Below are positions 1-56,108 of a DNA stretch of 56,108 bases, one piece after another; positions within the stretch are counted from its first letter, which is position 1; each line of letters opens with the position of its first letter. Source of the stretch: a virus (Duplodnaviria; Caudoviricetes); IMG/VR virus record IMGVR_UViG_3300031565_000040, positions 1 through 56,108 of that record. The stretch is one strand, 5' to 3'. The position numbers and the translations under genes were made by a program. The notes beneath the pieces are model-generated. The model did no database searches, had not been told where the DNA came from, and worked only from the letters and a program-made list of their open reading frames with translations.

Positions 1-1
1 T

Positions 2-763
2 TATGTCAAAATGGTGCGCCCGATTTTCAAATGGGCGATACGCCAGGGCTGGATTGCAAGCGATCCGTTCGAGGGAGTTCGGAAGTTCCGCGTACCTCAG
101 GAACGGATTCACGTTTACAAGCCATGTCAAATCGAAGCCATGCTTGCGGTGTCCAACGATATTTGGCAGGCAAGAATTTTGGCTGCGGTAACGGCAGGCG
201 CGAGACGTTCGGAAGTCTTGAATCTGACCCTCGATGATATTAACTTCGACGATTGCGAAATAGCAATCCAGCCGAAACGCGACACCGCAGAGACTTGGGA
301 ATACTGGCCGAAGAATAAAAAGTATCGGATAGTACCATTAGTCCCGATGTTTTATAATCTGATAGTCAGTAAGATAATTCCCTCTCTAAAAGGACAGCAG
401 TATCTAACTCTCTCGGAGAAACGTCACTGGACATTGCAGCGGCAAAGACCGTTAAATTACAGAAGAAGAATCAATCCAGATGAGAATTTCAACAAACCGT
501 TTAAGCGAATCATTGAAAGAGCAAACACATTACTTCCTTCTTTAGACAGAATAAGTCTTAACAGGACATTTCACGACCTGAGACGGACCTGTATTACCCA
601 CTGGACCCAGAATCCGAAACTGTCACCGCAGGAAGTACAATTGCTCGCCGGACACGCCGATATTAAGACGACAATGGAGTACTATGCAGCCGTCCGCGAC
701 GACGTGTGCCGACGAGCACAAACATCAATCGGGGCGGCCGGGAATGATCCGGCGACCTCTTGA
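2..763 (+). CDS. int: Tyrosine integrase, 5'-truncated by the window edge
   Basis: ARRSE, FHDLRR, LAGHAD, TMEYY catalytic motifs; near-identical to the 3' part of 53152-54111. Confidence 0.93.
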   Translation, partial: YVKMVRPIFKWAIRQGWIASDPFEGVRKFRVPQERIHVYKPCQIEAMLAVSNDIWQARILAAVTAGARRSEVLNLTLDDINFDDCEIAIQPKRDTAETWEYWPKNKKYRIVPLVPMFYNLIVSKIIPSLKGQQYLTLSEKRHWTLQRQRPLNYRRRINPDENFNKPFKRIIERANTLLPSLDRISLNRTFHDLRRTCITHWTQNPKLSPQEVQLLAGHADIKTTMEYYAAVRDDVCRRAQTSIGAAGNDPATS

Positions 764-777
764 CCCCCAGTCAAACG
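729..777 (-). other. attP core: 3' half of tRNA-Pro(GGG) overlapping the integrase C-terminus
   Basis: Reverse complement CG-TTTGA-CTGGGGG-TCAAG-AGGTC-GCCGG-ATCATTC-CCGGC-CGCCCCG-A gives anticodon arm, variable loop, T arm and acceptor 3' strand; no 5' half or D arm. Confidence 0.85.
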
Positions 778-834
778 GTAGGGTCAAAAAGTAAAGTATA
801 ACGGTTCGACCAAGCTGTGACAAGCTTTTTTGAA

Positions 835-1110
835 TGTGTCCGGCGGCGTGGTAGCGCCGGTGGCTTAGAGATATGAGATAATGCTTGAGGTTATCAGAAA
901 CTACTAATACTGATGCCAAAAAAGGCAGAGACGTAGCAGGCTGGGGAATCCTGCCCGGACACAGCAAATAACCCGCTTCGAGCTTTCCTTAAAATCTCCT
1001 CGGCTCAGGCGGATTATCTCAGGGATGGGCCGAAGAACACGGATGTCATCGGCGGAGTACAATTTCTGACTATATAAAGACCCTCTTTGACTTTCACTTC
1101 GGCCCCCCTT
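835..1110 (+). ncRNA. Putative structured non-coding RNA or leader downstream of int
   Basis: TGTGTCCGG (835-843) pairs with CCGGACACA (955-963); GGGCCGAAG (1027-1035) pairs with CTTCGGCCC (1097-1105); several nested hairpins; no credible ORF. Confidence 0.45.
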
Positions 1111-1193
1111 TTTAAGCTTATCACAACCTCCTCCGCGAAAGGGGTCAGGGATGACTCTGGCCCCAATCGTTATTAAAGAAAGGAACATTAGAA

Positions 1194-1535
1194 ATGGAAA
1201 AAAGCGTATTGGAAAAACGAATTATAGAAAAAGCCAAAAATCGTTTTGACCAGGATGTTGAGAGTGCACGTGAAGTCTTAGCAAAACATCCTATACTTAA
1301 TGCTCTTTGGATTCATATCAAAGATAATGTCAAATTGAAACTTTGCGCAGTACACGGCTATTGTCCAGCAACGGACTTATTCACATACTCCCATGATAGA
1401 AAACTACTTTGCGAGAATACAAACTTCTATGAAATCAAGAGCAAATTGATGGAAAAGTACATCGAAGAGGAAACCGACAAAATCCTTAATCAACTTTCTA
1501 TTCTTCAGGATTATATAATCAATGAAAGTGAATAG
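1194..1535 (+). CDS. Hypothetical protein (cassette gene, absent from copy 2)
   Basis: AAGGA RBS; bracketed by cassette motifs at 1141-1183 and 1535-1563. Confidence 0.75.
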   Translation: MEKSVLEKRIIEKAKNRFDQDVESAREVLAKHPILNALWIHIKDNVKLKLCAVHGYCPATDLFTYSHDRKLLCENTNFYEIKSKLMEKYIEEETDKILNQLSILQDYIINESE

Positions 1536-1624
1536 AGAGAATCCGCCGAAAGGCGGCTCACGAAGAAGCCGGATAATGACCGTTTGAAAAGTTAATATTG
1601 GGCAGTGGCGAAGGTGGGAAGTTA

Positions 1625-1849
1625 ATGAGCAAGAAAACAAGATATATAGACATAAATGATGGTGATGGAATATGTGCAAAATCAGACCAGAGTTTCTATT
1701 TAACATGCTGTGATTGTGCTTTGACTCACCATATTAAGGTCATCATTGTCAAGAATGAAGTAATGATGATGATAACAAGAGATAAACGCAGAACAGCACA
1801 GAAAAGGCGAAGAATTAAAGAAGTGACAGCAGCCGATTTTAAGGAATAA
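1625..1849 (+). CDS. Small hypothetical protein with CCDC..H motif
   Basis: ORF with ATG at 1625 after a GGGA-type RBS. Confidence 0.6.
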   Translation: MSKKTRYIDINDGDGICAKSDQSFYLTCCDCALTHHIKVIIVKNEVMMMITRDKRRTAQKRRRIKEVTAADFKE

Positions 1850-2035
1850 GAAAATGAAAACATGCAAAGTATGTGTGCATTACAGTAAATATGAGGGGGA
1901 TATGTTAAACAAATCAAATCGTGGCGAAAAAATGATAATGTACTGCCGAAAACATGAAGTGCATTACGATAATACAATAAGTTGCTCCGGTTTTGAAGAA
2001 GAACCAATAAAAATAGAAATAACACCAGAGTGAAT

Positions 2036-2145
2036 AAACCGGCTTCGGGGCGTTGCCAAAGTCAAGGCAAGGGAGGTCAGACTTAAATTAACACTTTTTT
2101 GAGCATTAAAATAGGAAACTGCAATCAGGATGCCCGAAGCCTTTT
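2036..2145 (+). ncRNA. Conserved structured RNA element, also at 55535-55645
   Basis: Closing stem GGCTTCGGG/CCCGAAGCC, retained as a G-U pair in copy 2 (CCCGGAGCC); inner TTGCC/GGCAA hairpin. Confidence 0.5.
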
Positions 2146-2282
2146 TGGAGATAGATTATGAACTATTACGAGGACAAATTCAGGAGTCGATTTGAGATGG
2201 TCGAGTGTTGGTGCTGGCTCTTCAAGTGGACGGCAATAGCCATGTTTTTTATATGGCTCGGAACGAAGATTGGAGGTTAATC

Positions 2283-2675
2283 ATGCCGGAAGAAAAGAAA
2301 TCAATTTATGAATTGAAGTTGCACGAAGAACTGTCACTTAATAAATGGCTGTGTGTATTTAGAGTTCCAGGTGGATGGATATACCAAACCTCTGACCCTC
2401 GATATGAATGGGACAATATGGCCGTTTTCGTCCCTTTCAGCAACCAATTTTATCGAGAAGAAATGAAGAGGGTACTAACTGAATACTTATCACTTGAAGC
2501 ATTAAGCGCGAGGCTGAACTTGCCACAGAATTATCTGAGGGTATTGACCGATAGCAGCGCAATTCCATCCTTAGATGTCAATGGACGTCTCAGATTCAGT
2601 GAGCCGGATGTCAGAGATGCTCTTTCAGTTCTTGCGCTCAAACCGAAGCACAATCACGATGAAAGGAAGTTATGA
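2283..2675 (+). CDS. Protein with C-terminal excisionase-like (HTH_17/MerR-type) DNA-binding domain
   Basis: GGAGG RBS before ATG 2283; YLSLEALSARLNLPQNYLR...IPSLDVNGRLRF resembles Xis-type winged helix. Confidence 0.65.
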   Translation: MPEEKKSIYELKLHEELSLNKWLCVFRVPGGWIYQTSDPRYEWDNMAVFVPFSNQFYREEMKRVLTEYLSLEALSARLNLPQNYLRVLTDSSAIPSLDVNGRLRFSEPDVRDALSVLALKPKHNHDERKL

Positions 2676-2762
2676 AATGCTAAACCTAAAATCACCCACG
2701 AAATTAGACCAAATAGCCGAGGCGGAGAAAGAAGGTTAATCATCGACAGATGGGGGCCATCA

Positions 2763-3029
2763 ATGGATTGTGTAATATGCGGCCAAGCAAGGAGTGCCAT
2801 ACAGATGCGTCATTGTAACGACTGCGAAAAAGATATGTGCAACCAATGTATAGATGACCATGACTGTCACAATATAGACGATTTCATCGAGAGACTGAAC
2901 GAACCTTTAGCAGTATGTTTGGCCAATTTTGGCTATTATTTCGCCGGCGAATCCGAGAAAGACGGCCAAAGGATATTTGAGTTTCGTTCTTCTGAAGCTC
3001 CAAGAATGGAAGTGAGAATTGATATTTAG
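2763..3029 (+). CDS. Zn-finger hypothetical protein
   Basis: Three CxxC pairs plus HxC. Confidence 0.65.
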   Translation: MDCVICGQARSAIQMRHCNDCEKDMCNQCIDDHDCHNIDDFIERLNEPLAVCLANFGYYFAGESEKDGQRIFEFRSSEAPRMEVRIDI

Positions 3030-3185
3030 AGGACAAGCAATGACAGATAATAGATGCAATTACAAAGTATGGACTGGTAGTTATATAAATCCACAGCGCA
3101 GATGTTCACGCAAAAACGGACATGGCAATAAAGGTTTATATTGTAAGCAACATGCAAAGATAATGAAAAAGCGAAAGGATAAGCA

Positions 3186-4025
3186 ATGACAGATAACGCC
3201 AATTTAATACAAGGTTCTCCCGAATGGCATGAAGCCAGGATGGGGAAGATAACTGGAACGGGATTTCATAAAGTCTTATCAAAGAAAGGCAATACCCGCA
3301 AACACTATATGAGAGAGCTAATCCTTGAAAGAAAGACTGGCATATCAACAGAGTCTTTCACTAACGCCGAAATGGAGTGGGGAACACAAAATGAACCTAT
3401 GGCACGGGAATATTATGAGAAGGTCAATTATGGCCGTGTCAAGATTAAGCAAGTGGGATTTATCAATTACCAACCTGAGTCTCAAGCTGAACGAGTAGAG
3501 TTTGCCGAGTATGTAGGTGTTTCTCCAGACGGTTTGGTTGAAACCTTAGAGGCAGATGATGGAGTTATCGAAATCAAATGCCCGAATACCAGTACGCATC
3601 TTGGATATATGGCTTCACGTATTTTGCCTTCAAAGTACAAATCTCAAGTGCAGGGAATACTCTGGGTAACTAAAAGAAAATGGTGTGACTTTATCAGCTT
3701 TGACCCCCGTGTTGAGAAACAGCCTTTTTGTTGTATTAACGTCAAACGAGATGAGGAATATATCAACAATCTCAAGCAAGAAGTATCCAAATTCATAGAT
3801 GAGATGGTAAAAATGCAGAATGAAATAAAAGACGTTGACCCTCAACTTTTGATAGATGTTACGGGTGGGTGTTCTGAGGAGGAATGGTTAGAATCAAGAC
3901 AAATGGAGATTCGGGGCAAAGTCCGTCATGGTGTGGTCTGTGCAATAATTTCAACAGGAAATTTTGAGGATTTGAATAAAGATTTTATCAACAAGTGGGT
4001 CGATTTCATAGTGACGGGAGAATGA
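3186..4025 (+). CDS. YqaJ / lambda-exonuclease family protein
   Basis: QGSPEWHEARMGKITGT, WGTQNEP, SPDGL, EIKCP, Y..QVQ, WCDFISFDPR. Confidence 0.92.
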   Translation: MTDNANLIQGSPEWHEARMGKITGTGFHKVLSKKGNTRKHYMRELILERKTGISTESFTNAEMEWGTQNEPMAREYYEKVNYGRVKIKQVGFINYQPESQAERVEFAEYVGVSPDGLVETLEADDGVIEIKCPNTSTHLGYMASRILPSKYKSQVQGILWVTKRKWCDFISFDPRVEKQPFCCINVKRDEEYINNLKQEVSKFIDEMVKMQNEIKDVDPQLLIDVTGGCSEEEWLESRQMEIRGKVRHGVVCAIISTGNFEDLNKDFINKWVDFIVTGE

Positions 4026-4294
4026 CAATGGAAATAGTCAGAAATCAAACATTATATAAATGTTCTTATTGCAACCGTCGCAAACTAACAAAACGTGGCT
4101 GTATCCAACATGAAAACAATTATTGTTCATCACCGAATTCTCCACACAAAATTAGGATGGAAAAAGAACGAATCGAAAAACAAAGCAAATGCAAACATGC
4201 TCGGAAAGAAACCATTTATTCATACATCCCCGGCGAGTGCGTGAAACAGCCAGACCATGATTTGTGTATAGATTGCAATAAGATTTTAGGATGA
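4022..4294 (+). CDS. Cys/His-rich hypothetical protein
   Basis: Starts within the junction repeat; YKCSYC..HE..C and CIDC. Confidence 0.75.
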   Translation: MTMEIVRNQTLYKCSYCNRRKLTKRGCIQHENNYCSSPNSPHKIRMEKERIEKQSKCKHARKETIYSYIPGECVKQPDHDLCIDCNKILG

Positions 4295-4301
4295 CGGGAG
4301 A

Positions 4302-4682
4302 ATGACAATGAGCAAACATACTTGTGGTCAATGCGAATATTATATGAACAAAGAGTGTCCATTTTCAGATAGAACGGCATTATCTGAGGGATGTGGAAAA
4401 TTCAAATATACAAATCCAGAAGGTCGTATAGATTTCCTCCAAGCTGAGAACGAACACCTGAGTAATACGGTGGAATCTACACGCCAAGATTACGCAGACT
4501 TATTAGATGGAACTATGGAAGCCAAACTCCAAGCCGAGAACGCTTCCTTAAAAGAAATCGCTGACCTCGCTCTCAATATTCATACAAGAGACGGATTGTA
4601 TGTAAAAGAGAAGTGGGGTGTTATGGGCATAGATGCAGAGAAGCTTTTAGTCAGTAAGATTGAAGCACTGACGGGAGAATGA
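4302..4682 (+). CDS. Hypothetical protein (Cys motif plus coiled coil)
   Basis: Bounded by junction repeats; two LQAEN motifs. Confidence 0.75.
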   Translation: MTMSKHTCGQCEYYMNKECPFSDRTALSEGCGKFKYTNPEGRIDFLQAENEHLSNTVESTRQDYADLLDGTMEAKLQAENASLKEIADLALNIHTRDGLYVKEKWGVMGIDAEKLLVSKIEALTGE

Positions 4683-4683
4683 C

Positions 4684-4896
4684 ATGAATAAAATATTACC
4701 AAAACACATGAACCAAACACTTAGGCAGTTCAAAAAACAAAAACGAAAAGAGTTTAGAGCTATCAGACAAGCCAGTCGTAAATTGAACTTTGCCTCTGCA
4801 TATCTTCCAAGGGAAGCCTTTCGTAAATTCTCAAAAGCAGAAAAGCTCATTGAAGATGCTTATGAAATCTGCAAACCGTGGTGGAAGAAAGCCTGA
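4684..4896 (+). CDS. Basic hypothetical protein
   Basis: Bounded by junction repeats. Confidence 0.7.
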   Translation: MNKILPKHMNQTLRQFKKQKRKEFRAIRQASRKLNFASAYLPREAFRKFSKAEKLIEDAYEICKPWWKKA

Positions 4897-4903
4897 CGGG
4901 AGA

Positions 4904-5074
4904 ATGACAATTATTACAAAAAGAAAACTATCGGCACAAATTGTTCATTATCGGTTGATGATAAAGAAAGGTTATCATCCTAAATTTTTCCAAAAATTAG
5001 TAAATAAGGCTTTAGAGAAGCAAAGAAAATTGTTTGAAGAAGAACGGAAATTTCGGAACGTGACGGGAGAATGA
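4904..5074 (+). CDS. Basic hypothetical protein
   Basis: ATG inside the junction repeat; ends VTGE in the next repeat. Confidence 0.65.
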   Translation: MTIITKRKLSAQIVHYRLMIKKGYHPKFFQKLVNKALEKQRKLFEEERKFRNVTGE

Positions 5075-5532
5075 CAATGGACGAATTTGAAAAATGGTTC
5101 GATAGAGTATTCGGAGATCCAAACCACAAGGAAATTATCAAAAGAAAAATTGAAAGATTGACAACCGAGAACGCCAAGCTGATGGAACGGGCAAATAATG
5201 CGGAAGCTGTTCTTGTTAAATTTGAACAGTTGGCCGGTGAAGAAGTTGCGGGATTTAATGTCCTCCAAGCCGAGAACGCAAAAATTCTGACTCGATTGAG
5301 CAATGCTTTTGATGAAATCGCCAAGCTGAGAGATACATTGGAACGCATTGATATTTGGGTAAAAGCATATCCACTTGACGTTTTCCCGAAACCAGACCTA
5401 AACAGAGCCGCTGAGGTTTTGAGAGCTTCGGGAATAACACTTGATGCCATTTCAGCAGATGCTATGCGTCAAGTTTTGGACGGTATTAAGAATATAGTTG
5501 AGCAAGCCCTGAAAGAAGACTCCGATGGATAA
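5071..5532 (+). CDS. Coiled-coil hypothetical protein (AYPLDVFP motif)
   Basis: ORF coupled to the junction repeat. Confidence 0.75.
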   Translation: MTMDEFEKWFDRVFGDPNHKEIIKRKIERLTTENAKLMERANNAEAVLVKFEQLAGEEVAGFNVLQAENAKILTRLSNAFDEIAKLRDTLERIDIWVKAYPLDVFPKPDLNRAAEVLRASGITLDAISADAMRQVLDGIKNIVEQALKEDSDG

Positions 5533-5713
5533 CGGCTGCCCAAAATGCGAGCAGTTACCGGAATTTGCTATATGTCTCGATTGCCAACTGGCTCAAGCAG
5601 AATGGGAAGCTATAAAATGGCAGCAAGAAATTCAAAGAATAAAAATACTTAGAGTACAAGTAGAAAAACTCAAAAAGGAGCAAGAACATGCTGACGATTA
5701 TAATTCCAATTGA
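5525..5713 (+). CDS. Small Zn-binding hypothetical protein
   Basis: CPKC..CLDC; overlaps neighbouring genes. Confidence 0.6.
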   Translation: MDNGCPKCEQLPEFAICLDCQLAQAEWEAIKWQQEIQRIKILRVQVEKLKKEQEHADDYNSN

Positions 5714-5987
5714 TTCTAATGGTTATTTTCATGTAACAAACAATGGGCGTGACGAATTATTCTCATGTTACAATCACGAACCGAAAAATGTTGATTTAGC
5801 TATAGATATAATCAATATCTATAACATGAAAGGAGGGGAAAAAGTAATCACACCACAGGAAGCGTTGATTATCAAACTTGATTTGCAAATCAGATGTGAC
5901 ACATCACAACTCGAAATCAAAAAATTTAATCTAAAGAGACTCAGAGAAGAAAAGGAGCAAATGAATGTTTCACACAGCGTACAATAA
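5688..5987 (+). CDS. Hypothetical protein
   Basis: AAGGAG RBS. Confidence 0.65.
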   Translation: MLTIIIPIDSNGYFHVTNNGRDELFSCYNHEPKNVDLAIDIINIYNMKGGEKVITPQEALIIKLDLQIRCDTSQLEIKKFNLKRLREEKEQMNVSHSVQ

Positions 5988-6489
5988 TCTCGGTAAATTC
6001 GAGCCGGGTACTAATTACAATCTTAAAGTCGAAATGCCCGCTATAGTTAGAGCGGTTAAACCGATAGAGTATTCCAAGCAATCCGGCAAGCCGGGACAAT
6101 CTATTTTTCTTGAGGACAATACCGGCGTTAAACAATGGGTAAAGCTGACAGGCACTTTTGAACCCCTCGATGACAGCTATATCGGCAAGACCTTCACTTT
6201 CAAGATATGGCCTTTCAAGCCCGACCAGTCACCCAAGACTTTTCTCTATTGTTGGATACAACGTCAAGTCCCTCAGAACGCCCAACAGAGTAACACTCAG
6301 ACGCCTCAGACGCCGCCGCAGCATCCTAACCAGTCACAGGGCATAGATATTACGGCTCAGTTCATAGCCTTAGCAGAACGGCTTATACAGGCTGTGGAGT
6401 ACGTAGTGCACGGCCACATAGAAACTGGTGGGAATCCCAATTATGTAGGAGACCATCCCGAAAAACCAACAGACGAAATACCATTTTGA
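5965..6489 (+). CDS. Putative single-stranded DNA-binding protein
   Basis: Beta-rich N-terminal domain, Q/P-rich linker, acidic DEIPF C-terminal tip typical of SSBs. Confidence 0.6.
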   Translation: MFHTAYNNLGKFEPGTNYNLKVEMPAIVRAVKPIEYSKQSGKPGQSIFLEDNTGVKQWVKLTGTFEPLDDSYIGKTFTFKIWPFKPDQSPKTFLYCWIQRQVPQNAQQSNTQTPQTPPQHPNQSQGIDITAQFIALAERLIQAVEYVVHGHIETGGNPNYVGDHPEKPTDEIPF

Positions 6490-6497
6490 GGTAAATC

Positions 6498-6866
6498 ATG
6501 GAAGTAATGAAAGTAGCAGACCAGATAAATGACAGAATCAAGCGACTTGAGGAACTTTGTGGTGAAATTGACGATATTGGTGAAGAGAAAGCCAATGCTA
6601 TCGCCAATTACGATGTTTCCTTAGCCGTTGCGATGGCTAAACTGGCAAGAGGTAAAATCAACCAAGTCGAGGGAGAAGCGTTACCTGACAATATACCTGC
6701 AACTGTCGCCAAAGACTACGCTAAAGGTTTATGCAGAGAAGAAAGATTCAAGTTGGAGAATGCCACGAACAAATATAAGGGACTTCTCACGAAAATCGAA
6801 GCCTTAGAAGCAAGTCTTAATGGCAAGCAGAGCATATTCAGGCACTTGAGTCACGAGGTTAAGTGA
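6498..6866 (+). CDS. Helical hypothetical protein
   Basis: GAGG RBS; coiled-coil pattern. Confidence 0.75.
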   Translation: MEVMKVADQINDRIKRLEELCGEIDDIGEEKANAIANYDVSLAVAMAKLARGKINQVEGEALPDNIPATVAKDYAKGLCREERFKLENATNKYKGLLTKIEALEASLNGKQSIFRHLSHEVK

Positions 6867-7119
6867 CCCGAACTGGAAGGACAAGTAATGAGTATTGTAC
6901 GAGTTTTTAAGATAAAAAAGGATGCAACTGATGAGCAATGTAAAGCCATTTCGGACAAGTTGGATTATCACGGCAAATTGCTATGTGACAATGAAAGGCG
7001 AAAAGAAATAGTTGCTTGTTTCGATGATGAGCTTGATTTGTTGGCATTTATGGTAGCGATAGGCGGAGCTAAAATAATCATAAAATAAGCATTTGAGTCA
7101 CGAGGTTAAGTGACCCGAA
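6846..7119 (+). repeat. 27-bp direct repeat TTGAGTCACGAGGTTAAGTGACCCGAA flanking gene 6888-7088
   Basis: Copies at 6846-6872 and 7093-7119; internal GTCAC/GTGAC hairpin. Confidence 0.9.
6888..7088 (+). CDS. Hypothetical protein (cassette gene)
   Basis: AAGGA RBS; lies between the 27-bp repeats. Confidence 0.7.
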   Translation: MSIVRVFKIKKDATDEQCKAISDKLDYHGKLLCDNERRKEIVACFDDELDLLAFMVAIGGAKIIIK

Positions 7120-7131
7120 AGGACAAGGACA

Positions 7132-7263
7132 ATGAACGACCCTAATATAATCAAAGCTATAGAACAAATAGCCTCTAATGTAAATGTTTTGTCTATAGTT
7201 ATTCCATTAGTTATTTCATTGATTGGATTAGCCATAGTTATCGCTATTTTATCAAAACGCTAA
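7132..7263 (+). CDS. 43-aa single-TM membrane protein
   Basis: MNDPNIIKAIEQIASNVNVLSIVIPLVISLIGLAIVIAILSKR; AAGGAC RBS; below the ORF-track cutoff. Confidence 0.6.
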   Translation: MNDPNIIKAIEQIASNVNVLSIVIPLVISLIGLAIVIAILSKR

Positions 7264-7280
7264 CTGGAAGGATAAGGACA

Positions 7281-7757
7281 ATGAATGAAATTATCGAAAA
7301 ACTAAAAGACAAGAATTATGTTCGTCCGTTCGGGCTTATGACGCCGGAGGAGCAGGAATGTTTCAGGAAGGTCGGAATAAAAAGCTGCGAAACATATAAT
7401 CAGGCTTATTGGCAACAAGCAGTAGGAGGATGCATGTTCGAATATGATCAAGATTGTACCTACGCCATCAAGCCCGACTACCAGCCTGAGCCGGAGTATG
7501 TGGATTGGGAGATTGTAAAAGGCAATGATAACTTTTTAGGAATCCATAGGCGAATTTTTAATGATCCTCCTATACCCTTCTCGTTCACCCACCTACATTG
7601 TGTGCCGTCCCTGTCGGGATTTAATTGCTTTTGGCATGATGAAGGGCCGGGTATTGCTGGAAAAGGATACATGCACAAAAATTCGTTTTGGTCCATCGGA
7701 TTGGTATCACCAAAAAAAGCCGAAGGCAAGAAAGTTTACGCAAGGTTTAGAAAATGA
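7281..7757 (+). CDS. Hypothetical protein
   Basis: AAGGAC RBS; ATGA coupling to the next gene. Confidence 0.75.
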   Translation: MNEIIEKLKDKNYVRPFGLMTPEEQECFRKVGIKSCETYNQAYWQQAVGGCMFEYDQDCTYAIKPDYQPEPEYVDWEIVKGNDNFLGIHRRIFNDPPIPFSFTHLHCVPSLSGFNCFWHDEGPGIAGKGYMHKNSFWSIGLVSPKKAEGKKVYARFRK

Positions 7758-8473
7758 GAGAACTGCCAATAATATTCAGTACAGATATGGTCAAGGCTAT
7801 TCTCGATGGCCGAAAGACGGTGACTCGGAGAGTGATTAAACCACAACCAGTATTTGATGGTAAATATTGGTCATGGAAAAAATCAGAAAAGGATTGGTTT
7901 TCTGGTGTGACTTATGAACAACTCATAAGTGATAAAGGACTTTTATATCCCGAAAGAACACCCTACCAAAAAGGCGATTTGCTATGGGTGAGGGAGACAT
8001 GGTGGGACTTGGGACACATGGAGAATGGAAAATGGCAAGGCCGTATCGAAAGCCACACAATCAAGCCCCGCTATGTTGCCAGTTGTCCCGACCCGTTTTC
8101 CGAAGGGATAGGCGGTATAATACAGCCAGTAAATATTCCATGGCGCCAAACCTCTTTTCTTAATAGTACATGGCGAAAAAGACCATCAATCCACATGCCC
8201 AAATGGGCAGCCCGTATATGGCTTGAAGTTCTCGATGTTCGGGTGGAGAGGTTGCAGGAGATAACAGAAAAAGATGCTATTAAGGAAGGAATGTATCAAG
8301 AAGGCTTTGAAATAGAAATTAGTAAGTATGTTGATAATCCAGTGGAACAATTTGCTCAATTATGGGATTCCCTCAATGCCAAGCGCGGCTACGGATGGGA
8401 CGTAAATCCTTGGGTATTGAGATATGAGTTTAATGTAAAGCAGGGAAGCGATGAAAAAGCCGAAGACATCTGA
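7754..8473 (+). CDS. ASCH/PUA-like conserved phage protein
   Basis: PIIFS..MVKAILDGRKTVTRR, GDLLWVRETW, PSIHMPKWAARIWLE, VRVERLQEI, W..NPWV. Confidence 0.85.
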   Translation: MRELPIIFSTDMVKAILDGRKTVTRRVIKPQPVFDGKYWSWKKSEKDWFSGVTYEQLISDKGLLYPERTPYQKGDLLWVRETWWDLGHMENGKWQGRIESHTIKPRYVASCPDPFSEGIGGIIQPVNIPWRQTSFLNSTWRKRPSIHMPKWAARIWLEVLDVRVERLQEITEKDAIKEGMYQEGFEIEISKYVDNPVEQFAQLWDSLNAKRGYGWDVNPWVLRYEFNVKQGSDEKAEDI

Positions 8474-8930
8474 AATAGAAACTTTTGATATTGCAAGAAA
8501 AGCATATCCGAGCGTTAAGCGGGGTCTTAATACCGAGTTTGATTATTTCTGCAAGCACAAAGACTGGAAGCAAGCTCTACCGCTATTAAAACCAGCTATT
8601 GATGAACAAATAGAAAGGCGGAGGCTCGATGCCCAAGCTAATCGCTTTGTCCCCCCGTGGAAACACTTAAAGACTTGGCTATACAACCGATGCTGGGAAG
8701 AGACAGAGGGCGTGACAGAATCACCGGAAGAAAAGGCAGTCAAAGAGAAACAGGAACGGGAAAGAAAGAAACAAAAAGACAGAGATGATTTTCAAAGATA
8801 TTTAGAAAGCAAATCAACTCCCGCATTATTGGATATAAAAAAAGATGGTGGTTACTTACCAGGTCTTTGTGGCTGGCTTATAGATGAAATCCTGCAGAAT
8901 CGGCAGAGAAGGGAATTAGGAGTGAAATAA
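8451..8930 (+). CDS. Putative replication-initiator-related protein (C-terminal domain type)
   Basis: AYP..K and KHLKTWL..RCWEE resemble phage replisome-organiser C-domains. Confidence 0.45.
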   Translation: MKKPKTSEIETFDIARKAYPSVKRGLNTEFDYFCKHKDWKQALPLLKPAIDEQIERRRLDAQANRFVPPWKHLKTWLYNRCWEETEGVTESPEEKAVKEKQERERKKQKDRDDFQRYLESKSTPALLDIKKDGGYLPGLCGWLIDEILQNRQRRELGVK

Positions 8931-8932
8931 GA

Positions 8933-9442
8933 ATGTCAATCGTTTATGTTAAACCTGTTATTGAATTGTCAATGCGACAAATTTGCAAAAAGCCATATTT
9001 CAATCATAAACATGGCTGTCCTAATTATGGCAAAAGGCCAACCTGCCCTCCATTCGCACCTTTGGTATATGATTTTTTTGATATGTCGAAACCTATACTT
9101 GCTGTGTGGGTAGCGTTGGATTTGGAATTACACCGGGAAAAAATAAGAATTAAACATAAAGATTGGAGCAAACGTCAACTCGATTGCTGTTTGTATTGGC
9201 AGGGAACATTACTTAAAAGACTTCGCAGAGATGTAGAATACAATTTACATCGCCACTTATTCAATAATGCCGAACATTTAATCGTTACTTATGTACCAGA
9301 GGCAATGGGTGTTAATGTCACTGCTACTATGATGGAGGTTGGTGTGGTGTTGGAATGGCCACCCGAAAAAACAGTTATAAAAGTTGCTTTTATTGGTGTA
9401 AAGAAAATCAAAAATCGGCAGAGAAAGGAATTAGGAGTATAA
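8933..9442 (+). CDS. DUF2284-like metal-binding protein
   Basis: CPNYG..TCPP and PEAMGVNV..T; flanked by 26-bp repeats at 8898-8923 and 9413-9438. Confidence 0.75.
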   Translation: MSIVYVKPVIELSMRQICKKPYFNHKHGCPNYGKRPTCPPFAPLVYDFFDMSKPILAVWVALDLELHREKIRIKHKDWSKRQLDCCLYWQGTLLKRLRRDVEYNLHRHLFNNAEHLIVTYVPEAMGVNVTATMMEVGVVLEWPPEKTVIKVAFIGVKKIKNRQRKELGV

Positions 9443-9454
9443 AGGAATCCACGG

Positions 9455-9931
9455 ATGGGTAATTTCGGCCACGTTGAAAAAATAACAAGAGAAGTTGGCG
9501 GCAAGATTTGTACTTTCCGCTCTAAGCTTGAGTACAGGTGGTCTGTCTGGTGTCAGCTAAGGAAAGAGCAGGGCATTATTGTGGAGTGGTGGTATGAGGC
9601 ACACGATACCTTGCTTGAACTGGAAACTGCTTATTTCAAGAATCGCAAACTATACTTGCCCGATTTTACTATCAAGATAATAGACGGCTATGAGTTTGAG
9701 GAGACTAAAGGCTATTTCCCGCCGAAGGACTACACCAAAATCAAGTTAGCTGCACAGCAGTACGAAAACCCAATTACCCTGATATTTGCCAGCCTTCCTT
9801 CTAATAGCAAAAACTCAAAGACAAGAAAACAATACGGTAGGGCAAAGCGGTTAGAGCCTTTTCTCAAAAGAGTAATCTATAATGCAAATCGTGATATATT
9901 CAAAAAAATAAAACATTTATTTACTGCATGA
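9455..9931 (+). CDS. PD-(D/E)XK nuclease (T7 endonuclease I / resolvase-like)
   Basis: FRSKLE, YLPDF, EETKGY. Confidence 0.8.
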   Translation: MGNFGHVEKITREVGGKICTFRSKLEYRWSVWCQLRKEQGIIVEWWYEAHDTLLELETAYFKNRKLYLPDFTIKIIDGYEFEETKGYFPPKDYTKIKLAAQQYENPITLIFASLPSNSKNSKTRKQYGRAKRLEPFLKRVIYNANRDIFKKIKHLFTA

Positions 9932-10042
9932 GGCGGTGACTGATGGATGAAGAAGAAATAGAAGACGACTACGAACCGGAGGTTTTTGGCTCTTTTGAGA
10001 AAAGGGCTATGGCAGACCGAATGCGCCGATTAAAAGAACCTA

Positions 10043-11047
10043 TTGTGTCAATTTATCAGGAGATTTCGTGACCGAGAACGAAATAATATGCGGGGATTGG
10101 CGGTGTGGATAATCCCGAACAACTTAGATGTATCAGCCTGTGTACGGGATACGCTGGGCTCGAATTGGGACTCAAACGAGCTTGGCCGAACGTGCGAACG
10201 GTCGCTTATGTGGAGATCGAAGCCTTCGCGGTGGCGAACCTGGTTAGCAAGATGGAAGCGGGTAAGTTGGATGTCGCTCCTGTCTGGACGGATGTTAAAA
10301 CCTTCGATGGCTCGCCATTTCGTAAAAGGGTACACATCGTCACTGCCGGTTATCCTTGCCAACCGTTCAGCGTTGCCGGCAAGAGGAAAGGGACTAAAGA
10401 CTCTCGACACCTTTGGCCGCATATTGCTCGAATCATTGAGGCAGTTAGACCTGTTTGGTTCATCGGAGAGAACGTCCCCGGACACCTTAGCATTGGATTC
10501 CCCGAAGTTTACAGAAACCTACGAAATATGGGTTACTCAGTTGAGGCTGGACTGTTTACGGCGGCAGAGGTCGGCGCTCCCCACAAACGGCAAAGATTGT
10601 TCATCCTATCCTACGCCAGCAATGGTGGACGGGGGCAGTTATTTCAACAAAAGCAAAAGTGCAGGAGCAGCAATACGGCCGACTTTGGGGGCAATGGCAA
10701 AATACAACATCTGGCCGACGCCGAACAGCAACTGCGTAACGGGATCCGGACGGCAAGGACGGGAGGGCGGAATGAATATTCAGACTGCCGCTGGCCTGCC
10801 CGCCCCGGACAGACTCAGTACGAATGGGAAGAGCCGAGAGTTGTTGTGGAAAACTCCAGCAAACGAAGAAGGATTCAACAGAAGACGAGCGAAAAAAGGC
10901 GTGAGGACAGACGGTCTATCGACGCAAGCGGGCAAGGGCAAGCTCAATCCAGCGTGGGTCGAGCAGTTGATGGGACTTCCTGTCGGGTGGACAGAATGCG
11001 ATTACTCGGCAACGGAGTCATCCGACAGCAGGCGGAGAAAGCGATAA
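10043..11047 (+). CDS. Overprinted +1-frame ORF carrying MTase motif-IX-like segment (beta-type polypeptide; true start uncertain)
   Basis: Open for 334 codons; YPTP/WPTP/WKTP repeats and LNPAWVEQLMGLPVGWT. Confidence 0.65.
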   Translation: MCQFIRRFRDRERNNMRGLAVWIIPNNLDVSACVRDTLGSNWDSNELGRTCERSLMWRSKPSRWRTWLARWKRVSWMSLLSGRMLKPSMARHFVKGYTSSLPVILANRSALPARGKGLKTLDTFGRILLESLRQLDLFGSSERTSPDTLALDSPKFTETYEIWVTQLRLDCLRRQRSALPTNGKDCSSYPTPAMVDGGSYFNKSKSAGAAIRPTLGAMAKYNIWPTPNSNCVTGSGRQGREGGMNIQTAAGLPAPDRLSTNGKSRELLWKTPANEEGFNRRRAKKGVRTDGLSTQAGKGKLNPAWVEQLMGLPVGWTECDYSATESSDSRRRKR

Positions 11048-11073
11048 GGATGTTAACAACGTTATTTGAATGA
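10105..11073 (+). CDS. C5 cytosine DNA methyltransferase (alpha-type polypeptide)
   Basis: SLCTGYAG (motif I), AGYPCQPFS (IV), ENVPG (VI), GAPHKRQRLF (VIII), LLGNGV (X). Confidence 0.92.
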   Translation: MDNPEQLRCISLCTGYAGLELGLKRAWPNVRTVAYVEIEAFAVANLVSKMEAGKLDVAPVWTDVKTFDGSPFRKRVHIVTAGYPCQPFSVAGKRKGTKDSRHLWPHIARIIEAVRPVWFIGENVPGHLSIGFPEVYRNLRNMGYSVEAGLFTAAEVGAPHKRQRLFILSYASNGGRGQLFQQKQKCRSSNTADFGGNGKIQHLADAEQQLRNGIRTARTGGRNEYSDCRWPARPGQTQYEWEEPRVVVENSSKRRRIQQKTSEKRREDRRSIDASGQGQAQSSVGRAVDGTSCRVDRMRLLGNGVIRQQAEKAIRMLTTLFE

Positions 11074-11176
11074 TGGCAGCACAAGTGCCGAGAGGCGGAA
11101 AGGAGGTAGCTGAATGAATACATAAATTGGTTCTTGTAAGGAAAAAAGAGAATTTATTTTAAGGGGTAAAGTAAAA

Positions 11177-11647
11177 ATGAATAAGTTAATTGTTATGTTG
11201 GTGCTCATTTGTTTTTGTTACGGTTGTTCAGAGCAAATGGCAGTAACACTACTCAGCAGTCCGAACGAATTCGAGGATGCTACAACTGAGGATGCTATCA
11301 GGGTTGGCACACGGATCGAGCAGACTGAAGTCGGCTTGGCAAGCTATTGGTGGCCGGAAGGAGATTCGGATATAGACCAAACTTACGGAGCTTATATTTT
11401 ACAGTCTCTTACAGACCCAAACGGTTTAGGAATATTGGGAAGGCCATACATCGGCGGCCAGGCAACTTTAGACATCGACAATGACGGTGGTATGTATGCT
11501 TTCATTGCAGGAACGGTCTACGAGATAGGGGGCGTAGAAATCCTCACTGAGTTTTCTTTGCGGTCGTACAGCGAATATCTGAAATTAGCAAATGACTCAG
11601 GCACTGATAGGTACAAAGTTGCTATTGGGACTCGTTTCAGGTTTTGA
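11177..11647 (+). CDS. Exported, possibly lipidated, outer-membrane beta-barrel-like protein
   Basis: Signal peptide with CYG|C lipobox-like site; alternating beta strands; C-terminal GTRFRF. Confidence 0.6.
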   Translation: MNKLIVMLVLICFCYGCSEQMAVTLLSSPNEFEDATTEDAIRVGTRIEQTEVGLASYWWPEGDSDIDQTYGAYILQSLTDPNGLGILGRPYIGGQATLDIDNDGGMYAFIAGTVYEIGGVEILTEFSLRSYSEYLKLANDSGTDRYKVAIGTRFRF

Positions 11648-11701
11648 GGATATGTCGGCGAAGGGCGGTAAAAGCACTGCCGCCCTCGCCGGCATTAGAA
11701 A

Positions 11702-12160
11702 ATGAAGAAGGAATGCACAACATGTAATAAAAGAAAGCCTCTCGGCGAATTCTACAACCAGACAAAAGGAAAATATGGTTTAAGGTCTTCTTGTAAGGAA
11801 TGCGAAAAAGTATATCACAAAATATATTATCGCTCAAAACATCCGCTTCAGCCGAAACAAAAGCATTTTTGGAGGCCGGAAAAAGGCCAACAGTTCGACG
11901 CTTACGGAAGTTTTGACGGTAAAAAAAAGAATGATTCTATATACTCAAAAAAACACCACAAACACCCGGCGTCACCATTTATTTGTATTCATAATGAAAA
12001 TAATTACATCTTAGCCAAAAGCCAAGATGGGAATGAATATGAATTGTATACGAACTTATTTTACTTCACAAAAAGCCCCCCGGCACAACGGCACAGGGGG
12101 CGGGTTGGAAATTACTATTGTTCTATTTCATCGCCGGTGTATATCTTCACGAGCCTTTAA
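11702..12160 (+). CDS. Zn-finger protein (endonuclease-associated CxxC..CxxC type)
   Basis: CTTC..KPLGEFY..CKEC. Confidence 0.6.
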   Translation: MKKECTTCNKRKPLGEFYNQTKGKYGLRSSCKECEKVYHKIYYRSKHPLQPKQKHFWRPEKGQQFDAYGSFDGKKKNDSIYSKKHHKHPASPFICIHNENNYILAKSQDGNEYELYTNLFYFTKSPPAQRHRGRVGNYYCSISSPVYIFTSL

Positions 12161-12325
12161 CCAATCTCGATTAGTCAATGGTTTTGGACAGCACTCAAGA
12201 GGTACACGTTTTGTTATGCCTATTATAATACTTTTTGTTGTGGTCTTATATTTAAGTTGACAACCAAATGTTTCCGAGCATTTGCAACCAAGACAATCTT
12301 TACGTATACGTTTACTTACTTTCAT
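12128..12325 (-). CDS. Cys-rich hypothetical protein
   Basis: ATGA coupling to the upstream minus-strand gene. Confidence 0.55.
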   Translation of the reverse strand: MKVSKRIRKDCLGCKCSETFGCQLKYKTTTKSIIIGITKRVPLECCPKPLTNRDWLKAREDIHRR

Positions 12326-12612
12326 AAAGACCAACAATCTTTGCCGGAAACACTTCTTTCAGGGTCAACGGCTTGCGTAGCTATTTCAGTTTTACTCCAA
12401 CCTTGTTCTTTCGCACAATATCGGCAGATAAGTTCATCTGCTTCTCCACAAAAATAAACATTGACGGCGACATATTTACACATTCTACGTGAACAGCTAT
12501 CACATTTATCAGTTTCTGGGCATTTTCTACAGTCAGCCAAACTTCTCCATCCAGAACAACCTTCATCTGGCATATCAAAATCGGGATTTCCTAAAATATC
12601 TGCTTTTTTCAT
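12322..12612 (-). CDS. Cys-rich hypothetical protein
   Basis: Multiple CxxC; coupled to the recombinase stop. Confidence 0.65.
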   Translation of the reverse strand: MKKADILGNPDFDMPDEGCSGWRSLADCRKCPETDKCDSCSRRMCKYVAVNVYFCGEADELICRYCAKEQGWSKTEIATQAVDPERSVSGKDCWSL

Positions 12613-13175
12613 TGGTAAAGCCCATTAAGTCCATCCTGCATATCCTCAAAGCTGACATCGGCGTACATATTGGCAGTAGTGGCTGGTGAAGCGTGACCTA
12701 ATTGCTTCTGGACTTGTCTTAGATTTCCGGTTTTCTTTAACAGGTGAACGGCTATTGTATGACGTGCTGAATGAATTGATAGCTCTTTCGGTAGGCCGGC
12801 CAGTCGAACCGACTTATACCATATCCTTTGCAGGCCCTGCGCGGTCAGTGGGCCTCTTTCTCCGATGAATAGAGAGCCAGAGTCTCGACTGCCGATAAAA
12901 CTCCTTAAATGGGCGGCAAACTCCACGCTGATAGCCAATATATCATCGCCGTCGCCGTTACGTTTCTTGAGTCGATGGATGTGGATTAAGGAACGGTCAA
13001 AATCTATATCTTCAATCTTAACAGAAGCAATCTCCGAGACCCTCAGACCTGTTAGCAAAGCAAAGTCAACCAGCATCCAAGCCAACACTCCCGTCTTTGT
13101 GGTCCGGGCTTTAGTTACTTCCCGCAGACGGCCTACTTCTTTACTATTCAGGTATTTGGTGCGGTCAATACTCAT
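12609..13175 (-). CDS. Second tyrosine recombinase, catalytic domain only (resolvase/invertase-like)
   Basis: TGLRVSE, LKKR, HSARH, LGHAS..T..Y; 188 aa. Confidence 0.9.
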   Translation of the reverse strand: MSIDRTKYLNSKEVGRLREVTKARTTKTGVLAWMLVDFALLTGLRVSEIASVKIEDIDFDRSLIHIHRLKKRNGDGDDILAISVEFAAHLRSFIGSRDSGSLFIGERGPLTAQGLQRIWYKSVRLAGLPKELSIHSARHTIAVHLLKKTGNLRQVQKQLGHASPATTANMYADVSFEDMQDGLNGLYQ

Positions 13176-13468
13176 GGTTTCTCCGCCAGAGCGATGGCGG
13201 CTTTAATCTTTCTTTTATTTTCCGTTGTGCCACAATAAGCCTTAATAGCTATCTTGCACGCATCCAGCAGGGCATAGTGGCTGTTGCAAGCCTTGACAAT
13301 AAAACAGGCATTGGCATCTATTTGTTTTATAGGAACACCATTATCTTGAGGCAGTCGCATATCACAAATACACTTTGCTTTAGATAAGCCTTCTGTTGCT
13401 TTTATTGCATAACTTCGAGGCCCAGCATCTATTTTCCACGGCCCTGGTGTATGTTTACCTTCCATCAT
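13172..13468 (-). CDS. Conserved phage protein (HTPGPW ... ANA.FIV.ACN family)
   Basis: Motif common in phage early genes. Confidence 0.75.
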   Translation of the reverse strand: MMEGKHTPGPWKIDAGPRSYAIKATEGLSKAKCICDMRLPQDNGVPIKQIDANACFIVKACNSHYALLDACKIAIKAYCGTTENKRKIKAAIALAEKP

Positions 13469-13722
13469 TATTCCCCTTTCTGCGCCAGAACGATGGCGGC
13501 TATCAACATTTGCTTACATTTAGCATCTGTTGGAGATAATTCTAATTCATCATCCCCGTTTTCATCGACTGTGTAATTTATCAATAAAGCAAGCTTAGAC
13601 GCTTCCAGCAAATTAGCCTTATCTGCCGCGTCCTTTGTCACTTCATATCCGCACTTTTGGCAGATAACCATTCCACATTTTTCAATGCAGACTTCGCCAC
13701 ATTTTTTGCAGTAATAATCCAT
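13468..13722 (-). CDS. Zn-ribbon hypothetical protein
   Basis: AAGGGGTTGGAAATG start motif; CKKC..CQKC. Confidence 0.7.
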   Translation of the reverse strand: MDYYCKKCGEVCIEKCGMVICQKCGYEVTKDAADKANLLEASKLALLINYTVDENGDDELELSPTDAKCKQMLIAAIVLAQKGE

Positions 13723-13818
13723 TTCCAACCCCTTTCTGCGTCTTGAGACGCCGTACAAGCCACGATCTCGGTTCGAGGCATAGTTAGTGCCACCAACAAC
13801 TCTTATATATTTGAGCTA

Positions 13819-14037
13819 TTAGATATGGCCAATCAATTTATCAGCCATTCCAAGAGCTGCTGATTTTGTGCCACGATAAGCCTGCTCAGTCGGCTGACTA
13901 TCAATTGCGCCAATTGTGGCGCATAAGTTAATCACCTCTTGTTCTTGTGGTAAAAGCCGACAGTCTTGTTGGGCATCCGAGAATTTGTCGTCCTCGATAA
14001 GTATGATAATTCCCTGTAGTATTTTTGTGGAGTCCAT
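13819..14037 (-). CDS. Hypothetical protein
   Basis: AAGGGTTGGAAAATG start motif. Confidence 0.7.
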   Translation of the reverse strand: MDSTKILQGIIILIEDDKFSDAQQDCRLLPQEQEVINLCATIGAIDSQPTEQAYRGTKSAALGMADKLIGHI

Positions 14038-14119
14038 TTTCCAACCCTTTCATAAAAGTTATAGTTTACATCCTACACGTCGCCGCCTACGCGCACGCAG
14101 AGGGCAGTGGGGAGGATGG

Positions 14120-14290
14120 TTAAGATTCGTCAAAAACAGCATTAAATTCTCCACACTTAGGACAATTAGAGCCATGTAATTCATTTATGCAGGTCGAACA
14201 TAAGACAAATACTTCGCCGCAACTATTACACTGGACGCCTTCGCCTTCAAGTTTATTCAACTGTTTTTTACATTGTGAGCAAGCTTTCAT
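14120..14290 (-). CDS. Zn-finger hypothetical protein
   Basis: AAGGGTTGGAAAATG start motif; four CxxC pairs. Confidence 0.7.
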   Translation of the reverse strand: MKACSQCKKQLNKLEGEGVQCNSCGEVFVLCSTCINELHGSNCPKCGEFNAVFDES

Positions 14291-14424
14291 TTTCCAACCC
14301 TTAAATAGACGCCCGGCCAGTGTTGTCATGGATACAGACCAAAAGAAGGAGTGTAGCCCACCGGCCAGGCATATTGTTGATAATTGAATTGTTTTTATCT
14401 ATATCCATATCCATGACGTCTATT

Positions 14425-14453
14425 ATTAAAGGATAAAATACCCGGAAAGTCAA
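14425..14453 (-). promoter_or_regulatory. Sigma70-type promoter for the inverted island
   Basis: TTGACT-N17-TTTAAT on the minus strand. Confidence 0.55.
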
Positions 14454-14568
14454 GCAAATAATGAGAAATCTTTGAAAGTTTTTGTAAATGTAGCATAAAT
14501 AAAGGCTTATAAGCCTTAAAATTTGAGACGGTGACATATACTTGCTTGAAACTTAAAGCAATTTGTCC

Positions 14569-14596
14569 TTGACTTCCGATGCGTTTGTGATATAAT
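14569..14596 (+). promoter_or_regulatory. Sigma70-type promoter facing the packaging genes
   Basis: TTGACT-N16-TATAAT with extended TG. Confidence 0.6.
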
Positions 14597-14647
14597 ACCG
14601 GTTGATATGATGCAAGGATGCGATAATAATTTGATAGTAGGATTAAC

Positions 14648-14699
14648 CCGGCAAGGGCAGTCTTTACCAAAAAGATCACTGCTCTTCGCCGGTTTTTTT
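14648..14699 (+). terminator. Intrinsic terminator or attenuator hairpin
   Basis: CCGGC.AAGGGCAGT ... ACTGCTCTT.GCCGG followed by a T7 run, about 50 nt after the promoter. Confidence 0.55.
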
Positions 14700-15068
14700 A
14701 TGTATGTTACTTGCCGAGGGTTCGCCGGTAGGCAAGATAATATAAAAGACATAAGTGATTATTTTGGTAAAGGCGGGAGCAATGTCTGAAAGCTTGACAA
14801 CTCCACAACTGGCAGGATGCTCGGACGGTTTTAACCTGCCAGGAGCGCTATCAAAAAAAGGCACAAATGCATATAACCAGCATAGCCTATATGCAATATT
14901 TGTCCGTCCGACCATAAGCAACACCCTCTCCGCTAACGGGAATGGATAGTTTTTTAAGCTAGCGCCAAAATGATTACGAAACTGATAGTTAAGCATTTTC
15001 TTCTGTTTAACAACAGCTAAAAGCCATTGCGCTTCCACCATCCGCACTGGGAATGGATAAGGGGAAAT

Positions 15069-15317
15069 ATGATAGTAACAAAAAAAAGATTAGATAACTT
15101 ATTGGCGCAAGGTATGAGTTTAAAAGGCGCATGGAATTCAGCGCAGATAAAAGCTTTAGTTAAAGATGAAGAGTTTATTGGTGGATTCCCTCGTCCAGGT
15201 TGGAAGATTAGGTTAATTGGTAAGAAAATATCTCAAGCTCAGATTGATGAGTTTTTAAGACTAAAAAATAAACATTTAAGTCAAAAAATGCCCTTATTTG
15301 TAGGAATACAAGCATAA
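15069..15317 (+). CDS. Hypothetical protein
   Basis: AGGGG RBS; GAWNSAQ and PRPGWK motifs. Confidence 0.65.
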   Translation: MIVTKKRLDNLLAQGMSLKGAWNSAQIKALVKDEEFIGGFPRPGWKIRLIGKKISQAQIDEFLRLKNKHLSQKMPLFVGIQA

Positions 15318-15357
15318 GCAAGAAGTGAAAAACCAATAAATTAAGGAGTAACAAGAA

Positions 15358-15723
15358 ATGGCTGAAACAGAAGGAAGAGCAAAGCAAGACATTGGGCAGG
15401 ATGAAGCCTATATTGTCAATCTTAAAAAGGTTGTCGAGCTCGCAGCAGACAGGGATGACCGCAATCGCTTGTGGTTTGACATGATTATATCTCAAGCGGT
15501 TGCCTTGAATAACAACATGACTACTGCGATAAGCGGCATCAATTCGCAGATGTTGGGAATGGTCAAACAATCGAGAGTTCCGGCTGATAAGACGGCAGAA
15601 AATACCATTGGCGTCAATGAGACTGACCACATCGTAGGCCAAATTCTCAATTCTCCCTGGGCTGAAGCGATGAAGACTTTGATGGCTCAAGTAATGACAG
15701 CAGAATCGGATAAAAAGAAGTAA
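15358..15723 (+). CDS. Hypothetical protein
   Basis: Strong TAAGGAG RBS. Confidence 0.8.
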   Translation: MAETEGRAKQDIGQDEAYIVNLKKVVELAADRDDRNRLWFDMIISQAVALNNNMTTAISGINSQMLGMVKQSRVPADKTAENTIGVNETDHIVGQILNSPWAEAMKTLMAQVMTAESDKKK

Positions 15724-15810
15724 CAGCATCCATTCTAAGCCACGATCTCAACATGAGGGGACTATAAAGTCGGCCAGAACAAGAGAATATGGCCGTAATA
15801 GTCTAAATCT

Positions 15811-16293
15811 ATGAAAGAAAAAGAAAATCATCAAGGCGAAGGAGGAGGAAGACCAACAAAGTATCGAGATGAATACTGTGATAGATTAGTAAAGTTCTTC
15901 GACCAAGACATATATGAAGAAATCAAAACAGATAAGCTTAAAAATGGTGTGAAGGTTGGAACTGATGTAAAGAGATTTCCTCGTAAACTACCTACATTAG
16001 TAGGTTTTGCCAAAGAAATAGGCATAGGATACAGTACGCTAAAAGACTGGTGTAATGAGAATCACCCCTCATATCATGGCGAGTTTTCGGCTACAGTCAC
16101 GCGCGTAAAGGATTTACAAAGGGATTTTCTCATCCAAAGTGGCCTTTTAGGGCTATTTAACCCACAAGCATTCAAATTTGTCGCAGTCAACATCACAGAC
16201 ATGGTAGATAAGAGGGACGTAGGCATTGAACCAAGCCAGGAGGCTAAGAAGTTTATGGAGTGGCTTGCCGGCAGATCAGAAGACCAAGATTAA
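15811..16293 (+). CDS. terS: Terminase small subunit
   Basis: GGRPTKY, PTLVGFA..IG....L..W, P22 gp3-like pattern; upstream of TerL. Confidence 0.8.
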   Translation: MKEKENHQGEGGGRPTKYRDEYCDRLVKFFDQDIYEEIKTDKLKNGVKVGTDVKRFPRKLPTLVGFAKEIGIGYSTLKDWCNENHPSYHGEFSATVTRVKDLQRDFLIQSGLLGLFNPQAFKFVAVNITDMVDKRDVGIEPSQEAKKFMEWLAGRSEDQD

Positions 16294-16761
16294 TTACTGG
16301 ACACAGTATAGCAATAAGGCGTACAGTTTGGGCTATTTGAGAGTGAATGGGTGACATCAATGCCCATTATTGGGCCAATAATGAGGATAAGTATAAGCAA
16401 TGGTGATAAAGGTAATAGGGGCTATATTGGCAGTATTATATATTATTGTGGCTACAAGACAGAGCTACTTAGCGGAGGAACGCGACAAACAACGCACTGT
16501 GAGACTATTGAAAGGTGATAATGATGAATAAGCATGCTTTTGTGTCCGGGATGGTCGATGGGGGTAGGGCCGGGTTTTGGTCTTCGGTCTTGTATATATG
16601 AGAAGCCCTCCCCCCACCAGTATATTTTTTTTTCACATAAGAGGCATGATGTTAAGATAGGCAAGCTATTTGAAGGTTAAAAAAGGCGAAAGTATCGGAA
16701 TTTACGGGGGTAGTAATTTTTTGGTATTTTCGGGGTGTTAAGATAGGTAGGTAGTCTCGTA

Positions 16762-17001
16762 ATGGCAAAATCTTTGAGAGTTCATCCGGGCCAGAGATGG
16801 ATTAGGGAGAAACCTGACGGAAAGCATATAATTGTACCATTGTCGCAAGAGCCGGGCCACGAATGGTTATGTGCGCAATTCCAAGTATGCGAGCATGGCG
16901 AAGGTTTCTTGTTAGGCGCTCAAATTATTCCTTATTCAGATGACGAGATTATGAAATATTTTGAGTATCAAGGTGATATATGGCATGAGGTAGCGGAGTA
17001 A
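16762..17001 (+). CDS. Hypothetical protein
   Basis: Starts in the junction motif. Confidence 0.7.
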   Translation: MAKSLRVHPGQRWIREKPDGKHIIVPLSQEPGHEWLCAQFQVCEHGEGFLLGAQIIPYSDDEIMKYFEYQGDIWHEVAE

Positions 17002-17077
17002 TGGCATGGCTTAGAAAGATATATCGTTTATACATGAGGGGCGCGAGAAATAACTATTTTCCGTTGTGGAGACGAAA

Positions 17078-17305
17078 ATGATAGAAACAACAGTAGAAAG
17101 TTCATTGGGTATTAGTCGATTGCGGGAATTTGTTGACGAGCAGCATCTTGAGCCGAAGGTAACGGCGGCGGTTCGTGATTCCCAAACCAAGGAAGTTCGC
17201 GTTGTCAAGGTTGGCAGGAATGAAAAATGCCCGTGCGGTAGTGGGGAGAAGTTCAAGAAGTGTTGTTTTTGGAAGGTTGGTTGTGGTGCTGAGGTAGTCT
17301 CGTAA
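17078..17305 (+). CDS. SEC-C motif protein
   Basis: [20 protein letters not shown], the SecA C-terminal metal-binding motif. Confidence 0.85.
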
Positions 17306-17517
17306 TGGAAGAAGTAATGATTAACGATTTAATATCGGATGGCATTTTGCCTGCTATCCACGCTCACAGAGAGGATGATGATTCGATAATAATTGAGTGG
17401 ATATTTCCAGATATTCGGTTTGGGCTTAACATTGAAAAAGACAAAAAGGAGTCTGGTTGGCACGTAGTAAGTAAACAAATAGCTGCATCCGGCCCTTTGT
17501 ATGAGGTAGTCTCGTAA
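17305..17517 (+). CDS. Hypothetical protein
   Basis: Bounded by junction motifs; ends EVVS like the previous gene. Confidence 0.7.
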   Translation: MEEVMINDLISDGILPAIHAHREDDDSIIIEWIFPDIRFGLNIEKDKKESGWHVVSKQIAASGPLYEVVS

Positions 17518-17665
17518 TGGGAAAACCCAACTTCAATAAAACATAACAAATTAGGGATATGGCAAAGGTAATCTCGTAATGTTCAATATTTCGGCAATAT
17601 TATTACTTATGATATGTTTTGACATTTGGCCTTTTGATGGTTGGCTTGAATGAGAAAGTCTCGTA

Positions 17666-17983
17666 ATGATTAGAGTGAAGTCTCGCAAAAATGGAATATG
17701 TCAGGATATGTGTGATTTCGGTTTTCATAGTTATATGCGGGTTCCTTTTTATGTGTGGCATGAAGACCCGGATTGTGAAGATACTCCAAGGGATATACCC
17801 AGCAACTTACGTAAGTATTTTGCCAGTCTTGCCGAACAGGGTGTAATTCTCAGTGATAGGCAGAAGGCGTGGTATGTGAATATGCTTGCACGCAGACTTA
17901 ATGACGTTGAGTTAATGAAGTTTGAGTACCCGTCAACAGAGGAGGAATTTATATTTTTTGGTCGAGATTATAGGGAAGCATAA
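17666..17983 (+). CDS. Stand-alone fragment homologous to the mid-region of the terminase large subunit
   Basis: FYVWHEDP..YFASLAEQG..QKAWY..LMKFEYPST.EE aligns with TerL FYAWHQDP..YFEELAEKG..QRAWY..LMKQEHPST.DE. Confidence 0.75.
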   Translation: MIRVKSRKNGICQDMCDFGFHSYMRVPFYVWHEDPDCEDTPRDIPSNLRKYFASLAEQGVILSDRQKAWYVNMLARRLNDVELMKFEYPSTEEEFIFFGRDYREA

Positions 17984-19651
17984 ATGAAAATTCGAGGCAT
18001 ATTAGTCTCGATAATAATTGGGTTACTTTTGCCTGGGGGGGCAATGTTACCGAAGACGAAGGCACAATTGAAGAAATGTTTAAACACGAAGACGTGGCGT
18101 AAAAACCATCTTTACACCATAGTCGATGAGGGCGGTACGAAGATGCCTTACCGTCAGAGGCCGGTTCAAAAGGAATTTGCCGCCGACACTCATCCCCTCA
18201 AAGTCGTTTTGAAGTCGCGTCAGCACGGATTTTCAACCGAGACCGATATTGACATGCTCGATGATTGTCTTTTCATTCCGAATTTAGTATGTGGTATTAT
18301 AGCTCATACCAAGATAGATGCCGAGGAGATATTCAATTCCAAGGTTAAGTTGCCTTATCATGCATTGCCCGATTTTATAAAGTTACAAAACAAGGCATTG
18401 AAAGATGATGCCTGCACTTTAAGGTTAGCAAACGGTTCGAGTATAAGGGTAGCGGTGGGATTCAGATCGGCGACGACTCATCGTCTTCACGTTTCGGAGT
18501 TAGGCAAGATATGCGCCAAGTACCCCAAGCGTGCGGAGGAGATAAAGACGGGAACAATGCCGTCTTTGCACCCCCAATTTGGCAGTAAGGCCGTAATAGA
18601 GGGAACTGCCGAAGGTGCGGCGGGCGACTTTTACGATTTATGCACCCACGCCCAGGCCGAGACCGCCCAAGCCGAGAAGGAAGGTCGAAAATTAAGTCCT
18701 TTACAGTACAAGTTCCACTTTTACGCATGGCATCAGGACCCCAAGAACTCGATTGAGCCGTTAGGTATAACGATTAGCGATGAATTGAATGGTTATTTCG
18801 AGGAATTGGCGGAGAAGGGTATAGTCACGAATTTAGAACAGCGTGCGTGGTATGCGGCCAAGAGGGATGGTGCCGGCGGTTTGGGTAAGTTAATGAAGCA
18901 GGAGCATCCATCTACGGTAGATGAAGCCTTTGAGACTTCGGTTAGCGGCGCGGTTTACGGCGATGAGATGGAAAGGGCGCGGGCGGAAGGCCGGATAGGA
19001 TTTTACCCGTGGGTAAGAAATATTCCGGTACATACATTCTGGGACTTGGGATACAGGAACTCGACTTGTGTCGGGTTCGTTCAGTTTATTAAGGAACAAA
19101 TCAGGATAATAGACTATTATTGTGAGAGGGGCCGGGGCGCGCCTTATCACGCCTCTCAGGTCAATAAGAAGGACTACAACTACTGCGAACATCACATGCC
19201 CCACGATGTAATGAGCCATGAGAAGGGTACGGGCATCATCTTAAAAGACACCTACCAGTCTTTATTAAAAGAACCTATTCGCACCGTCCAGCGTCCGAGG
19301 TTGAAAAAGGACTCCATAGAGGCTTTATCGGACATCTACGATTCGATATGTTTCAATAGCAAAACGTGCTGCGTTGTCGTCGAGGGTCACCCTGAGAAAA
19401 ACTTAATCAAGTCTTTAGCTTATTACAGGTACAAGTGGGATGAGGACCTTAAAGTCTATAGTAAAGACCCGATGGGCGATTGGGCGGCCGACCCTTCGGA
19501 TATGATGCAGACTTTAGCGTTACAGTACAGGTGGGGAAATATAAACGGCGAGCGTTTAGGTTATCCGAAGGCCATTCCCATCGAAATAGATGACGATGAT
19601 TACGATCCTTACGCTCATAAGGTGCTGGAATTCGGGAGGCGCAGGGTATGA
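17984..19651 (+). CDS. terL: Terminase large subunit (alternative start at 18044)
   Basis: LKSRQHGFST Walker A, LHVSE Walker B, EGTAEG, WDLG nuclease, MPHD, DWAADPSD. Confidence 0.95.
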   Translation: MKIRGILVSIIIGLLLPGGAMLPKTKAQLKKCLNTKTWRKNHLYTIVDEGGTKMPYRQRPVQKEFAADTHPLKVVLKSRQHGFSTETDIDMLDDCLFIPNLVCGIIAHTKIDAEEIFNSKVKLPYHALPDFIKLQNKALKDDACTLRLANGSSIRVAVGFRSATTHRLHVSELGKICAKYPKRAEEIKTGTMPSLHPQFGSKAVIEGTAEGAAGDFYDLCTHAQAETAQAEKEGRKLSPLQYKFHFYAWHQDPKNSIEPLGITISDELNGYFEELAEKGIVTNLEQRAWYAAKRDGAGGLGKLMKQEHPSTVDEAFETSVSGAVYGDEMERARAEGRIGFYPWVRNIPVHTFWDLGYRNSTCVGFVQFIKEQIRIIDYYCERGRGAPYHASQVNKKDYNYCEHHMPHDVMSHEKGTGIILKDTYQSLLKEPIRTVQRPRLKKDSIEALSDIYDSICFNSKTCCVVVEGHPEKNLIKSLAYYRYKWDEDLKVYSKDPMGDWAADPSDMMQTLALQYRWGNINGERLGYPKAIPIEIDDDDYDPYAHKVLEFGRRRV

Positions 19652-19818
19652 GTTTATTCGATACACCTCCCAAACCGATAAGTCCGAGTCCTCCGGTGAT
19701 AATACCGGGCGAATCTCAAACCAAGCCGAAGACGAAGAAGAAATACCGGCAACTAATGGCTATGGATAAGGAGTTACAATTAGGAGTGGCGGGCAAGACA
19801 TTGGGGAGCGGTAGTTAA
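19648..19818 (+). CDS. Small Pro/Lys-rich virion protein (T7 gp7.3-like position)
   Basis: MSLFDTPPKP...GKTLGSGS; coupled to the TerL stop. Confidence 0.55.
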   Translation: MSLFDTPPKPISPSPPVIIPGESQTKPKTKKKYRQLMAMDKELQLGVAGKTLGSGS

Positions 19819-19949
19819 GAGGTTTGATATATAATGCCTAAGAAGACAGTAAACGGAATAACGTACCACAAGACAGGTGGCAAATGGAGACGTGTAGGGA
19901 AGAAGAAACGTCGCAAAGGGAGTCTGATGGGCAAATGAGAGGTTAAGGA

Positions 19950-20069
19950 ATGACACCATTTCAAGCTCTACTTTATGGACTGTTGTGTTTTACGGTAGGT
20001 TATTTATTTAGAGAATTTGAAAAATGGCTATTAAAAAAACCAGAAGAACCGAACGAGGTTAAGGAATGA
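19950..20069 (+). CDS. 39-aa single-TM protein
   Basis: MTPFQALLYGLLCFTVGYLFREF...EPNEVKE between junction motifs. Confidence 0.6.
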   Translation: MTPFQALLYGLLCFTVGYLFREFEKWLLKKPEEPNEVKE

Positions 20070-20557
20070 TAATTAAGACACTTATCAAAATATCTTTTGT
20101 TTTGTTTATCGCCTGCCTTTTATTTTGGTTAGTTTATTTCATTGGTTTGGATTCCGAGCCAAACGAACCGATGTTTACGAATTGTACGTTTACTGAGTCG
20201 AATGAGCCTATCAATGAAACATTTTTTGATACGAATGGTGTGTCAAGGTCGATAGAAGTTAAACACGGTGATCATGTCGATTTTATGACAAGCGGTACGT
20301 GGACTGGATGCTTAATTTTCGAGTATTCCACTGATGAAATAACGTGGATAATGGAAGAACATCCAATATTTCTGAGTTGCAATAATAGGAATTATCAATA
20401 CTCAGATTCTGCAAATGAAAGCAATTATGGAGAGGGTATGGCTCTCGGTTTTTATCGTTGGAACATGATTGCCATGTTAAGTGGTAGATGTAATTATAGT
20501 TGGAACAAACGAATAGGTTCTATGATTACTACCGATCCGAACGAGGTTAAGAAATGA
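20066..20557 (+). CDS. Membrane-anchored protein with beta-rich ectodomain
   Basis: N-terminal TM identical to that of the 20822 gene. Confidence 0.8.
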   Translation: MIIKTLIKISFVLFIACLLFWLVYFIGLDSEPNEPMFTNCTFTESNEPINETFFDTNGVSRSIEVKHGDHVDFMTSGTWTGCLIFEYSTDEITWIMEEHPIFLSCNNRNYQYSDSANESNYGEGMALGFYRWNMIAMLSGRCNYSWNKRIGSMITTDPNEVKK

Positions 20558-20832
20558 AGAAAGAACAAAAAGCGAGCTTATATATCTTATTTTACTTACT
20601 ATTCTTGGGATTATGGTTCTTCGGAGTTTACGACTATATTTGGGAAAAATACCAAATTCATCGACTAACACCAGATTTAAGAATAAATATCATCGGCCTT
20701 GATAAACCGGAACTTGATAAGAGATATTATCATTTCGTTACAGATTACACCGAAAGCGGATTGCCGTTAAAAGGCGGAGTTGGCTTTACTAAGGAAGAAT
20801 ATGATGCTACGAGGTTAAGGAATGATAATTAA
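20554..20832 (+). CDS. Membrane-anchored hypothetical protein
   Basis: N-terminal TM helix. Confidence 0.7.
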   Translation: MKKEQKASLYILFYLLFLGLWFFGVYDYIWEKYQIHRLTPDLRINIIGLDKPELDKRYYHFVTDYTESGLPLKGGVGFTKEEYDATRLRNDN

Positions 20833-21364
20833 GACACTTATCAAAATATCTTTTGTTTTGTTTATCGCCTGCCTTTTATTTTGGTTAGTTTATTTCATTG
20901 GTTTGGATTCCGAGCCAAACGAACCGAACGAAACAAAGATTCATGGCAAGCCCGGTTGGTATGGCGAACCAAATCTTAGCCAAGACATGAGATTTAATTG
21001 TTATTGTGGCCAAAAAGTATGGATAAATTCTATGTGTATTTATCCTATTGATCGCGATTACCCCCTAAATTCTGAACCATATTTATATAAATGTCCTAAA
21101 TGTGGACGGATTTGGATATTAAACAAAAGCATGATCTGGTGGTTGGACACAACTTCGCCAGGTCTATTGAACAGAGCGAGAACGGACGAAAATTTGAAAA
21201 AAGCATTATTGATAGTCAATCCTAACATTAAGTGTTTTCACGAATTGCTCGAAACAGATTATAGTGTGACACCGGGGGAAAATAAGTGTATTAAATGTGG
21301 TAAAGTTTACAGTGATGGCGATGGAAGGTTACTACGTGTCGACCCGAACAAGGTTAAGGAATGA
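20822..21364 (+). CDS. Membrane-anchored Cys-rich protein
   Basis: Same first 35 aa as the 20066 gene; CxC and CxxC motifs. Confidence 0.8.
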   Translation: MIIKTLIKISFVLFIACLLFWLVYFIGLDSEPNEPNETKIHGKPGWYGEPNLSQDMRFNCYCGQKVWINSMCIYPIDRDYPLNSEPYLYKCPKCGRIWILNKSMIWWLDTTSPGLLNRARTDENLKKALLIVNPNIKCFHELLETDYSVTPGENKCIKCGKVYSDGDGRLLRVDPNKVKE

Positions 21365-21441
21365 ATGAGAATTTTCAGATTACTTAGGGCTATTCTCGTT
21401 GAGTTAATAAATGATATAGAGGATTTTACGAGACACATGGG

Positions 21442-21627
21442 ATGAGACGAAGAGACTATGGATATAGTTTGATTGATTTTCGCATGTTGAACCGGTTAAA
21501 TAGATTGGAGAGATTGCGATTAGAATGGGAATCAAAAAGACAAGAGATATGTGGATTCTTTGGGTTCCTTGCAGACTTATATTGGAGAAATGTAAGAGTG
21601 CCGGACTATAAGGAATTCAGGATATGA
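21442..21627 (+). CDS. Hypothetical protein
   Basis: Flanked by the 16-bp repeat ATGAGACGAAGAGACT (21442 and 21624). Confidence 0.55.
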   Translation: MRRRDYGYSLIDFRMLNRLNRLERLRLEWESKRQEICGFFGFLADLYWRNVRVPDYKEFRI

Positions 21628-21890
21628 GACGAAGAGACTTTAGGTGTGGGCAATGAAGAAGAATGATAAAAATGAATTTATTAAATCTTATCCAACAGAA
21701 GTTTCAATAATTTGTGCCCCTTTGAACAGAAACTTTTGTTCAGGGTGTACTACTTGGCATGGGCCGCATTGCAAATATGCAAATTATTATAAAGGAAAAT
21801 GGCATCCTCGGTAACAAAAAGTTCAGGAGTATATGGAAAATAAATTAATTTAAGGCCGGTAGGTTCTCAAATGGGGGGGATTTACCGGCT

Positions 21891-23666
21891 ATGGGGGGCC
21901 TAATGGGGGCCGAGTATAAGGACAAGACGTTCTACGAGCGTGTAATGATGCGCCACGTTGAAATGGCGGAGGACCGGAAAAACTGGGATTCTCAGCGTGA
22001 GGTAATTGTCGAATATTACCGTCCCGACATTACGATATATTCAGCCAAATCATCTTCGGAGACCGGCAAGTTCCTTCACGAAGATTTAGTTGAGGGTACG
22101 GGTTCGTGGTCGGCTGCGGTAATGGCGAGGGGCTTTCAGGGTTCTATGGTCGGCCCGACCCTTCAGTGGCGTCAAAGCCAGATGAAGCAGATGCGGTTCC
22201 GCGGCAACGACTCTCTAAACGCATGGCTTCAGCGGGGCGATGATTACATGCTCGAAGTCTACCGGCAGAGCAATTTTTACGAGATAATCGGCCCTGATGT
22301 CCTCGATGGTATCACCGTGGGTTCCCCCGTAATGTTAATAGAGGAAGATGAGGCCACCGGCAAGATAATATGCAAGTTGCCCCATTACAAGGAGAATTAC
22401 CTCAAGCGCGACTGGTTCGGTAACGACATTGCTTATCACAGATTATTTGAAGTTACCGGCATGAACGCGATGATGGAGTTCGGGATTGACAATCTTCCAC
22501 CTGATATTCAGCAGAAATTAAGGAGCGGCGACCACAAGACAAAAGACAAGTACCTTATGGTAGTCTACCATGAGGACGACCCCATCTTTAAGGATTTGAA
22601 AGAACCCGAATTAGACAGGCCGGACAATTCAAATCTTCTATACACTCCGAAGCGCGTTCCGGGCAGGCCGTGGCAGATGTACTATCTTCCCTATACCTGT
22701 ACCGATGACCGATACAAAGGCGCACTGCCCCACGGAGTACCCGCCTATTGGTACAAACCTTTCGCCGCATGGCATTATTTCAGGAATCCCCACGAGACCT
22801 ACGCCCGTACTCCCGCGTGGTCGGCGATATACGATGAGAAGGCCGGTCAAGCGGCGTGGACGGCTCTTTATGATGTAGCGGAGTATTCGGCCCGGCCCCC
22901 GATGATAGCTCTTCAGGAGGCCAAGAGACGTACAAAAGCCGTACCCGGTAAGTTCTCATGGGCTATGTCGGATAACGAATGGGACAGGGCACCGAAGCCC
23001 CTTATAACGGGCATAAAATATCCTGATACCACAAACTTTGTGGATAGGATAGATGCGAACCGCAAAAGGCATTTTCACATTGATTTATTCAGAATGTTAG
23101 ATGAATACCACCGCGAGCACAAACAGCCTCCCACCGCTTACGAAGTTGCCCAGATGTTAGCCGAAAAGAACGTCCAGATAGGCCCGGCGATAGAGTCTTT
23201 CGACAGGGGTCTTTTGACCCCGGTGGACGAGCGGTTCATGGAGATAGAGATAAGGTCGGGAAGGTTCTGGAATCAGACCGATCCGCCCGATGAGATATAC
23301 GAGACGGACGGCGAGACTATCCCTCAGTTCACCGGACCTTTGGCTCAGGCCCAGAAACTGTCGGTGGTAATGAGAAGGGTGACAGACAATCTTAGTATGG
23401 TCGCCCCGATATTTGAATTATGGCCCGATGCAAGGGACAAAATCAACGCCGGTATTTTAGTCGAACGGATACTTGAGGAAGGCGGATTCTTCCAGGATGC
23501 CATCGTACCGCAGGAGAAATTCGAGAAGATACAAGAGGACAAAAACGCCATGCGTCAGCGCCAATTGCAACTCGAACAGATGTCTATGATGGCCGATGCC
23601 GTTCCGAAGTTGCAGGGCGCAACTCAATCCGGCAGTCCCATGAAGATATTGGAGTCGGCGGCATGA
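21891..23666 (+). CDS. Portal (head-tail connector), T7 gp8 / Bbp21-like
   Basis: Size; E.YARTPAW, TAYEV....EK...GP, F.GPLAQAQK motifs; position. Confidence 0.9.
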   Translation: MGGLMGAEYKDKTFYERVMMRHVEMAEDRKNWDSQREVIVEYYRPDITIYSAKSSSETGKFLHEDLVEGTGSWSAAVMARGFQGSMVGPTLQWRQSQMKQMRFRGNDSLNAWLQRGDDYMLEVYRQSNFYEIIGPDVLDGITVGSPVMLIEEDEATGKIICKLPHYKENYLKRDWFGNDIAYHRLFEVTGMNAMMEFGIDNLPPDIQQKLRSGDHKTKDKYLMVVYHEDDPIFKDLKEPELDRPDNSNLLYTPKRVPGRPWQMYYLPYTCTDDRYKGALPHGVPAYWYKPFAAWHYFRNPHETYARTPAWSAIYDEKAGQAAWTALYDVAEYSARPPMIALQEAKRRTKAVPGKFSWAMSDNEWDRAPKPLITGIKYPDTTNFVDRIDANRKRHFHIDLFRMLDEYHREHKQPPTAYEVAQMLAEKNVQIGPAIESFDRGLLTPVDERFMEIEIRSGRFWNQTDPPDEIYETDGETIPQFTGPLAQAQKLSVVMRRVTDNLSMVAPIFELWPDARDKINAGILVERILEEGGFFQDAIVPQEKFEKIQEDKNAMRQRQLQLEQMSMMADAVPKLQGATQSGSPMKILESAA

Positions 23667-23932
23667 GTGACGAGAAGAAAATAGAATCTGAAAAAAGGTA
23701 CAGGCGGAAACTTATAGAAGGTTTTACCAAATCGCCTGAATTATTGAGCCGGATAATTGCAAGGCTCTTCTGGCGGGTCGGCCAGCCCGACCACTTGATT
23801 TGTGTAGAGCAGTTCATTACGGATGTGAATATTCTTGCAGGTGACAACATAATGTGTCTTTGTGACGATATAGCGAAAGTTATTTTGGAGAATGTAAAAG
23901 ATGTCAGTAATGCCGATGATACAGATTCCTAA
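23663..23932 (+). CDS. Hypothetical protein (Bbp19-like position after portal)
   Basis: ATGA coupling to the portal gene. Confidence 0.65.
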   Translation: MSDEKKIESEKRYRRKLIEGFTKSPELLSRIIARLFWRVGQPDHLICVEQFITDVNILAGDNIMCLCDDIAKVILENVKDVSNADDTDS

Positions 23933-24104
23933 AGTGCATTTTTTCGGAAGAAGGATATTTTGTGAGTTAAAACCTACAGATAACCCTGATATGCTCGGAA
24001 TCGAATTAAGCAAGGTACTTATGAAGGCAATAACGAACGAAACAACCAAAAAAACAAAAGAGTTACTCAATCCGAAAGGTGCGAAGATAATCCAACCCAA
24101 TTAA
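23901..24104 (+). CDS. Hypothetical protein
   Basis: Fills the operon gap. Confidence 0.55.
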   Translation: MSVMPMIQIPKVHFFGRRIFCELKPTDNPDMLGIELSKVLMKAITNETTKKTKELLNPKGAKIIQPN

Positions 24105-24114
24105 GGAAAGACTA

Positions 24115-24693
24115 ATGAACGAAGAAAGAATTAAAGAACTGAAAAACGAATGTCTCCGAAAGGATGGTAAGCCAAGAGCGAATTGCGACCGTGAAAAGTT
24201 GATAGAATTAGTGACTCTTCAGGCGGAGAAGCCCGATGGCCCGATAGTTGAGGCCGCCCCGGACAAAATAGAAAAGCTTCAGGCCGAATATGACAAGCTC
24301 GTAAACATAATTTTCGACCGTACCGACGAGGATAACCCGAAGCTCAGGGAGGGTGTTACCGAAAAACAACTTGCCCGCTGGCTTTCATTAAGGGATATGA
24401 TACGCCAGAAGGAGCCGGAGCCGGAGAGGATAGAGACGAAAGTTCTCAAGGACGGCAGGACCGAGGTAAAGGTCAGGAAAGGCCCGCCCGTTTTCCTCGA
24501 AGGAAAAAATGAAAAGGGATGGAAGGTATTGGCCCAGATAATGCCCGCCGGCGGGAAAGTGAAAGTCAGGGGTTACACGGCATTTCGCATCGCGAGGGGA
24601 ACTGAAAGGACGCCTTACATAGCACCCCCGGCCAGTAACGCCAATCCGAACGCGAAAGTAATGCGGAAGGGCAAACCTAAATATGACATTTAA
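24115..24693 (+). CDS. Hypothetical head-module protein
   Basis: TAAGGA RBS. Confidence 0.8.
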   Translation: MNEERIKELKNECLRKDGKPRANCDREKLIELVTLQAEKPDGPIVEAAPDKIEKLQAEYDKLVNIIFDRTDEDNPKLREGVTEKQLARWLSLRDMIRQKEPEPERIETKVLKDGRTEVKVRKGPPVFLEGKNEKGWKVLAQIMPAGGKVKVRGYTAFRIARGTERTPYIAPPASNANPNAKVMRKGKPKYDI

Positions 24694-24704
24694 GGAAGAA
24701 GACT

Positions 24705-25598
24705 ATGAAGAAAAGATTTAGAAGTTGCTGGTCATTTGGCAATCCGTTCAGTTTACGTTTTCTCGAAGGTGAAGGCGGTGAAGAGGGTGGAGGCGACCCG
24801 CCCGTTCTTTCAGTTGACCTTGACGGTCTCAAAAGTCACAAGGGCGCGGATGGTCTTAACTTTTTTAGTGACGAGCATCTTGAGAAATTAAACCTGTGGG
24901 GTTCGGACGACCCGACGAAGGCGAAGTTCCGCACGGAAGACGGTAAGTTGGACGTTCCGAAGATAGTAAAAAGTCTTTTGGAGCGTGATAAGCAGATAAC
25001 CAAGATGGCAAGTCCCTTACCGGAAGATGCCACGGAATCTGAAAGATTTGAGTACCGCAAGAATCTTTCGAGGATGTTGGGAGTGCCGGACACACCGGGT
25101 GATTACAAGCCAATCATACCCGAAGGCGTTGATATTGACCAGGATGCTCTTAATGAATATTTGATAGGGGCACACAAGCATAATCAGTCCCGCGAGTCTG
25201 TTCAGTTTGCCGTAGATACCCAACTCAAAATGTTAGCAAAACGGGAGGAAAAGCACCAGCAGAATCTCGGCAAACAAAACGAAGAGTCCGAGATAAAGAT
25301 TAAGGCCCACCTGGGCGGTGCCGACAAATTCGCTGCCAATGACCAACTCTTGCAGAGGTACATCCACGACTTTACCGAGACCGATGAGCAGTTCGATATA
25401 GTCTTTGAAGGTATCAAAAATACTCTCTTTTCCGGTGGTGAACCTGTAAAGACGGCCATTATGAAGGCTTTATGTCACGCCGCCGAACAGTTCAAAGGCG
25501 AGGCCAAGACTATTTACTCGGACGCCAAAGAACGAATAACCGAAGAGCAGTCTCTTAAAGAGGAATTTCCTAAATCACACGAAGACTTAAAAGATTAA
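24705..25598 (+). CDS. Capsid scaffolding/assembly protein
   Basis: Acidic helical protein with LGVP..P.DY motif, directly before the MCP. Confidence 0.8.
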   Translation: MKKRFRSCWSFGNPFSLRFLEGEGGEEGGGDPPVLSVDLDGLKSHKGADGLNFFSDEHLEKLNLWGSDDPTKAKFRTEDGKLDVPKIVKSLLERDKQITKMASPLPEDATESERFEYRKNLSRMLGVPDTPGDYKPIIPEGVDIDQDALNEYLIGAHKHNQSRESVQFAVDTQLKMLAKREEKHQQNLGKQNEESEIKIKAHLGGADKFAANDQLLQRYIHDFTETDEQFDIVFEGIKNTLFSGGEPVKTAIMKALCHAAEQFKGEAKTIYSDAKERITEEQSLKEEFPKSHEDLKD

Positions 25599-25600
25599 AA

Positions 25601-25735
25601 ACCTGATTCAGACAACTCGCGCAAGCGAGCCTGATGCTTAGAGGCTAAAGCGGCCTCCGCGAAGCACGCGTTAAGTGTCAGGGGAGCCTGAAAGCTCAGA
25701 TAACTCTCCGAAACGTGAAGTAAGTAAATACGAAT
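25601..25735 (+). promoter_or_regulatory. Structured leader upstream of the major capsid gene
   Basis: CTCGC-GCAA-GCGAG tetraloop, GAGGC/GCCTC and GAGC/GCTC stems, twice TCAGA(C/T)AACTC. Confidence 0.45.
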
Positions 25736-25747
25736 TGGAGAATTATT

Positions 25748-26749
25748 ATGAGCGACCACGATTTTGGTACAAGATACCATTTAATCCAGTTGGCGAAGCT
25801 CGACGACAAGAGTCCTCTCAGTCGTTTCGCCAAAGTGCTCAGTGAATCCAATCCCATACTCGGTGACATGCCGATATACCCCTCCAATGAAATTCTGGGC
25901 TATACCGGTACGCGCGAGACCAGCCTTCCGACCCCTGTGATTATCAATGTCGGGGAAGGATGGGACGCCAGCAAGATGGAATGGGACAGCTTCACTGAGG
26001 TAATTTCAATGTTCAAAGACCGGATAGACGTTCCGCGTGATGTTCTTCGTATCCAGAAGAATAAAGCGCAAAAGATGCGTCTTATCCGCCAAAGGCATCA
26101 GGAAGGTTTTTCGCAGGGCGTTGCCAACCATCTTATCAACGGTTCGAGCGTAGCCAGTCCGCGTAAGTTCGACGGTTTGGGCATAAGGTATAAAACACCC
26201 GACGCCTCGGATGTTCTCAGTCCGACCAACGGCGATTACGGCGTCTACGATATGGGAGGCACGGGCGACGATACAACGAGTATCTGGCTCATCCAATGGG
26301 CCGAGGACAAGATTTGCGGTATCTGTCCGCAGAACGACCCTCATAAAGGTATTCGCATCGAGGACATGGGCAGGCAGTATTACACCGCCGAGAATTCCAA
26401 ATCCAATATCTGTTTAAGAACGGAGTTGGAATGGGATTTGGGACTTTGTGTAAGCGACTATACGGCCTGTGCGAGGATAAGGAATGTTGAGGTATCTATT
26501 GATTCGATGGATACTACCCTTTGGAAAAAAGTCATCGAAGCGAGGAACAACTTCAAGGGTTCCGAACCAGTGTGGATGTACTGCTCTCGAACCATCCTCA
26601 CTCAACTCGACATCATGTCGGTGGAGAAACAGAACGTCTTTTACGACAAGAACAACCCGTGGGGCACCCTGCGCCTGCGATTCCGTGACATGCCGATAGG
26701 CAAATGCGATTGCATCAGTGAGTCTGAGACTGCGGTTGCCGCGGCATAA
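25748..26749 (+). CDS. Major capsid protein (Bbp17-like, HK97 fold)
   Basis: LSESNPILGDMP, FDGLGIRY, GGTG...TSIWL..W, FRDMPI..CD.I..E. Confidence 0.9.
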   Translation: MSDHDFGTRYHLIQLAKLDDKSPLSRFAKVLSESNPILGDMPIYPSNEILGYTGTRETSLPTPVIINVGEGWDASKMEWDSFTEVISMFKDRIDVPRDVLRIQKNKAQKMRLIRQRHQEGFSQGVANHLINGSSVASPRKFDGLGIRYKTPDASDVLSPTNGDYGVYDMGGTGDDTTSIWLIQWAEDKICGICPQNDPHKGIRIEDMGRQYYTAENSKSNICLRTELEWDLGLCVSDYTACARIRNVEVSIDSMDTTLWKKVIEARNNFKGSEPVWMYCSRTILTQLDIMSVEKQNVFYDKNNPWGTLRLRFRDMPIGKCDCISESETAVAAA

Positions 26750-26766
26750 AGAAAGGAGGCACTCTT

Positions 26767-27228
26767 ATGGGTGCAGAGACTAATTTAGGCGTATTCAGTG
26801 AAAGTCAGGTCATTAACAGCACTGAAGCGTCCACAAAAGATATAGATTTGGCAATGACTCGCCATCAAATCGGCGTTGGCGTTCCAATCTATATTTGTGT
26901 TCGTGTTGCGATAGCTTTTACAGGCGCTACGAGTGTGGCTATCGCAATGGAAAACGACACCGATTCTGCTTACGGAAGCGCTGTCACGTTCCCCCTTCGG
27001 GCTGCTATCGAGTTGGCCGACGGACTTTCAACGCTTGGCCAATGGCTTTACAGGGGAACGCTGCCGTATGAATTAACAGAGACGTATTTACAGCTCAAAT
27101 ATACTTTGGTCGGTGCCGAAACTGTCGGCGCGGTCGATGCGTGGCTGAGTTTACTGCCGCCTTCGGATATTGGCGCTAACGCTCAGGTATGGGCTTCCAA
27201 TGTAGGCGATCCGGCGGCCCCGGCATAA
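26767..27228 (+). CDS. Capsid cement/decoration protein (Bbp16-like)
   Basis: FSESQ.I..T.AST..IDL, YLQLKYT, G.VDAWL; directly after the MCP. Confidence 0.75.
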   Translation: MGAETNLGVFSESQVINSTEASTKDIDLAMTRHQIGVGVPIYICVRVAIAFTGATSVAIAMENDTDSAYGSAVTFPLRAAIELADGLSTLGQWLYRGTLPYELTETYLQLKYTLVGAETVGAVDAWLSLLPPSDIGANAQVWASNVGDPAAPA

Positions 27229-27242
27229 GAAAGGAGATAAGC

Positions 27243-30200
27243 ATGAAAAAGTTAATACTAATAACGATTATGGCCGTTCTTGCCTTCTCTACTCTTGCCG
27301 GTGCGGCCTTGACGTACGGCCCTGAATACTACAGGAAGCGCATTTCAAATGCGGGTTCGGGCTATGCGGACAGCGACCCCGTTTATCTTTTTATGAATGA
27401 GGTCGATGAGAACTTAATAAGTTCGGGCGGGGCGGCGAGTGTCTTGTTCACGCCCGGCACAGCACCTACCGGCGCAGAGGGTCTGGTCTATTACGATGAT
27501 GCTTCGGACACCTTGATGCTCTATTCAGGCGCATCCGGGCCTTGGAAGACTATAGACCTTGCTGGTGCATCAAATCTGGATACGGCCTACAACAACGGAA
27601 ACACTATAACTGTCGATGGAGACGCCTTAACTTTTACGGCGGGTGCCGGTACGAATAACGGCGTACTTACGTTAGTCCAGTCGAATACGGGAGCTTATGA
27701 AGGTTTGAAGATTACCAATGCCGGAACTGACCCATCCATTGAGATTGACGGTTCGGGTACTGGTGACGACATTACAGGGACTGGTGATACCTGGACTATT
27801 TCAGAGGCAGGTGTCGGTAGTTTTGTCGGTTTAATCTCAGGTGCTTCCGATATTGTCATGGAGAACTCCGACATCTTCTCGAACGGCACCAATAATACCT
27901 TTACGTTCGCCGGTAACGAAGCAACTGTCGAAGATTTAAGTATCGGACTTGGTGTAAATACTAATATTGTTACGCTTTCGTCCAGTACCGGTGCTACAAC
28001 CATAGACTGGGGTGCGATGACGACCGCTTCCGGTATGACGACTATCACCGGCGACGCCGCTATCTTTACAATCGGCTCGACGGGCACTTCTGCCGGACAT
28101 GATGTGATTATTCAACAGGCGGGAGTTACGGATCAACAGTTGGTTCTCCAGTCATCGGGTAATGCGACAAATGCTCTGAGACTTCTCGCTTCTGCTGCCG
28201 GTATTGATATAGACGCTACGGGCAGTACACTGACTATCACCAATACAGCCGACGGTGCCGACGACGATATTACTATCGAGCAGGACGGAGATCAAAACGC
28301 TTCTATCATCTTAACTTCCGATGGTACGGGCGGCGATGCTATCAGTCTTATCTCATCGTCTGCCACGGGTGATATTAAAGTGGCTTCCGCCGACGAGATA
28401 GACATTGACGCTGCATCCACTATTGATATTGCCATAGCGGGTTTAGCTACTCAGGACTTTATAGTCACCAATACCGGCGGCTCTATTATTATGACCGCCA
28501 CTGAGGATATTGCGGATGGTATCTATCTTCATTCTACTACCGGTGGAATAGATATTGTTGCCGACGGCGCAGCAGCCAAAGACCTTGACCTGACCTGTAC
28601 GAACGGTTCGGTCATCGTTACGGCAGGCGAGGCTAATTCCGATGCAATTAAACTCAACGCGAGTGCCGGAGGCGTCAATATAGATGCCCTTGCCGCTTAC
28701 GATGTGGATATTGCAGGCGGTCAGGTCTTGATTTCTTCCTTAGACAATGCCGCAAGTGCAATTGCTCTGACAACGAATGTGAATACCTTGGAGACTATTG
28801 TCGTCACCAATACCAAAGGAACGGCAGCAGGCGCAATTACCCTTACCGCAACGGCGGGAGGTGTCGATATTGATGCTGCCGCTGCTAAGGAAATCAATAT
28901 TGCCGGCGGTAACGTGGCGATTGTCAATAAGACGGCTGGCGCAACGGCTATTACGGCGATAACCAACGTAGATACTACCGACCAGATAGTCGTTACCAAT
29001 ACCAAAGGCACTAATGAAGCGGCCATTGATATTACCGCAACGGCTGGCGGTATCGACATTGACGCCGCTGCCGGTAAAAACGTAGCAATTAACGGCGGTC
29101 AAATTCTCATCGAATCGGAAGATGATGGAGCAAGTTCCATTCAGTTAAAGACCAACACAGGCAATACCGAGACTATCGTAATTCTCAATAGTCAGGGCGC
29201 CGGTGACGACTCTATTAATATTGACTCTACCGCAGGCGGTTTGGACGTCGATGTTGCCAAAAGTTTGGCACTTACTTCAAGTGAAGGCGCTCTCGATTCG
29301 GTAGTTATCACATCGACCAACGGCGGTATTGACTTAATTACTACCGGAGCCGTTGCCACGGAAGACATTGACATTACAAGTAGTGCGAGTGTCAATATCA
29401 CTTCTGCGGAAAACATTGCTGCTGCGATTGTAATTGCAACAACAGGCGGCGGAGGAGCGGCCGAAACGATTGATATTACCAATAATCAGGGTATTACTTC
29501 TTCATTAACGACTGAGACGGATGCTGCGATTCAACTCGAAGCTACTGTCGGCGGTATTGGTTTGTATTCGGGTTTGAGCGGCGCCGATGCTATCCGCTTA
29601 GAGACCGCCGGTGCGGCCGCGCAAATGACTTTGCAGGCCATTGCCGGTGTAGGCGCTTCCGCTACCGGAGAAGAAGATGCCGCCATTCAACTTTATGCCC
29701 AGGCCGGTGGTATTGGTCTGGCTTCGGGTCTTGCTGCTGCTGATGCTATTCGCATCGAAGCCCAAGGTGCTAACGGTCAAATAACGATACAGAACAAGTT
29801 AGGTATAACCGCTTCTTCTGCAACGCAGTTCGACGCATCTATTCAGCTTTACAGCGAGGCAGGCGGTATTGGCTTGCATTCAAAACTGAACGGGGCGGAT
29901 GCTATCCGTATCGAGGAAGGCGGTGGTACTGGAGGTACTATCAATATCCACGCCAATACGGGTAACGCCGTTGCCGATGGAGCCGCTTCTATCAATCTTT
30001 TGAGCGATGTTGGCGGTATCGGTCTTAAAGCGACGGGACTGGCAAGTGCTAATGCAATCTGGATTCAGGCTGCCGCAGGCGGTGTTAATATTGACGCTCA
30101 GGCAGCTTACGATGTCGATATTGACGGGGGTCAGATTTTCCTTACCTCATCTCATAACGTACCGGATGCCATCAAGATTCATTCTGATTCAGGTGCGAAT

Positions 30201-32582
30201 GCGAACATAAACATTCTCAACGATGAATGTACGGGCACGGAAGCAATTACGATTACATCAACTCTTGGCGGTATTGACGTTGACGCCCATGAAGATATAA
30301 ATATTACTCTTCACGCCGAGAGCGCCGATGAGGATATTATCCTTTTGACAACCGGAACATCGGATAGTCATATCTCGATTACAGCAGACGGTTCTGACGA
30401 CAATGCCTTGGCGCTTATTGCAAGTGTGGCGGGTATCGACATAGACGCTGCCGGCGTACTGACGATGGATGCCGACGACGATATGACGATTACCGTAGCG
30501 GCAGAGTCCGATGAGGACTTGACTATCCAGTTGCAGAACAATGTCGATGCAAGCATTTTAATTAGCTCTGCGGGAAGCGGAACGGATTCGCTCAGTCTTA
30601 CAACGGTGACAAACGGCGGCGATATTGTTATCAGCTCCAACGACAAAATAGATATGGATTCGACGGGTACGTTTGCCCTGAATGCGGCCGGAGATACCTT
30701 GCTGATTCAGGTGGATTCCGACGGCGCAGACGATGATTTAACTATCAAAGTCGATGGCGATGATGATTCCTCTATCATTCTTGACAGCGACGGTTCCGGC
30801 GCCGATGCGATTAGTTTACAGGCTTCTCATGCAACGACAGGCGGTATTGACGTTGATTTCAAGTCGGGTAACTTTACTCTTACCGGCTCAGGAGCAAGCG
30901 CCGATGTAATCGTAGACTGCGACCTTTTCAGTATAGACGGTACAGGTTCGGCTAATATCACTGTTGCCGCAACTGAAGCCGGTGAAGACCTTACTATCAG
31001 TCAAACCGGTACGAATGCTTCGAGTGTTGAAATTGTATCATCGGGCCGATGTGCGGATGGGATTAAATTGCATTCCAATGGTGATGCAACTTCCGGTATT
31101 TACATACATTCTCAAACCGGAACCGCTGCATCGACAGCGACTGAATCTGATGCCGCTATTCAGCTTTATAGTCAAGTCGGTGGTATAGGTCTTCTGTCGG
31201 CTCTTAACGCCGATGATTCTATCAGGATTGAGACAAACGGCGGCGACGATGAGAATATCACGATACGCGCCAATCAGGGAACCGGAACCGACTCGATTTA
31301 TATATTGAGCGATGAAGGCGGTATCGAGATTGAGGCGACCGCAAGTACGGCGGCAGGCGCAGGGGCATCTGCCGTTCAATTGACCGCTTCGTTGGGTGCT
31401 ATTGAATTGACTTCGGGATTAGATGCTACCAATGCGATTAAGTTGACTGCCAATGGTAATACAAACTCTGATATTAACATCTGGAACGATACCGGTAGTA
31501 CATCAGATTCGATTAAAATATTAAGCGACCTTGGCGGTATTGCCGTTACAGCGAGTGACGATGCGATTGTGTTGACGGCAGACGGCGCTACTGTAGGCGA
31601 TATTACTATTGACGGCGAGAATAAGGTCACGATTGTTTCAGCCGACCTCGATGCCGAAGGTATTTACATCCACGAGAATTCGACAAGCGGTACGGCCGGC
31701 TCGATAAAGATTCATGCCGATAAAGGTATTGCTGAAGCTACCGGAGCATCTTCGGTAACGCTTCTTAGCGACGTTGGCGGTATCAATTTGAAAGCGGCGG
31801 CCTTAACGAGCGAGAGTTCGATTTGGATTGAGTCCATTGCCGGTGGTGTTAATATAGATGCCGCCGCCGGTAAAGACGTCGATATTGACGGCGGGCAGAT
31901 TCTTCTCGAAGCCAACCACGATATAGCCAGTGCAATTTCCTTAATTACCAATACCGGTACATCCGAGACCATTGTAATTACTAATACTTTAGGCAATGCG
32001 ACGGGTGCAATCACCTTAGAAGCGACTGCCGGAGGTATTTCACTTAGTGCTTTATCTGGAATGGACTTCGGAGAAGGTGCCGTTGTCAATGTTGGCGATA
32101 TTTCGGTTGATGATGTTATCGCCGATGCCAACGACAACGTAGTTCTCAGTGCGGTCAAGATGCTTGTGGTTTCGATTTCCGTCGATGACGATCCCGCTAC
32201 CGATTTCCAGTATGACAATACTCAGGAGAACAAAGTAGAACAAGGTATAAGGGTTGGCAGAATTCCAGCCAATTGCATGATTAACTCTGTATTTGTTTTA
32301 TGTACCGAGACTATTACGGCTGGAGGTCAATTTGCCACTGAGATTGGTACTGCTACTGGAGGCGATCAGATTTTAACTACTTCGGATTGTGATACCGCTG
32401 ATGACATTATGGGCACGGCAGCCGCAGAGATACCGGAAATAGCTGTTACCGGCTCCATTATAGATGTTTACGTTAGTGGCACTCCGACTACAAATGACTT
32501 TGATGAAATAACGGCAGGTAGTTGGGACGTTTGCATCGTCTACACGGATTACGCCGCTGCATTAGCGCAGACGGGTACTTAA
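27243..32582 (+). CDS. 1779-aa acidic beta-repeat protein with Sec signal peptide (head-fibre or adhesin-like)
   Basis: AAGGAG RBS; MKKLILITIMAVLAFSTLAGA; many AI.L.A..GGI.IDA repeats. Confidence 0.85.
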   Translation: MKKLILITIMAVLAFSTLAGAALTYGPEYYRKRISNAGSGYADSDPVYLFMNEVDENLISSGGAASVLFTPGTAPTGAEGLVYYDDASDTLMLYSGASGPWKTIDLAGASNLDTAYNNGNTITVDGDALTFTAGAGTNNGVLTLVQSNTGAYEGLKITNAGTDPSIEIDGSGTGDDITGTGDTWTISEAGVGSFVGLISGASDIVMENSDIFSNGTNNTFTFAGNEATVEDLSIGLGVNTNIVTLSSSTGATTIDWGAMTTASGMTTITGDAAIFTIGSTGTSAGHDVIIQQAGVTDQQLVLQSSGNATNALRLLASAAGIDIDATGSTLTITNTADGADDDITIEQDGDQNASIILTSDGTGGDAISLISSSATGDIKVASADEIDIDAASTIDIAIAGLATQDFIVTNTGGSIIMTATEDIADGIYLHSTTGGIDIVADGAAAKDLDLTCTNGSVIVTAGEANSDAIKLNASAGGVNIDALAAYDVDIAGGQVLISSLDNAASAIALTTNVNTLETIVVTNTKGTAAGAITLTATAGGVDIDAAAAKEINIAGGNVAIVNKTAGATAITAITNVDTTDQIVVTNTKGTNEAAIDITATAGGIDIDAAAGKNVAINGGQILIESEDDGASSIQLKTNTGNTETIVILNSQGAGDDSINIDSTAGGLDVDVAKSLALTSSEGALDSVVITSTNGGIDLITTGAVATEDIDITSSASVNITSAENIAAAIVIATTGGGGAAETIDITNNQGITSSLTTETDAAIQLEATVGGIGLYSGLSGADAIRLETAGAAAQMTLQAIAGVGASATGEEDAAIQLYAQAGGIGLASGLAAADAIRIEAQGANGQITIQNKLGITASSATQFDASIQLYSEAGGIGLHSKLNGADAIRIEEGGGTGGTINIHANTGNAVADGAASINLLSDVGGIGLKATGLASANAIWIQAAAGGVNIDAQAAYDVDIDGGQIFLTSSHNVPDAIKIHSDSGANANINILNDECTGTEAITITSTLGGIDVDAHEDINITLHAESADEDIILLTTGTSDSHISITADGSDDNALALIASVAGIDIDAAGVLTMDADDDMTITVAAESDEDLTIQLQNNVDASILISSAGSGTDSLSLTTVTNGGDIVISSNDKIDMDSTGTFALNAAGDTLLIQVDSDGADDDLTIKVDGDDDSSIILDSDGSGADAISLQASHATTGGIDVDFKSGNFTLTGSGASADVIVDCDLFSIDGTGSANITVAATEAGEDLTISQTGTNASSVEIVSSGRCADGIKLHSNGDATSGIYIHSQTGTAASTATESDAAIQLYSQVGGIGLLSALNADDSIRIETNGGDDENITIRANQGTGTDSIYILSDEGGIEIEATASTAAGAGASAVQLTASLGAIELTSGLDATNAIKLTANGNTNSDINIWNDTGSTSDSIKILSDLGGIAVTASDDAIVLTADGATVGDITIDGENKVTIVSADLDAEGIYIHENSTSGTAGSIKIHADKGIAEATGASSVTLLSDVGGINLKAAALTSESSIWIESIAGGVNIDAAAGKDVDIDGGQILLEANHDIASAISLITNTGTSETIVITNTLGNATGAITLEATAGGISLSALSGMDFGEGAVVNVGDISVDDVIADANDNVVLSAVKMLVVSISVDDDPATDFQYDNTQENKVEQGIRVGRIPANCMINSVFVLCTETITAGGQFATEIGTATGGDQILTTSDCDTADDIMGTAAAEIPEIAVTGSIIDVYVSGTPTTNDFDEITAGSWDVCIVYTDYAAALAQTGT

Positions 32583-32597
32583 TAGAAAGGAAAGACT

Positions 32598-32879
32598 ATG
32601 AAAGAATGGAAAACTATTGTGGTAGTGGTTCTTATCGCACTGCTCGTTGCAGCATTGGTCTTTATGGCCGCAGACAAGAACCAGACGAACGCAGCGCCTG
32701 AAGAAGTGGCGTTGTCTAATTTGAAAGAACGAATAGGGCAGTTGAAAGTCCTGAAAGAAGAACAGACTTTGACGCGGGACATTATGGTGATTCAGCAGCA
32801 AATAAGAGACCTTAGCGCCGTTGCTCCGATTCAATCTGTAATTCCGAAAGAGCGACTGCCGGAAGAATTACAGGAATGA
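32598..32879 (+). CDS. N-terminal TM/signal plus coiled-coil protein
   Basis: MKEWKTIVVVVLIALLVAALVFMA; heptad pattern. Confidence 0.75.
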   Translation: MKEWKTIVVVVLIALLVAALVFMAADKNQTNAAPEEVALSNLKERIGQLKVLKEEQTLTRDIMVIQQQIRDLSAVAPIQSVIPKERLPEELQE

Positions 32880-32902
32880 CTATGGATACATGGTTTTCCT
32901 TC

Positions 32903-32942
32903 GGGATGGGAGGGGGTCGAAAGACCCTCCCTATCCTTATTT
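32903..32942 (+). terminator. Intrinsic terminator-like hairpin
   Basis: GGATGGGAGGGGGTC-GAAA-GACCCTCCCTATCC followed by TTATTT. Confidence 0.65.
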
Positions 32943-32953
32943 AAGGAGTAAAG

Positions 32954-33313
32954 ATGCAGACTGTAAGAAAAGTCAGTTTAGACCAGCAGAGTTGGGATTC
33001 GGGCGCGAGCGAAAAGGCTACGACTTACAGGAAAGTCAATGGTAAGTGCGAGCAGATAGCGGTCAAAATCAGTGTGAACACGAACACCGTAGCTGGCAAA
33101 GTTTCTATATATGATTCCAACGGCGGTAAGCTCTACGAAAAGACGAGCATCCCGACCGGAACGACTACTATCTATTACGGCAATAGTTTAGGCTCGACTG
33201 ACTGTGACTTCAAATCCTTCCTCTGCGACGGCAAATTGACGGTAGAAATAACACCTGACGGCGATCCCGGCACTACGGGCGTGAAGATAGATGTTGACCT
33301 TTATGTGAGGTAA
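32954..33313 (+). CDS. Small beta-sandwich virion protein, no signal peptide
   Basis: TAAGGAG RBS; beta-strand pattern. Confidence 0.75.
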   Translation: MQTVRKVSLDQQSWDSGASEKATTYRKVNGKCEQIAVKISVNTNTVAGKVSIYDSNGGKLYEKTSIPTGTTTIYYGNSLGSTDCDFKSFLCDGKLTVEITPDGDPGTTGVKIDVDLYVR

Positions 33314-33316
33314 AAG

Positions 33317-33724
33317 ATGAGACGCTTTACGTGCTTTTTACTTTTATGCGCCTTGAGCGGAACGGCTTTAGGCGGGTCGATATGTCCGTTTACGACAATC
33401 TTCATGCGTACTTTGTTAGATGATGCAACGGCTTCGGCGGCGAGAACGACTTTGGGACTTGGTACGACTGATTCTCCGACGTTTGTGAAAGTCACGTTAT
33501 CCGGCAATGAAATCAACGTAGCTACGTCGCAGATACCGAGTTCGGCAACTGCGGCGGGAAATGCCGGTGATATTGCGTGGGGGTCGGATTATATCTATAT
33601 ATGCGTGGCCGGTAATACGTGGAAACGGTCGGCCTTGACTACATGGGGCGGTCTACCGGAAAACGTAATCTTTGCCGGAGAAAACGTCATTTTTGCCGGA
33701 GAACAAGTTATATATTATCCATAA
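33317..33724 (+). CDS. Fibre-like protein with signal peptide
   Basis: MRRFTCFLLLCALSGTALG; RTLLDD...AARTTLGLG and GDIAW..DYIYIC...NTWKR fibre motifs. Confidence 0.75.
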   Translation: MRRFTCFLLLCALSGTALGGSICPFTTIFMRTLLDDATASAARTTLGLGTTDSPTFVKVTLSGNEINVATSQIPSSATAAGNAGDIAWGSDYIYICVAGNTWKRSALTTWGGLPENVIFAGENVIFAGEQVIYYP

Positions 33725-33733
33725 GGAACGATT

Positions 33734-34708
33734 ATGAAAAAGCTATTGATTTTACTCATATTGTTAATGTTTTCAGCAACAGTCTTAGCAGACCTTACAG
33801 GAACGGAAGGTCTTGCGATTGACCTTTCAAGCGCAGGAGCCGGGACTGATATTACTATTGCCTTCGACCCTACCGAGCTTTTAGGAAACCGTACATGGGG
33901 TGACGCTTCTACCGATACGATAGTCTGGACGTGGAACAAGGCCACGGGGACAGACCCTACGATTACCTTTAACAGCGGTTCGATAGCCTTACCGGCCTTG
34001 ACATTAGTTACGCCATTGGCCCTGAATTACGGCGGGGCCGGGGCGGACATTTCAGGCTGGTCGGGGATTGTTGCTGTTTCCGGTGGGTCTGCCGTAGAAG
34101 TAGACACATTTGCGGAGATTGATACGCAAATTGCCGACAAAGCCCTTGTGAATAAAGCCGATGGTGCGGTGTGGCTCGGCATACATGATTACGGAGGGGC
34201 GGATTTGGAACTACCTCAAGCATCACCCGCCGTTCCCGGCGTGGATGGTGGCATTGAGATTGACTTCACAGACGGCACGGTAGTCATTCAGCACGGAGCG
34301 GCACATGCCGAATTAGCGGCTTCCACTGACGTTGTGATAGGTAAGCTCATAAAGTCATGGTCTGGTACAATCTTCGAGCCTGATAATGTGAACGATGTAC
34401 TGACCGTCAAGGCAATCAATTCTATCCAGTATCCTCACGGTGTTGTTATTACAGCCGTTTATCTCGGCGTCTCATCGGATACGGGATACGTATTAACAGT
34501 CCAGAATTTCGACGACTTTGATACGATAAACGCTGCGAACGGGACGATAGACACAGTGACTTATTCCGCCGATACGACGGGAGAAATCATAGATACGACA
34601 CCAACATACGCAACGATAGCGGCGGGGCAGATAATTATGATTAGCATTCCGGCTACAGATGTGGACTGGATACATTTTGAGATTTATTACTACGAACCGG
34701 CGGCATAA
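33734..34708 (+). CDS. Fibre-like protein with signal peptide
   Basis: MKKLLILLILLMFSATVLA; PLAL.YGG.GA fibre motif. Confidence 0.75.
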   Translation: MKKLLILLILLMFSATVLADLTGTEGLAIDLSSAGAGTDITIAFDPTELLGNRTWGDASTDTIVWTWNKATGTDPTITFNSGSIALPALTLVTPLALNYGGAGADISGWSGIVAVSGGSAVEVDTFAEIDTQIADKALVNKADGAVWLGIHDYGGADLELPQASPAVPGVDGGIEIDFTDGTVVIQHGAAHAELAASTDVVIGKLIKSWSGTIFEPDNVNDVLTVKAINSIQYPHGVVITAVYLGVSSDTGYVLTVQNFDDFDTINAANGTIDTVTYSADTTGEIIDTTPTYATIAAGQIIMISIPATDVDWIHFEIYYYEPAA

Positions 34709-34723
34709 ATGGGGGTTATTAAA

Positions 34724-35530
34724 ATGAAACGATTACTGATTCTTTATTTTGTATTTTGTATTCTGTGTTCTGTTTCTTTGGGCGATAACGACTTTGGGGA
34801 TGTTAACTGTGTCGCTCTTTGGAGACTTGAGAACGGAGCGCTTACGGTCGATTCAAAAGGCGGCAACACCCTTACAAATGACGCAGTTGTGGCAGATGCA
34901 GTAAATTATAAAGAAGGGGAAGCGTCTGGAGACTTTGAGTGGAGTTCGTCGGCCTTTATGACCATAGCTGACGCTGATCTTGATGCCGGATTTCCTCTCA
35001 AGGATGGCGATTCAACAAAAAAAATATCTGTATGTGCTTGGATTATGCCGGAAAGTTTACCTACCGAAGGTTGCTTTTTTGCAAAATGGGACCATGCTGG
35101 TTTGAAAAGGCAATTGCAAATACTACAACTTGGAAGCCCTAGCGATATAAGAGTTTATATAGGTTATAATGGCGGTGTATCCTATGAAGAAGTAGTTACA
35201 CTCAATACGAACATGGTCGTTAACCAGTGGTATCACATCGGTTTTACATTTCAAGATTCAGACAAATCATGGCGTCTTCGCGTTTGGGACGAGTCTGGCG
35301 AAAGTGTGATGGAGGATACTGGCAATACGATAAATAATATAAACATAGAAGATTCATTTTTTACGTTAGGTTGTGTATCGGATGGGATAAATCATTTTGA
35401 TGGCCGCATAGATGAGGTGGTGGTTTTTAATGATATTCTAACTTCTGATGAAATCGACCAGATAAGGGTAGGCACTTACGGAGTTGCTGCCGGTGGCGGT
35501 GGTCAGGTGATAATCATATATGAAGACTAA
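34724..35530 (+). CDS. LamG/concanavalin-like lectin-fold protein with signal peptide
   Basis: MKRLLILYFVFCILCSVSLG; SVCAWI.P, WYHIGFT, FDGRIDEVVVFN..LT.DEI. Confidence 0.85.
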   Translation: MKRLLILYFVFCILCSVSLGDNDFGDVNCVALWRLENGALTVDSKGGNTLTNDAVVADAVNYKEGEASGDFEWSSSAFMTIADADLDAGFPLKDGDSTKKISVCAWIMPESLPTEGCFFAKWDHAGLKRQLQILQLGSPSDIRVYIGYNGGVSYEEVVTLNTNMVVNQWYHIGFTFQDSDKSWRLRVWDESGESVMEDTGNTINNINIEDSFFTLGCVSDGINHFDGRIDEVVVFNDILTSDEIDQIRVGTYGVAAGGGGQVIIIYED

Positions 35531-36515
35531 AATTATAATGTGTTCTATATTCTTCGTTTTGTGTTCTGCTGTGCAGGGAGCTAATGAAATCTGCGCCGTC
35601 GCGCCGGGCATTACAAACGCTTATGGCGTCGTAAGAGAACCGGATGGCGATGTCTGGTACGTCACAGGGCAGGTTTTCGAGGTGTGGGGAACGGGTGCTC
35701 GAACGGCTGCGGATTACGACATTGCATTGGTGGACAAGTCGGGCGGTATGTTAGTTGGGGATATGGATACGAGTATTTCAGCCGGATACTATCACATAAT
35801 AACACATTATCGGGTGGGTGCTAATCCCGCCGATACCGACCCTGCCGTGTGGCAGGAATACGGATACTGGAGCGGAACGGTTTGGCAACCCTATACACTA
35901 AAGACTATCGAAGATAAAGTTGATGATTTACCAACCGCTGCCGGGACAGCCGATGCCGTATGGGACGAGGCTATGGCCGGACATACTGGCGAGGCCACTT
36001 TCGGCGGTGAATTACAAACACTCGACCCGAACCTTACTTTGGTATTGGCGGATACGGCCGAGCTTCAAACCGACTGGCACGATGGCGGGCGGCTCGACCT
36101 TCTAATAGACGCTATTAAGGCGGAGACCGACCTAATAACTATCCATTCGACTACGGTAGCCGAGGCCAACGATGCCAACGAATTCATTCTGACTGATGGT
36201 ATAGGTACAGATGTTAACGATTCCTGGAACTATTCGGTGATTATCATTCAGGACGCCGACGACGGCCACTGGGAATCGAGATTCATTTACGAATGGGACA
36301 GCGATAAGGAAGTTGAAGTCGATGAGACTCTTGGCTTCATTCCGGCGGCGGGTGACGTTGTTCATATCATGGGGACTGGATACGGGGGATTTTTGTACCG
36401 GATACTTTCGACCATTCAGCAGGCAAGAGGCGTTCTGAATGTTATTGATACTACGGGAACTTCAAGAGCGGTTGGGGGCGTAACTCGAATAGACGCTATG
36501 GGTGACGACCCGTGA
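35520..36515 (+). CDS. Acidic virion-associated protein with signal peptide
   Basis: MKTKIIMCSIFFVLCSAVQG; ADAVWDE and ADTAELQTDW..GGRLD motifs. Confidence 0.75.
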   Translation: MKTKIIMCSIFFVLCSAVQGANEICAVAPGITNAYGVVREPDGDVWYVTGQVFEVWGTGARTAADYDIALVDKSGGMLVGDMDTSISAGYYHIITHYRVGANPADTDPAVWQEYGYWSGTVWQPYTLKTIEDKVDDLPTAAGTADAVWDEAMAGHTGEATFGGELQTLDPNLTLVLADTAELQTDWHDGGRLDLLIDAIKAETDLITIHSTTVAEANDANEFILTDGIGTDVNDSWNYSVIIIQDADDGHWESRFIYEWDSDKEVEVDETLGFIPAAGDVVHIMGTGYGGFLYRILSTIQQARGVLNVIDTTGTSRAVGGVTRIDAMGDDP

Positions 36516-36534
36516 CACAATTCCTGGGGGGATT

Positions 36535-37410
36535 ATGGCGGATAATGAAGAAAAACGGGCCTTATGCAACAGGGCGATAACAATTCTAACTGCCGGTATG
36601 ACCGCTCAGGCGGGGATTCTCCATACAGAGATAACCGATGAGCAGTTCGCCGACTATACTTCGGTAACGACCGACCAACAGATAAAGCTTTTATGCTTTT
36701 TGTACGAGCCGGTCTTATTGAAGGTCATTCTCGATATTCAGCCGGACTTCGCTAAACAGTTCGCAGACTTGGGGAATGAGATTTGTATCAATAAAGAGGT
36801 AGGCGACTGGGGACTTCTATTCGAGTTGCCGAGTAACTTTATAGAAGATGAAAATGCGTTAATTGCCCAAATCAGTCAGGCCAATAGGAAAACTAAATAT
36901 GACTGCAAGATTCTGACTTTCGACGGTTACGCCCATGTCGTTAAGGGTACGGACGAACAGTCGTGGTATTGTAAGACCGACCATACGGCGGCGGCGGCCA
37001 ATAAACCGATTACCGGTGCAGATTACGCAACCTATTGGACTCTCTATAATACCGACGACTCTTACGGTGCTGATTGGGTATCTGGATGGTCTTACAAAGC
37101 CTCTCAGGACGGCAAATTATTAGCGGCCAATTCCTATTCCAATCTTGATGGTGACAGTGCGTATATAGAGTATCTCGCCTACATTCAGGCCGGTATTTCC
37201 GACAAGCCCGCGTATTATCCCAATGCCTTTAAGAACGCCTTCTGTACGAGACTTGCAGCTGAGATGGCGGAGGATGGTCACGATTACGAGCGCAGAAGAA
37301 AACTTATGGAGGAATACGAGTTAATTGCCAAGCCGCGGGTGTGGCAGGTTCAGAACAGGAACGATTTCGAGGAAACAAGACCGACATTTTTAGAGTCAAG
37401 GACGATATGA
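36535..37410 (+). CDS. Tail tubular protein A / adaptor (T7 gp11-like), no signal peptide
   Basis: ALCNRAI..L, FELPSNF, F..AF..RLAAEMA; directly before the nozzle gene. Confidence 0.75.
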   Translation: MADNEEKRALCNRAITILTAGMTAQAGILHTEITDEQFADYTSVTTDQQIKLLCFLYEPVLLKVILDIQPDFAKQFADLGNEICINKEVGDWGLLFELPSNFIEDENALIAQISQANRKTKYDCKILTFDGYAHVVKGTDEQSWYCKTDHTAAAANKPITGADYATYWTLYNTDDSYGADWVSGWSYKASQDGKLLAANSYSNLDGDSAYIEYLAYIQAGISDKPAYYPNAFKNAFCTRLAAEMAEDGHDYERRRKLMEEYELIAKPRVWQVQNRNDFEETRPTFLESRTI

Positions 37411-39935
37411 TGAAAAGGTTCATACTTATATTTATATTCTGTACGGCAGCGATGGGCGCGAGCCTTACGCAAACAATTTCTCTCAATAGTTTCAACGCCG
37501 GTGAACTCTCGCCTCTTATGAACGCACGGGTGGACTATCCGAAATATAAACTCGGCGCAAAGACTTTAGAGAACATGATAGTAAGGGCGCAAGGGCCAAT
37601 ATCGAGGAGGCCGGGCACTAAATACATCGCTTCGGTAAAAGACGATACGGACGCTACAAGACTGATTCCCTTCGAGTATTCGACTATCTACGCCTATATT
37701 GAAGAAGTAGGCGACAAATACGCGAGGTTCTACCGTACCGTTGATGGTGTAGCCGGTCCGATTGTAACTACTTATTCTGCATGGGCCACATCCACGGCTT
37801 ACAGTGTAGGTGCGTTAGTGACACACAGCGGTTACTATCGGTGTTTGGTAGCCCATACATCAGATGATTGGGATACCGATTTAACTGCCGTCAAATGGGC
37901 AGTAACCGCCGGGGCTACCGATCTTGCCTACGAGATAGTCACACCGTGGGACGAAAGCGACGTCTTTGAGCTTCAATTCTGTCAGGATGCCGAGACGATG
38001 AGAATTGTCCATCCCGACTACGAACCCTACAAACTCACGAGGACTGGTCATACCTCATGGACGTGCACGCCGATAAACTCTACCACCGGCCCTTTTCTCG
38101 ATGAGAATAACGATACTACGTGGACTCTGACATCAAATAAGACTACGGGTACGGGCGCTACTATTACTTCAACGGACGACCTTTTCTTGCCCGACCCAAA
38201 CTACGTAGGTGCGTTGTTTCAAATAAGTCATTCCCTTGCCGCCGGTTCGGTAACGAAGTTATTTTGGTCGTCTGGTGATTCAACTTCGGATTCGATTACA
38301 GTCCAGAAGTACCGGTACTACGATGTCATTACAAGCGGTTCATGGGCGGGCACTTTCAAAATACAAAGGTCTTACGGTGACGATGTTTGGGAGGATGTCT
38401 ACAGTATCCGCTATACGTATAACGGGAATATCCAATATTCCGGGCAGGAACTTGAAAAGACCTGCCTTTACCGAATGAAAATGGTAGACCAGTATTTAAC
38501 AAGCCACAACCTACGGCATTACGAGGGTATGTGCTACGGCAATTTTAACGCTCGCGGCTTTATGAATAACGGAGTGGTCGAGATAACCAGTGTTACGAAT
38601 ACGAAGGTCGCTACTGCCGATATAAAGATAGCTATAGGAGCGGCCGATACTACTACTTATCACTGGTCGGAGGGTGCATGGAGCAATTACCGGGGCTGGC
38701 CGAGGACGGTCGAGCATCACGAGCAGAGAGTCATTTACGGCGGCTCAGCATCTTATCCCCAGGCTATATGGGCCTCTATTATAGCGACTCAGGACTCCGA
38801 TTACGATGACTTCACTGCCAATACCGAATCCGATTCCACAGGGAATTTAGGAGGCCCGGATGATATTGCGTGGACATATACATTGCCGGGCATGAATCCA
38901 ATTCAATGGATGAAGTCAACCGAATATTTAATGATAGGCACGACTTCGGGGGTAGGGAAATTAGGCCAGCCGGACAAACCAATTACTCCCAACTTCCCCC
39001 CGACTTTTCGTATCCAGAACCATAACGGGTGCGCTTATATTCAGCCGAAAGGCGCGGTTGACGCCCTTCTCTACATAGAGAGGGGCGGTCAGAAAGTCAG
39101 GGAACTCGCCTTTGCATACTCTTCAGATAAATACGAAGCGCCTGATATGACCGTCTTGGCCGAGCACATAACAGGCGATGGCATAGTCGAGATAGATTTT
39201 CAGAACCGGCCGGAACCTATCTTATGGTGCATCAGGGAAGATGGTCAGTTGCTTTCATTCACCTATCACAGAAAGCACGATGTCCTTGCGTGGTCGAGGA
39301 ACGATACGGGCATTGCAGACAAGTTCAAATCGGTAGCGGTGATACCCGGTACTAACGAGGACGAACTTTGGGCGATAGTTGACAGGACGGTAGATACTTA
39401 CGTTGAGCAGTTCCAGCCGTGGGACTGGGGGACAGACCAGAACGACTGCTACTTTGTGGATTGTGCGGTCGATGATATAACGAATTTGATTCATATCGAG
39501 GGCGAGACGGTCGCTCTATTTGCGGACGGCCGGCCGATAGGCACTTACACGGTCTCAGGAGGCGAGATAAGTCCATCGGGTAGTTATACCTATACTACAG
39601 TGGGGCTTCCTTATACATCCGTTTTCGAGACAATGCCGCTTACAGCCTCATCGAGTCATGGTTATATAAACGCAGAATATACAAGGATAGCATCTCTCAT
39701 TGTTGACTTTTACAAGACTTTAGGCTGTCACATAGGCCCGGATGCAACCAATACCCACGATTTCAAGTTCTCCAACGATTCTTTCGCCACGACTTTGGAT
39801 GTTGTAACAGACTTTAAGGTGTCACCGTATCTGTGGGGAACGAAACGGTCGCCGACAATCTATTTTCAGGAATCCGATCCTATCCCTCTGACTATCAGGG
39901 GCGTTTATCCGAGAGTTATAGTAAGTTATGATTAA
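37407..39935 (+). CDS. Tail tubular protein B / nozzle (T7 gp12-like) with N-terminal signal peptide
   Basis: SFNAGELSP, RRPGT, RLIPF, GWPR....EQR, AWSR, VGLPYTS; preceded by MMKRFILIFIFCTAAMG; AAGGA RBS and ATGA coupling. Confidence 0.9.
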   Translation: MMKRFILIFIFCTAAMGASLTQTISLNSFNAGELSPLMNARVDYPKYKLGAKTLENMIVRAQGPISRRPGTKYIASVKDDTDATRLIPFEYSTIYAYIEEVGDKYARFYRTVDGVAGPIVTTYSAWATSTAYSVGALVTHSGYYRCLVAHTSDDWDTDLTAVKWAVTAGATDLAYEIVTPWDESDVFELQFCQDAETMRIVHPDYEPYKLTRTGHTSWTCTPINSTTGPFLDENNDTTWTLTSNKTTGTGATITSTDDLFLPDPNYVGALFQISHSLAAGSVTKLFWSSGDSTSDSITVQKYRYYDVITSGSWAGTFKIQRSYGDDVWEDVYSIRYTYNGNIQYSGQELEKTCLYRMKMVDQYLTSHNLRHYEGMCYGNFNARGFMNNGVVEITSVTNTKVATADIKIAIGAADTTTYHWSEGAWSNYRGWPRTVEHHEQRVIYGGSASYPQAIWASIIATQDSDYDDFTANTESDSTGNLGGPDDIAWTYTLPGMNPIQWMKSTEYLMIGTTSGVGKLGQPDKPITPNFPPTFRIQNHNGCAYIQPKGAVDALLYIERGGQKVRELAFAYSSDKYEAPDMTVLAEHITGDGIVEIDFQNRPEPILWCIREDGQLLSFTYHRKHDVLAWSRNDTGIADKFKSVAVIPGTNEDELWAIVDRTVDTYVEQFQPWDWGTDQNDCYFVDCAVDDITNLIHIEGETVALFADGRPIGTYTVSGGEISPSGSYTYTTVGLPYTSVFETMPLTASSSHGYINAEYTRIASLIVDFYKTLGCHIGPDATNTHDFKFSNDSFATTLDVVTDFKVSPYLWGTKRSPTIYFQESDPIPLTIRGVYPRVIVSYD

Positions 39936-42426
39936 ACTACTTATAATATTATTTTTATGCCTAACACCTGAGCAGAAAGCGTGGGAAAACATTCAGTTAC
40001 CTAACGATTCCGTTCTTGCATGGTCGCGCCATAAGACGGGATACAATCAGGATGATAAGTTTCTTTCCGTAGCGACTATTCCCGGATCAGGTGGAGAGGA
40101 TGAGGTCTGGGTGATAGTCGAAAGGACTATAGATGGTGTAAAGCAAGTCAATGTCGAGCAATTCCAGCCCCGCGACTTCGGAGACCAGAACAATGCTTGG
40201 TTTGTCGATTGTGGCTTAGTGGGATGGAGCGATGGCGGTGGTGGGTTAATTAACATAATTGAACCTACCGATGATGTTACGGTGGGCGAATATCCGACTT
40301 TGCAGGAACTTACTGACGATGAGATACCTGATACCCCGGCAGAGCCGGAAGATACGGCGCTTGTCGGAGCAACGAACGTCAATGATTACGCCGGATTACA
40401 GGCTATGACCGGATCAGGTCATTATAATATCACTGGCGATATAGATTTGGAAGGTGAAACGTGGATTCCGATAGATGATTTCAGTGGGGTTATAGAAGGT
40501 AATGGTTTTACAATTTCAAATTTAACTCATACCGCAGAAGCATCGGCATTCGATACCGGCATGTTCAATAATCTACTTTCCGGCGCGGAAATACGCAATT
40601 TGACATTGAAAGATTTTGCCATTACAGGTGATTTTGGGACGGGTGCTTTGGCAGGTAACGGAGTTGGGGATATTGTAATTAAAGATGTTAATGTAACAGG
40701 TTGCACAATTGAGGGTTATTGCTATCTTGGTGCACTCGTTGGTTTTCTGGAAGAAATAACTTCCGGTGGTATTTATGATTGTGATGCAATTGATTGTACT
40801 ATATCGGGTACGGACTGGTCAGGCGGCTTGTGTGGATATATTGAAATTGATAACGATGCAACAGATGACTTTAATATTGTCAACTGTAGTGTTGCTGACG
40901 GCACTCTTACAGTATTGGATGGTACTTATTGCGGTGGCTTGGTCGGTTCGGGAGAGGGAACAATCCATACTACCCCGGATAGATATATCACTTTTCATAC
41001 ATGCAGTTCCTCTATGAACATAATAGTAGGGGACACAGATGAAGCGCAGTCTCTTGGCGGATTTATTGGCCTTGCAGACTGGTGCGATTTCATCAGTTGT
41101 TCCGCAACAGGTAATATAGATTATATAGGTTCAGATAGTGGCGGCATTCCTTATGGAATAGGCGGTTTTGTCGGATTTGAAACAGGCGTAGGCACGTATA
41201 TAAATTGCTATTCAACCGGCGATATAACAATGGACGCAGAAAACTTTTCTCTAATGCAGCTCATTGGAGGCTTTGTCGGAAAATGCGACCAGACAGCAAC
41301 TCAGATATTTACTCGATGCTATTCAACTGGTGATATTACTATGACAAATGTTGGCAGTATGTCATGGCATGGAGTTGGTGGTTTTATGGGAGGCTATCTT
41401 GGTACTGGCGGAACAATTAGAAGATGCTGGTCTGAAGGCGATATTAGTTTAGACGACGAAGGAGTGCCGGGAGTAACATACAAAGGCGGACTTGGAAGTT
41501 TTATAGGCATGATATGGCATAGCGATACCGGGGCAGGAACAATCGAAAATTGCTATGCCTGGGGCAGTATAACAATCGAGACACTGAACGAGAACGATGA
41601 TGATTTGGGCGTTAGCGGCTTTTTGGGAAGTATAGCAAAATTAGGGACATACACATTGACGAATTGCTACGATGCCCAGACCGATACGGCGACAGGTTCG
41701 GGATATACAAGTCAAATCCCAACGGGAGATTATTCCAAAGGTTTGGTCGGATGGCTTACGACGTCTGTTACTGTAACCGATACTGCAATATTCTGGGATA
41801 CAGAGACATCAGGTATAGACGAAGATGATTATGCCGTTGGCCATATAACGACATGGATGCAGACACAGGCGAACTACGAGGCCGCCGGTTGGGACTTCGA
41901 TACGATATGGGTTTTGGATGAAGTGACTACCCCTGGCGAGCCTGGCGACAGCGAACCTAATACATGGAGCGGCATGGATCATGCTATTGGTATGGAAGTA
42001 TGTGTTTACGCCGATGGCCGACCGATAGGAGTTTATACTGTAGATGCCAACGGTGTCTTGGATTTAGGTGCGGAATACGAGACTGTAATAGCCGGTATAA
42101 ACTATTATTCAACTTATGAGTCTTTTCCCTTAGTCACGGAGACCAACTTCGGTTTGAGTACCGGCCAGCAGGCGAGGATAATGGATATTACAATAGACTT
42201 CTACGAGTCTTTAGGCTGTCACGTGGGGGTTGACAGGACTAACAGTACCGACTGGATTTTTAGTAAAGACGATTTCGCAACGAGGATCGACCTTGTGACC
42301 GAATACAAAAAAGGTTCTTTCCTGTGGGGCACTACGCGCGAGCCGATAGTCTATTTGTGGGAATGGGAGCCTGTGCCTCTAACCGTGAGGGCAATATATC
42401 CGAAAATGGGGGTAACAAGTGATTAA
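39928..42426 (+). CDS. Paralog of the nozzle C-terminal region with an inserted GLUG-type beta-helix
   Basis: Both ends align to the last ~215 aa of the nozzle; interior has GGLVG/GGFVG and CYSTG repeats plus GWDFDTIW. Confidence 0.85.
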   Translation: MIKLLIILFLCLTPEQKAWENIQLPNDSVLAWSRHKTGYNQDDKFLSVATIPGSGGEDEVWVIVERTIDGVKQVNVEQFQPRDFGDQNNAWFVDCGLVGWSDGGGGLINIIEPTDDVTVGEYPTLQELTDDEIPDTPAEPEDTALVGATNVNDYAGLQAMTGSGHYNITGDIDLEGETWIPIDDFSGVIEGNGFTISNLTHTAEASAFDTGMFNNLLSGAEIRNLTLKDFAITGDFGTGALAGNGVGDIVIKDVNVTGCTIEGYCYLGALVGFLEEITSGGIYDCDAIDCTISGTDWSGGLCGYIEIDNDATDDFNIVNCSVADGTLTVLDGTYCGGLVGSGEGTIHTTPDRYITFHTCSSSMNIIVGDTDEAQSLGGFIGLADWCDFISCSATGNIDYIGSDSGGIPYGIGGFVGFETGVGTYINCYSTGDITMDAENFSLMQLIGGFVGKCDQTATQIFTRCYSTGDITMTNVGSMSWHGVGGFMGGYLGTGGTIRRCWSEGDISLDDEGVPGVTYKGGLGSFIGMIWHSDTGAGTIENCYAWGSITIETLNENDDDLGVSGFLGSIAKLGTYTLTNCYDAQTDTATGSGYTSQIPTGDYSKGLVGWLTTSVTVTDTAIFWDTETSGIDEDDYAVGHITTWMQTQANYEAAGWDFDTIWVLDEVTTPGEPGDSEPNTWSGMDHAIGMEVCVYADGRPIGVYTVDANGVLDLGAEYETVIAGINYYSTYESFPLVTETNFGLSTGQQARIMDITIDFYESLGCHVGVDRTNSTDWIFSKDDFATRIDLVTEYKKGSFLWGTTREPIVYLWEWEPVPLTVRAIYPKMGVTSD

Positions 42427-42775
42427 ATTAAAACCATATCTACCGACAGACGCCGTGATTTTGACCGGCGACAGGATGTGCGCCGAATTAGCCCAATTGA
42501 ATCAAATATCAGGGCCGGGCTTTACCTTATGTGACGGTAACAGGCCTTTGGCTTCAGGCGGTGTGAGGATATACGGGGTAGCCGAGGCGTGGTTCGTACT
42601 CGGCGATGAGGCTAAGGAAAAGTACCTTTTGATGGTAATGCGTAAGATTAAAAAAGAGTTAGAGAAAATCCAGCGTCGAGAGAAACTTTATAAAATCTAC
42701 GCCGAGGATACGAAGAGCGAGAATTTCCTTCAGCATCTGAGATTCGTAAAGAAGAACAATATATTCGTGAGGTAA
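42419..42775 (+). CDS. GNAT-fold / T7 gp13-like protein
   Basis: GGV..GVAEAW and FLQHLRF; position after the nozzle. Confidence 0.65.
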   Translation: MIKLKPYLPTDAVILTGDRMCAELAQLNQISGPGFTLCDGNRPLASGGVRIYGVAEAWFVLGDEAKEKYLLMVMRKIKKELEKIQRREKLYKIYAEDTKSENFLQHLRFVKKNNIFVR

Positions 42776-42779
42776 TAAG

Positions 42780-43256
42780 ATGGCGTTAGCAACAGCCGGA
42801 ATGATGATCGCCGGTACGGGCATGGGCGTGGCGGGTTCTATCATGCAGGGCAGGGAAGTCAACAGGCAGGCCAGAGACGCCGCCCGTGAGAGGCTATATG
42901 AGGCCGCCGTACTTAAAACAGCGGCGGGCGAAAAAGCACACGGACTCGCACAGGAGCGGTCTTATGCAATGGGTTCGGCAAGGGCCACTGCTGCAAAAGC
43001 CGGTGTCAAAGGTACGGGTTCTGTAAAGACCCAAAGGAATCGAATATCCGCGATGTACACACAGAAAATAGCGAATATGGGTTTGGAGACGGGCCATAGG
43101 ATAGGCTTTTTGGAACGGGAGGCCGAAGAACTCAAACGCAGGGGCAGGAGTGCAAAAAGGGCTGGTTATTGGGGTGCGGGTGCAAGTCTATTAAGCGGTG
43201 GTGCTCAATTCGGAAGTACATTTAAATCCGGCGGCGGCAAACTATTATTCCGGTAA
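42780..43256 (+). CDS. Internal virion protein (gp14-like)
   Basis: Gly/Ala-rich hydrophobic termini; A.AGV..GS motif. Confidence 0.75.
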   Translation: MALATAGMMIAGTGMGVAGSIMQGREVNRQARDAARERLYEAAVLKTAAGEKAHGLAQERSYAMGSARATAAKAGVKGTGSVKTQRNRISAMYTQKIANMGLETGHRIGFLEREAEELKRRGRSAKRAGYWGAGASLLSGGAQFGSTFKSGGGKLLFR

Positions 43257-43260
43257 GATT

Positions 43261-44772
43261 ATGGCAAACGTATTTAGTGGACGTACATATCGAAGTGAAG
43301 GCGCGGCGATGGCGGGTTTTGGCCGGTCGATGATGCAGGCTGCCGGGGCGATGGCGGCTATCGGCAGGGAAGAACAGCAAGAGGAAGAGAACATACAATT
43401 CAAAAACGAGATAGCAAGAGCCGGTGCGCAGGAAATATCGGGGTGGGAAGGTTTTAAACTCCGCCTTTCGGAGTTTCAGGACAATCCAGAGAAGGCACTT
43501 GAGGCTTTTGATAACGAATATCCCAATATAGAAAAGAGCGTTCTTACCGAGACTTCACTTGACCGCGCCCAATCGGCAATGACTAACGACCTTATCGTTA
43601 AAAAAGCGGAATGGCGGGCATGGGTAGCGGATTGGGCACAGGATGAGAACAAAAGGAACGTAGGCGTCAATTACGAGGCCGGACGCAAGAACGCGATGAC
43701 CTCTAAAGTCTGGATAAATACAGATGACCTCGCCGACAGTCTTGCATATAATTACGGCAATGCTCAGGACGCTTACGAAGGCGGATACCTCACCGATGAG
43801 CAATTACAATTCAATACAAGACAATTATTCCAATACCAGATAAAAGACTACCTTCTCCAGTTGGGCGATGAGAAGTATATCAATAATCCCAATTCATTCG
43901 TAGAGGAAACCGGCCTTAATATCCCCGATGCCGAACGGGAGCTTTACGGGTCGGAAGATATAGCGAAGCTGAAGCAAGACTTTGAGATCAGGAAGAACAT
44001 AAACGAATATGAGGCCAAAGTTCTAAGAGAAAAACGGGAGGCCGAAGTCGAATCAGAGGCACGTGACTTTGCAGTTGCCAATGATTTTAAGTCCGGTATA
44101 GACAAGATTAACTCCGCCCGTCACGAACTCGGCGCAGACTGGCATACGAACGCCCTTAATAAATATAAGAACGCTTTTAGTATTATAAACACTACGGGCG
44201 AGAATCCGTTTACGAAGACCCAGAGTTGGGACAGGTTCGGCGAAATCAGGCAGAAGATATTAGACAGGGAAGTAAGGAGCGAAAAAGAGATACGAGATTA
44301 CACCGGCAAGAAAGACGGCTACGCAATAGCTCAGGAAAAATATCTGCTTGATTTATATAACGGCAATGAGAGTTCCGCCAAAGCCTTCGAGGACTCGGCG
44401 GCTGCCCAGAATCTCAAGGCTTTAATAAATTATAATATAGCCGAAGAAAAAGACGAACCCGATATTTACCAATTCGCCACACAGAGGGGTTTGGGACTTC
44501 TGCAGGATACCATTACAAACAATCCCGATTGGACAGACCGGGAAAAGAAGGAAGCCGCTTTACGGATAGGGCGTCAACTCGAACGGGAGTACGAAGACGG
44601 GACGTTGGAAACAGCTTTAGAGAATGTCATCAAAGGCCCGCTATATAGTAAGTTAAAACCGAGCGGATTTATTAAGCCGGGGGGAAAGAAGAGTATTCTA
44701 AGAACGGCAACTAATCCCAAAACGGGCGAAAGGATAGGTTGGAACGGTACGGAATGGATACCAATACAATAA
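43261..44772 (+). CDS. Internal virion protein (gp15-like)
   Basis: Helical; C-terminal TATNPKTGE..W.G..W; position. Confidence 0.7.
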   Translation: MANVFSGRTYRSEGAAMAGFGRSMMQAAGAMAAIGREEQQEEENIQFKNEIARAGAQEISGWEGFKLRLSEFQDNPEKALEAFDNEYPNIEKSVLTETSLDRAQSAMTNDLIVKKAEWRAWVADWAQDENKRNVGVNYEAGRKNAMTSKVWINTDDLADSLAYNYGNAQDAYEGGYLTDEQLQFNTRQLFQYQIKDYLLQLGDEKYINNPNSFVEETGLNIPDAERELYGSEDIAKLKQDFEIRKNINEYEAKVLREKREAEVESEARDFAVANDFKSGIDKINSARHELGADWHTNALNKYKNAFSIINTTGENPFTKTQSWDRFGEIRQKILDREVRSEKEIRDYTGKKDGYAIAQEKYLLDLYNGNESSAKAFEDSAAAQNLKALINYNIAEEKDEPDIYQFATQRGLGLLQDTITNNPDWTDREKKEAALRIGRQLEREYEDGTLETALENVIKGPLYSKLKPSGFIKPGGKKSILRTATNPKTGERIGWNGTEWIPIQ

Positions 44773-47700
44773 CATTGCCAGAAGGATTTGTCCTTGACGA
44801 GCCTGAATTACCCGAAGGCTTTGTTCTTGACGAACCTGCAATTCCCGATCCTCGCGAAGAAGAGAAACAGATAAAGGAGACGGTAGATATTTCCTATGAT
44901 TTGGGAGTTCCGGTATTTGAAGTTGATACCAATTACAAACAGTTGGCAGATAAGCCGGAAAAGAGACCGCCAAGTAAAGCTCCAATGAGTCTTGTTGCAT
45001 ACACGCCGAGTCGGTGGGAAAAGTTTAAGGACTTTTTTGTAAGCAAACGGGAACCATTGCCCCCTAACGCCGATAGGATAGAAAAGATTACTCGCGCATT
45101 CGATATTGGCATGAGTGCTCCTCTGCGGGCTTTTATGAAATTCAGTAAGGGCATGACTCTTGGCGCTCCCGATTTGATGTGGGCGGCGATAAAGAGAATT
45201 ACCCCCGATGATATGTGGGTCGATGAAGTAAAGAATATGACTCTTGATGAGGCTATGGATTGGGCGGGTGGATATGACCCATCGGGATTTCAAAAGTCAG
45301 TTGGAGAGATTGCGGAGTTTGTAGGTCGATTAAGAACAGTAGCTCCAATAGCCCAAAAGATAGGAATAATTGGTAATACCCCAAAAGACATTACAGTTTT
45401 AGATAAAGCCTTTGAAAGTGCTAAATTATTTGGTGCGGCAGCCGTAGGTGAACAGGTTGCTAAATATGCTTCTACTAAAATAGACCCGACAGAAGCGGAA
45501 TATGGTTACGAAGGACCAAAGGCTGTCTTGAGGGATATGGCAATCGGGGCGATATTTAGTCTCGTTCATTCAGGAGTTAAGGGCGCATGGTCGAAACTAA
45601 CGCCTACGGAACATCAAAGAGCGTTAAAGTTGCTCGGATTAAAAGAAGGGGCTTCCACAAATGAGATAAAGTCTGCGGCTCGTGATTTGTTTAGAAAGTA
45701 TCACCCGGACAAAGCTAAAGGATTTCAAGCAGAATTTGAGCGTGTTGTTAAGGCAAGAGATACTCTTATTAAGGGCGAACCGCAGGACATAGTTTTTCGA
45801 GGCCAGAAGATTGTATTTAAGCCAAAGTTGCTTCCGGGCGAAACGGTAGAACAGCAAGCCATAAGATTAGCTAAGAAACCCACAGAGGTTGTTAAAGCAG
45901 CCCCCACAAAGCCCATTCCAGCCCCTACCAAGCCCGTAGAGCCGATAAAAGTACCAGAGCCGACCGTAGAGGGGGAAGTGGTAGCGCAAACACCAGAAGA
46001 TGCCCAAAGAGCCTTACGAATTTGGCAGGAATACCTCAGAACGGGAGATGATGCTATTCTTGAAGATATGCCGCCGGGCGCAGAAATCCCTATAAGTCCA
46101 GAAGACGTTAGTTTGAGTTTAGCGGAATCATTAGATACTTCTGAAAAAAGAGTAGAATTCAAGAAAAATATGGCGGATGCTATCAATCTTGTAGAACGTG
46201 GGGGCGCGGAATTTAGAGATTTAACGGCAGAAGTAATAGCATACCAAAAAGTATGGGGCAAAACAGACCCATTACCAACAGATATGCTCAGATATATTGG
46301 TATGGCTCCATCAGAACTCACCCCCACCCCTCCCGCAGAGCCGATAAAAGAGGCAGCCCCGACCGTAGAGGCCAAGCAAGCCCCCGCCGAGGCGAAGGGG
46401 AAGGTAAGAGACATTCTTGGTGGAGTTGAACCTATCACTCAGATAAATAAGGCTTTGAAAGATGCCGTTGAAATCCGGCCTAAAGTCGAAGCGGAGCGCA
46501 AGGCCGAGCTAAGAAAAAGGGTAGGTGCGGCTGCCGGTACTCTTAAATCAACTCTTAAGAAGGGTGAAATGGGTGCCGAAGAAGCTATTGGCCGTTCGAC
46601 CGGACTTCTCAAAGGGCCGCTATCCAATGCGAGATATGAGTCTATACGTGGCGTTATGGAAGAGGCATCCCCCGGCGCAGTTGACAATGCGTTTCGGTCT
46701 ATAGGCGAGAGTAAGAAGTTGAAATACTTTGAAGTCGTTGGAACGAAAGAAGCCTTCGCCAAGTTGATTGACGGCATTCCGATTACTCTTCGTGAAGTCG
46801 AGATGATTAAAAAACATTTCGGAATTGAAATGGGCAAGATAGCCAAAGAGCGTGCGGAGAAGTCGTCACTATCTGATAGAGCCTTTGCTCTTTGGAGGGC
46901 CGGACTTCTTACCGGTATTAAAACCAGCGGACTCAATACACTGAGCAACCTTACCCACGCCTTAACTGAAACGGCTAAAGATGTTATCGCTACTCCTGTT
47001 GATATAGTTGCTTCATTATTCACAGGAGAAAGAACTGTCGGGTTCACGGTTAGAGGAATACCCGGCGGTATGAAAAAGGGTTGGTCAAAGGGATGGGAGT
47101 ATCTTAAAACCGGAATTGATGAACGGGGATTAGAAAAGAAACTCGATTATGAGCCAGTCAATTTCGGAGAATCCAAAACCGGTAAGTTGAAGCAGGTATA
47201 CGTAGAAACGATATTTCATATTATGGGAGCGGAAGATCAGCCGTTCTTTTACGGAGCGATGTCGCGTTCTATTCGCAGCCAGGCGATTGCCCAGGGCAGA
47301 AATAAAGGATTGAAAGGGCAGGAACTCCGGGACTTTGTAGAACAAGCGAGAAAAACTCCGACACAGGATATGCTGGAAAATGGAATACACGATGCGGAAA
47401 TAGCAGTCTTTCAGAACAGGACTATTCTCGGCGATATAGCAAGGGCCATACAAAAAGCGCCGATAGCACGTTGGACGGTTCCGTTTAGTCGAACGCCTTC
47501 TGCTGTTGCTATGCAGATTATCAATTACACGCCAGTTGGCCCCATTAAAGAGGTAATGGCCCAGATACATAAAGGCGAGTTTAATCAGCGCGACTTTGTT
47601 CATGCCGTTGGCAGGGCAGGAGTAGGGATTCCTGCATTAGCTATTGGCGCATTGCTTTTTACTAAGGGTCTTATGACACTTGATTACCCCAAGGGAGAAC

Positions 47701-48560
47701 GGGAACGTAAGCTGTGGGAACTGGAAGGAAAGAAACCGTTTGCTGTTAAAATCGGTGATAAGTGGAGAAGCGTTTATGTTTTAGGCCCGATAGGTAATGT
47801 CCTTCTTATAGGTGGTTTTTTCCAGAAGGCTCTAACGGAATCAGGCAGTCCATCGGAAGCGATTGTAACGGCCCTGTCGGGAGGTGCTAAGTCATTCAGT
47901 GAGCAGACTTTTGTTATAGGAATGAGTCGGGCCGTAGATGCAATGAAAGACCCGGAGCGTTCGTTCGATAGATTCTTTTCAAGTATGGCCGGTTCTTTTG
48001 TGCCTACTATTCTCTCTGATATTGCTTCGGCTACAGACTACACGGAAAGGACATATAAGGGACCGTGGCAAGCCGCAGTTAAAAGGGTTCCAGTCGCGAG
48101 AAGGACTTTAGAAGAGAGAATTGATGTATTCGGTCAGGACCTACCACGTTACGGGGGCAATCCTTTAGAGGTAATGATAGACGCCACGCGCCCGGCCAAG
48201 ATAAGGCAGGATGTTGTAGTCGATGAGATCCGCAGACTTTGGGACAAAGATGTTAAGGTAGCTCCGACCCAACTTGGCAATAGGGATGGTTATAAAATCC
48301 TAACACAGGAAGAAAACACTATCCTTTGGCGACAAGCGGGACGTTTGGCCTATCAGAATTTGTTCAAGTTGATACAGAAGCGGTCTTATCTCCGCAAAGA
48401 CGACAAAGGCAAGGGCAAGATGATAGAAGAAATTATTAAAGAAGCCAAAGACCTTGCACGGGCGGAAGCGGCACAAGTCAAGTTAAATCAGGGCAAGACT
48501 TTGAAGGAACTAAAAGAGGATGGCTTAGTGACAGTTGATGTAGAAAAAGAAATGAAATAA
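44754..48560 (+). CDS. Large internal virion / DNA-ejection protein (gp16-like) containing a J-domain
   Basis: LPEGFVLD repeats; HPD J-domain at about 45621-45770; VPFSRTP and D.FGQ motifs with hydrophobic segments. Confidence 0.8.
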   Translation: MDTNTITLPEGFVLDEPELPEGFVLDEPAIPDPREEEKQIKETVDISYDLGVPVFEVDTNYKQLADKPEKRPPSKAPMSLVAYTPSRWEKFKDFFVSKREPLPPNADRIEKITRAFDIGMSAPLRAFMKFSKGMTLGAPDLMWAAIKRITPDDMWVDEVKNMTLDEAMDWAGGYDPSGFQKSVGEIAEFVGRLRTVAPIAQKIGIIGNTPKDITVLDKAFESAKLFGAAAVGEQVAKYASTKIDPTEAEYGYEGPKAVLRDMAIGAIFSLVHSGVKGAWSKLTPTEHQRALKLLGLKEGASTNEIKSAARDLFRKYHPDKAKGFQAEFERVVKARDTLIKGEPQDIVFRGQKIVFKPKLLPGETVEQQAIRLAKKPTEVVKAAPTKPIPAPTKPVEPIKVPEPTVEGEVVAQTPEDAQRALRIWQEYLRTGDDAILEDMPPGAEIPISPEDVSLSLAESLDTSEKRVEFKKNMADAINLVERGGAEFRDLTAEVIAYQKVWGKTDPLPTDMLRYIGMAPSELTPTPPAEPIKEAAPTVEAKQAPAEAKGKVRDILGGVEPITQINKALKDAVEIRPKVEAERKAELRKRVGAAAGTLKSTLKKGEMGAEEAIGRSTGLLKGPLSNARYESIRGVMEEASPGAVDNAFRSIGESKKLKYFEVVGTKEAFAKLIDGIPITLREVEMIKKHFGIEMGKIAKERAEKSSLSDRAFALWRAGLLTGIKTSGLNTLSNLTHALTETAKDVIATPVDIVASLFTGERTVGFTVRGIPGGMKKGWSKGWEYLKTGIDERGLEKKLDYEPVNFGESKTGKLKQVYVETIFHIMGAEDQPFFYGAMSRSIRSQAIAQGRNKGLKGQELRDFVEQARKTPTQDMLENGIHDAEIAVFQNRTILGDIARAIQKAPIARWTVPFSRTPSAVAMQIINYTPVGPIKEVMAQIHKGEFNQRDFVHAVGRAGVGIPALAIGALLFTKGLMTLDYPKGERERKLWELEGKKPFAVKIGDKWRSVYVLGPIGNVLLIGGFFQKALTESGSPSEAIVTALSGGAKSFSEQTFVIGMSRAVDAMKDPERSFDRFFSSMAGSFVPTILSDIASATDYTERTYKGPWQAAVKRVPVARRTLEERIDVFGQDLPRYGGNPLEVMIDATRPAKIRQDVVVDEIRRLWDKDVKVAPTQLGNRDGYKILTQEENTILWRQAGRLAYQNLFKLIQKRSYLRKDDKGKGKMIEEIIKEAKDLARAEAAQVKLNQGKTLKELKEDGLVTVDVEKEMK

Positions 48561-48574
48561 AGGGGAAAAGCAAA

Positions 48575-48793
48575 ATGGCTAAAAAAAACGGGACTTGGAA
48601 GATGATAGCGGTGATAGGAGGATTTATCGTTGTAATTATTGGAGCGGCAGTGACTTATGGTATGCTCAGCGAGAAGGTCGTTAAAATGGAGCCGGACGTC
48701 AAATTGAATAACGAGCATAGGATAAAGTTTGAAGAGAAGATCACGACTATGGAGAAGAACATAGCTGAGATTCTCAAGGAAGTGAGAAAATGA
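48575..48793 (+). CDS. Single-TM holin-like protein
   Basis: N-terminal TM plus charged coiled coil; position after the virion genes. Confidence 0.55.
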   Translation: MAKKNGTWKMIAVIGGFIVVIIGAAVTYGMLSEKVVKMEPDVKLNNEHRIKFEEKITTMEKNIAEILKEVRK

Positions 48794-48966
48794 ATGCAAT
48801 AGAGGAAAACATTAAAATATGCGATGAAATCCTCGATAGGTTTGCCAAATTGAGCGATTCGGAAGAAAACGAGACAAATACATGGCTGCTAATCGGGGAT
48901 TTAGAAACGCAAACGATGGAACTCAAGAAACTTTATAAGCAGATTATTCCAAAGGTGAAAAAATGA
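48790..48966 (+). CDS. Small hypothetical protein
   Basis: MNAIEENIKIC...KVKK; ATGA-coupled on both sides. Confidence 0.55.
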   Translation: MNAIEENIKICDEILDRFAKLSDSEENETNTWLLIGDLETQTMELKKLYKQIIPKVKK

Positions 48967-49163
48967 AACTACCGAATTTATCAGAAATGGATGTCTCGAA
49001 AAAGATGTTAATGGCTATTTCAGGGGCATATTTCGTTAAGGACATCGCCGAGTTTCGCATGGCGGCTCTTGTGGCCGGCCTTATCGGTGTAGGGATTGTA
49101 TGCCAGACCTTTATCGACATTTTCATAGGCAAAAAGACTACGGCCAGCCCAGACTCTCAGTAA
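48963..49163 (+). CDS. Small two-TM holin-like protein
   Basis: Hydrophobic segments after SKK. Confidence 0.55.
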   Translation: MKLPNLSEMDVSKKMLMAISGAYFVKDIAEFRMAALVAGLIGVGIVCQTFIDIFIGKKTTASPDSQ

Positions 49164-49320
49164 ACCGTTGATGCTCAATTCTCTGTGTTTGCCTTTCGAC
49201 TCGCTGTAGCCGCATTTCCGTATCAAAATTACGGAGAGCCATTGCCCCTTCGGGTGTCATATTATCAGTACAGCCGGCAACGAAAAGAATGATAATAGTG
49301 CAAAAGAGTTTTTTCATCAC
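49138..49320 (-). CDS. Small lipoprotein
   Basis: MMKKLFCTIIILFVAG|C lipobox. Confidence 0.7.
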   Translation of the reverse strand: MMKKLFCTIIILFVAGCTDNMTPEGAMALRNFDTEMRLQRVERQTQRIEHQRFTESLGWP

Positions 49321-49439
49321 TGCTTAGAAGTTATCCCAGTGTTTCCACACAAAACGTACAAGCTTAAAGAATATCAATATAATGAATACGCTTATTGAAA
49401 TATATATAATTTTCAATATCATCTTAACATAATCCTTTT

Positions 49440-49766
49440 TTACAAAAAGCCTGGCATTTCCGGCTCTTTCTCTTTAATGAATAGATGAGCAAATCCGATA
49501 ATGATTATAGAAGAAAATCCACCGCCATATATCAATAACAAAGGTAGCCAATCTCCAAATTTTATAATGGCGAACCATGGGCCGGCAAGAACCGTAATCG
49601 GCAGAATGACTAAAGCTATCATAAAGGCACAAAAATTATTTAGGCCACTCTCAAAATTGAAGTCTTTTACAATTCTGATTATGCCAGCAACACTACCAAG
49701 AATAATTACAATAAAATATGCGAAACCTAAAAAAATCCCGATAATGTTATTCGATATGTTTTTCAT
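49440..49766 (-). CDS. Three-TM membrane protein
   Basis: AAAGGAG RBS; hydrophobic helices. Confidence 0.75.
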   Translation of the reverse strand: MKNISNNIIGIFLGFAYFIVIILGSVAGIIRIVKDFNFESGLNNFCAFMIALVILPITVLAGPWFAIIKFGDWLPLLLIYGGGFSSIIIIGFAHLFIKEKEPEMPGFL

Positions 49767-49917
49767 GTTCCTCTCCTTTGATTATTTCGTCCCGAACTTC
49801 AACGCACAAACGATAAGACTGCTTCTGCTGCTCGGTAGCATCCTCGGCTGGAATATCGCCTAAGGCGTCAATAACTTCGTTAAAAACTTTCGTTTGTAAG
49901 GATTTTCTCAAGCACAT
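49747..49917 (-). CDS. 56-aa hypothetical protein
   Basis: MCLRKSLQTK...EKHIE, translated by hand. Confidence 0.45.
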   Translation of the reverse strand: MCLRKSLQTKVFNEVIDALGDIPAEDATEQQKQSYRLCVEVRDEIIKGEEHEKHIE

Positions 49918-50062
49918 TTTTCTTTACTTTTTGTCACTATGATGGCACTTTGTTATTATAGCACATTAGCTTTAATGTTGAGGAAAATGATGAAAAGAAC
50001 AAATCATAACCAAATTATTGACTTTCAAAGAGATAAATTTAATGAAATCACTAACCTCCTAA

Positions 50063-50350
50063 CTATTCTCCCGCCGGAGTGTTCTGATATTGTTCTTCGA
50101 GAGTTAAGGTTTTGTGTAAAGCTTCTCGAAGGCGATGACCAAGATGCTGACATACATCTTGAACATCAATCTCTGGACATGAAATTAGCATGGCCTGAAC
50201 TTCCGTCGGCAAACTAAGCCAAAGTTTCAGGGCTGCTGTCGTAGCATCATTATTGCTTTGTTTGCGTTTTTTCCACTGCTTCTGGAAAGCAGTTCTTACA
50301 GAAGATTCGACCTCTGCGTAAAAATTCTTTGTACCTTTACGATAAGCCAT
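50063..50350 (-). CDS. Putative repressor (ribbon-helix-helix-like)
   Basis: KNFYAEV strand followed by two helices; divergent from the early promoter. Confidence 0.5.
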   Translation of the reverse strand: MAYRKGTKNFYAEVESSVRTAFQKQWKKRKQSNNDATTAALKLWLSLPTEVQAMLISCPEIDVQDVCQHLGHRLREALHKTLTLEEQYQNTPAGE

Positions 50351-50440
50351 AACTACAAATTACCAATAGATTTACATATTACAACTTATATAAATATAAA
50401 TAAATTAACCGGTAATTTTCAATAAATTTATATTTTTGTC

Positions 50441-50469
50441 TTGACAATTTATATACGATGGGGTAAAAT
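50441..50469 (+). promoter_or_regulatory. Strong rightward early promoter
   Basis: TTGACA-N17-TAAAAT in an AT-rich divergent intergenic region. Confidence 0.75.
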
Positions 50470-50980
50470 GCACACAACATAAGGATAGAAAGTGAATAGT
50501 TAAGGAAACTTACAATGCGGCAGAATACACAAGACACAAAAAATTCGCAATTTGGGCAAAATTCAATGTTTCTTCCAGCCCACCCTAATTTCCGTATTCT
50601 GTCGCAAGAACACTTCAAAACGGGTGGGCTGTTTTTTTCTCTGGAGGCGCAAAATGCTTGAGTTAGCGATTTATCTATTATCAGGTGTGTCATTTTTGTC
50701 TTTCACGATTGCGGCGATATTGATTTACCGCCTGACAAAATAAACAGATTTCCGTACTAACAAAGATTTTACCACAAGAAAGGAAGGGAGTCAAGAGAAA
50801 AATGAAGAAGGAGCGAAAAAAAAATGTTAGCGAGAATATTATTTGTAATAACCCTGAGTCTTATCGGATTCGGGTGGTTGCGCCACTGGATACGTAATTA
50901 GTGGCATCCGTGCCAATAATGTACGGCTTTAGGCACATAACGGTAGTTTAACAAAAGGATTAAGGGAAGTCAAGAAAAAA

Positions 50981-51412
50981 ATGGAAAAAAAATCAGGAAT
51001 ATATCGGCATTGTCATCATAATAAATTATTTGAGTACGTATACGATGAGCAGGAACGTATCAATTACATTATAAACAGGAAACCGGCAAATGAAGTCGAT
51101 ACAAGATTGCGACTATTCAAGCCAGAAAAAATGGAAAACTTGCCGAAAGAAGTAAAAGAAGCGTACAAAGCCCACAACAAAGCGCGCAAAGCCCGCGAAG
51201 AAGCGTACAAAGCCTGCGAAGAAGCGCGCGAAGCCCGCGAAGAAGCGCTCGAAGCCTACGAAGAAGCGAACAAAGCCTATGGCGCAATGTACAAAGTCCT
51301 CAAAGAAGCGATAGTTAATAATATGGACAAGCTTGAAGAACTCCATCGCAAGGAATGTCCTGATTGTCCCTGGGACGGCAAGACGATTTTTCCCAAAAAG
51401 GAGAAAGTATAA
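50981..51412 (+). CDS. Hypothetical protein with EEAYKA heptad repeats
   Basis: HCHH..L.E N-terminus; LH..ECP.CPWDGKTIF C-terminus. Confidence 0.8.
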   Translation: MEKKSGIYRHCHHNKLFEYVYDEQERINYIINRKPANEVDTRLRLFKPEKMENLPKEVKEAYKAHNKARKAREEAYKACEEAREAREEALEAYEEANKAYGAMYKVLKEAIVNNMDKLEELHRKECPDCPWDGKTIFPKKEKV

Positions 51413-51437
51413 ATAGATAAGGGAAGTCAAGAAAAAA

Positions 51438-51854
51438 ATGTGTCTCGCATACGAATTATCCAAAAATAAAGCTGACAAAATAAAGGATTTAGCCCGAAAG
51501 CGGGGGTACATCCGTGTTTGGAAAGTTTGTACGCCGGATTGTACGGGTTGGTTTTATGTAAATGAATGGATGCCGGGAATACATAAGGCCAAATATCTCC
51601 ATAAAAGATATGGTGGTTGGTACGCATACTTAAGCGAAACAACCGCAAAGAAAGCTAAGAATTATTTGAATAGAAAGCACAATACTGACCACACAATCAA
51701 AGTCTGCTATGCAAAGCCTTCATGGATAAAAAGTCTTGGCGGCGATAGAAGGTTTGGTCATATCGGCATTTTCACTCAATTAGCCTTTCCCGATTGGAAT
51801 AAGGGCAACATGACCATAAGGGAATTTCGGGCACTTTGCAGGAAGGAATCTTAA
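51438..51854 (+). CDS. Hypothetical protein
   Basis: Starts in the junction repeat. Confidence 0.75.
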   Translation: MCLAYELSKNKADKIKDLARKRGYIRVWKVCTPDCTGWFYVNEWMPGIHKAKYLHKRYGGWYAYLSETTAKKAKNYLNRKHNTDHTIKVCYAKPSWIKSLGGDRRFGHIGIFTQLAFPDWNKGNMTIREFRALCRKES

Positions 51855-51856
51855 TC

Positions 51857-52126
51857 ATGGAAATACATATAGTACAAGAGACTTGTTGCCAATGTAATAT
51901 TACTTTTTGGATAACCGCAAGCCATCATGAACGGTTAATTAAGTGCAAAAACGACTTCTATTGCCCGAATGGACATGTTCAACATTATTTAGGTGAAACG
52001 GACGCGGAGAAACTAAAAAGAACTGAGCAATATTTAGAGGATGCCAGAAGTCGTGAAGATGCAGCCAACCGCTCAAATTCAGCCCTTCGCGGCGTAATAA
52101 CAAAAATGAAGAACAAGGAATCTTAA
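51857..52126 (+). CDS. Zn-binding hypothetical protein
   Basis: CCQC..FYCPNGH; between the 21-bp repeats. Confidence 0.75.
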   Translation: MEIHIVQETCCQCNITFWITASHHERLIKCKNDFYCPNGHVQHYLGETDAEKLKRTEQYLEDARSREDAANRSNSALRGVITKMKNKES

Positions 52127-52128
52127 TC

Positions 52129-52674
52129 ATGGAAACTGGTAAATATAAACTTGACGGTCACAAAGTAGTTCCATACGAAGGCCAAGCCATGAGCAGCATA
52201 AAGAAAATGAAAGATATAATAATTGATTTAAGAAAGACATTCCGTATGAAACCATTGGGCTATGGCAGGATGATGGAGGATGGTTTTAATAATCTACTTT
52301 CCATGCTCGAAGCTGAGTCTGAGCCGGCGGAGTTGATACAAAAAGTAAGATTGATAATACAAACGGCCATTCAGGAAGGAAGGGAAACAGGATACTCACC
52401 AACCATAGAAGAATGGAGCATGATATCAACGGTTTGTGCAGAAATCAACCGCCTCACCGCCGAGAATGTCAAGTTGAAAGACTCCTTCGCTGGTTGTGAA
52501 AAGTGCAGAGAGGATTATGAAAAGGAAATCGACCGCCTGACCGCCGAGAACAAAGAAAAGGATGAAATCATCGGCACAATTCACGACAAGGGGGAATTAC
52601 CAAAGGAATTGAAACTGGCTTATGGCGCCATAAGCCAGTTATTCAAGAACCAAAAAGCATTCGCTAAGGAATAA
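52129..52674 (+). CDS. Coiled-coil hypothetical protein
   Basis: Two EI.RLTAEN motifs. Confidence 0.7.
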   Translation: METGKYKLDGHKVVPYEGQAMSSIKKMKDIIIDLRKTFRMKPLGYGRMMEDGFNNLLSMLEAESEPAELIQKVRLIIQTAIQEGRETGYSPTIEEWSMISTVCAEINRLTAENVKLKDSFAGCEKCREDYEKEIDRLTAENKEKDEIIGTIHDKGELPKELKLAYGAISQLFKNQKAFAKE

Positions 52675-52704
52675 GAAATATAGCTCTTTTACAAAGGATA
52701 AATA

Positions 52705-53037
52705 ATGTTTGAAATACAAGAAGTTGGATTTGCGGAAATAGCTTTTGGTTCTCGCGCTATGGAGTTAATGCCCAAATATGATGAAATACCAAAAGAATAC
52801 AAACACGGAGATACCTTGTGGAACAAACTGTTCAATGATTGGTTCTTTTTGGGCGTAAAGAATCTTGAAATTAAACCAAAGCAGGATGTCGATAAAAACA
52901 AGGCCCTTAAACACATAAAGGCAATAATGGGTTCATTTGAACCGCCCCACGGACACAAAGAGGCCGGAGTTGCTTTTTTAATGTCAGAATGGTTTCAAGA
53001 TGCAACATGGGAAAAAGCAAAACCTATGCCGGAGTAG
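52705..53037 (+). CDS. Conserved hypothetical protein
   Basis: WFF.G and SFEP.H.HKEAGVAFLMSEWF; between the 16-bp repeats. Confidence 0.8.
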   Translation: MFEIQEVGFAEIAFGSRAMELMPKYDEIPKEYKHGDTLWNKLFNDWFFLGVKNLEIKPKQDVDKNKALKHIKAIMGSFEPPHGHKEAGVAFLMSEWFQDATWEKAKPMPE

Positions 53038-53151
53038 CAATTATAGCTCTTTTACAAGTAAATATTTAAGCTTACGCAGCTTGACGTAGCGTGCTTGTCT
53101 TATTATTATGGCGACCGTCACAGTTTGGTCGCCGTAGAAACGGAGGTATCT

Positions 53152-54111
53152 ATGAGACTAAGCACGAATAATCTCGTCTCGGAGTACATGCAGACTGCCG
53201 AGTCAATGGATTTGGCGGAATCGACGAGAGAGGCAAAAGTTAGGTTGTTTGAGGAGATAGAAAGATTGTTTGAATACGTTGACGAATTTGATGTAAACAA
53301 GTATCAGCTTTATCTTCTTAAAACCCGAAAGAAAGTGTCGGTAAACAGTTATGTCAAAATGGTGCGCCCGATTTACAAATGGGCGATACGCCAGGGCTGG
53401 ATTGCAAGCGATCCGTTCGAGGGAGTTCGGAAGTTCCGCGTACCCCTGGAGCGGATTCACGTTTACAAGCCATGTCAAATCGAAGCCATGCTTGCGGTGT
53501 CCAACGATATTTGGCAGGCAAGAATTTTGGCTGCGGTAACGGCAGGCGCGAGACGTTCGGAAGTCTTGAATCTGACCCTCGATGATATTAACTTCGACGA
53601 TTGCGAAATAGCAATCCAGCCGAAACGCGACACCGCAGAGACTTGGGAATACTGGCCGAAGAATAAAAAGTATCGGATAGTACCATTAGTCCCGATGTTT
53701 TATAATCTGATAGTCAGTAAGATAATTCCCTCTCTAAAAGGACAGCAGTATCTAACTCTCTCGGAGAAACGTCACTGGACATTGCAGCGGCAAAGACCGT
53801 TAAATTACAGAAGAAGAATCAATCCAGATGAGAATTTCAACAAACCGTTTAAGCGAATCATTGAAAGAGCAAACACATTACTTCCTTCTTTAGACAGAAT
53901 AAGTCTTAACAGGACATTTCACGACCTGAGACGGACCTGTATTACCCACTGGACCCAGAATCCGAAACTGTCACCGCAGGAAGTACAATTGCTCGCCGGA
54001 CACGCCGATATTAAGACGACAATGGAGTACTATGCAGCCGTCCGCGACGACGTGTGCCGACGAGCACAAACATCAATCGGGGCGGCCGGGAATGATCCGG
54101 CGACCTCTTGA
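53152..54111 (+). CDS. int: Tyrosine integrase, full length
   Basis: GGAGG RBS before ATG 53152; core-binding domain plus R-HxxR-H-Y catalytic residues. Confidence 0.95.
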   Translation: MRLSTNNLVSEYMQTAESMDLAESTREAKVRLFEEIERLFEYVDEFDVNKYQLYLLKTRKKVSVNSYVKMVRPIYKWAIRQGWIASDPFEGVRKFRVPLERIHVYKPCQIEAMLAVSNDIWQARILAAVTAGARRSEVLNLTLDDINFDDCEIAIQPKRDTAETWEYWPKNKKYRIVPLVPMFYNLIVSKIIPSLKGQQYLTLSEKRHWTLQRQRPLNYRRRINPDENFNKPFKRIIERANTLLPSLDRISLNRTFHDLRRTCITHWTQNPKLSPQEVQLLAGHADIKTTMEYYAAVRDDVCRRAQTSIGAAGNDPATS

Positions 54112-54471
54112 CCCCCAGTCAAACGGTAGGGTCAAAAAGTAAAGTATAACGGTTCGACCAAGCTGTGACAAGCTTTTTTGAATGTGTCCGGCGGCGTGGT
54201 AGCGCCGGTGGCTTAGAGATATGAGATAATGCTTGAGGTTATCAGAAACTACTAATACTGATGCCAAAAAAGGCAGAGACGTAGCAGGCTGGGGAATCCT
54301 GCCCGGACACAGCAAATAACCCGCTTCGAGCTTTCCTTAAAATCTCCTCGGCTCAGGCGGATTATCTCAGGGATGGGCCGAAGAACACGGATGTCATCGG
54401 CGGAGTACAATTTCTGACTATATAAAGACCCTCTTTGACTTTCACTTCGGCCCCCCTTTTTAAGCTTATCA
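53349..54471 (+). repeat. Long direct repeat, copy 2; patchy homology to 2036-2454 resumes at about 55535-56108
   Basis: Direct sequence comparison at offset 53,348. Confidence 0.95.
54077..54125 (-). other. attP core copy 2 (tRNA-Pro GGG 3' half)
   Basis: Identical to 729-777. Confidence 0.85.
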
Positions 54472-54484
54472 TCACCCTCCTCCG

Positions 54485-54516
54485 AAGCCAGATTCTGTTT
54501 TTTTAGAATCTGGCTT
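54485..54516. terminator. Strong hairpin unique to copy 2
   Basis: AAGCCAGATTCT / AGAATCTGGCTT inverted repeat. Confidence 0.5.
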
Positions 54517-54582
54517 TATTGAGAACACACTCGGTCGGGGCACTCTTGGCCCCAATCGTTTTATTAAAGAAAGGGACAAGAC

Positions 54583-54822
54583 ATGATACATACAAAAGTA
54601 TTTGCCACAGAAGATGAAATTAAAGATTTGCGGGCATTAGCATGTCAAGGGTGGATGCCTGGGGACGTAATGATGGTTACTTCTGTTATGCAAGGAATAA
54701 CAAAAGACCAAAAAACGGTTGATGCACGAAAGATTTGCCACAATTTAGCTCTTTCACACGGATTAAAAGAAATTGAGGGCTATTATGGTATTACCGAAGA
54801 AGGTGAATTTGTAAATTTTTGA
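54583..54822 (+). CDS. Hypothetical protein (cassette gene, absent from copy 1)
   Basis: Bracketed by the same motifs as 1194-1535. Confidence 0.75.
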   Translation: MIHTKVFATEDEIKDLRALACQGWMPGDVMMVTSVMQGITKDQKTVDARKICHNLALSHGLKEIEGYYGITEEGEFVNF

Positions 54823-54926
54823 CAACTTAAGAGACTCCGCCGAAAAGCGGTTCACGATACTAATTTTATTTGAAAGGGGTTGACTGAAGCGCGAATAGGT
54901 CAACCCCGTTATTGAAAGGAATTAAA

Positions 54927-55100
54927 ATGAAGTTACCAAAGAAAATCTATGTGAAAAAAGAAAAAGATGGCGATGAGGAATTTCTTATTGCAGGAGAAAA
55001 AGCCAGTGAAATCGCAGACCAAGAAGACGTAACAAAAGCAGGAGAATATATTCTCAAGCGAGAAGTCAATCTTGTTAATGCAACCGAGGTACATCCTTGA
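54927..55100 (+). CDS. Hypothetical protein (cassette gene, absent from copy 1)
   Basis: AAGGA RBS; followed by GAGAGAATCCGCCGAAAGGCGGCTCACGA. Confidence 0.7.
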   Translation: MKLPKKIYVKKEKDGDEEFLIAGEKASEIADQEDVTKAGEYILKREVNLVNATEVHP

Positions 55101-55280
55101 GAGAGAATCCGCCGAAAGGCGGCTCACGATAGTCGATCCGAACGCCGGGGTAGAGTAAACGCGCGTTAGACCATACGGGTTCAAAGATCAAGGCGTGACT
55201 TGCCGGTGGAGAGTAACCGGCTTTGATGGGGTCATGGATGACTCTTGGCCCCAATCGTTATTAAAGAAAGGGACGTGAAA

Positions 55281-55511
55281 ATGAAGAAGAAAATCTTTTT
55301 GAATAGCGAAGAAAAAAAACTTTTAGAGTCTGAAATAACAAATGAACAGACAGGTCTAACTTTGATGACACAAGGGGCAAAGTTTTATAACGAAGCCGAA
55401 GAAAAGCTTCAGGCAATGGTTAAAGAAAAGTGGCCCACGGCAACAAAACTGCATCATCCACTAAAAGGCAAATGGTCAGTAATTATTGAGGATGCCGATT
55501 TGACAACTTAA
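55281..55511 (+). CDS. Hypothetical protein (cassette gene, absent from copy 1)
   Basis: Bracketed by both cassette motifs. Confidence 0.75.
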   Translation: MKKKIFLNSEEKKLLESEITNEQTGLTLMTQGAKFYNEAEEKLQAMVKEKWPTATKLHHPLKGKWSVIIEDADLTT

Positions 55512-55936
55512 GAGAGAATCCGCCGAAAGGCGATAACCGGCTTCGGGGCGTTGCCAAAGTCAAGGCAAGGGAGGCTAAACTAAATTAACACCTTTTTGAG
55601 CGTTAAATTAGGAAACTGCAATATAGGATGCCCGGAGCCGTTTTGGAGATAGAAATGATAACTTTAGCATTAGGAATATCAATATATTTGTGGCTTAAAG
55701 TCACCCCAACCCTTGAAATATTAGAAGCAGGTAGTGCTATTCTTATAGCTATGTTATTTGATTTTATAATAGCGATTACAGCGTGCATTTGTTTTTCATA
55801 AGGAAAAGGAGATGAACTATTATCGAGACAAATTTATAGAGAATGTTGAGATGGTTGATTGTATGTGGTGGCTCTGCAAATGGACGGCAATAGCCATGTT
55901 TTTTATATGGCTCGGAACGAAGATTGGAGGTTAATC

Positions 55937-56108
55937 ATGCCCGAAGAAAAGAAATCAATTTATCAGTTAAAGCTGCACGAAGAACTGTCACTTAGTAAAT
56001 GGATGTGTGTATTGAGAGTTCCAGGTGGATGGATATACCAAACCTCTGACCCTCGATATGAATGGGACAATATGGCCGTTTTCGTCCCTTTCAGCAACCA
56101 ATTTTATC
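55937..56108 (+). CDS. Allele of gene 2283-2675, 3'-truncated by the window edge
   Basis: MPEEKKSIYQLKLHEELSLSKWMCV vs MPEEKKSIYELKLHEELSLNKWLCV. Confidence 0.8.
   Translation, partial: MPEEKKSIYQLKLHEELSLSKWMCVLRVPGGWIYQTSDPRYEWDNMAVFVPFSNQFY

Follow-up and report, generated by a model that had tools for sequence, protein, structure and literature searches.

A slot directly past the integrase gene of the phage described here holds small genes that differ between closely related haplotypes. These genes are probably deleted, inserted, replaced and reordered by homology-driven shuffling at conserved intergenic motifs, a reading to which we assign a probability of roughly two in three. The slot would represent a hyperplastic region of small accessory genes next to the integrase gene and a tRNA-Pro-type attP, and two repeated non-coding modules separate these genes: U, consisting of a GGGG...CCCC hairpin and a fixed Shine-Dalgarno (SD) leader, and D, comprising the stop-codon region and a CCGCC-GAAA-GGCGG hairpin. 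An earlier, sequence-only reading had described the region as a cassette array caught in two states within one genome, integron-like in layout. Its core, the exchange of single genes at the motifs, is supported, whereas two states in one genome, the integron analogy and a site-specific exchange are not.

A self-overlapping phage record

The window analyzed is the whole 56.1-kb virus record, which overruns its own start by 2.7 kb. Its two ends, positions 1-1135 (copy 1) and 53349-54484 (copy 2), are 99.47% identical. Past this left identity block the two copies are unrelated in sequence until homology picks up again at 2037/55535 (90.8%), much where it had been placed before, and at 2158/55812 (92.0%); the record ends also match over 2037-2454 and 55535-56108. 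On the metagenome contig L008, the copy-2 state runs on into homologues of window positions 2158-4326. The matching ends of the record together with this continuation identify copy 1 and copy 2 as two haplotypes of one locus, that is, as alleles of a single locus in a mixed population and not as paralogous loci. The two "states" of one genome thus reflect a record that overlaps itself. During assembly of such a population, the path would have led once round the genome and then 2.7 kb further via the second haplotype. As a caution for virus catalogues, a record listed as linear and 100% complete may be an over-run circle whose ends differ through strain variation.

At approximately 53.3 kb, the genome is that of an uncultured soil phage, temperate and podovirus-like. 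It probably infects a member of the Sedimentisphaerales, an order of the Planctomycetota, and for the latter very few phages are known to our knowledge. Neither tRNA genes (ARAGORN) nor Rfam matches at the gathering threshold were detected in the window.

Repeated modules and the genes between them

In copy 1, the U motif (1141..1193, plus strand) is formed by a 10-bp GGGG...CCCC hairpin, with the leader AATCGTTATTAAAGAAAGG and then the start codon behind it. A remnant of D, CCGCGAAAGG, lies in front of it and is fused to it at GAAAGG, and the fold of positions 1125-1196 has a predicted free energy of -23.7 kcal/mol (z -2.98). The remaining U-type elements reside on the plus strand of copy 2. 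U no. 1 (54530..54582) has a 5-bp hairpin, GGGGC...GCCCC, and the leader, and here a U variant with a 2-base insertion spans 54542-54578. U2 (54876..54926), the fourth U-type element, forms a 10-bp hairpin of different sequence and keeps both the GGGG...CCCC closure and the GTTATTGAAAGG leader. U no. 3 (55228..55280) shares the U 25-mer core with copy 1; this core occurs exactly at 1159 and 55247 and had no matches in shuffled sequences. No match to a U 27-mer, with up to 3 mismatches allowed, was found in any of 401 order-level genomes. Copy 2 furthermore contains T, a 14-bp hairpin (54484..54516, plus strand) that copy 1 lacks and that is 93-94% identical to an element located 5' of a panB-like gene in two genomes of the host order. 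A 750-fold depth at 54466-54602, considered as a sign of many extra cassette contexts, was dismissed, as T is present in bacterial genomes. Just upstream, a 17-base sequence (54464..54480, plus strand) recurs as a direct repeat flanking an extra gene, ORF70, in the metagenome haplotype L009.

The D motif of copy 1 (1535..1563, plus strand) folds into the CCGCC-GAAA-GGCGG hairpin with a 5-bp stem and a 4-nt GAAA loop, and 30 nt (1534-1563) are identical to 55100-55129, which harbors D no. 2 of copy 2 (55101..55129, plus strand). Two other forms are found in copy 2 on the same strand: a variant (54819..54858) that carries a 16-base upstream extension, and D no. 3 (55500..55533), which is truncated and fused to R, the intergenic element at the right border of the motif-flanked cassettes. 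The extension TTGACAACTTAAGAGA is present in three of the five distinct D sites of the window and L009 (54819, 55500, and 1522 in L009) and includes the stop codon of the gene 5' of D. Since it is read in two frames (TTT TGA versus TTG ACA ACT TAA), it is conserved as nucleotides and not as protein. A D 20-mer with up to 3 mismatches matched four sites in the 56 kb scanned (1537, 54831, 55103 and 55514; mean in shuffles 0.01, with none of 100 reaching four), and no further copy of D was found. Within the window, U and D are confined to the cassette slot. R (2037..2155 in copy 1 and 55535..55653 in copy 2, both plus strand) is closed in copy 1 by a 9-10-bp stem followed by a T-run, and its first 39 nt do not differ among the five sequences scanned. 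Neither U nor D separates the second and third ORFs of copy 1.

All motif and ORF coordinates of the sequence-only reading were confirmed, and the motifs exceed the expectation from shuffles by far. The U hairpins pass a simple terminator-like scan. A sigma-70-type promoter scan gave no hit in U, U2 or D, although the promoter consensus of the host may differ, and promoter-like hits in the two regions showed no enrichment over shuffles (7 against an expected 5.4 and 9 against an expected 7.0). No RNA run was found to contain the stretch. U and D might serve as punctuation of the transcript, providing an attenuator or terminator, a 3'-end hairpin and a ribosome entry site.

The genes between these modules are small, and those of the window are encoded on the plus strand. 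Copy 1 contains ORF113 (1194..1535), ORF74 (1625..1849) and the Cys-rich ORF59 (1854..2033), the latter two without family matches; a likeness of ORF59 to the N-terminus of ORF156 in L009 was too weak to be retained (E 0.03). Copy 2 comprises ORF79 (54583..54822), ORF57 (54927..55100) and, as its third cassette, ORF76 (55281..55511), which is also found in L007, L008 and L009. None of nine cassette ORFs scored above the curated Pfam cut-offs, and the six of the window had nothing above the NCBIfam cut-offs or in PHROGs at E<=0.01. A protein atlas offered no usable match for ORF113 or ORF79, and a protein search with ORF130 returned one weak partial match (L005) and no new haplotype. ORF113 belongs to an uncharacterised family of small proteins (102 clusters at E<=1e-3), and its structure was modeled with a pLDDT of 95.4. 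The model had no match in the PDB (Foldseek) and a single one in BFVD, an uncharacterised phage protein (TM 0.71, E 7e-3); VIA-align produced generic helical matches only, of which the best (Z 6.8) lies under the stated noise level for helical models. Homologues of ORF113 on three IMG/VR contigs (L023-L025) are situated among small early-type genes without U or D. As a guess, the functions of the cargo genes might be early accessory ones or concern interaction with the host. With U, D and R as baits, the accessory-gene pool of this phage group can be collected from metagenomes, and ORF113, one harvested gene, already defines a widespread uncharacterised family with a confidently predicted fold.

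Co-existing haplotypes, joints and possible agents of exchange

A scan of metagenomes with a D 21-mer, a search of the kind that the sequence-only reading had proposed for both motifs, retrieved four loci. Three of them (L007-L009) are related to the window, with new neighboring genes in L009; the fourth (L010) was discarded as a chance match within an unrelated ORF, which presumably encodes a GIY-YIG nuclease. Exact scans of IMG/VR, from which records closest to the window may be absent, recovered no loci with the D 20-mer, the U 25-mer, an R 33-mer or a T 26-mer. The independent contigs L008 and L009 constitute two further haplotypes, so that four independent haplotypes with only 3-4 cassettes each are available, all of them from a few related soil data sets and complemented by low-depth joints. 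L008 stems from a separate assembly and matches copy 2 with 100% identity along 1254 nt that span two cassettes. In L009, ORF76 is the first motif-flanked cassette, located behind the extra ORF70 and followed by two new genes. Gene content at this position is thus not fixed among close variants.

Contigs from four soil runs revealed that the states co-exist at unequal depth. The join 54471->55246 through the 34 copy-1-specific bases lies on one Logan contig, 1315-1325 nt long, in each of three runs. Logan depth is a single figure per contig and only a rough measure, but the depth of this join equals that of the join 55129->55535 (28, 43.6 and 36.9 in the runs X1, X2 and X4, respectively), and both are therefore taken to lie on one contig. 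By the same measure, a copy-2-specific piece of ORF79 has depths of 4.4, 14.3 and 8.8 in these runs and the integrase flank 40, 51.9 and 42.9, which is roughly the sum of both states. Alternative gene sets at one slot co-exist at differing frequencies, with exchange points that are legible to the base, and the raw material of phage mosaicism becomes visible within single soil samples.

The same contigs bear on the possibility that stable, separate phage lineages were merely misjoined at shared repeats during assembly, so that genes would not be shuffled inside any one lineage. The record itself is an over-run assembly from a mixed population, repeats of 25-30 nt are typical sites of chimeric joins, and Logan contigs break at the motifs, at 54548 in all four runs and additionally around 54834-54888, 55126-55153, 55258-55292 and 55498-55545. 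However, we regard such an artefact as very unlikely. The complete identity of L008 to copy 2 across two cassettes was obtained in another assembly, the copy-1-specific left-border join was recovered on a Logan contig in three runs with an equally deep D-to-R join that fits the same contig, and the assembler behind the Logan contigs works with 31-letter words, which are longer than the exact runs that the motifs of copy 1 share with those of copy 2 (25 and 30 nt). Moreover, stable lineages would not remove the need for exchange at the motifs at some time in the past, since ORF76 occurs in different neighborhoods.

Where close relatives differ by an insertion, deletion or replacement, the motifs mark the limits of the change. 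Ends of homology blocks fell at least 12 nt inside an ORF in 0 of 15, 1 of 33, 1 of 24 and 1 of 27 cases, with deep coding sequence accounting for 54-74% of each variable segment. The earlier statement that small genes with a 5' hairpin-RBS motif and a 3' GAAA-loop hairpin are swapped between variants, with breakpoints that coincide with the motifs, consequently agrees with the data. The block of D plus U2 (106 nt, 95% identity) is a conserved linker of unrelated genes, as it connects ORF79 with ORF57 in copy 2 and a different pair of genes in L009. In L009, ORF76 directly follows T and a chimeric U, whose left half corresponds to U no. 1 and whose right half corresponds to U no. 3; the halves meet inside the shared TTGGCCCCAATCGTT. 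Judged by its sequence, this chimera would be the product expected of a U x U crossover that deleted ORF79 and ORF57.

The junctions are nevertheless heterogeneous, comprising one crossover within 15 shared bases, several fusions of truncated motifs, and a 136-bp deletion in L008 with approximately 1 nt of shared sequence. D is fused to U at GAAAGG in copy 1, in L009 and on one contig of run X3, and the D/R fusion and the 17-base direct repeat around ORF70 in L009 add to this variety. Exchange therefore has no single fixed position but took place inside TTGGCCCCAATCGTT, at GAAAGG, at CTCA|AAGA and in the D/R fusion.

Being directly repeated and common to co-infecting relatives, U and D would act as homology patches in the reading that we prefer. 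General or phage-encoded homologous recombination, the enzymes of which are postulated, would exchange the genes between them, now and then accompanied by illegitimate events at the level of microhomology, and a dedicated site-specific recombinase would not be required. The identical stretches of U and D (15-30 nt) are at the low end for homologous recombination and several joints show near-zero homology, which counts against this reading, as do the lack of a recognisable promoter in U and D and the narrow origin of the four haplotypes. The imperfect joints could instead arise by copy-choice, in which replication stalls at a hairpin and the growing strand continues on a different U or D copy as template, in the same or a co-infecting genome; the resulting cassettes and motifs would be the same as after break-and-join exchange and only the enzymology would differ. 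Every exchange point is indeed at or beside a stable hairpin, and several joints need only 1-6 shared bases and left truncated motif fusions, as is typical of slippage or template switching. Ordinary homologous recombination, however, accounts equally well for the chimeric U of L009 and for the 106-nt block of D plus U2, and we consider copy-choice unlikely. As to the enzymes, the window haplotype encodes a protein of the YqaJ/lambda-exonuclease family (3186-4025), whose exonuclease domain is replaced by a different N-terminal domain in L008, and none of the window proteins was recognised as a single-strand annealing protein. Exchange may therefore be due to something other than the recombination system of the phage itself.

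U x U and D x D exchanges, taken alone, are indistinguishable from site-specific events, and the phage encodes two tyrosine recombinases. The complete integrase, Int (53152..54111, plus strand; 319 aa from the ATG), contains the catalytic domain PF00589 (58.3 bits versus a cut-off of 27.1) and matches phrog_1 (E 6e-37). Its 3' part is repeated at the copy-1 end (2..763, plus strand), where it is cut by the window start and is 99.5% identical to 53349-54111. A candidate attP core on the minus strand (727..777, with its second reading at 54075..54125) resembles the 3' part of tRNA-Pro(GGG) and overlaps the int stop codon; positions 727-774 share 85% identity over 48 nt with the tRNA-Pro(GGG) of a metagenome-assembled genome (G001, locus L019). 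In a protein search of genomes, Int matched seven loci. The only close one (L011, identical to L012; 88% aa identity) has int alone in common with the window at the DNA and protein levels, and there a whole tRNA-Pro overlaps the 3' end of int at the same place as the attP candidate. The Int proteins of L013-L017 are 26-52% identical, and IMG/VR contributed a single distant match (L006) and no new haplotype. By its sequence features, Int is an ordinary phage integrase with a tRNA-Pro-type attP. Int and the cassettes share one strand, and between them lie the tRNA-Pro-like attP and a small ORF on the minus strand. In copy 1, this conserved ORF of approximately 36-37 aa (1014..1127, start approximate) is divergent from the cassettes, and its peptide is also present in copy 2 and L009; ORF37 (54362..54475, minus strand) is preceded by the strong SD GGAGGAGGG. 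The second tyrosine recombinase (188 aa; 12612-13175, minus strand) had no convincing inverted repeats around it.

An integron-like system, in which Int or the 188-aa recombinase recognises U and D and moves circles of single genes, would fit the presence of both enzymes, the short palindrome of D, the position of the array next to int, and the X3 contig on which D is joined back to U (depth 5.6), which could be a circle junction. However, the same D-to-U join is linear in L009, both recombinases remain below the 265-bit cut-off of the integron-integrase model (NCBIfam TIGR02249; 23.1 bits for Int and 64.8 bits for the second enzyme), Int runs towards the array and possesses its own attP, the arms of D measure just 5 bp, and no notable inverted repeats surround the second recombinase. 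Furthermore, joints at varying positions and truncated motifs left behind are not the mark of site-specific exchange, which is thus unsupported and which we hold to be highly improbable. More speculatively, and at similarly long odds, U and D could, beyond offering passive homology, be the sites recognised by a cassette platform that the phage carries for this purpose, with a phage protein acting on the hairpins and circles of single genes re-inserting at any U or D site of the same or a co-infecting phage. Candidates for this protein are the 188-aa recombinase and a nuclease or annealing protein encoded in the variable early region. If this were true, the platform would be a functional counterpart of integrons that evolved independently in phages of Planctomycetota.

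Comparison with known systems

By analogy, homology-driven shuffling at U and D would have the same mode of action as the promoter-early stem-loops (PeSLs) of T4-type phages (Arbiol et al., 2010, PMC2839356; Comeau et al., 2014, PMC4122927) and the "boundary sequences" of lambdoid phages. PeSLs lie between stop codon and SD and form stable hairpins, often of polyG followed by polyC (PMC2839356), that act as terminators or attenuators. The likeness extends further. In both cases, a repeated intergenic module is placed between the stop codon of a small ORFan and the next SD and start codon, modules are concentrated in a hyperplastic region beside ORFans, and insertions, deletions and replacements between close relatives are module-bounded, with exchange attributed to homologous recombination. 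PeSLs moreover give rise to mini-circles by exchange between neighboring motifs. The one D-to-U back-joint of X3 could be a candidate for such a circle, but the same kind of join is linear in L009. There are, however, clear differences. A sigma-70-like promoter was found in neither U nor D, with the reservation that the host consensus may differ, and thus a defining part of PeSLs is missing. Two distinct modules, 5' and 3' of each gene, replace the single composite one of PeSLs, the phage is temperate and podovirus-like with a slot that abuts attP, and the 3-4 cassettes per haplotype compare with about 50 motifs per T4-type genome.

In lambdoid phages, short conserved boundary sequences occur at module junctions (cited in PMC3029335), and phage Rad52-like recombinases generate mosaics from homology that is short and diverged (De Paepe et al., 2014, PMC3945230). 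The phages agree in being temperate and in having mosaic joints at short conserved intergenic sequences, and the window haplotype carries a gene of the lambda-exonuclease family. Unlike in those phages, no annealing protein was identified in the window, and the boundary is repeated in tandem order within one genome, so that it would also drive intragenomic deletion and reordering.

A further comparison is with morons (mentioned in PMC3029335). Morons are genes with their own promoter and terminator that are inserted between conserved neighbors in temperate phages. The cassettes resemble them as single accessory genes that are present or absent between variants, at the prophage end beside att and with hairpins at the gene borders, but no promoter was recognised here and the flanks are common to all cassettes instead of being individual.

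Integrons consist of IntI, attI and promoterless cassettes bounded by attC, with the integrase gene divergent from the row and attI and Pc in between; attC is a long imperfect palindrome of 57-141 nt with paired core sites that follows every cassette. As in integrons, single small genes are lined up in the same orientation next to a gene for a tyrosine recombinase, and a repeat that can form a hairpin comes after each of them. In contrast, Int differs from the IntI type, points the same way as the row and would serve phage integration at a tRNA-Pro-like attP, D has a stem of 5 bp and a GAAA loop in place of a 57-141-nt attC, and the junctions are imprecise. The sequence-only reading was right that attC sites are lacking, as also seen from copy 1, which has no repeat between ORF74, ORF59 and R. 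The slot is therefore unlike an integron, and repeat-bounded gene shuffling is already known from T4-like phages. The present case extends the PeSL idea, that conserved regulatory linkers are recombination scaffolds, beyond the large lytic phages of the T4 type to a small temperate phage that probably infects Planctomycetota and suggests that a promoter is not a necessary part of the linker.

Two states of one cassette locus

Positions 1-1135 of the window correspond to 53349-54484 at 99.47% identity; beyond them the sequences are unrelated, and homology returns at 2037/55535 (90.8%) and 2158/55812 (92.0%). The record's two ends form an imperfect overlap whose period is 53,348 bases. L008, an independent contig from a metagenome, carries the state found at the window end (copy 2) and runs on into homologues of window 2158-4326. 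From the imperfect end overlap and this continuation it follows that in the assembly the genome is circular or circularly permuted; the assembler circled it once and then continued through a second variant. Copy 2 and copy 1, the state at the window start, had been read as two places; the 53,348-base overlap, the run-on of L008 and the read depths of Logan contigs instead establish a single locus.

The Logan contigs from four soil runs (X1-X4) support alleles rather than paralogues. One of 1315-1325 nt joins 54471 to 55246 via 34 copy-1-specific bases. The join of 55129 to 55535, which we take to lie on the same contig, has an equal depth of 28 in X1, 43.6 in X2 and 36.9 in X4. In the same three runs, the depth is 4.4, 14.3 and 8.8 for the copy-2-specific piece of the cassette gene ORF79, and 40, 51.9 and 42.9 for the integrase flank. 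Read as rough values, with one figure per contig, these depths therefore indicate two unequal states that sum roughly to the flank. The copy-2 pieces are more abundant in X3 (44.3 to 163, versus 151 for the flank). A tandem double lysogen is an unlikely physical source of this record, and would leave the reading of two states at one locus unchanged.

Motifs and joints of the cassette row

The sequence-only reading described an upstream and a downstream motif; both recur as claimed, and its ORF positions were confirmed. The upstream motif, U, is a hairpin closed by GGGG...CCCC with a Shine-Dalgarno (SD) leader, and the downstream motif, D, is a CCGCC-GAAA-GGCGG hairpin. Exact copies of the U core stand at 1159 and 55247 (none in shuffled sequences), a variant stands at 54542, and the D core has four copies with at most 3 mismatches (0.01 expected) and no other site in the genome. 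An additional fourth U-type element, U2 (54876-54926), has a 10-bp stem of different sequence with the same closure and leader. D extends upstream by 16 bases, taking in the stop codon of the preceding gene; this extension is read in two different frames and is therefore conserved at the nucleotide level. RNA folding gave -23.7 kcal/mol (z -2.98) for the copy-1 U hairpin, -36.3 kcal/mol (z -4.49) for U no. 1 of copy 2 with T, the 14-bp hairpin to its left, and -27.5 kcal/mol (z -2.66) for D with U2, while D hairpins folded in isolation are weak (-8 to -12 kcal/mol). In a simple terminator-like scan the U hairpins pass on the plus strand and the D hairpin on the minus strand only. A promoter scan found no sigma-70-like promoter in U, U2 or D and no enrichment of promoter-like hits, and the motifs had no Rfam match at the gathering threshold.

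On its right the row is closed by R, a 119-nt conserved intergenic element (2037-2155 and 55535-55653) that could be the leader or terminator of conserved early genes. Its closing stem of 9-10 bp (GGCTTCGGG/CCCGRAGCC), followed by a T-run, shows a one-sided A/G change with pairing kept as the sole variation seen. R also has an inner hairpin, GTTGCC...GGCAAG; both ends of the element are conserved, its middle differs in the contig L009, and Rfam returned no match for it.

A metagenome scan with the D 21-mer gave four loci (L007-L010), of which L010, a chance match inside an unrelated ORF, was dropped. L007 (1117 nt) is 95% identical to 55150-56108. L008 is 100% identical to copy 2 across 1254 nt (53873-55126) and is devoid of 55127-55262, which comprise the spacer and the U no. 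3 hairpin. A third arrangement is found in L009: the left flank is followed by an extra ORF70 flanked on both sides by a 17-base direct repeat, the T hairpin and a U, then by ORF76 (the third cassette of copy 2), a truncated D that runs straight into a U, and a new ORF58; after these come D and U2 (95% identical to the copy-2 block between ORF79 and ORF57), a new ORF67, R, and more genes absent from copy 1.

The first U of L009 is chimeric, its left part being that of copy-2 U no. 1 and its right part that of U no. 3, with the switch inside the shared TTGGCCCCAATCGTT; it has the form expected after a U x U exchange removing ORF79 and ORF57. L009, copy 1 and one X3 contig each have a D-U fusion at a GAAAGG common to both motifs; in copy 1 a remnant of D stands ahead of the U hairpin. 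Copy 2, L007 and L008 have D-R fusions. At the L008 deletion, ...GGCTCA is joined to AAGAAAGG with about one base shared. Homology blocks from all pairwise comparisons of the four haplotypes, which are the only independent ones and all come from related soil data sets, end at least 12 nt inside an ORF in 0/15 cases for copy 1, 1/33 for copy 2, 1/24 for L008 and 1/27 for L009, with 54-74% of each variable segment being deep coding sequence; because the ends are not independent events, these counts are descriptive and carry no P-value. A Logan contig ends at 54548 in all four runs, and other contig ends cluster at the motifs (near 54834-54888, 55126-55153, 55258-55292 and 55498-55545), which is the expected behaviour of a de Bruijn graph where one sequence has several neighbours. 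Three more low-depth joints in X3, which link U no. 1 either with a D or with R, may represent further cassettes.

The mosaic extends rightward, with replacements in L008 reaching about window 4.3 kb. At the position of the YqaJ/lambda-exonuclease-family gene (3186-4025), L008 (2731-3222) has an unrelated N-terminal domain in place of the YqaJ exonuclease domain. The two proteins have only their last ~35 residues (..KVRHG...IVTGE) in common, and the replacement is an intragenic domain swap in the same hyperplastic region. Early genes further downstream are linked by another short fixed junction, G(G/A)AGGTTAATCAT, found at about 2268-2285 and 2722-2740 and at more gene ends to about 5.1 kb. 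In it an SD in the last codons precedes TAA, TC and the start codon, so that ..KEG or ..TGE forms the C-terminus of many early proteins. Junctions of this type bound deletions by which L008 differs from the window.

Recombinases, attachment site and genome context

The IMG/VR entry lists a complete record of 56,108 bases, linear class, with a completeness estimate of 100%. PHROG and Pfam scans identified the small (15811) and large (17984) terminase, the major head protein (25748), two large tail proteins (37341 and 39928) and internal virion proteins (42780 and 44739). A 591-aa protein at 21891, assigned to the PHROG family 'head-tail adaptor', is probably the portal, given its size and position. 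The phage is temperate and podovirus-like, nearly all of its genes lie on the plus strand, and G+C is 38-44% in 1-10 kb versus about 48% in the virion genes. A perfect direct repeat of 119 nt (20053-20171 and 20809-20927) accompanies two genes (20066-20557 and 20822-21364) that lie after the large terminase gene and before that of the putative portal; their first 35 residues are identical, hydrophobic and signal-like and their remainders are unrelated; they may be true paralogues or two population variants assembled in series.

The tyrosine integrase (Int, 53152-54111) passes PF00589. The proposed integron-like character did not hold: against a cut-off of 265 bits, the integron-integrase model gave 23.1 bits for Int and 64.8 bits for the second tyrosine recombinase, and Int is an ordinary phage integrase. 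The second recombinase (12612-13175, minus strand, 188 aa) comprises the catalytic domain only (PF00589, 103.9 bits) and lies among small genes in a block on that strand. Its surroundings showed no convincing inverted repeats, and it may serve dimer resolution, inversion or another role. A relative of Int (88% amino-acid identity) is encoded on a 62-kb phage-like contig, L011, identical in two MAGs labelled Sedimentisphaerales; on it int overlaps, at its 3' end, a complete tRNA-Pro(GGG) (8928-9002). The tRNA-Pro(GGG) of the MAG with this related integrase matches window 727-774 at 85% identity; together with the L011 arrangement this places the candidate attP where int ends, so that the cassette row would sit just inside one prophage end. 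In L011 a tRNA-Met (9363-9437) lies 360 nt past tRNA-Pro, followed by a YqaJ-like gene and, judged by sequence motifs, a putative RecT-like gene. At the DNA and protein level L011 and the window have nothing in common besides int, and L011 contains no U or D. More distant genomes are therefore unfit to test the model. The common int module is itself an example of module exchange.

A minus-strand ORF of 36-37 aa (MMISLKRGAEVKVKEGLYIV...; 1014-1127 and 54362-54475, and 585-698 in L009) is located between attP and the row of cassettes, from which it diverges; copy 2 and L009 have it in identical form. It is preceded by a strong SD and followed by a terminator-like hairpin, and matched no family.

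The T hairpin and the 17-base repeat (54463-54522) are 93-94% identical over 55-60 nt to an intergenic element (L021, L022) that lies upstream of a panB-like gene in two of 151 genomes from the order to which the MAG with the related integrase belongs; on the minus strand this element reads hairpin, GGAGGAGGG and start codon. Across the four soil runs, depth in the bin 54466-54602 is 370-806x versus 40-150x for flanking sequence, and the continuations at 54459 and 54517 are diverse. The excess depth is most simply explained by bacterial genomes with the element. It resembles a fragment derived from the host and gives a second clue to host identity.

Cassette genes and mode of exchange

None of the nine cassette ORFs reached the curated cut-off in Pfam, nor did the six in the window in NCBIfam, and these six had no PHROG match at E<=0.01. 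Each exact cassette protein sequence occurs in at most 6 contigs of a 15-billion-protein collection. ORF113 is not an orphan: its homologues, about 105-115 aa long throughout, form 102 representative clusters at E<=1e-3, of which 27 reach E<=1e-10, and in three IMG/VR contigs they neighbour small early-type genes. In BFVD its AlphaFold model (71 sequences, pLDDT 95.4) matched a single phage protein, itself uncharacterised, and PDB searches gave no informative match. From position only, we would guess early accessory or host-interaction roles for the cassette genes.

In the simplest account, U and D would act as expression punctuation and, being repeated in direct order and common to co-infecting relatives, also as landing pads where homology drives exchange and microhomology events occasionally occur. 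A site-specific system is argued against by the varied positions of the joints and the fusions of truncated motifs. Both features are compatible with template switching at hairpins, the main rival to homology-driven exchange. The landing-pad account fits the low-fidelity recombination by phage recombinases described in PMC3945230. It also corresponds to the model of promoter-early stem-loops (PeSLs) of T4-type phages (PMC2839356, PMC4122927), although U and D are not PeSLs in the strict sense because they lack the promoter, and to the boundary-sequence idea for temperate phages (PMC3029335).

Follow-up and report, generated by a model that had tools for sequence, protein, structure and literature searches.

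To our knowledge, tailed phages are taken to assemble wholly in the cytoplasm from proteins without export signals. Among late phage proteins, secreted and SAR endolysins and also spanins pass through the host Sec pathway and stay in the periplasm until permeabilisation of the membrane. In filamentous phages, the virion proteins pIII and pVIII have signal peptides and are assembled outside the cytoplasm. These phages are extruded through the envelope, without a pre-formed DNA-filled head. As for P22 tailspikes and lambda tails, separately made heads and distal parts join spontaneously in lysates.

The window analysed here is the whole 56,108-nt stretch IMGVR_UViG_3300031565_000040 (Caudoviricetes), which comes from an uncultured short-tailed phage (podovirus). 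The initial annotation had placed Sec-like leaders on eight of the ten genes that separate the cement gene from those for internal virion proteins, and this was confirmed: all eight quoted N-termini are found at their starts (27243, 32598, 33317, 33734, 34724, 35520, 37407 and 39928). The leaderless pair in the tail cluster indeed consists of the gene at 32954 and the adaptor-like gene, whose start was placed at 36535 instead of 36502. Portal, scaffold, capsid, cement and adaptor lack a leader as described, and the ejection proteins can be added to them. Genes in the tail cluster are spaced by -11 to +19 nt, save one 74-nt gap, and therefore form one late operon (Table 1). Ejection protein I2 has a hydrophobic N-terminus.

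Table 1. Head, tail and ejection genes of the window (T, tail cluster; I, internal virion proteins)
Feature	Position	Strand	Product	Leader	Family
Head module	21891..27228	+		leaderless	
Portal	21891-23666	+	portal		head-module families PF12236, phrog_458, PF20911, PF21190
Scaffold	24705-25598	+	scaffold/protease-like	leaderless	
Capsid	25748-26749	+	major capsid protein, GP7-type		PF20911, E 2.6e-57
Cement	26767-27228	+	Bbp16 cement protein		PF21190
T1	27243..32582	+	fibre-like protein, 1779 aa	Sec-like	
T2	32598..32879	+	93 aa	N-terminal 20-residue hydrophobic anchor	
T3	32954..33313	+	119 aa, function not assigned	leaderless	
T4	33317..33724	+	135 aa, tail-fibre-like C-terminus	Sec-like	
T5	33734..34708	+	324 aa	Sec-like, V-L-A before predicted cut	
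T6	34724..35530	+	268 aa, concanavalin-A-like lectin domain	Sec-like	
T7	35520..36515	+	331 aa	Sec-like, V-Q-G before predicted cut	
T8	36535..37410	+	adaptor-like protein (tail tubular protein A position)	leaderless	
T9	37407..39935	+	nozzle (tail tubular protein B), 842 aa		
T10	39928..42426	+	832 aa	short, hydrophobic, without clear cut site	
I1-I4	42419..48560	+	internal virion (ejection) proteins	no Sec-like leader	phrog_308/4177, phrog_418, phrog_6651

Leaders were detected with a rule of our own (positive n-region, uncharged hydrophobic 9-mer, small residues at -3/-1), on which the term Sec-like rests. The rule flagged 10 of the 63 plus-strand ORFs of at least 80 aa in the window, that is, 7/10 genes of the tail cluster versus 3/53 elsewhere (Fisher p = 2e-5). 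Outside the cluster, it flagged 11177, the initial 20 codons of terminase ORF 17984, and a start within the cement gene. The gene at 39928, with its short leader and no -3/-1 site, was missed. The rule also gave false flags, namely L066 and, in L101, an adaptor-like gene plus an ejection protein.

All eight leaders start with a positive n-region, and the uncharged h-region measures roughly 7-15 residues, with T2 as the exception at 20. Small residues at -3/-1 are present in 6/8 leaders, T2 and T10 being without a clear site; this agreement is a weak independent test because the rule picks the site by favouring small residues. Neither the lipobox [LVI][ASTVI][GAS]C nor a twin-arginine motif was found in any of the eight leaders; a Cys lies in the hydrophobic region of five. 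SAR domains are weakly hydrophobic and Gly/Ala-rich. The leaders here do not fit this pattern: their Gly+Ala+Ser fraction is 0-0.33 and their cores are rich in Leu, Ile and Phe. Nor do the proteins with leaders stand out by a Cys content that would suggest oxidative folding. Cys is absent from T5 and mature T7 but reaches 2.4 per 100 aa in the capsid protein, and the nozzle values per 100 aa, only slightly higher with a leader (0.73) than without (0.58), are confounded by relatedness.

The leaders might also act as tethers. They would then be uncut or cut late, the tail parts would gather on an inner-membrane platform, and the hydrophobic end would be freed or removed as the tail joins the head. 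The anchor-like stretch of T2, the missing -3/-1 site of T10 and other small anchor-like proteins in the tail modules of L003, L156 and L099 point in this direction. However, most leaders have about 18 residues with cores of 9-13, too short for a stable membrane span, T2 excepted, and A, G or S stands at -1 in 99/99 auto-flagged leaders of nozzle homologues, though the rule favours those residues. Moreover, the N-terminal positive charge puts the bulk of the protein in the periplasm, so that the heads still must get there. We consider such a tether unlikely.

Several of the genes have relatives with the same leader status. The leader of T1 covers the first 21 residues, and A-G-A precedes the predicted cut. 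No match to T1 was found in Pfam, PHROG or PDB; for the N-terminal 250 aa, homologues with a leader occur in L140, L100, L130, L107 and L125. T2, in which a charged and probably helical part follows the anchor, had no family match in Pfam or PHROG and no BLAST homologue among the fetched loci. It probably stays uncleaved, as a signal anchor on the periplasmic side, and does not look like a signal that is cut off. Homologues of T3 in L002 and L102 (two copies) are leaderless too (0/3 flagged). T4 matches PHROG tail and tail-fibre families (best phrog_17312, E 1.5e-10), and its homologues in L003, L102 and L104 were all flagged (3/3). A 60-residue stretch of T5 is similar to a 1594-aa leader-bearing protein of L102. 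The T6 domain belongs to PF13385 Laminin_G_3 (E 5e-17), and the L003 homologue carries a leader. So do the T7 homologues in L003 and L102; the one in L105 is leaderless, and its first residue aligns with the predicted +1 of T7. The family profile of T8 matched the gene that precedes the nozzle gene of Caudoviricetes sp. vir555 (hhalign probability 98.1%, E 8.6e-14) and is annotated as a tail protein (phrog_394). None of five T8 homologues was flagged, and the AlphaFold model of T8 (pLDDT 47) was too poor for use.

By its full-length homology and its position between the adaptor and the internal-virion genes, T9 is a podovirus nozzle. It matched phrog_376 (E 2.8e-154 over residues 24-838) and, in profile comparison, PDB 8CK1 'Tail Nozzle' (E 3.6e-163). 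The leader takes up about 17-19 residues, homology begins at residue 24, and a chitin-binding-type insert (PF02839) lies at residues 125-157. Lysogenic-conversion surface proteins, raised in the initial annotation, are ruled out for T9 as a full-length nozzle homologue. In PMC13730344, the domains of the hexameric nozzle are named beta-propeller, platform, fibre-dock and tip, and the N-terminus of canonical nozzles is part of the platform domain. A hydrophobic helix retained at that place would be awkward.

T10 is a paralogue of the nozzle C-terminal module with a 580-aa GLUG/IgA1-protease-like insert. Its residues 29-97 correspond to T9 626-688 and residues 681-832 to T9 692-842, at 41-59% identity, and T10 further matches PF07581, PF05342, PDB 9EFK and IgA1 protease. 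Its leader is the weakest case in the window; the first 45 codons hold no alternative start, and the homologue in L002 has a canonical leader. Judged from these alignments, T10 arose as a new gene out of the C-terminal half of the nozzle, yet it too bears a leader, which favours the export reading.

The signal/no-signal split, for which the initial annotation had proposed a check in homologous phages, is kept across a large clade. Among the best 120 nozzle homologues, 99 were auto-flagged for a leader. The other 21 were inspected by eye and comprise six full leaders, two partial ones, four truncated sequences and nine leaderless proteins, so that a leader is present on about 105/116 assessable close homologues. 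Its form is conserved, its sequence is not. The 99 auto-flagged homologues have leaders of median length 18, with an n-region net charge of at least +1 in 98 of them; position -1 is taken by A (54), G (42) or S (3), and -3 mostly by A, V or L. The predicted cleavage leaves 0-16 residues (median 11) before a conserved SFNAGE motif, and leaderless homologues begin 3-19 residues before this motif. In these alignments the leader is an add-on, and the predicted cut restores the N-terminus of the leaderless homologues.

The trait also extends beyond the nozzle gene and the nearest relatives. Of 150 representatives from clustering at 50% identity, the rule flagged 57, and inspection by eye added six more. 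Neighbouring ORFs were flagged in 36/136 cases at 12 loci with a leader-positive nozzle versus 28/936 (3%, the background of the rule in control phage loci) at 88 loci with a leaderless one (p = 4e-18). In 13 leader-positive loci, 22/24 labelled distal-tail proteins were flagged, versus 0/21 labelled portal, capsid, cement, adaptor and internal proteins; labelled ejection-protein homologues in leader-positive loci gave 0/7. The leader trait changed 11 times on a tree that covers 217 nozzles and leaves out the leader columns, while in 200 shuffles it changed at least 60 times, and 72 times on average. Within the leader clade, identity between nozzles falls to about 30%.

Misplaced start codons and N-termini that are hydrophobic by chance were tested as the source of the pattern. 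In the terminase ORF, a hydrophobic extension of 20 codons precedes the region of homology and probably also the true start, and such extensions can therefore arise by chance. Nevertheless, this artefact was rejected on start sites, conservation, co-occurrence and tree, and we give it a negligible probability. The leader is found in homologues from independent gene calls. Translation from downstream starts, a further possibility named in the initial annotation, is excluded: Shine-Dalgarno (SD) motifs lie ahead of the leader ATG in T1, T2, T4, T5 and T9, and no downstream start in the leader genes has one. In T1, AAGGAG lies 6 nt upstream of the ATG; in T9, AAGGA lies 4 nt upstream of an ATG which overlaps the stop of the adaptor gene.

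Non-enveloped viruses often breach membranes with hydrophobic peptides. By analogy, hydrophobic N-termini kept on the particle might insert into the host membrane at infection, and I2 would fit this idea too. However, the full n-h-c export layout including a cut site would route these proteins to SecYEG in any bacterium, leaders occur on at least seven unrelated proteins, and leaderless relatives infect without them. Such an entry device is very unlikely.

The leader-bearing proteins may instead have a second job outside the virion, such as receptor masking, envelope remodelling, lysis help or a superinfection block, and particles would be built from the fraction escaping export. This would suit their lectin, chitin-binding and GLUG/peptidase-like domains, the lack of a recognised endolysin in the window, and three mixed genomes (L107, L026 and L057) in which a fibre-like protein has a leader and the nozzle has none. 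Yet the nozzle, for which no role outside the virion is known, carries the leader in most assessable homologues. Furthermore, no internal SD-bearing start would supply a leaderless form, and a leak-through pool would retain the hydrophobic end. We regard this explanation as quite improbable.

The host is possibly a member of the Planctomycetota, going by metagenome bin labels only: four of the six leader-positive contigs among species representatives carry them. In PMC12673574, this phylum is described with an extended periplasm and inner-membrane invaginations. The leaders could have a host-specific meaning, either another destination or, with Sec shut down late, a role in folding or timing only. 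Against this, they resemble the ordinary secretion signals of the same Planctomycetota bins, and an idle signal would not last across so divergent a clade; we find it rather unlikely. Six prophage nozzles in Planctomycetota chromosomes are leaderless, and the trait is therefore not forced by that phylum. No cultured phage falls in the leader clade, and all cultured nozzle relatives have less than 60% identity. Among the 85 of 212 cultured relatives that were listed, the top identity is 38% and the hosts are Proteobacteria; three cultured relatives with early alignment starts have no room for a leader. The literature searches made here found no description of the leader-bearing clade.

The reading to which we give an even chance is Sec export and signal-peptidase cleavage of the distal tail proteins, their folding in the periplasm and late joining to adaptor-capped heads. 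Of the two-compartment model in the initial annotation, the split stands, exactly at the adaptor-nozzle boundary as the model needs; from sequence we infer that the proteins are exported and cleaved, that they fold in the periplasm, and when and where the parts join. The translated leaders would be genuine signal peptides of Sec type I. Synthesis and assembly of the head, portal, adaptor and ejection proteins would take place in the cytoplasm, whereas nozzle, paralogue, fibres and lectin-like proteins would pass through SecYEG and, once cleaved by signal peptidase I, would fold and form oligomers in the periplasm, where T2 may serve as a membrane-anchored helper. DNA-filled, adaptor-capped heads would join the distal tail once holin-type lesions or lysis open the inner membrane. 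If joining occurs only then, infectious particles would form at or after that moment. No head route to the periplasm was identified, and the candidate holins in the window are small membrane proteins only. Podovirus heads are thought to need the nozzle for holding DNA (phage T7, P22), and the delay between packaging and nozzle attachment is thus a difficulty for the export reading. That a large uncultured T7/BPP-1-like clade, possibly in Planctomycetota, has a two-compartment virion whose infectivity is switched on by the lysis programme is a proposal we rate somewhat short of even. In this two-compartment reading, the three genomes with a fibre-only leader would be earlier stages, the boundary having first lain at the fibres and later shifted inward to the adaptor-nozzle joint.

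The nozzle, an essential core tail part, bears a predicted secretion signal, as does every distal tail protein, and this applies to at least 63 clusters at 50% identity. Should the signals function as their form suggests, this would be a new assembly route in the most abundant virus group: the joining of head and tail would be coupled to the breach of the membrane, and the host factors of a tailed phage would include Sec, signal peptidase and periplasmic folding factors. If they act otherwise, another function has been conserved over deep divergence. In the first case annotation would be affected too, because pipelines separate 'secreted host-like' from virion proteins by signal peptides. The clade has no cultured member, and the finding indicates which phage-host pair merits isolation.

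In its building plan, this phage resembles known podoviruses. It shares with canonical ones the order adaptor, nozzle, ejection proteins, and T9 has full-length homology to the canonical nozzle (type of phage T7 gp12). The closest structure, gp44 of Cobetia phage Carin1 (PDB 8CK1), has no leader and aligned from its residue 15. The head type is shared with Bordetella phage BPP-1 and Salmonella phage epsilon15 (PF20911 capsid, PF21190 cement), whose nozzles are distant matches with alignments that start at query residue 28, past the leader. Endolysins and spanins are lysis proteins, whereas here virion parts carry the leaders. In contrast to filamentous phages, whose coat proteins pIII/pVIII are the subject of PMC4823517, a T7/BPP-1-type icosahedral head must here join the exported parts. 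In P22 and lambda, both parts are cytoplasmic, and their separation is a laboratory device and not a natural route.

The initial annotation had assigned Sec-type leaders to eight of the ten genes of the tail cluster (here T1 to T10), and all eight N-termini that it quoted are found in the sequence as given. Six of them show every element of a Sec type I signal peptide, namely T1 (27243), T4 (33317), T5 (33734), T6 (34724), T7 (35520) and T9 (37407). These six carry Lys or Arg at residues 2-4, an uncharged core rich in Leu, Ile or Phe, and A-x-A or A-x-G-like residues followed by a polar mature end. The two other assignments stand only in part. T2 (32598) has a hydrophobic stretch of 20 residues that looks like an uncleaved anchor, and in T10 (39928) the core is short and a clear cut site is lacking. 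T3 (32954) and the adaptor-like T8, whose start is set here at 36535, are leaderless, as had been stated. Among plus-strand ORFs, 7 of the 10 cluster genes are flagged as signal-like, versus 3 of the 53 others in the window (p = 2e-5); all such calls rest on our own simple rule (positive n-region, uncharged hydrophobic 9-mer, small residues at -3 and -1), which flags 3% of the ORFs in control phage loci. Lipoprotein, Tat and SAR signal types were ruled out, their motifs being absent from the leaders.

True starts lying downstream of the leaders had also been considered. For T1, T2, T4, T5 and T9, an AAGGAG, AAGGA or GAGGT motif is located 4-6 nt 5' of the leader ATG, and no such motif precedes any in-frame ATG, GTG or TTG within the next 45 codons. 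T10 has no alternative start within 45 codons and a single open codon upstream. Wrong start codons were therefore rejected as the source of the leaders on the placement of the ribosome-binding motifs, and an artefact is considered very improbable. Moreover, the tail genes are spaced by -11 to +19 nt, except for one 74-nt gap. Such tight packing is as expected for one late operon, not for inserted morons.

The tail proteins themselves could be partly identified. T9 is a full-length nozzle (tail tubular protein B; phrog_376, E 2.8e-154, homology from residue 24). Its nearest solved relative is PDB 8CK1 'Tail Nozzle' (E 3.6e-163), described as gp44 of phage Carin-1 (PMC13730344). A chitin-binding-type module (PF02839, CBM_5_12) is inserted at residues 125-157 of T9, and other nozzles of the clade have lectin, F5/8-type or E1-FCCH-type inserts at that same site. 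T8 matches phrog_394, a 'tail protein' of Caudoviricetes sp. vir555, with an hhalign probability of 98.1%, and is assigned by this profile comparison to the gene preceding the nozzle in other phages. Its AlphaFold model, built from an 11-sequence alignment, reached a pLDDT of 47 and was not used for the identity. A PDB sequence search returned no match for T1 or T8. T10 is a copy of the last ~215 nozzle residues, interrupted by a 580-residue GLUG / IgA1-protease-like insert; this paralogue is reminiscent of the split nozzle reported in Pseudomonas phage A1002 (PMC13730344). T6 contains a concanavalin-like lectin domain and T4 tail-fibre-like pieces, and no family was assigned to T1, T5 and T7.

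Leaders are widespread among close relatives of the nozzle. Of the 120 best homologues among 5.8 billion proteins, 99 were flagged automatically, and inspection of the remaining 21 by eye gave 6 full leaders, 2 partial ones, 4 proteins without N-terminus and 9 leaderless proteins. The leader sequences vary freely while their form is kept (median length 18; A, G or S at -1). Predicted cleavage would leave 0-16 residues (median 11) ahead of an invariant SFNAGE-type motif, and leaderless homologues begin 3-19 residues before it. Given these similar distances, the leader is an add-on to an ordinary nozzle. Likewise, a T7-family protein in a leaderless locus (L105) starts at a position aligned with the predicted +1 of T7. 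When 1.84 billion representatives were searched exhaustively, 7,224 nozzle matches reached E 1e-30 or better. In the best 150 clusters of these matches, 57 were flagged automatically and 6 by eye; the top-ranked clusters are nearly all leader-bearing, and leaderless forms dominate below ~38% identity.

The separation of leader-bearing tail proteins from leaderless head proteins, on which the initial annotation had built its reading, recurs in homologous phages. In the one close viral contig (L002; nozzle identity 51%, higher GC), the homologues of T1, T9 and T10 and three further tail-region ORFs have leaders, and those of T3, T8 and the ejection proteins have none. For a wider comparison, 149 fetched loci were processed with one script, and 107 of them had a complete nozzle ORF. 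Across 13 leader-positive loci, 22 of 24 labelled distal-tail proteins were flagged, as were 27 of 109 unlabelled ORFs, versus 0 of 21 labelled portal, capsid, cement, adaptor and ejection proteins and 0 of 3 T3 homologues. The rule also mis-flagged two genes of one locus (L101), an adaptor-like gene and an ejection-like protein. Twelve leader-positive loci had four or more ORFs besides the nozzle, and 36 of their 136 neighbouring ORFs were flagged, versus 28 of 936 in 88 leaderless loci (p = 4e-18); these 12 include L066, which the rule flagged falsely and which adds 0 of 14 to the count. In a FastTree phylogeny of 217 nozzles (115 with and 102 without leader), computed with the leader columns removed, the trait changes 11 times, and 200 label shuffles gave a minimum of 60 changes and a mean of 72. 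The tree left out 11 of the 120 proteins as truncated, and its protein set is biased to kin of the leader-bearing query. A chance origin of the leaders was rejected on both the co-occurrence within loci and these tree changes. Judged from these sequence comparisons, the leader is a trait of the genome and not of a single gene.

Mixed genomes were found as well. In L107, a T1-like protein has a leader and the adjoining nozzle has none. A large leader-bearing protein also adjoins a leaderless nozzle in L026 (Thermoguttaceae label) and in L057, a 2.3-Mb Candidatus Brocadia contig. Fibre-like proteins can thus have a leader where the nozzle lacks one. Two of these three genomes have Planctomycetota labels.

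We see an even chance that the leaders are working Sec signals and that heads and distal tails are made apart and joined after the membrane is opened. Working signals would put an indispensable nozzle and the head on opposite sides of the inner membrane. The dividing line is the adaptor-nozzle joint, with leaderless proteins on the proximal side and leader-bearing ones on the distal side. Adaptor-capped heads would stay in the cytoplasm, with the distal tails kept in the periplasm, and the two would be joined after membrane opening at lysis. Heads and distal parts of P22 and lambda join spontaneously in lysates, which makes such a last step chemically plausible. The delayed joining has a weak point, as the nozzle is considered necessary for podovirus heads to retain their DNA. 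A second one is that no lysis genes were recognised in the window. Furthermore, Cys content gave no sign of oxidative folding, either in the window proteins or in the nozzle groups. Within the window, it does not separate cleanly between proteins with and without leader; between nozzles with and without leader, the difference is small and confounded by phylogeny, four Cys columns being commoner with a leader. In the canonical nozzle, the N-terminus is described as the platform domain (PMC13730344), and such a platform-forming N-terminus would fit the removal of the leader before assembly. Most of the remaining probability is shared by readings in which the leaders act as a membrane tether, give the proteins a second extracellular job, belong to an entry device or have a meaning specific to the host.

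The host is possibly a member of the Planctomycetota, on the basis of binning, with Pirellulales and Phycisphaerae as the candidate groups. With one genome per GTDB species, 6 of 70 nozzle loci have a leader on the nozzle, and their record titles name Pirellulales (2), Phycisphaerae, Planctomycetota, Desulfobacterales and Dependentiae (1 each). The best Planctomycetota-labelled contigs, G001:C2 (37.7 kb) and G002:C18 (44.7 kb), contain phage genes from end to end, so the host link comes from binning alone. Nozzle matches occur in 12 of 401 sampled Planctomycetota genomes; the one in G001 is close, and the 11 others are distant (27-35% identity). Six distinct nozzles with readable N-termini were found in chromosomal prophages of this phylum, and all are leaderless; nine further loci, in which the motif search gave no N-terminus, were left out. 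A phylum-wide need for the leader in Planctomycetota phages was therefore rejected, and the leader is a trait of a viral clade that not all phages of these bacteria share. For Planctomycetota, a recent review describes an extended periplasm, invaginations of the inner membrane and the import of macromolecules into the periplasm, and it mentions phages once (PMC12673574). The non-lytic release of an unrelated 21.9-kb phage described for a Phycisphaerae strain (PMC10945688) is a lead only.

Cys is found in the leader cores of T4, T6, T7, T9 and T10 and in 44 of 99 leaders of nozzle homologues. Its share is 3.3% in the hydrophobic cores and 0.76% in whole proteins, and it is often located 5-7 residues upstream of the predicted cut, with no lipobox. 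With the same rule applied to 200-400 kb each, flagged leaders contained Cys in 28 of 71 cases in a Pirellulales bin, 17 of 52 in a Phycisphaerae bin, 12 of 33 in a Desulfobacterales bin, 6 of 26 in Stenotrophomonas and 8 of 32 in Denitrobaculum. As a host signature, Cys-rich leaders do not discriminate: the trend fits low-GC bins generally, and raw ORF calls are noisy at high GC.

The window is the entire IMG/VR record of 56,108 bp, which is rated complete, and its late module is of the T7/BPP-1 type.

Features of the late module and their positions in the window
Feature	Position (nt)	Family
Small terminase	15811-16293	
Large terminase	17984-19651	
Portal	21891-23666	PF12236
Scaffold/protease-like gene	24705-25598	
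Capsid protein, GP7-type	25748-26749	PF20911
Cement protein, Bbp16-type	26767-27228	
Tail cluster, ten genes	27243-42426	
Internal-virion (ejection) proteins, four	42419-48560	

Three tyrosine-recombinase genes suggest that the phage is temperate. The stretch 12200-15800, which includes an integrase-family gene (12609-13175), is the sole one with negative GC skew and minus-strand genes; it has few long ORFs and is probably the lysogeny switch region. A direct repeat of 1.1 kb (99.5% identity) occupies 1-1135 and 53349-54484, and the start of the record falls within another copy of the 3' part of an integrase gene (53095-54111). As the similarity ends at 1135, this is not a simple terminal overlap.

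Several other genes deserve mention. In the large terminase ORF, homology extends from residue 26 onward and the initial 20 codons are hydrophobic; translation probably begins with the Met at residue 21. Just upstream, a 105-aa ORF (17666-17983) matches phrog_2472, the family of the terminase C-terminal half, suggesting that part of the terminase was duplicated or split. Between terminase and portal, two membrane-protein genes (20066-20557 and 20822-21364) share identical 119-bp 5' ends (20053-20171 and 20809-20927) encoding the same N-terminal transmembrane segment, with a third small membrane protein (20554-20832) between them; these three could have a lysis or membrane-platform role. The largest ejection protein (44739-48560) contains a DnaJ J-domain (PF00226, E 1e-8, residues 297-345), and its N-terminal 430 residues are 50% identical in another nozzle locus (L003). 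If injected, the J-domain could recruit host Hsp70 at entry. In the early region, the 156-aa product of ORF 11177-11647 has a strong signal-like N-terminus ending in Cys-x-Gly-Cys. A family search with it gave no match, and it is possibly a lipoprotein, e.g., superinfection-exclusion or spanin-like.

Among cultured phages, 212 GenBank records match the nozzle, none of them at 60% identity or more; among the 85 of these listed, identity reaches at most 38% and the named hosts belong to the Proteobacteria. In three records with early-starting alignments, the annotated gene start leaves no space for a leader. Topical searches of full-text literature, which left out most subscription journals, gave no description of Sec leaders on tailed-phage nozzles or fibres. 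Signal peptides are known from phage lysis proteins and from the coat proteins of filamentous phages. The tail parts are of known kinds, and the systematic export signals on them appear to be new. If heads and distal tails are indeed made in two compartments, tailed phages would have an assembly route of a new kind.

Follow-up and report, generated by a model that had tools for sequence, protein, structure and literature searches.

Why would the gene for a tail nozzle, the protein that seals the DNA channel, begin with what looks like a secretion signal? Such a signal is hard to reconcile with completion of the virion in the cytoplasm, where, to our knowledge, all studied tailed phages finish their particles. 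In the literature covered, mostly outside subscription journals, no description of signal peptides on a tailed-phage nozzle or tail module was found. We analyzed a 56,108-nucleotide stretch of viral DNA (the window) together with related loci. The sequences compared show a genuine, in-frame, conserved leader that is signal peptide-like, clade-wide, and restricted to the tail, and conserved leaders on the nozzle and on nearly all outer tail proteins suggest tail assembly outside the cytoplasm.

The nozzle gene and its start codon

The record is rated 100% complete, with a phage genome of about 53 kb and one full-length nozzle (Table 1). The nozzle matches phrog_376 (“tail protein”) with an E value of 2.7e-154 over profile positions 6 to 708 of 712, beginning at the predicted mature N terminus, and PDB chain 8ck1_A (“Tail Nozzle”) with an E value of 9.6e-74; in that chain the family motif lies at residue 15. 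The family numbers 23,073 cluster representatives at E ≤ 0.001. With the known podophage nozzle (tail tubular protein B, phrog_376; Carin-1 gp44, PDB 8CK1), which has the same role as T7 gp12, the protein shares homology over its whole length, an FNAGELSP-type motif, and a gene order that runs from the adaptor through the nozzle to internal virion proteins. Here the adaptor is directly upstream and internal virion proteins of phrog_418 and phrog_6651 are downstream, an order identical to that in the annotated record BK063671. The protein differs from Carin-1 gp44 in its 17-residue signal peptide-like extension and from known podophage nozzles in a CBM_5_12 insertion at about residues 124 to 156. 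Residues 16 to 842 of the ESM Atlas model of the nozzle (pTM 0.80) align with a “Phage_nozzle” cluster model (TM 0.82); with leaderless “Phage_nozzle” models (TM 0.82 to 0.84), the alignment begins only at residue 16 to 21, which places the leader outside the nozzle fold.

Table 1. Positions of the structural genes and of the nozzle start region in the window
Feature	Position	Strand	Remarks
Head module	21891..27228	+	Portal, protease/scaffold, major capsid protein, Bbp16-like protein; leaderless
Giant tail or fibre protein	27243..32582	+	1779 aa; leader MKKLILITIMAVLAFSTLAGA, then ALTYGP
Small tail-fibre-like protein	33317..33724	+	Leader MRRFTCFLLLCALSGTALG
Tail-module protein	33734..34708	+	Leader MKKLLILLILLMFSATVLA
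Laminin_G_3 (ConA-like lectin) protein	34709..35530	+	Leader (MGVIK)MKRLLILYFVFCILCSVSLG
Tail-module protein (ORF 35520)	35520..36515	+	Leader MKTKIIMCSIFFVLCSAVQG, then ANEI
Adaptor (gp11-like, phrog_394-like)	36535..37410	+	Leaderless; likely start MADNEEKR inside ORF 36502..37410
Shine-Dalgarno-like AAGGA	37398..37402	+	4 nt ahead of first ATG, 7 nt ahead of second
Tandem ATG ATG start	37407..37412	+	First ATG at 37407, second at 37410
Tail nozzle gene	37407..39935	+	842 aa; single full-length copy in record
Nozzle leader	37407..37457	+	MMKRFILIFIFCTAAMG; n-region MMKR, core FILIFIFC, c-region TAAMG
Predicted mature nozzle N terminus	37458..37514	+	ASLTQTISLNS, then family motif FNAGELSP
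Paralog of nozzle's last ~220 residues	39928..42426	+	~580-aa GLUG-repeat insertion
Four genes downstream of paralog (42419, 42780, 43198, 44739)	42419..48560	+	Leaderless

The preliminary description had reported a leader ahead of SFNAGELSP, an AAGGA ribosome-binding site, and ATGA coupling to the adaptor, and every one of these elements is present. The adaptor stop codon (TGA, 37408 to 37410) overlaps the first nozzle ATG, and the frame from this start reads MMKRFILIFIFCTAAMGASLTQTISLNSFNAGELSP; the ESM Atlas record of the nozzle begins at the second ATG. A purine-rich run also precedes the leader ATG in five related loci, and in the window and five relatives the leader start and the upstream gene's end overlap or are only a few bases apart.

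Could the leader nevertheless be an annotation artefact, with the in-frame methionine at residue 16 (MGASL) as the true start and the codons upstream of it untranslated? Gene callers often choose the longest open reading frame, and a start at this methionine would give an N terminus of typical length. It had been noted beforehand that no clear ribosome-binding site precedes the internal methionine, and the 15 bases ahead of its codon at 37452 (TTCTGTACGGCAGCG) indeed contain no GGAG- or AGGA-like run and nothing comparable to the AAGGA and ATGA coupling of the upstream start. In one related locus (L001), no ATG, GTG, or TTG follows the leader ATG ahead of the motif, and methionine is absent from the 16 residues preceding the motif in 69 of 101 leaders. 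Strain variants in other soil sequencing runs differ within the leader by one synonymous and one Phe-to-Leu change, with no indels and the frame kept. Open, in-frame, signal peptide-like leaders are also found in most assessable homologs, at identities down to 35% (see below). The artefact reading is close to refuted, and the leader is almost certainly translated and under selection. A dual start at the Met/Leu codon of position −2 was likewise rejected, because that codon differs among loci (ATG, CTG, TTA, or TTC).

Several database entries of the nozzle family appear to be truncated within the leader. The choice of start codon matters in this family.

Leader anatomy and distribution

The window nozzle leader ends in A-M-G, with alanine at −3 and glycine at −1, and signal peptidase I (SPase I) is predicted to cut between 37457 and 37458, so that the processed nozzle would begin ASLTQTISLNSFNAGELSPLMNAR. 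The proposal that cleavage here would restore the usual N terminus agrees with the family, since 11 residues would then precede the F of FNAGELSP, compared with 3 to 16 in leaderless relatives. Of 101 leader-bearing sequences, the window protein included, 99 have an n-region net charge of +1 or more; the median hydrophobic core is 12 residues long, and only 6 cores reach 19 or more. Cores this short fit a signal peptide and do not fit a membrane-spanning anchor, for which an uninterrupted hydrophobic span of about 19 or more residues without a cleavage site would be expected. The leaders instead combine the charged n-region, the h-region of about 7 to 15 residues, and the small, uncharged −3 and −1 residues of Sec-type SPase I substrates. 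At the sites picked in 104 sequences, the −1 residue is A (45), G (32), S (23), or C (4) and the −3 residue is A (29), L (25), V (12), S (11), I (11), T (9), C (5), or G (2), counts that describe the sites and are no independent test, because the heuristic used to pick them accepts only small residues there.

Other export classes fit less well. No lipobox ([LVI][ASTVI][GAS]C) is present in the nozzle leader, which reads F-I-F-C with F at −1, and the leader cysteine is replaced by serine in many homologs (STIALG versus CTVALG). The Tat twin-arginine motif (S/T-R-R-x-F-L-K) is also absent; most n-regions read MKK, MKR, or MKNK, and the strongly hydrophobic cores differ from the weakly hydrophobic core of a Tat signal. 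Codons 1 to 17 of the nozzle gene probably encode a Sec signal that is cleaved.

The n-h-c heuristic (K/R start, hydrophobic core of about 12 residues, small residues at −3 and −1) was passed by 104 of 116 assessable N termini, namely, the window protein together with its closest homologs (35 to 82% identical), versus 583 of 2,120 shuffled leaders; it is a lax heuristic, as 27.5% of shuffled leaders pass and the adaptors of two loci (L001 and L109) were flagged as false positives. The letters of the leader diverge among homologs while its properties are preserved. The outcome that was to count against the leader, close homologs that lack it or carry it out of frame, was not what the alignment returned. 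The nozzles of cultured phages and prophages and the solved Carin-1 nozzle are leaderless, and none of the cultured-phage matches (among 40 listed) covers the leader; they begin at query residues 14 to 28. On the tree, leader-bearing nozzles fall into two large blocks of 95 and 25 rows, and 13 changes of leader state are needed, compared with 32.5 when the labels are shuffled. Judged by these comparisons, the leader has long been present in a large clade of uncultivated phages. The preliminary description had spoken of a signal peptide “grafted” onto the nozzle. The extension at the N terminus does exist, is translated and conserved, and has Sec-like anatomy, but a recent graft in this phage is contradicted by the age of the trait in the clade and by its presence on almost all outer tail genes.

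The six sequencing runs listed as containing this phage are all soil metagenome DNA, with no RNA run among them. In the species-representative genomes scanned, leader-bearing copies occur only on contigs of 7 to 45 kb, in MAGs of five phyla. Two host assignments were considered and rejected. Among 401 Planctomycetota genomes, a nozzle homolog was found in 12, and the six readable N termini were leaderless except on a phage-sized contig of one genome (G001). In the phylum of Verrucomicrobium BvORR034, 46 of 401 genomes had a homolog, and all 13 readable N termini were leaderless, with 17 of the 30 loci unread by the motif script. The phage carries integrase genes, and a scan of it for tRNA genes found none.

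Signal peptide-like leaders across the tail module

Signal peptide-like N termini are not confined to the nozzle. Where the nozzle bears a leader (17 related loci), signal peptide-like proteins account for 53 of the 161 other large ORFs, and each of the 17 loci has at least two. The corresponding count for 56 loci with a leaderless nozzle is 17 of 480, within 9 loci. Two loci (L112 and L185) combine a leaderless nozzle with signal peptides on neighbouring tail ORFs, and fibre export therefore would not need nozzle export. In the window, as in five related loci (L001 and L003 to L006), no leader is present on the adaptor, the head proteins, or the internal proteins encoded downstream.

The leader of the giant protein and its LTYGP motif recur in four loci (L005, L108, L119, and L125); the first 500 residues of this protein had no match among 50,697 phage records. 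The family of ORF 35520 keeps both the leader and the mature N terminus ANEI(R/N)xF. Of 120 homologs of this ORF, 87 pass the heuristic; ANEI is conserved and begins immediately after the −1 residue, A or G, and one homolog without a leader starts M-ANEI. The nozzle paralog has a hydrophobic N terminus (MIKLLIILFLCL). Downstream of it, 42780 and 44739 match internal virion protein families, and 42419 (phrog_4177, annotated “unknown function”) and 43198 (no match) are grouped with them by position alone. The adaptor had no match in sequence searches of PHROG and PDB, so its identity rests on profile-profile comparison with the adaptors of leaderless relatives (hhalign 98.7%, E = 2.6e-16). The leaderless adaptor, too, carries a CBM5/12-like insertion.

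Where the tail may be assembled

Leaders appear to mark nearly all parts outside the adaptor (nozzle, nozzle-like paralog, fibres, and adhesins), and proteins of the head or capsid interior (portal, capsid, adaptor, and ejection proteins) are leaderless. We postulate that SecYEG would export the tail subunits, that cleavage after A-M-G would give the nozzle its usual N terminus, and that the distal tail would fold and assemble in the periplasm. If the leaders are Sec/SPase I signal peptides, the exported distal tail would meet the DNA-filled, adaptor-capped heads, and dock on them, once lysis breaches the inner membrane. Export and cleavage of the nozzle are read from sequence here. We lean toward a real, cleavable Sec/SPase I signal on the nozzle that is part of a whole-tail programme. 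Assembly of the tail in the periplasm, with joining to the head at lysis, is a more tentative proposal, and so is the broader idea that an uncultivated clade of tailed phages may split virion assembly across the inner membrane, with lysis-gated joining as the last step. We infer a two-membrane host envelope, for which the sole hints are two lipoprotein-like phage ORFs (11177 and 49138, the latter on the minus strand) that carry lipoboxes. Oxidative folding was rejected as a reason for export: cysteine content does not distinguish leader-bearing from leaderless proteins, and neither a conserved cysteine pattern nor any other requirement for folding in the periplasm was found, with no cysteine among the near-invariant columns.

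Several known systems resemble parts of this scheme. SAR endolysins and other Sec-exported lysis proteins are made late, use the host Sec machinery, and become active upon membrane disruption. They are enzymes rather than virion parts, and SAR domains, which are only weakly hydrophobic, leave the membrane uncleaved, whereas the leaders of this clade are short and strongly hydrophobic and are followed by an AxA/AxG-type site. The P22 tailspike can reportedly be added to heads in vitro, and T7 heads from gene 11 and 12 mutants are said to have been completed in vitro, so outer tail parts can join finished heads, as the mechanism needs; in P22 and T7, however, all parts are cytoplasmic and joining precedes lysis. 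P22 heads without the gp4, gp10, or gp26 tail parts reportedly lose their DNA. The nozzle of T7 is described in one study as the main closure of the DNA channel (PMC6702177). Together these make full heads that await lysis without a nozzle a real difficulty for split assembly. According to the same study, the first 45 residues of T7 gp12 contribute three strands to the adaptor-binding platform domain (PMC6702177), which would put any hydrophobic extension that is retained at the nozzle-adaptor interface. The Inoviridae coat proteins g3p and g8p are, as is proposed for the nozzle here, virion proteins with N-terminal signal sequences; they are inserted or exported through Sec/YidC and assemble outside the cytoplasm (PMC8310372). 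Inovirus virions are headless and are extruded through the envelope without lysis, whereas here a leaderless, icosahedral, terminase-packaged head would meet an exported tail.

The leader might instead be a membrane tether, uncleaved or cleaved late, that holds tail proteins at the inner membrane and so concentrates assembly in two dimensions or delays it, in the manner of SAR endolysins, until the membrane is disrupted. The leader has the n-h architecture and positive-inside orientation of such a tether, its sharing among outer tail parts is what colocalization predicts, and the phage has several small membrane proteins in its structural module (20066, 20822, 32598, and 48575). We nevertheless consider it unlikely. 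The cores are short, and an anchor has no need of a −1 position that is mainly A, G, or S, of a −3 position that is mainly A, L, or V, or of the ANEI placed directly after A or G in the ORF 35520 family. The cores are also rich in Leu, Ile, and Phe, unlike SAR domains, which are said to be Gly/Ala-rich.

Less probable still is one gene with two fates, in which the bulk of the protein is exported and works apart from the virion, for example in masking or destroying receptors on the producing cell or in superinfection exclusion, and cytoplasmic virions are built from copies that evade export or that arise from an internal start. The carbohydrate-binding and lectin modules (CBM_5_12, Laminin_G_3, and GLUG) in many leader-bearing proteins, the loci L112 and L185 with leaders on neighbouring tail ORFs only, and the in-frame methionine at residue 16 of the window nozzle would all suit it. 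The last of these has no Shine-Dalgarno-like run ahead of it, and an internal start is not generally available, given L001, the variable −2 codon, and the many leaders without a nearby methionine; nor is an off-virion role for a nozzle obvious. Hydrophobic segments occur in phage penetration proteins and offer a precedent for an N terminus that remains part of the virion and functions during infection, by membrane insertion or by bundling tail parts, as its presence on outer tail proteins in general might also indicate. In T7, however, the nozzle N terminus lies in the platform beside the adaptor, far from the tip that contacts the cell (PMC6702177). Specific packing would not tolerate the free divergence of the leaders, which keep only signal peptide properties, and the leader lies outside the part of the Atlas model that matches leaderless nozzles; we regard retention on the virion as very improbable.

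A cleaved export signal shared by the outer tail proteins remains the reading that we prefer, and the leaders point to compartment-split assembly coupled to lysis. If this is true, the clade would be the first tailed-phage lineage to finish its virion outside the cytoplasm. It would be a mistake to dismiss signal peptides on phage tail genes as gene-calling errors or as secreted “morons,” and the leaders provide a simple marker for a big, unexplored clade of soil and sediment podophages.

Identity and start of the nozzle gene

The gene at 37407 to 39935 encodes a tail nozzle, as had been proposed from the sequence: its 842-aa product matched phrog_376 (E 2.7e-154) and 8ck1_A, "Tail Nozzle" (E 9.6e-74). 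The phrog_376 match begins at profile position 6, directly after the leader, and in the solved nozzle 8ck1_A the conserved FNAGELSP motif runs from chain residue 15. PMC13730344 identifies 8CK1 as phage Carin-1, with gp44 as the nozzle and gp46 as the adaptor.

The start signals attributed to the leader are also in place. AAGGA lies at 37398-37402, the start is ATGATG (37407-37412), the first ATG of which is overlapped by the TGA of the upstream ORF (37408-37410), and the reading frame gives MMKRFILIFIFCTAAMGASLTQTISLNSFNAGELSP; no Shine-Dalgarno-like run precedes the internal Met codon (37452). In the window and the five relatives for which DNA was examined, the leader ATG is preceded by a purine-rich run and is no more than a few bases from the upstream gene's end, or overlaps it. 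One related locus (L001) has no ATG, GTG, or TTG between the leader ATG and the motif, and Met is absent from the 16 residues preceding the motif in 69 of 101 leaders. A hidden start at the -2 position was ruled out because that codon is ATG, CTG, TTA, or TTC, depending on the locus. The leader frame is intact, with no indel, in related-strain contigs recovered from three further soil runs; changes within the leader were one synonymous substitution (37427) and one Phe>Leu (37431).

The ORF upstream of the nozzle had no PHROG or PDB match. A profile built from it and five relatives matched a profile of leaderless-phage adaptors, which contains a CDS annotated phrog_394 (98.7% probability, E 2.6e-16), and on this profile comparison we identify it as the adaptor. 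Its true start is probably 36535, since relatives start MADN... Adaptors are ~290 to 300 aa long in the window, L001, and L003 and 196 to 215 aa long in leaderless relatives. A CBM5/12-like aromatic-rich insertion occurs both in the adaptor, which is itself leaderless (~residues 125-190), and in the nozzle (residues 124-156); the adaptor insertion is present in L001 and L003 and absent from L004 to L006. The extra part of the longer adaptors looks like a CBM5/12-type surface module, not a plug.

Conservation, type, and spread of the leader

The preliminary description held that a signal peptide had been grafted onto a core tail component, and we asked whether close homologs lack it or carry it out of frame. 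From the 120 best database homologs (35 to 82% identical), four N-terminally truncated fragments were removed (P0038, P0039, P0042, and P0053); assessable N-termini numbered 116, the window's own protein included. Signal peptides were called with a lax, shuffle-controlled heuristic of our own, the n-h-c test (net positive start, uncharged hydrophobic run, small residues at -3 and -1). It was passed by 104 of the 116 N-termini versus 583 of 2,120 shuffled versions of the same leaders, and the leader was not refuted. Seven of the 12 failures are short N-termini that are plainly leaderless, four have apparent starts called within the leader (e.g., P0102, MMTVPLTA, whose near-twin P0100 has the full leader), and in one, P0043, the leader is hydrophobic but contains no K or R.

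The predicted leaders have a median length of 21 residues, with a median of 10 residues from the cut to the motif F. In 99/101 leaders the n-region carries a charge of +1 or more; the median hydrophobic core is 12 residues long, and only 6/101 cores reach 19 or more. Sequence letters vary freely while the n-h-c properties are kept, which is how signal peptides evolve.

A lipoprotein signal was rejected because the nozzle leader has no lipobox and Cys is not conserved; a Tat signal, because the twin-arginine motif is absent and the core is strongly hydrophobic; and a stable membrane span, because the core is too short. Positive charge ahead of the core predicts an N-in, C-out topology, i.e., export. 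The ESM Atlas entry for the window's nozzle begins at the second ATG (model pTM 0.80), and its alignment with "Phage_nozzle" models that lack a leader covers residue 16-21 to 842 (TM 0.82 to 0.84), so the leader is predicted to be an appendage outside the nozzle fold. In T7, according to PMC6702177, residues 1 to 45 of gp12 supply three strands to the adaptor-binding platform. By analogy, a retained hydrophobic extension would lie at the adaptor interface, far from the cell-contacting tip, a point in favor of leader removal and against a role in penetration.

The nozzle family comprises 23,073 cluster representatives at E ≤ 0.001. Among the best 150, a scripted call found 49 leader-bearing, 57 leaderless, and 44 not assessable, and a by-eye check found at least 14 further rows with leaders. 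On a quick FastTree of 148 nozzles, leader-bearing proteins form two large blocks (95 and 25 rows), and nozzles from prophages and contigs with Proteobacteria, Lentisphaerota, Verrucomicrobiota, and Brocadia labels have no leader and fall elsewhere; placing the leader on this tree takes 13 state changes versus 32.5 with shuffled labels, two labels being wrong by threshold (L025, and P0011, in which the leader is present). All 212 phage records matching the nozzle are <60% identical to it. The 40 listed, which include Pelagibacter HTVC010P-type, BcepC6B, phiV10-type, and Ralstonia phages, start at query residue 14 to 28, and none aligns over the leader. A full-text literature search, with most subscription journals outside its coverage, did not turn up any account of a tailed-phage nozzle or tail module with signal peptides, which is not proof of absence.

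Leaders across the tail module

Textbook leaders also occur in the window on the 1,779-aa protein at 27243 and on ORFs 33317, 33734, 34709, and 35520. No leader is present on the portal, protease, capsid protein, Bbp16-like protein, or adaptor or on the four genes that follow the nozzle paralog, of which two match internal-virion-protein families. ORF 39928 is nozzle-like and its N-terminus is hydrophobic, yet it fails the heuristic. This second, partial nozzle gene (39928-42426, +) resembles the nozzle at residues 29-97 (59% identical to nozzle 626-688) and 681-832 (41% identical to 692-842), with ~580 aa of Cys-rich GLUG-type repeats between; its slot in L001 holds a leader-bearing ORF of 913 aa.

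We compared 103 related loci (17 with leader-bearing nozzles, 56 with leaderless nozzles, and 30 not assessable), counting same-strand ORFs of at least 150 aa other than the nozzle. Signal-peptide-like ORFs made up 53/161 in the leader-bearing loci, with at least two in all 17, and 17/480 in the leaderless loci, spread over nine of them; these counts contain false positives (two adaptors were flagged), and the motif search probably misread L125 and L183, which would be leader-bearing. In a second tail protein family, unrelated to the nozzle, 87 of 120 homologs of ORF 35520 passed the n-h-c test, and failures were mostly truncated or over-extended gene calls with the leader still inside. The mature motif ANEI(R/N)xF directly follows A/G at -1, and a leaderless homolog, P0191, begins M-ANEI. 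Judged from these sequences, the leader belongs to the tail as a whole. Four related viral contigs (L112, L185, L110, and L173) have a leaderless nozzle but one to four large tail-module neighbors with textbook signal peptides, and are possible intermediates in its spread. Another relative with a leaderless nozzle, L002 (BK063671.1; host given as Methanomicrobiales), has a signal-peptide-like ORF at 6905-7420 (MMKKERIGFMLLAFLAIFSFAGIYG|), two genes upstream of the nozzle.

The phage, its host, and a proposed export route

The window is a single 56,108-bp contig, a complete virus record (completeness rating, 100%) with a GC content of 44.6%, present in six soil-metagenome DNA runs. The phage is a podophage.

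Principal genes and gene blocks of the window
Feature	Position
Terminase	15811 and 17984
Portal	21891
Protease/scaffold	24705
Major capsid protein	25748
Bbp16-like protein	26767
Tail gene block, long	27243 to 42426	
Internal virion proteins	42780 to 48560	
Integrases	53095; 12609 (-)	

The window's ends repeat its start (1-300 versus 53349-53648, 99% identity, offset 53348; 2192-2454 versus 55846-56108, 94% identity, offset 53654), giving a unit genome of ~53.3 kb. The two copies differ by substitutions and by indels totalling ~300 bp, and the integrase gene is present twice (11-763 and 53095-54111). ORF 17666-17983 (+) stops where the large-terminase ORF 17984-19651 (+) starts, and both match phrog_2472 and phrog_38407; the latter ORF has a hydrophobic beginning (MKIRGILVSIIIGLLLPGG), with its PHROG match only from residue 26. 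This could reflect a split gene or a miscalled start. Between terminase and portal, ORFs 20066 and 20822 encode small membrane proteins whose N-termini are duplicated by a 119-nt exact direct repeat (20053-20171 and 20809-20927); ORF 20066 (region 20195-20506) also has a weak match to positions 217-311 of the nozzle profile (E 3.5e-8). The 1,273-aa ejection protein (44739-48560, +) carries a DnaJ J-domain (PF00226, residues 297-345, E 1e-8) with the HPD motif (..KYHPDKA..), which could recruit host DnaK on entry. Among the window ORFs that were run against PHROGs or Pfam, none was recognized as belonging to an endolysin family.

In species-representative genomes, leader-bearing copies were confined to contigs of 7 to 45 kb, in MAG bins of Pirellulales, Phycisphaerae, Neomarinimicrobiota, Desulfobacterales, and Dependentiae. 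Integrated prophage nozzles readable in 401 Planctomycetota and 401 Verrucomicrobiota-phylum genomes had no leader. Among the nearest Atlas clusters by features, two have few classified members, mostly Verrucomicrobiota, which we treat as a lead only. Two lipoprotein-like ORFs, 11177-11647 (+) and 49138-49320 (-), have lipoboxes (..FCYGC|S and ..FVAGC|T, respectively). These suggest that the host has the usual lipoprotein pathway, and both ORFs are candidate superinfection-exclusion or o-spanin-like proteins.

Leader-bearing and leaderless proteins are divided at the junction of adaptor and nozzle, which also separates parts that have to be cytoplasmic (head and packaged ejection proteins) from outward-facing parts. 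On the simplest and most likely reading, distal tail proteins would be exported by Sec and processed, would assemble in the periplasm, and would join adaptor-capped full heads once holin-type lesions open the inner membrane. The main difficulty is DNA retention by nozzle-less heads; in T7, the nozzle is described as the main closure of the DNA channel (PMC6702177). An oxidative-folding need as the reason for export was not supported by the data. We speculate that the advantage lies in exported adhesins masking or destroying receptors on the producing cell. L112 and L185, with leaders on neighbors of a leaderless nozzle, suggest that the leader arose stepwise and that exported parts can feasibly be added late.
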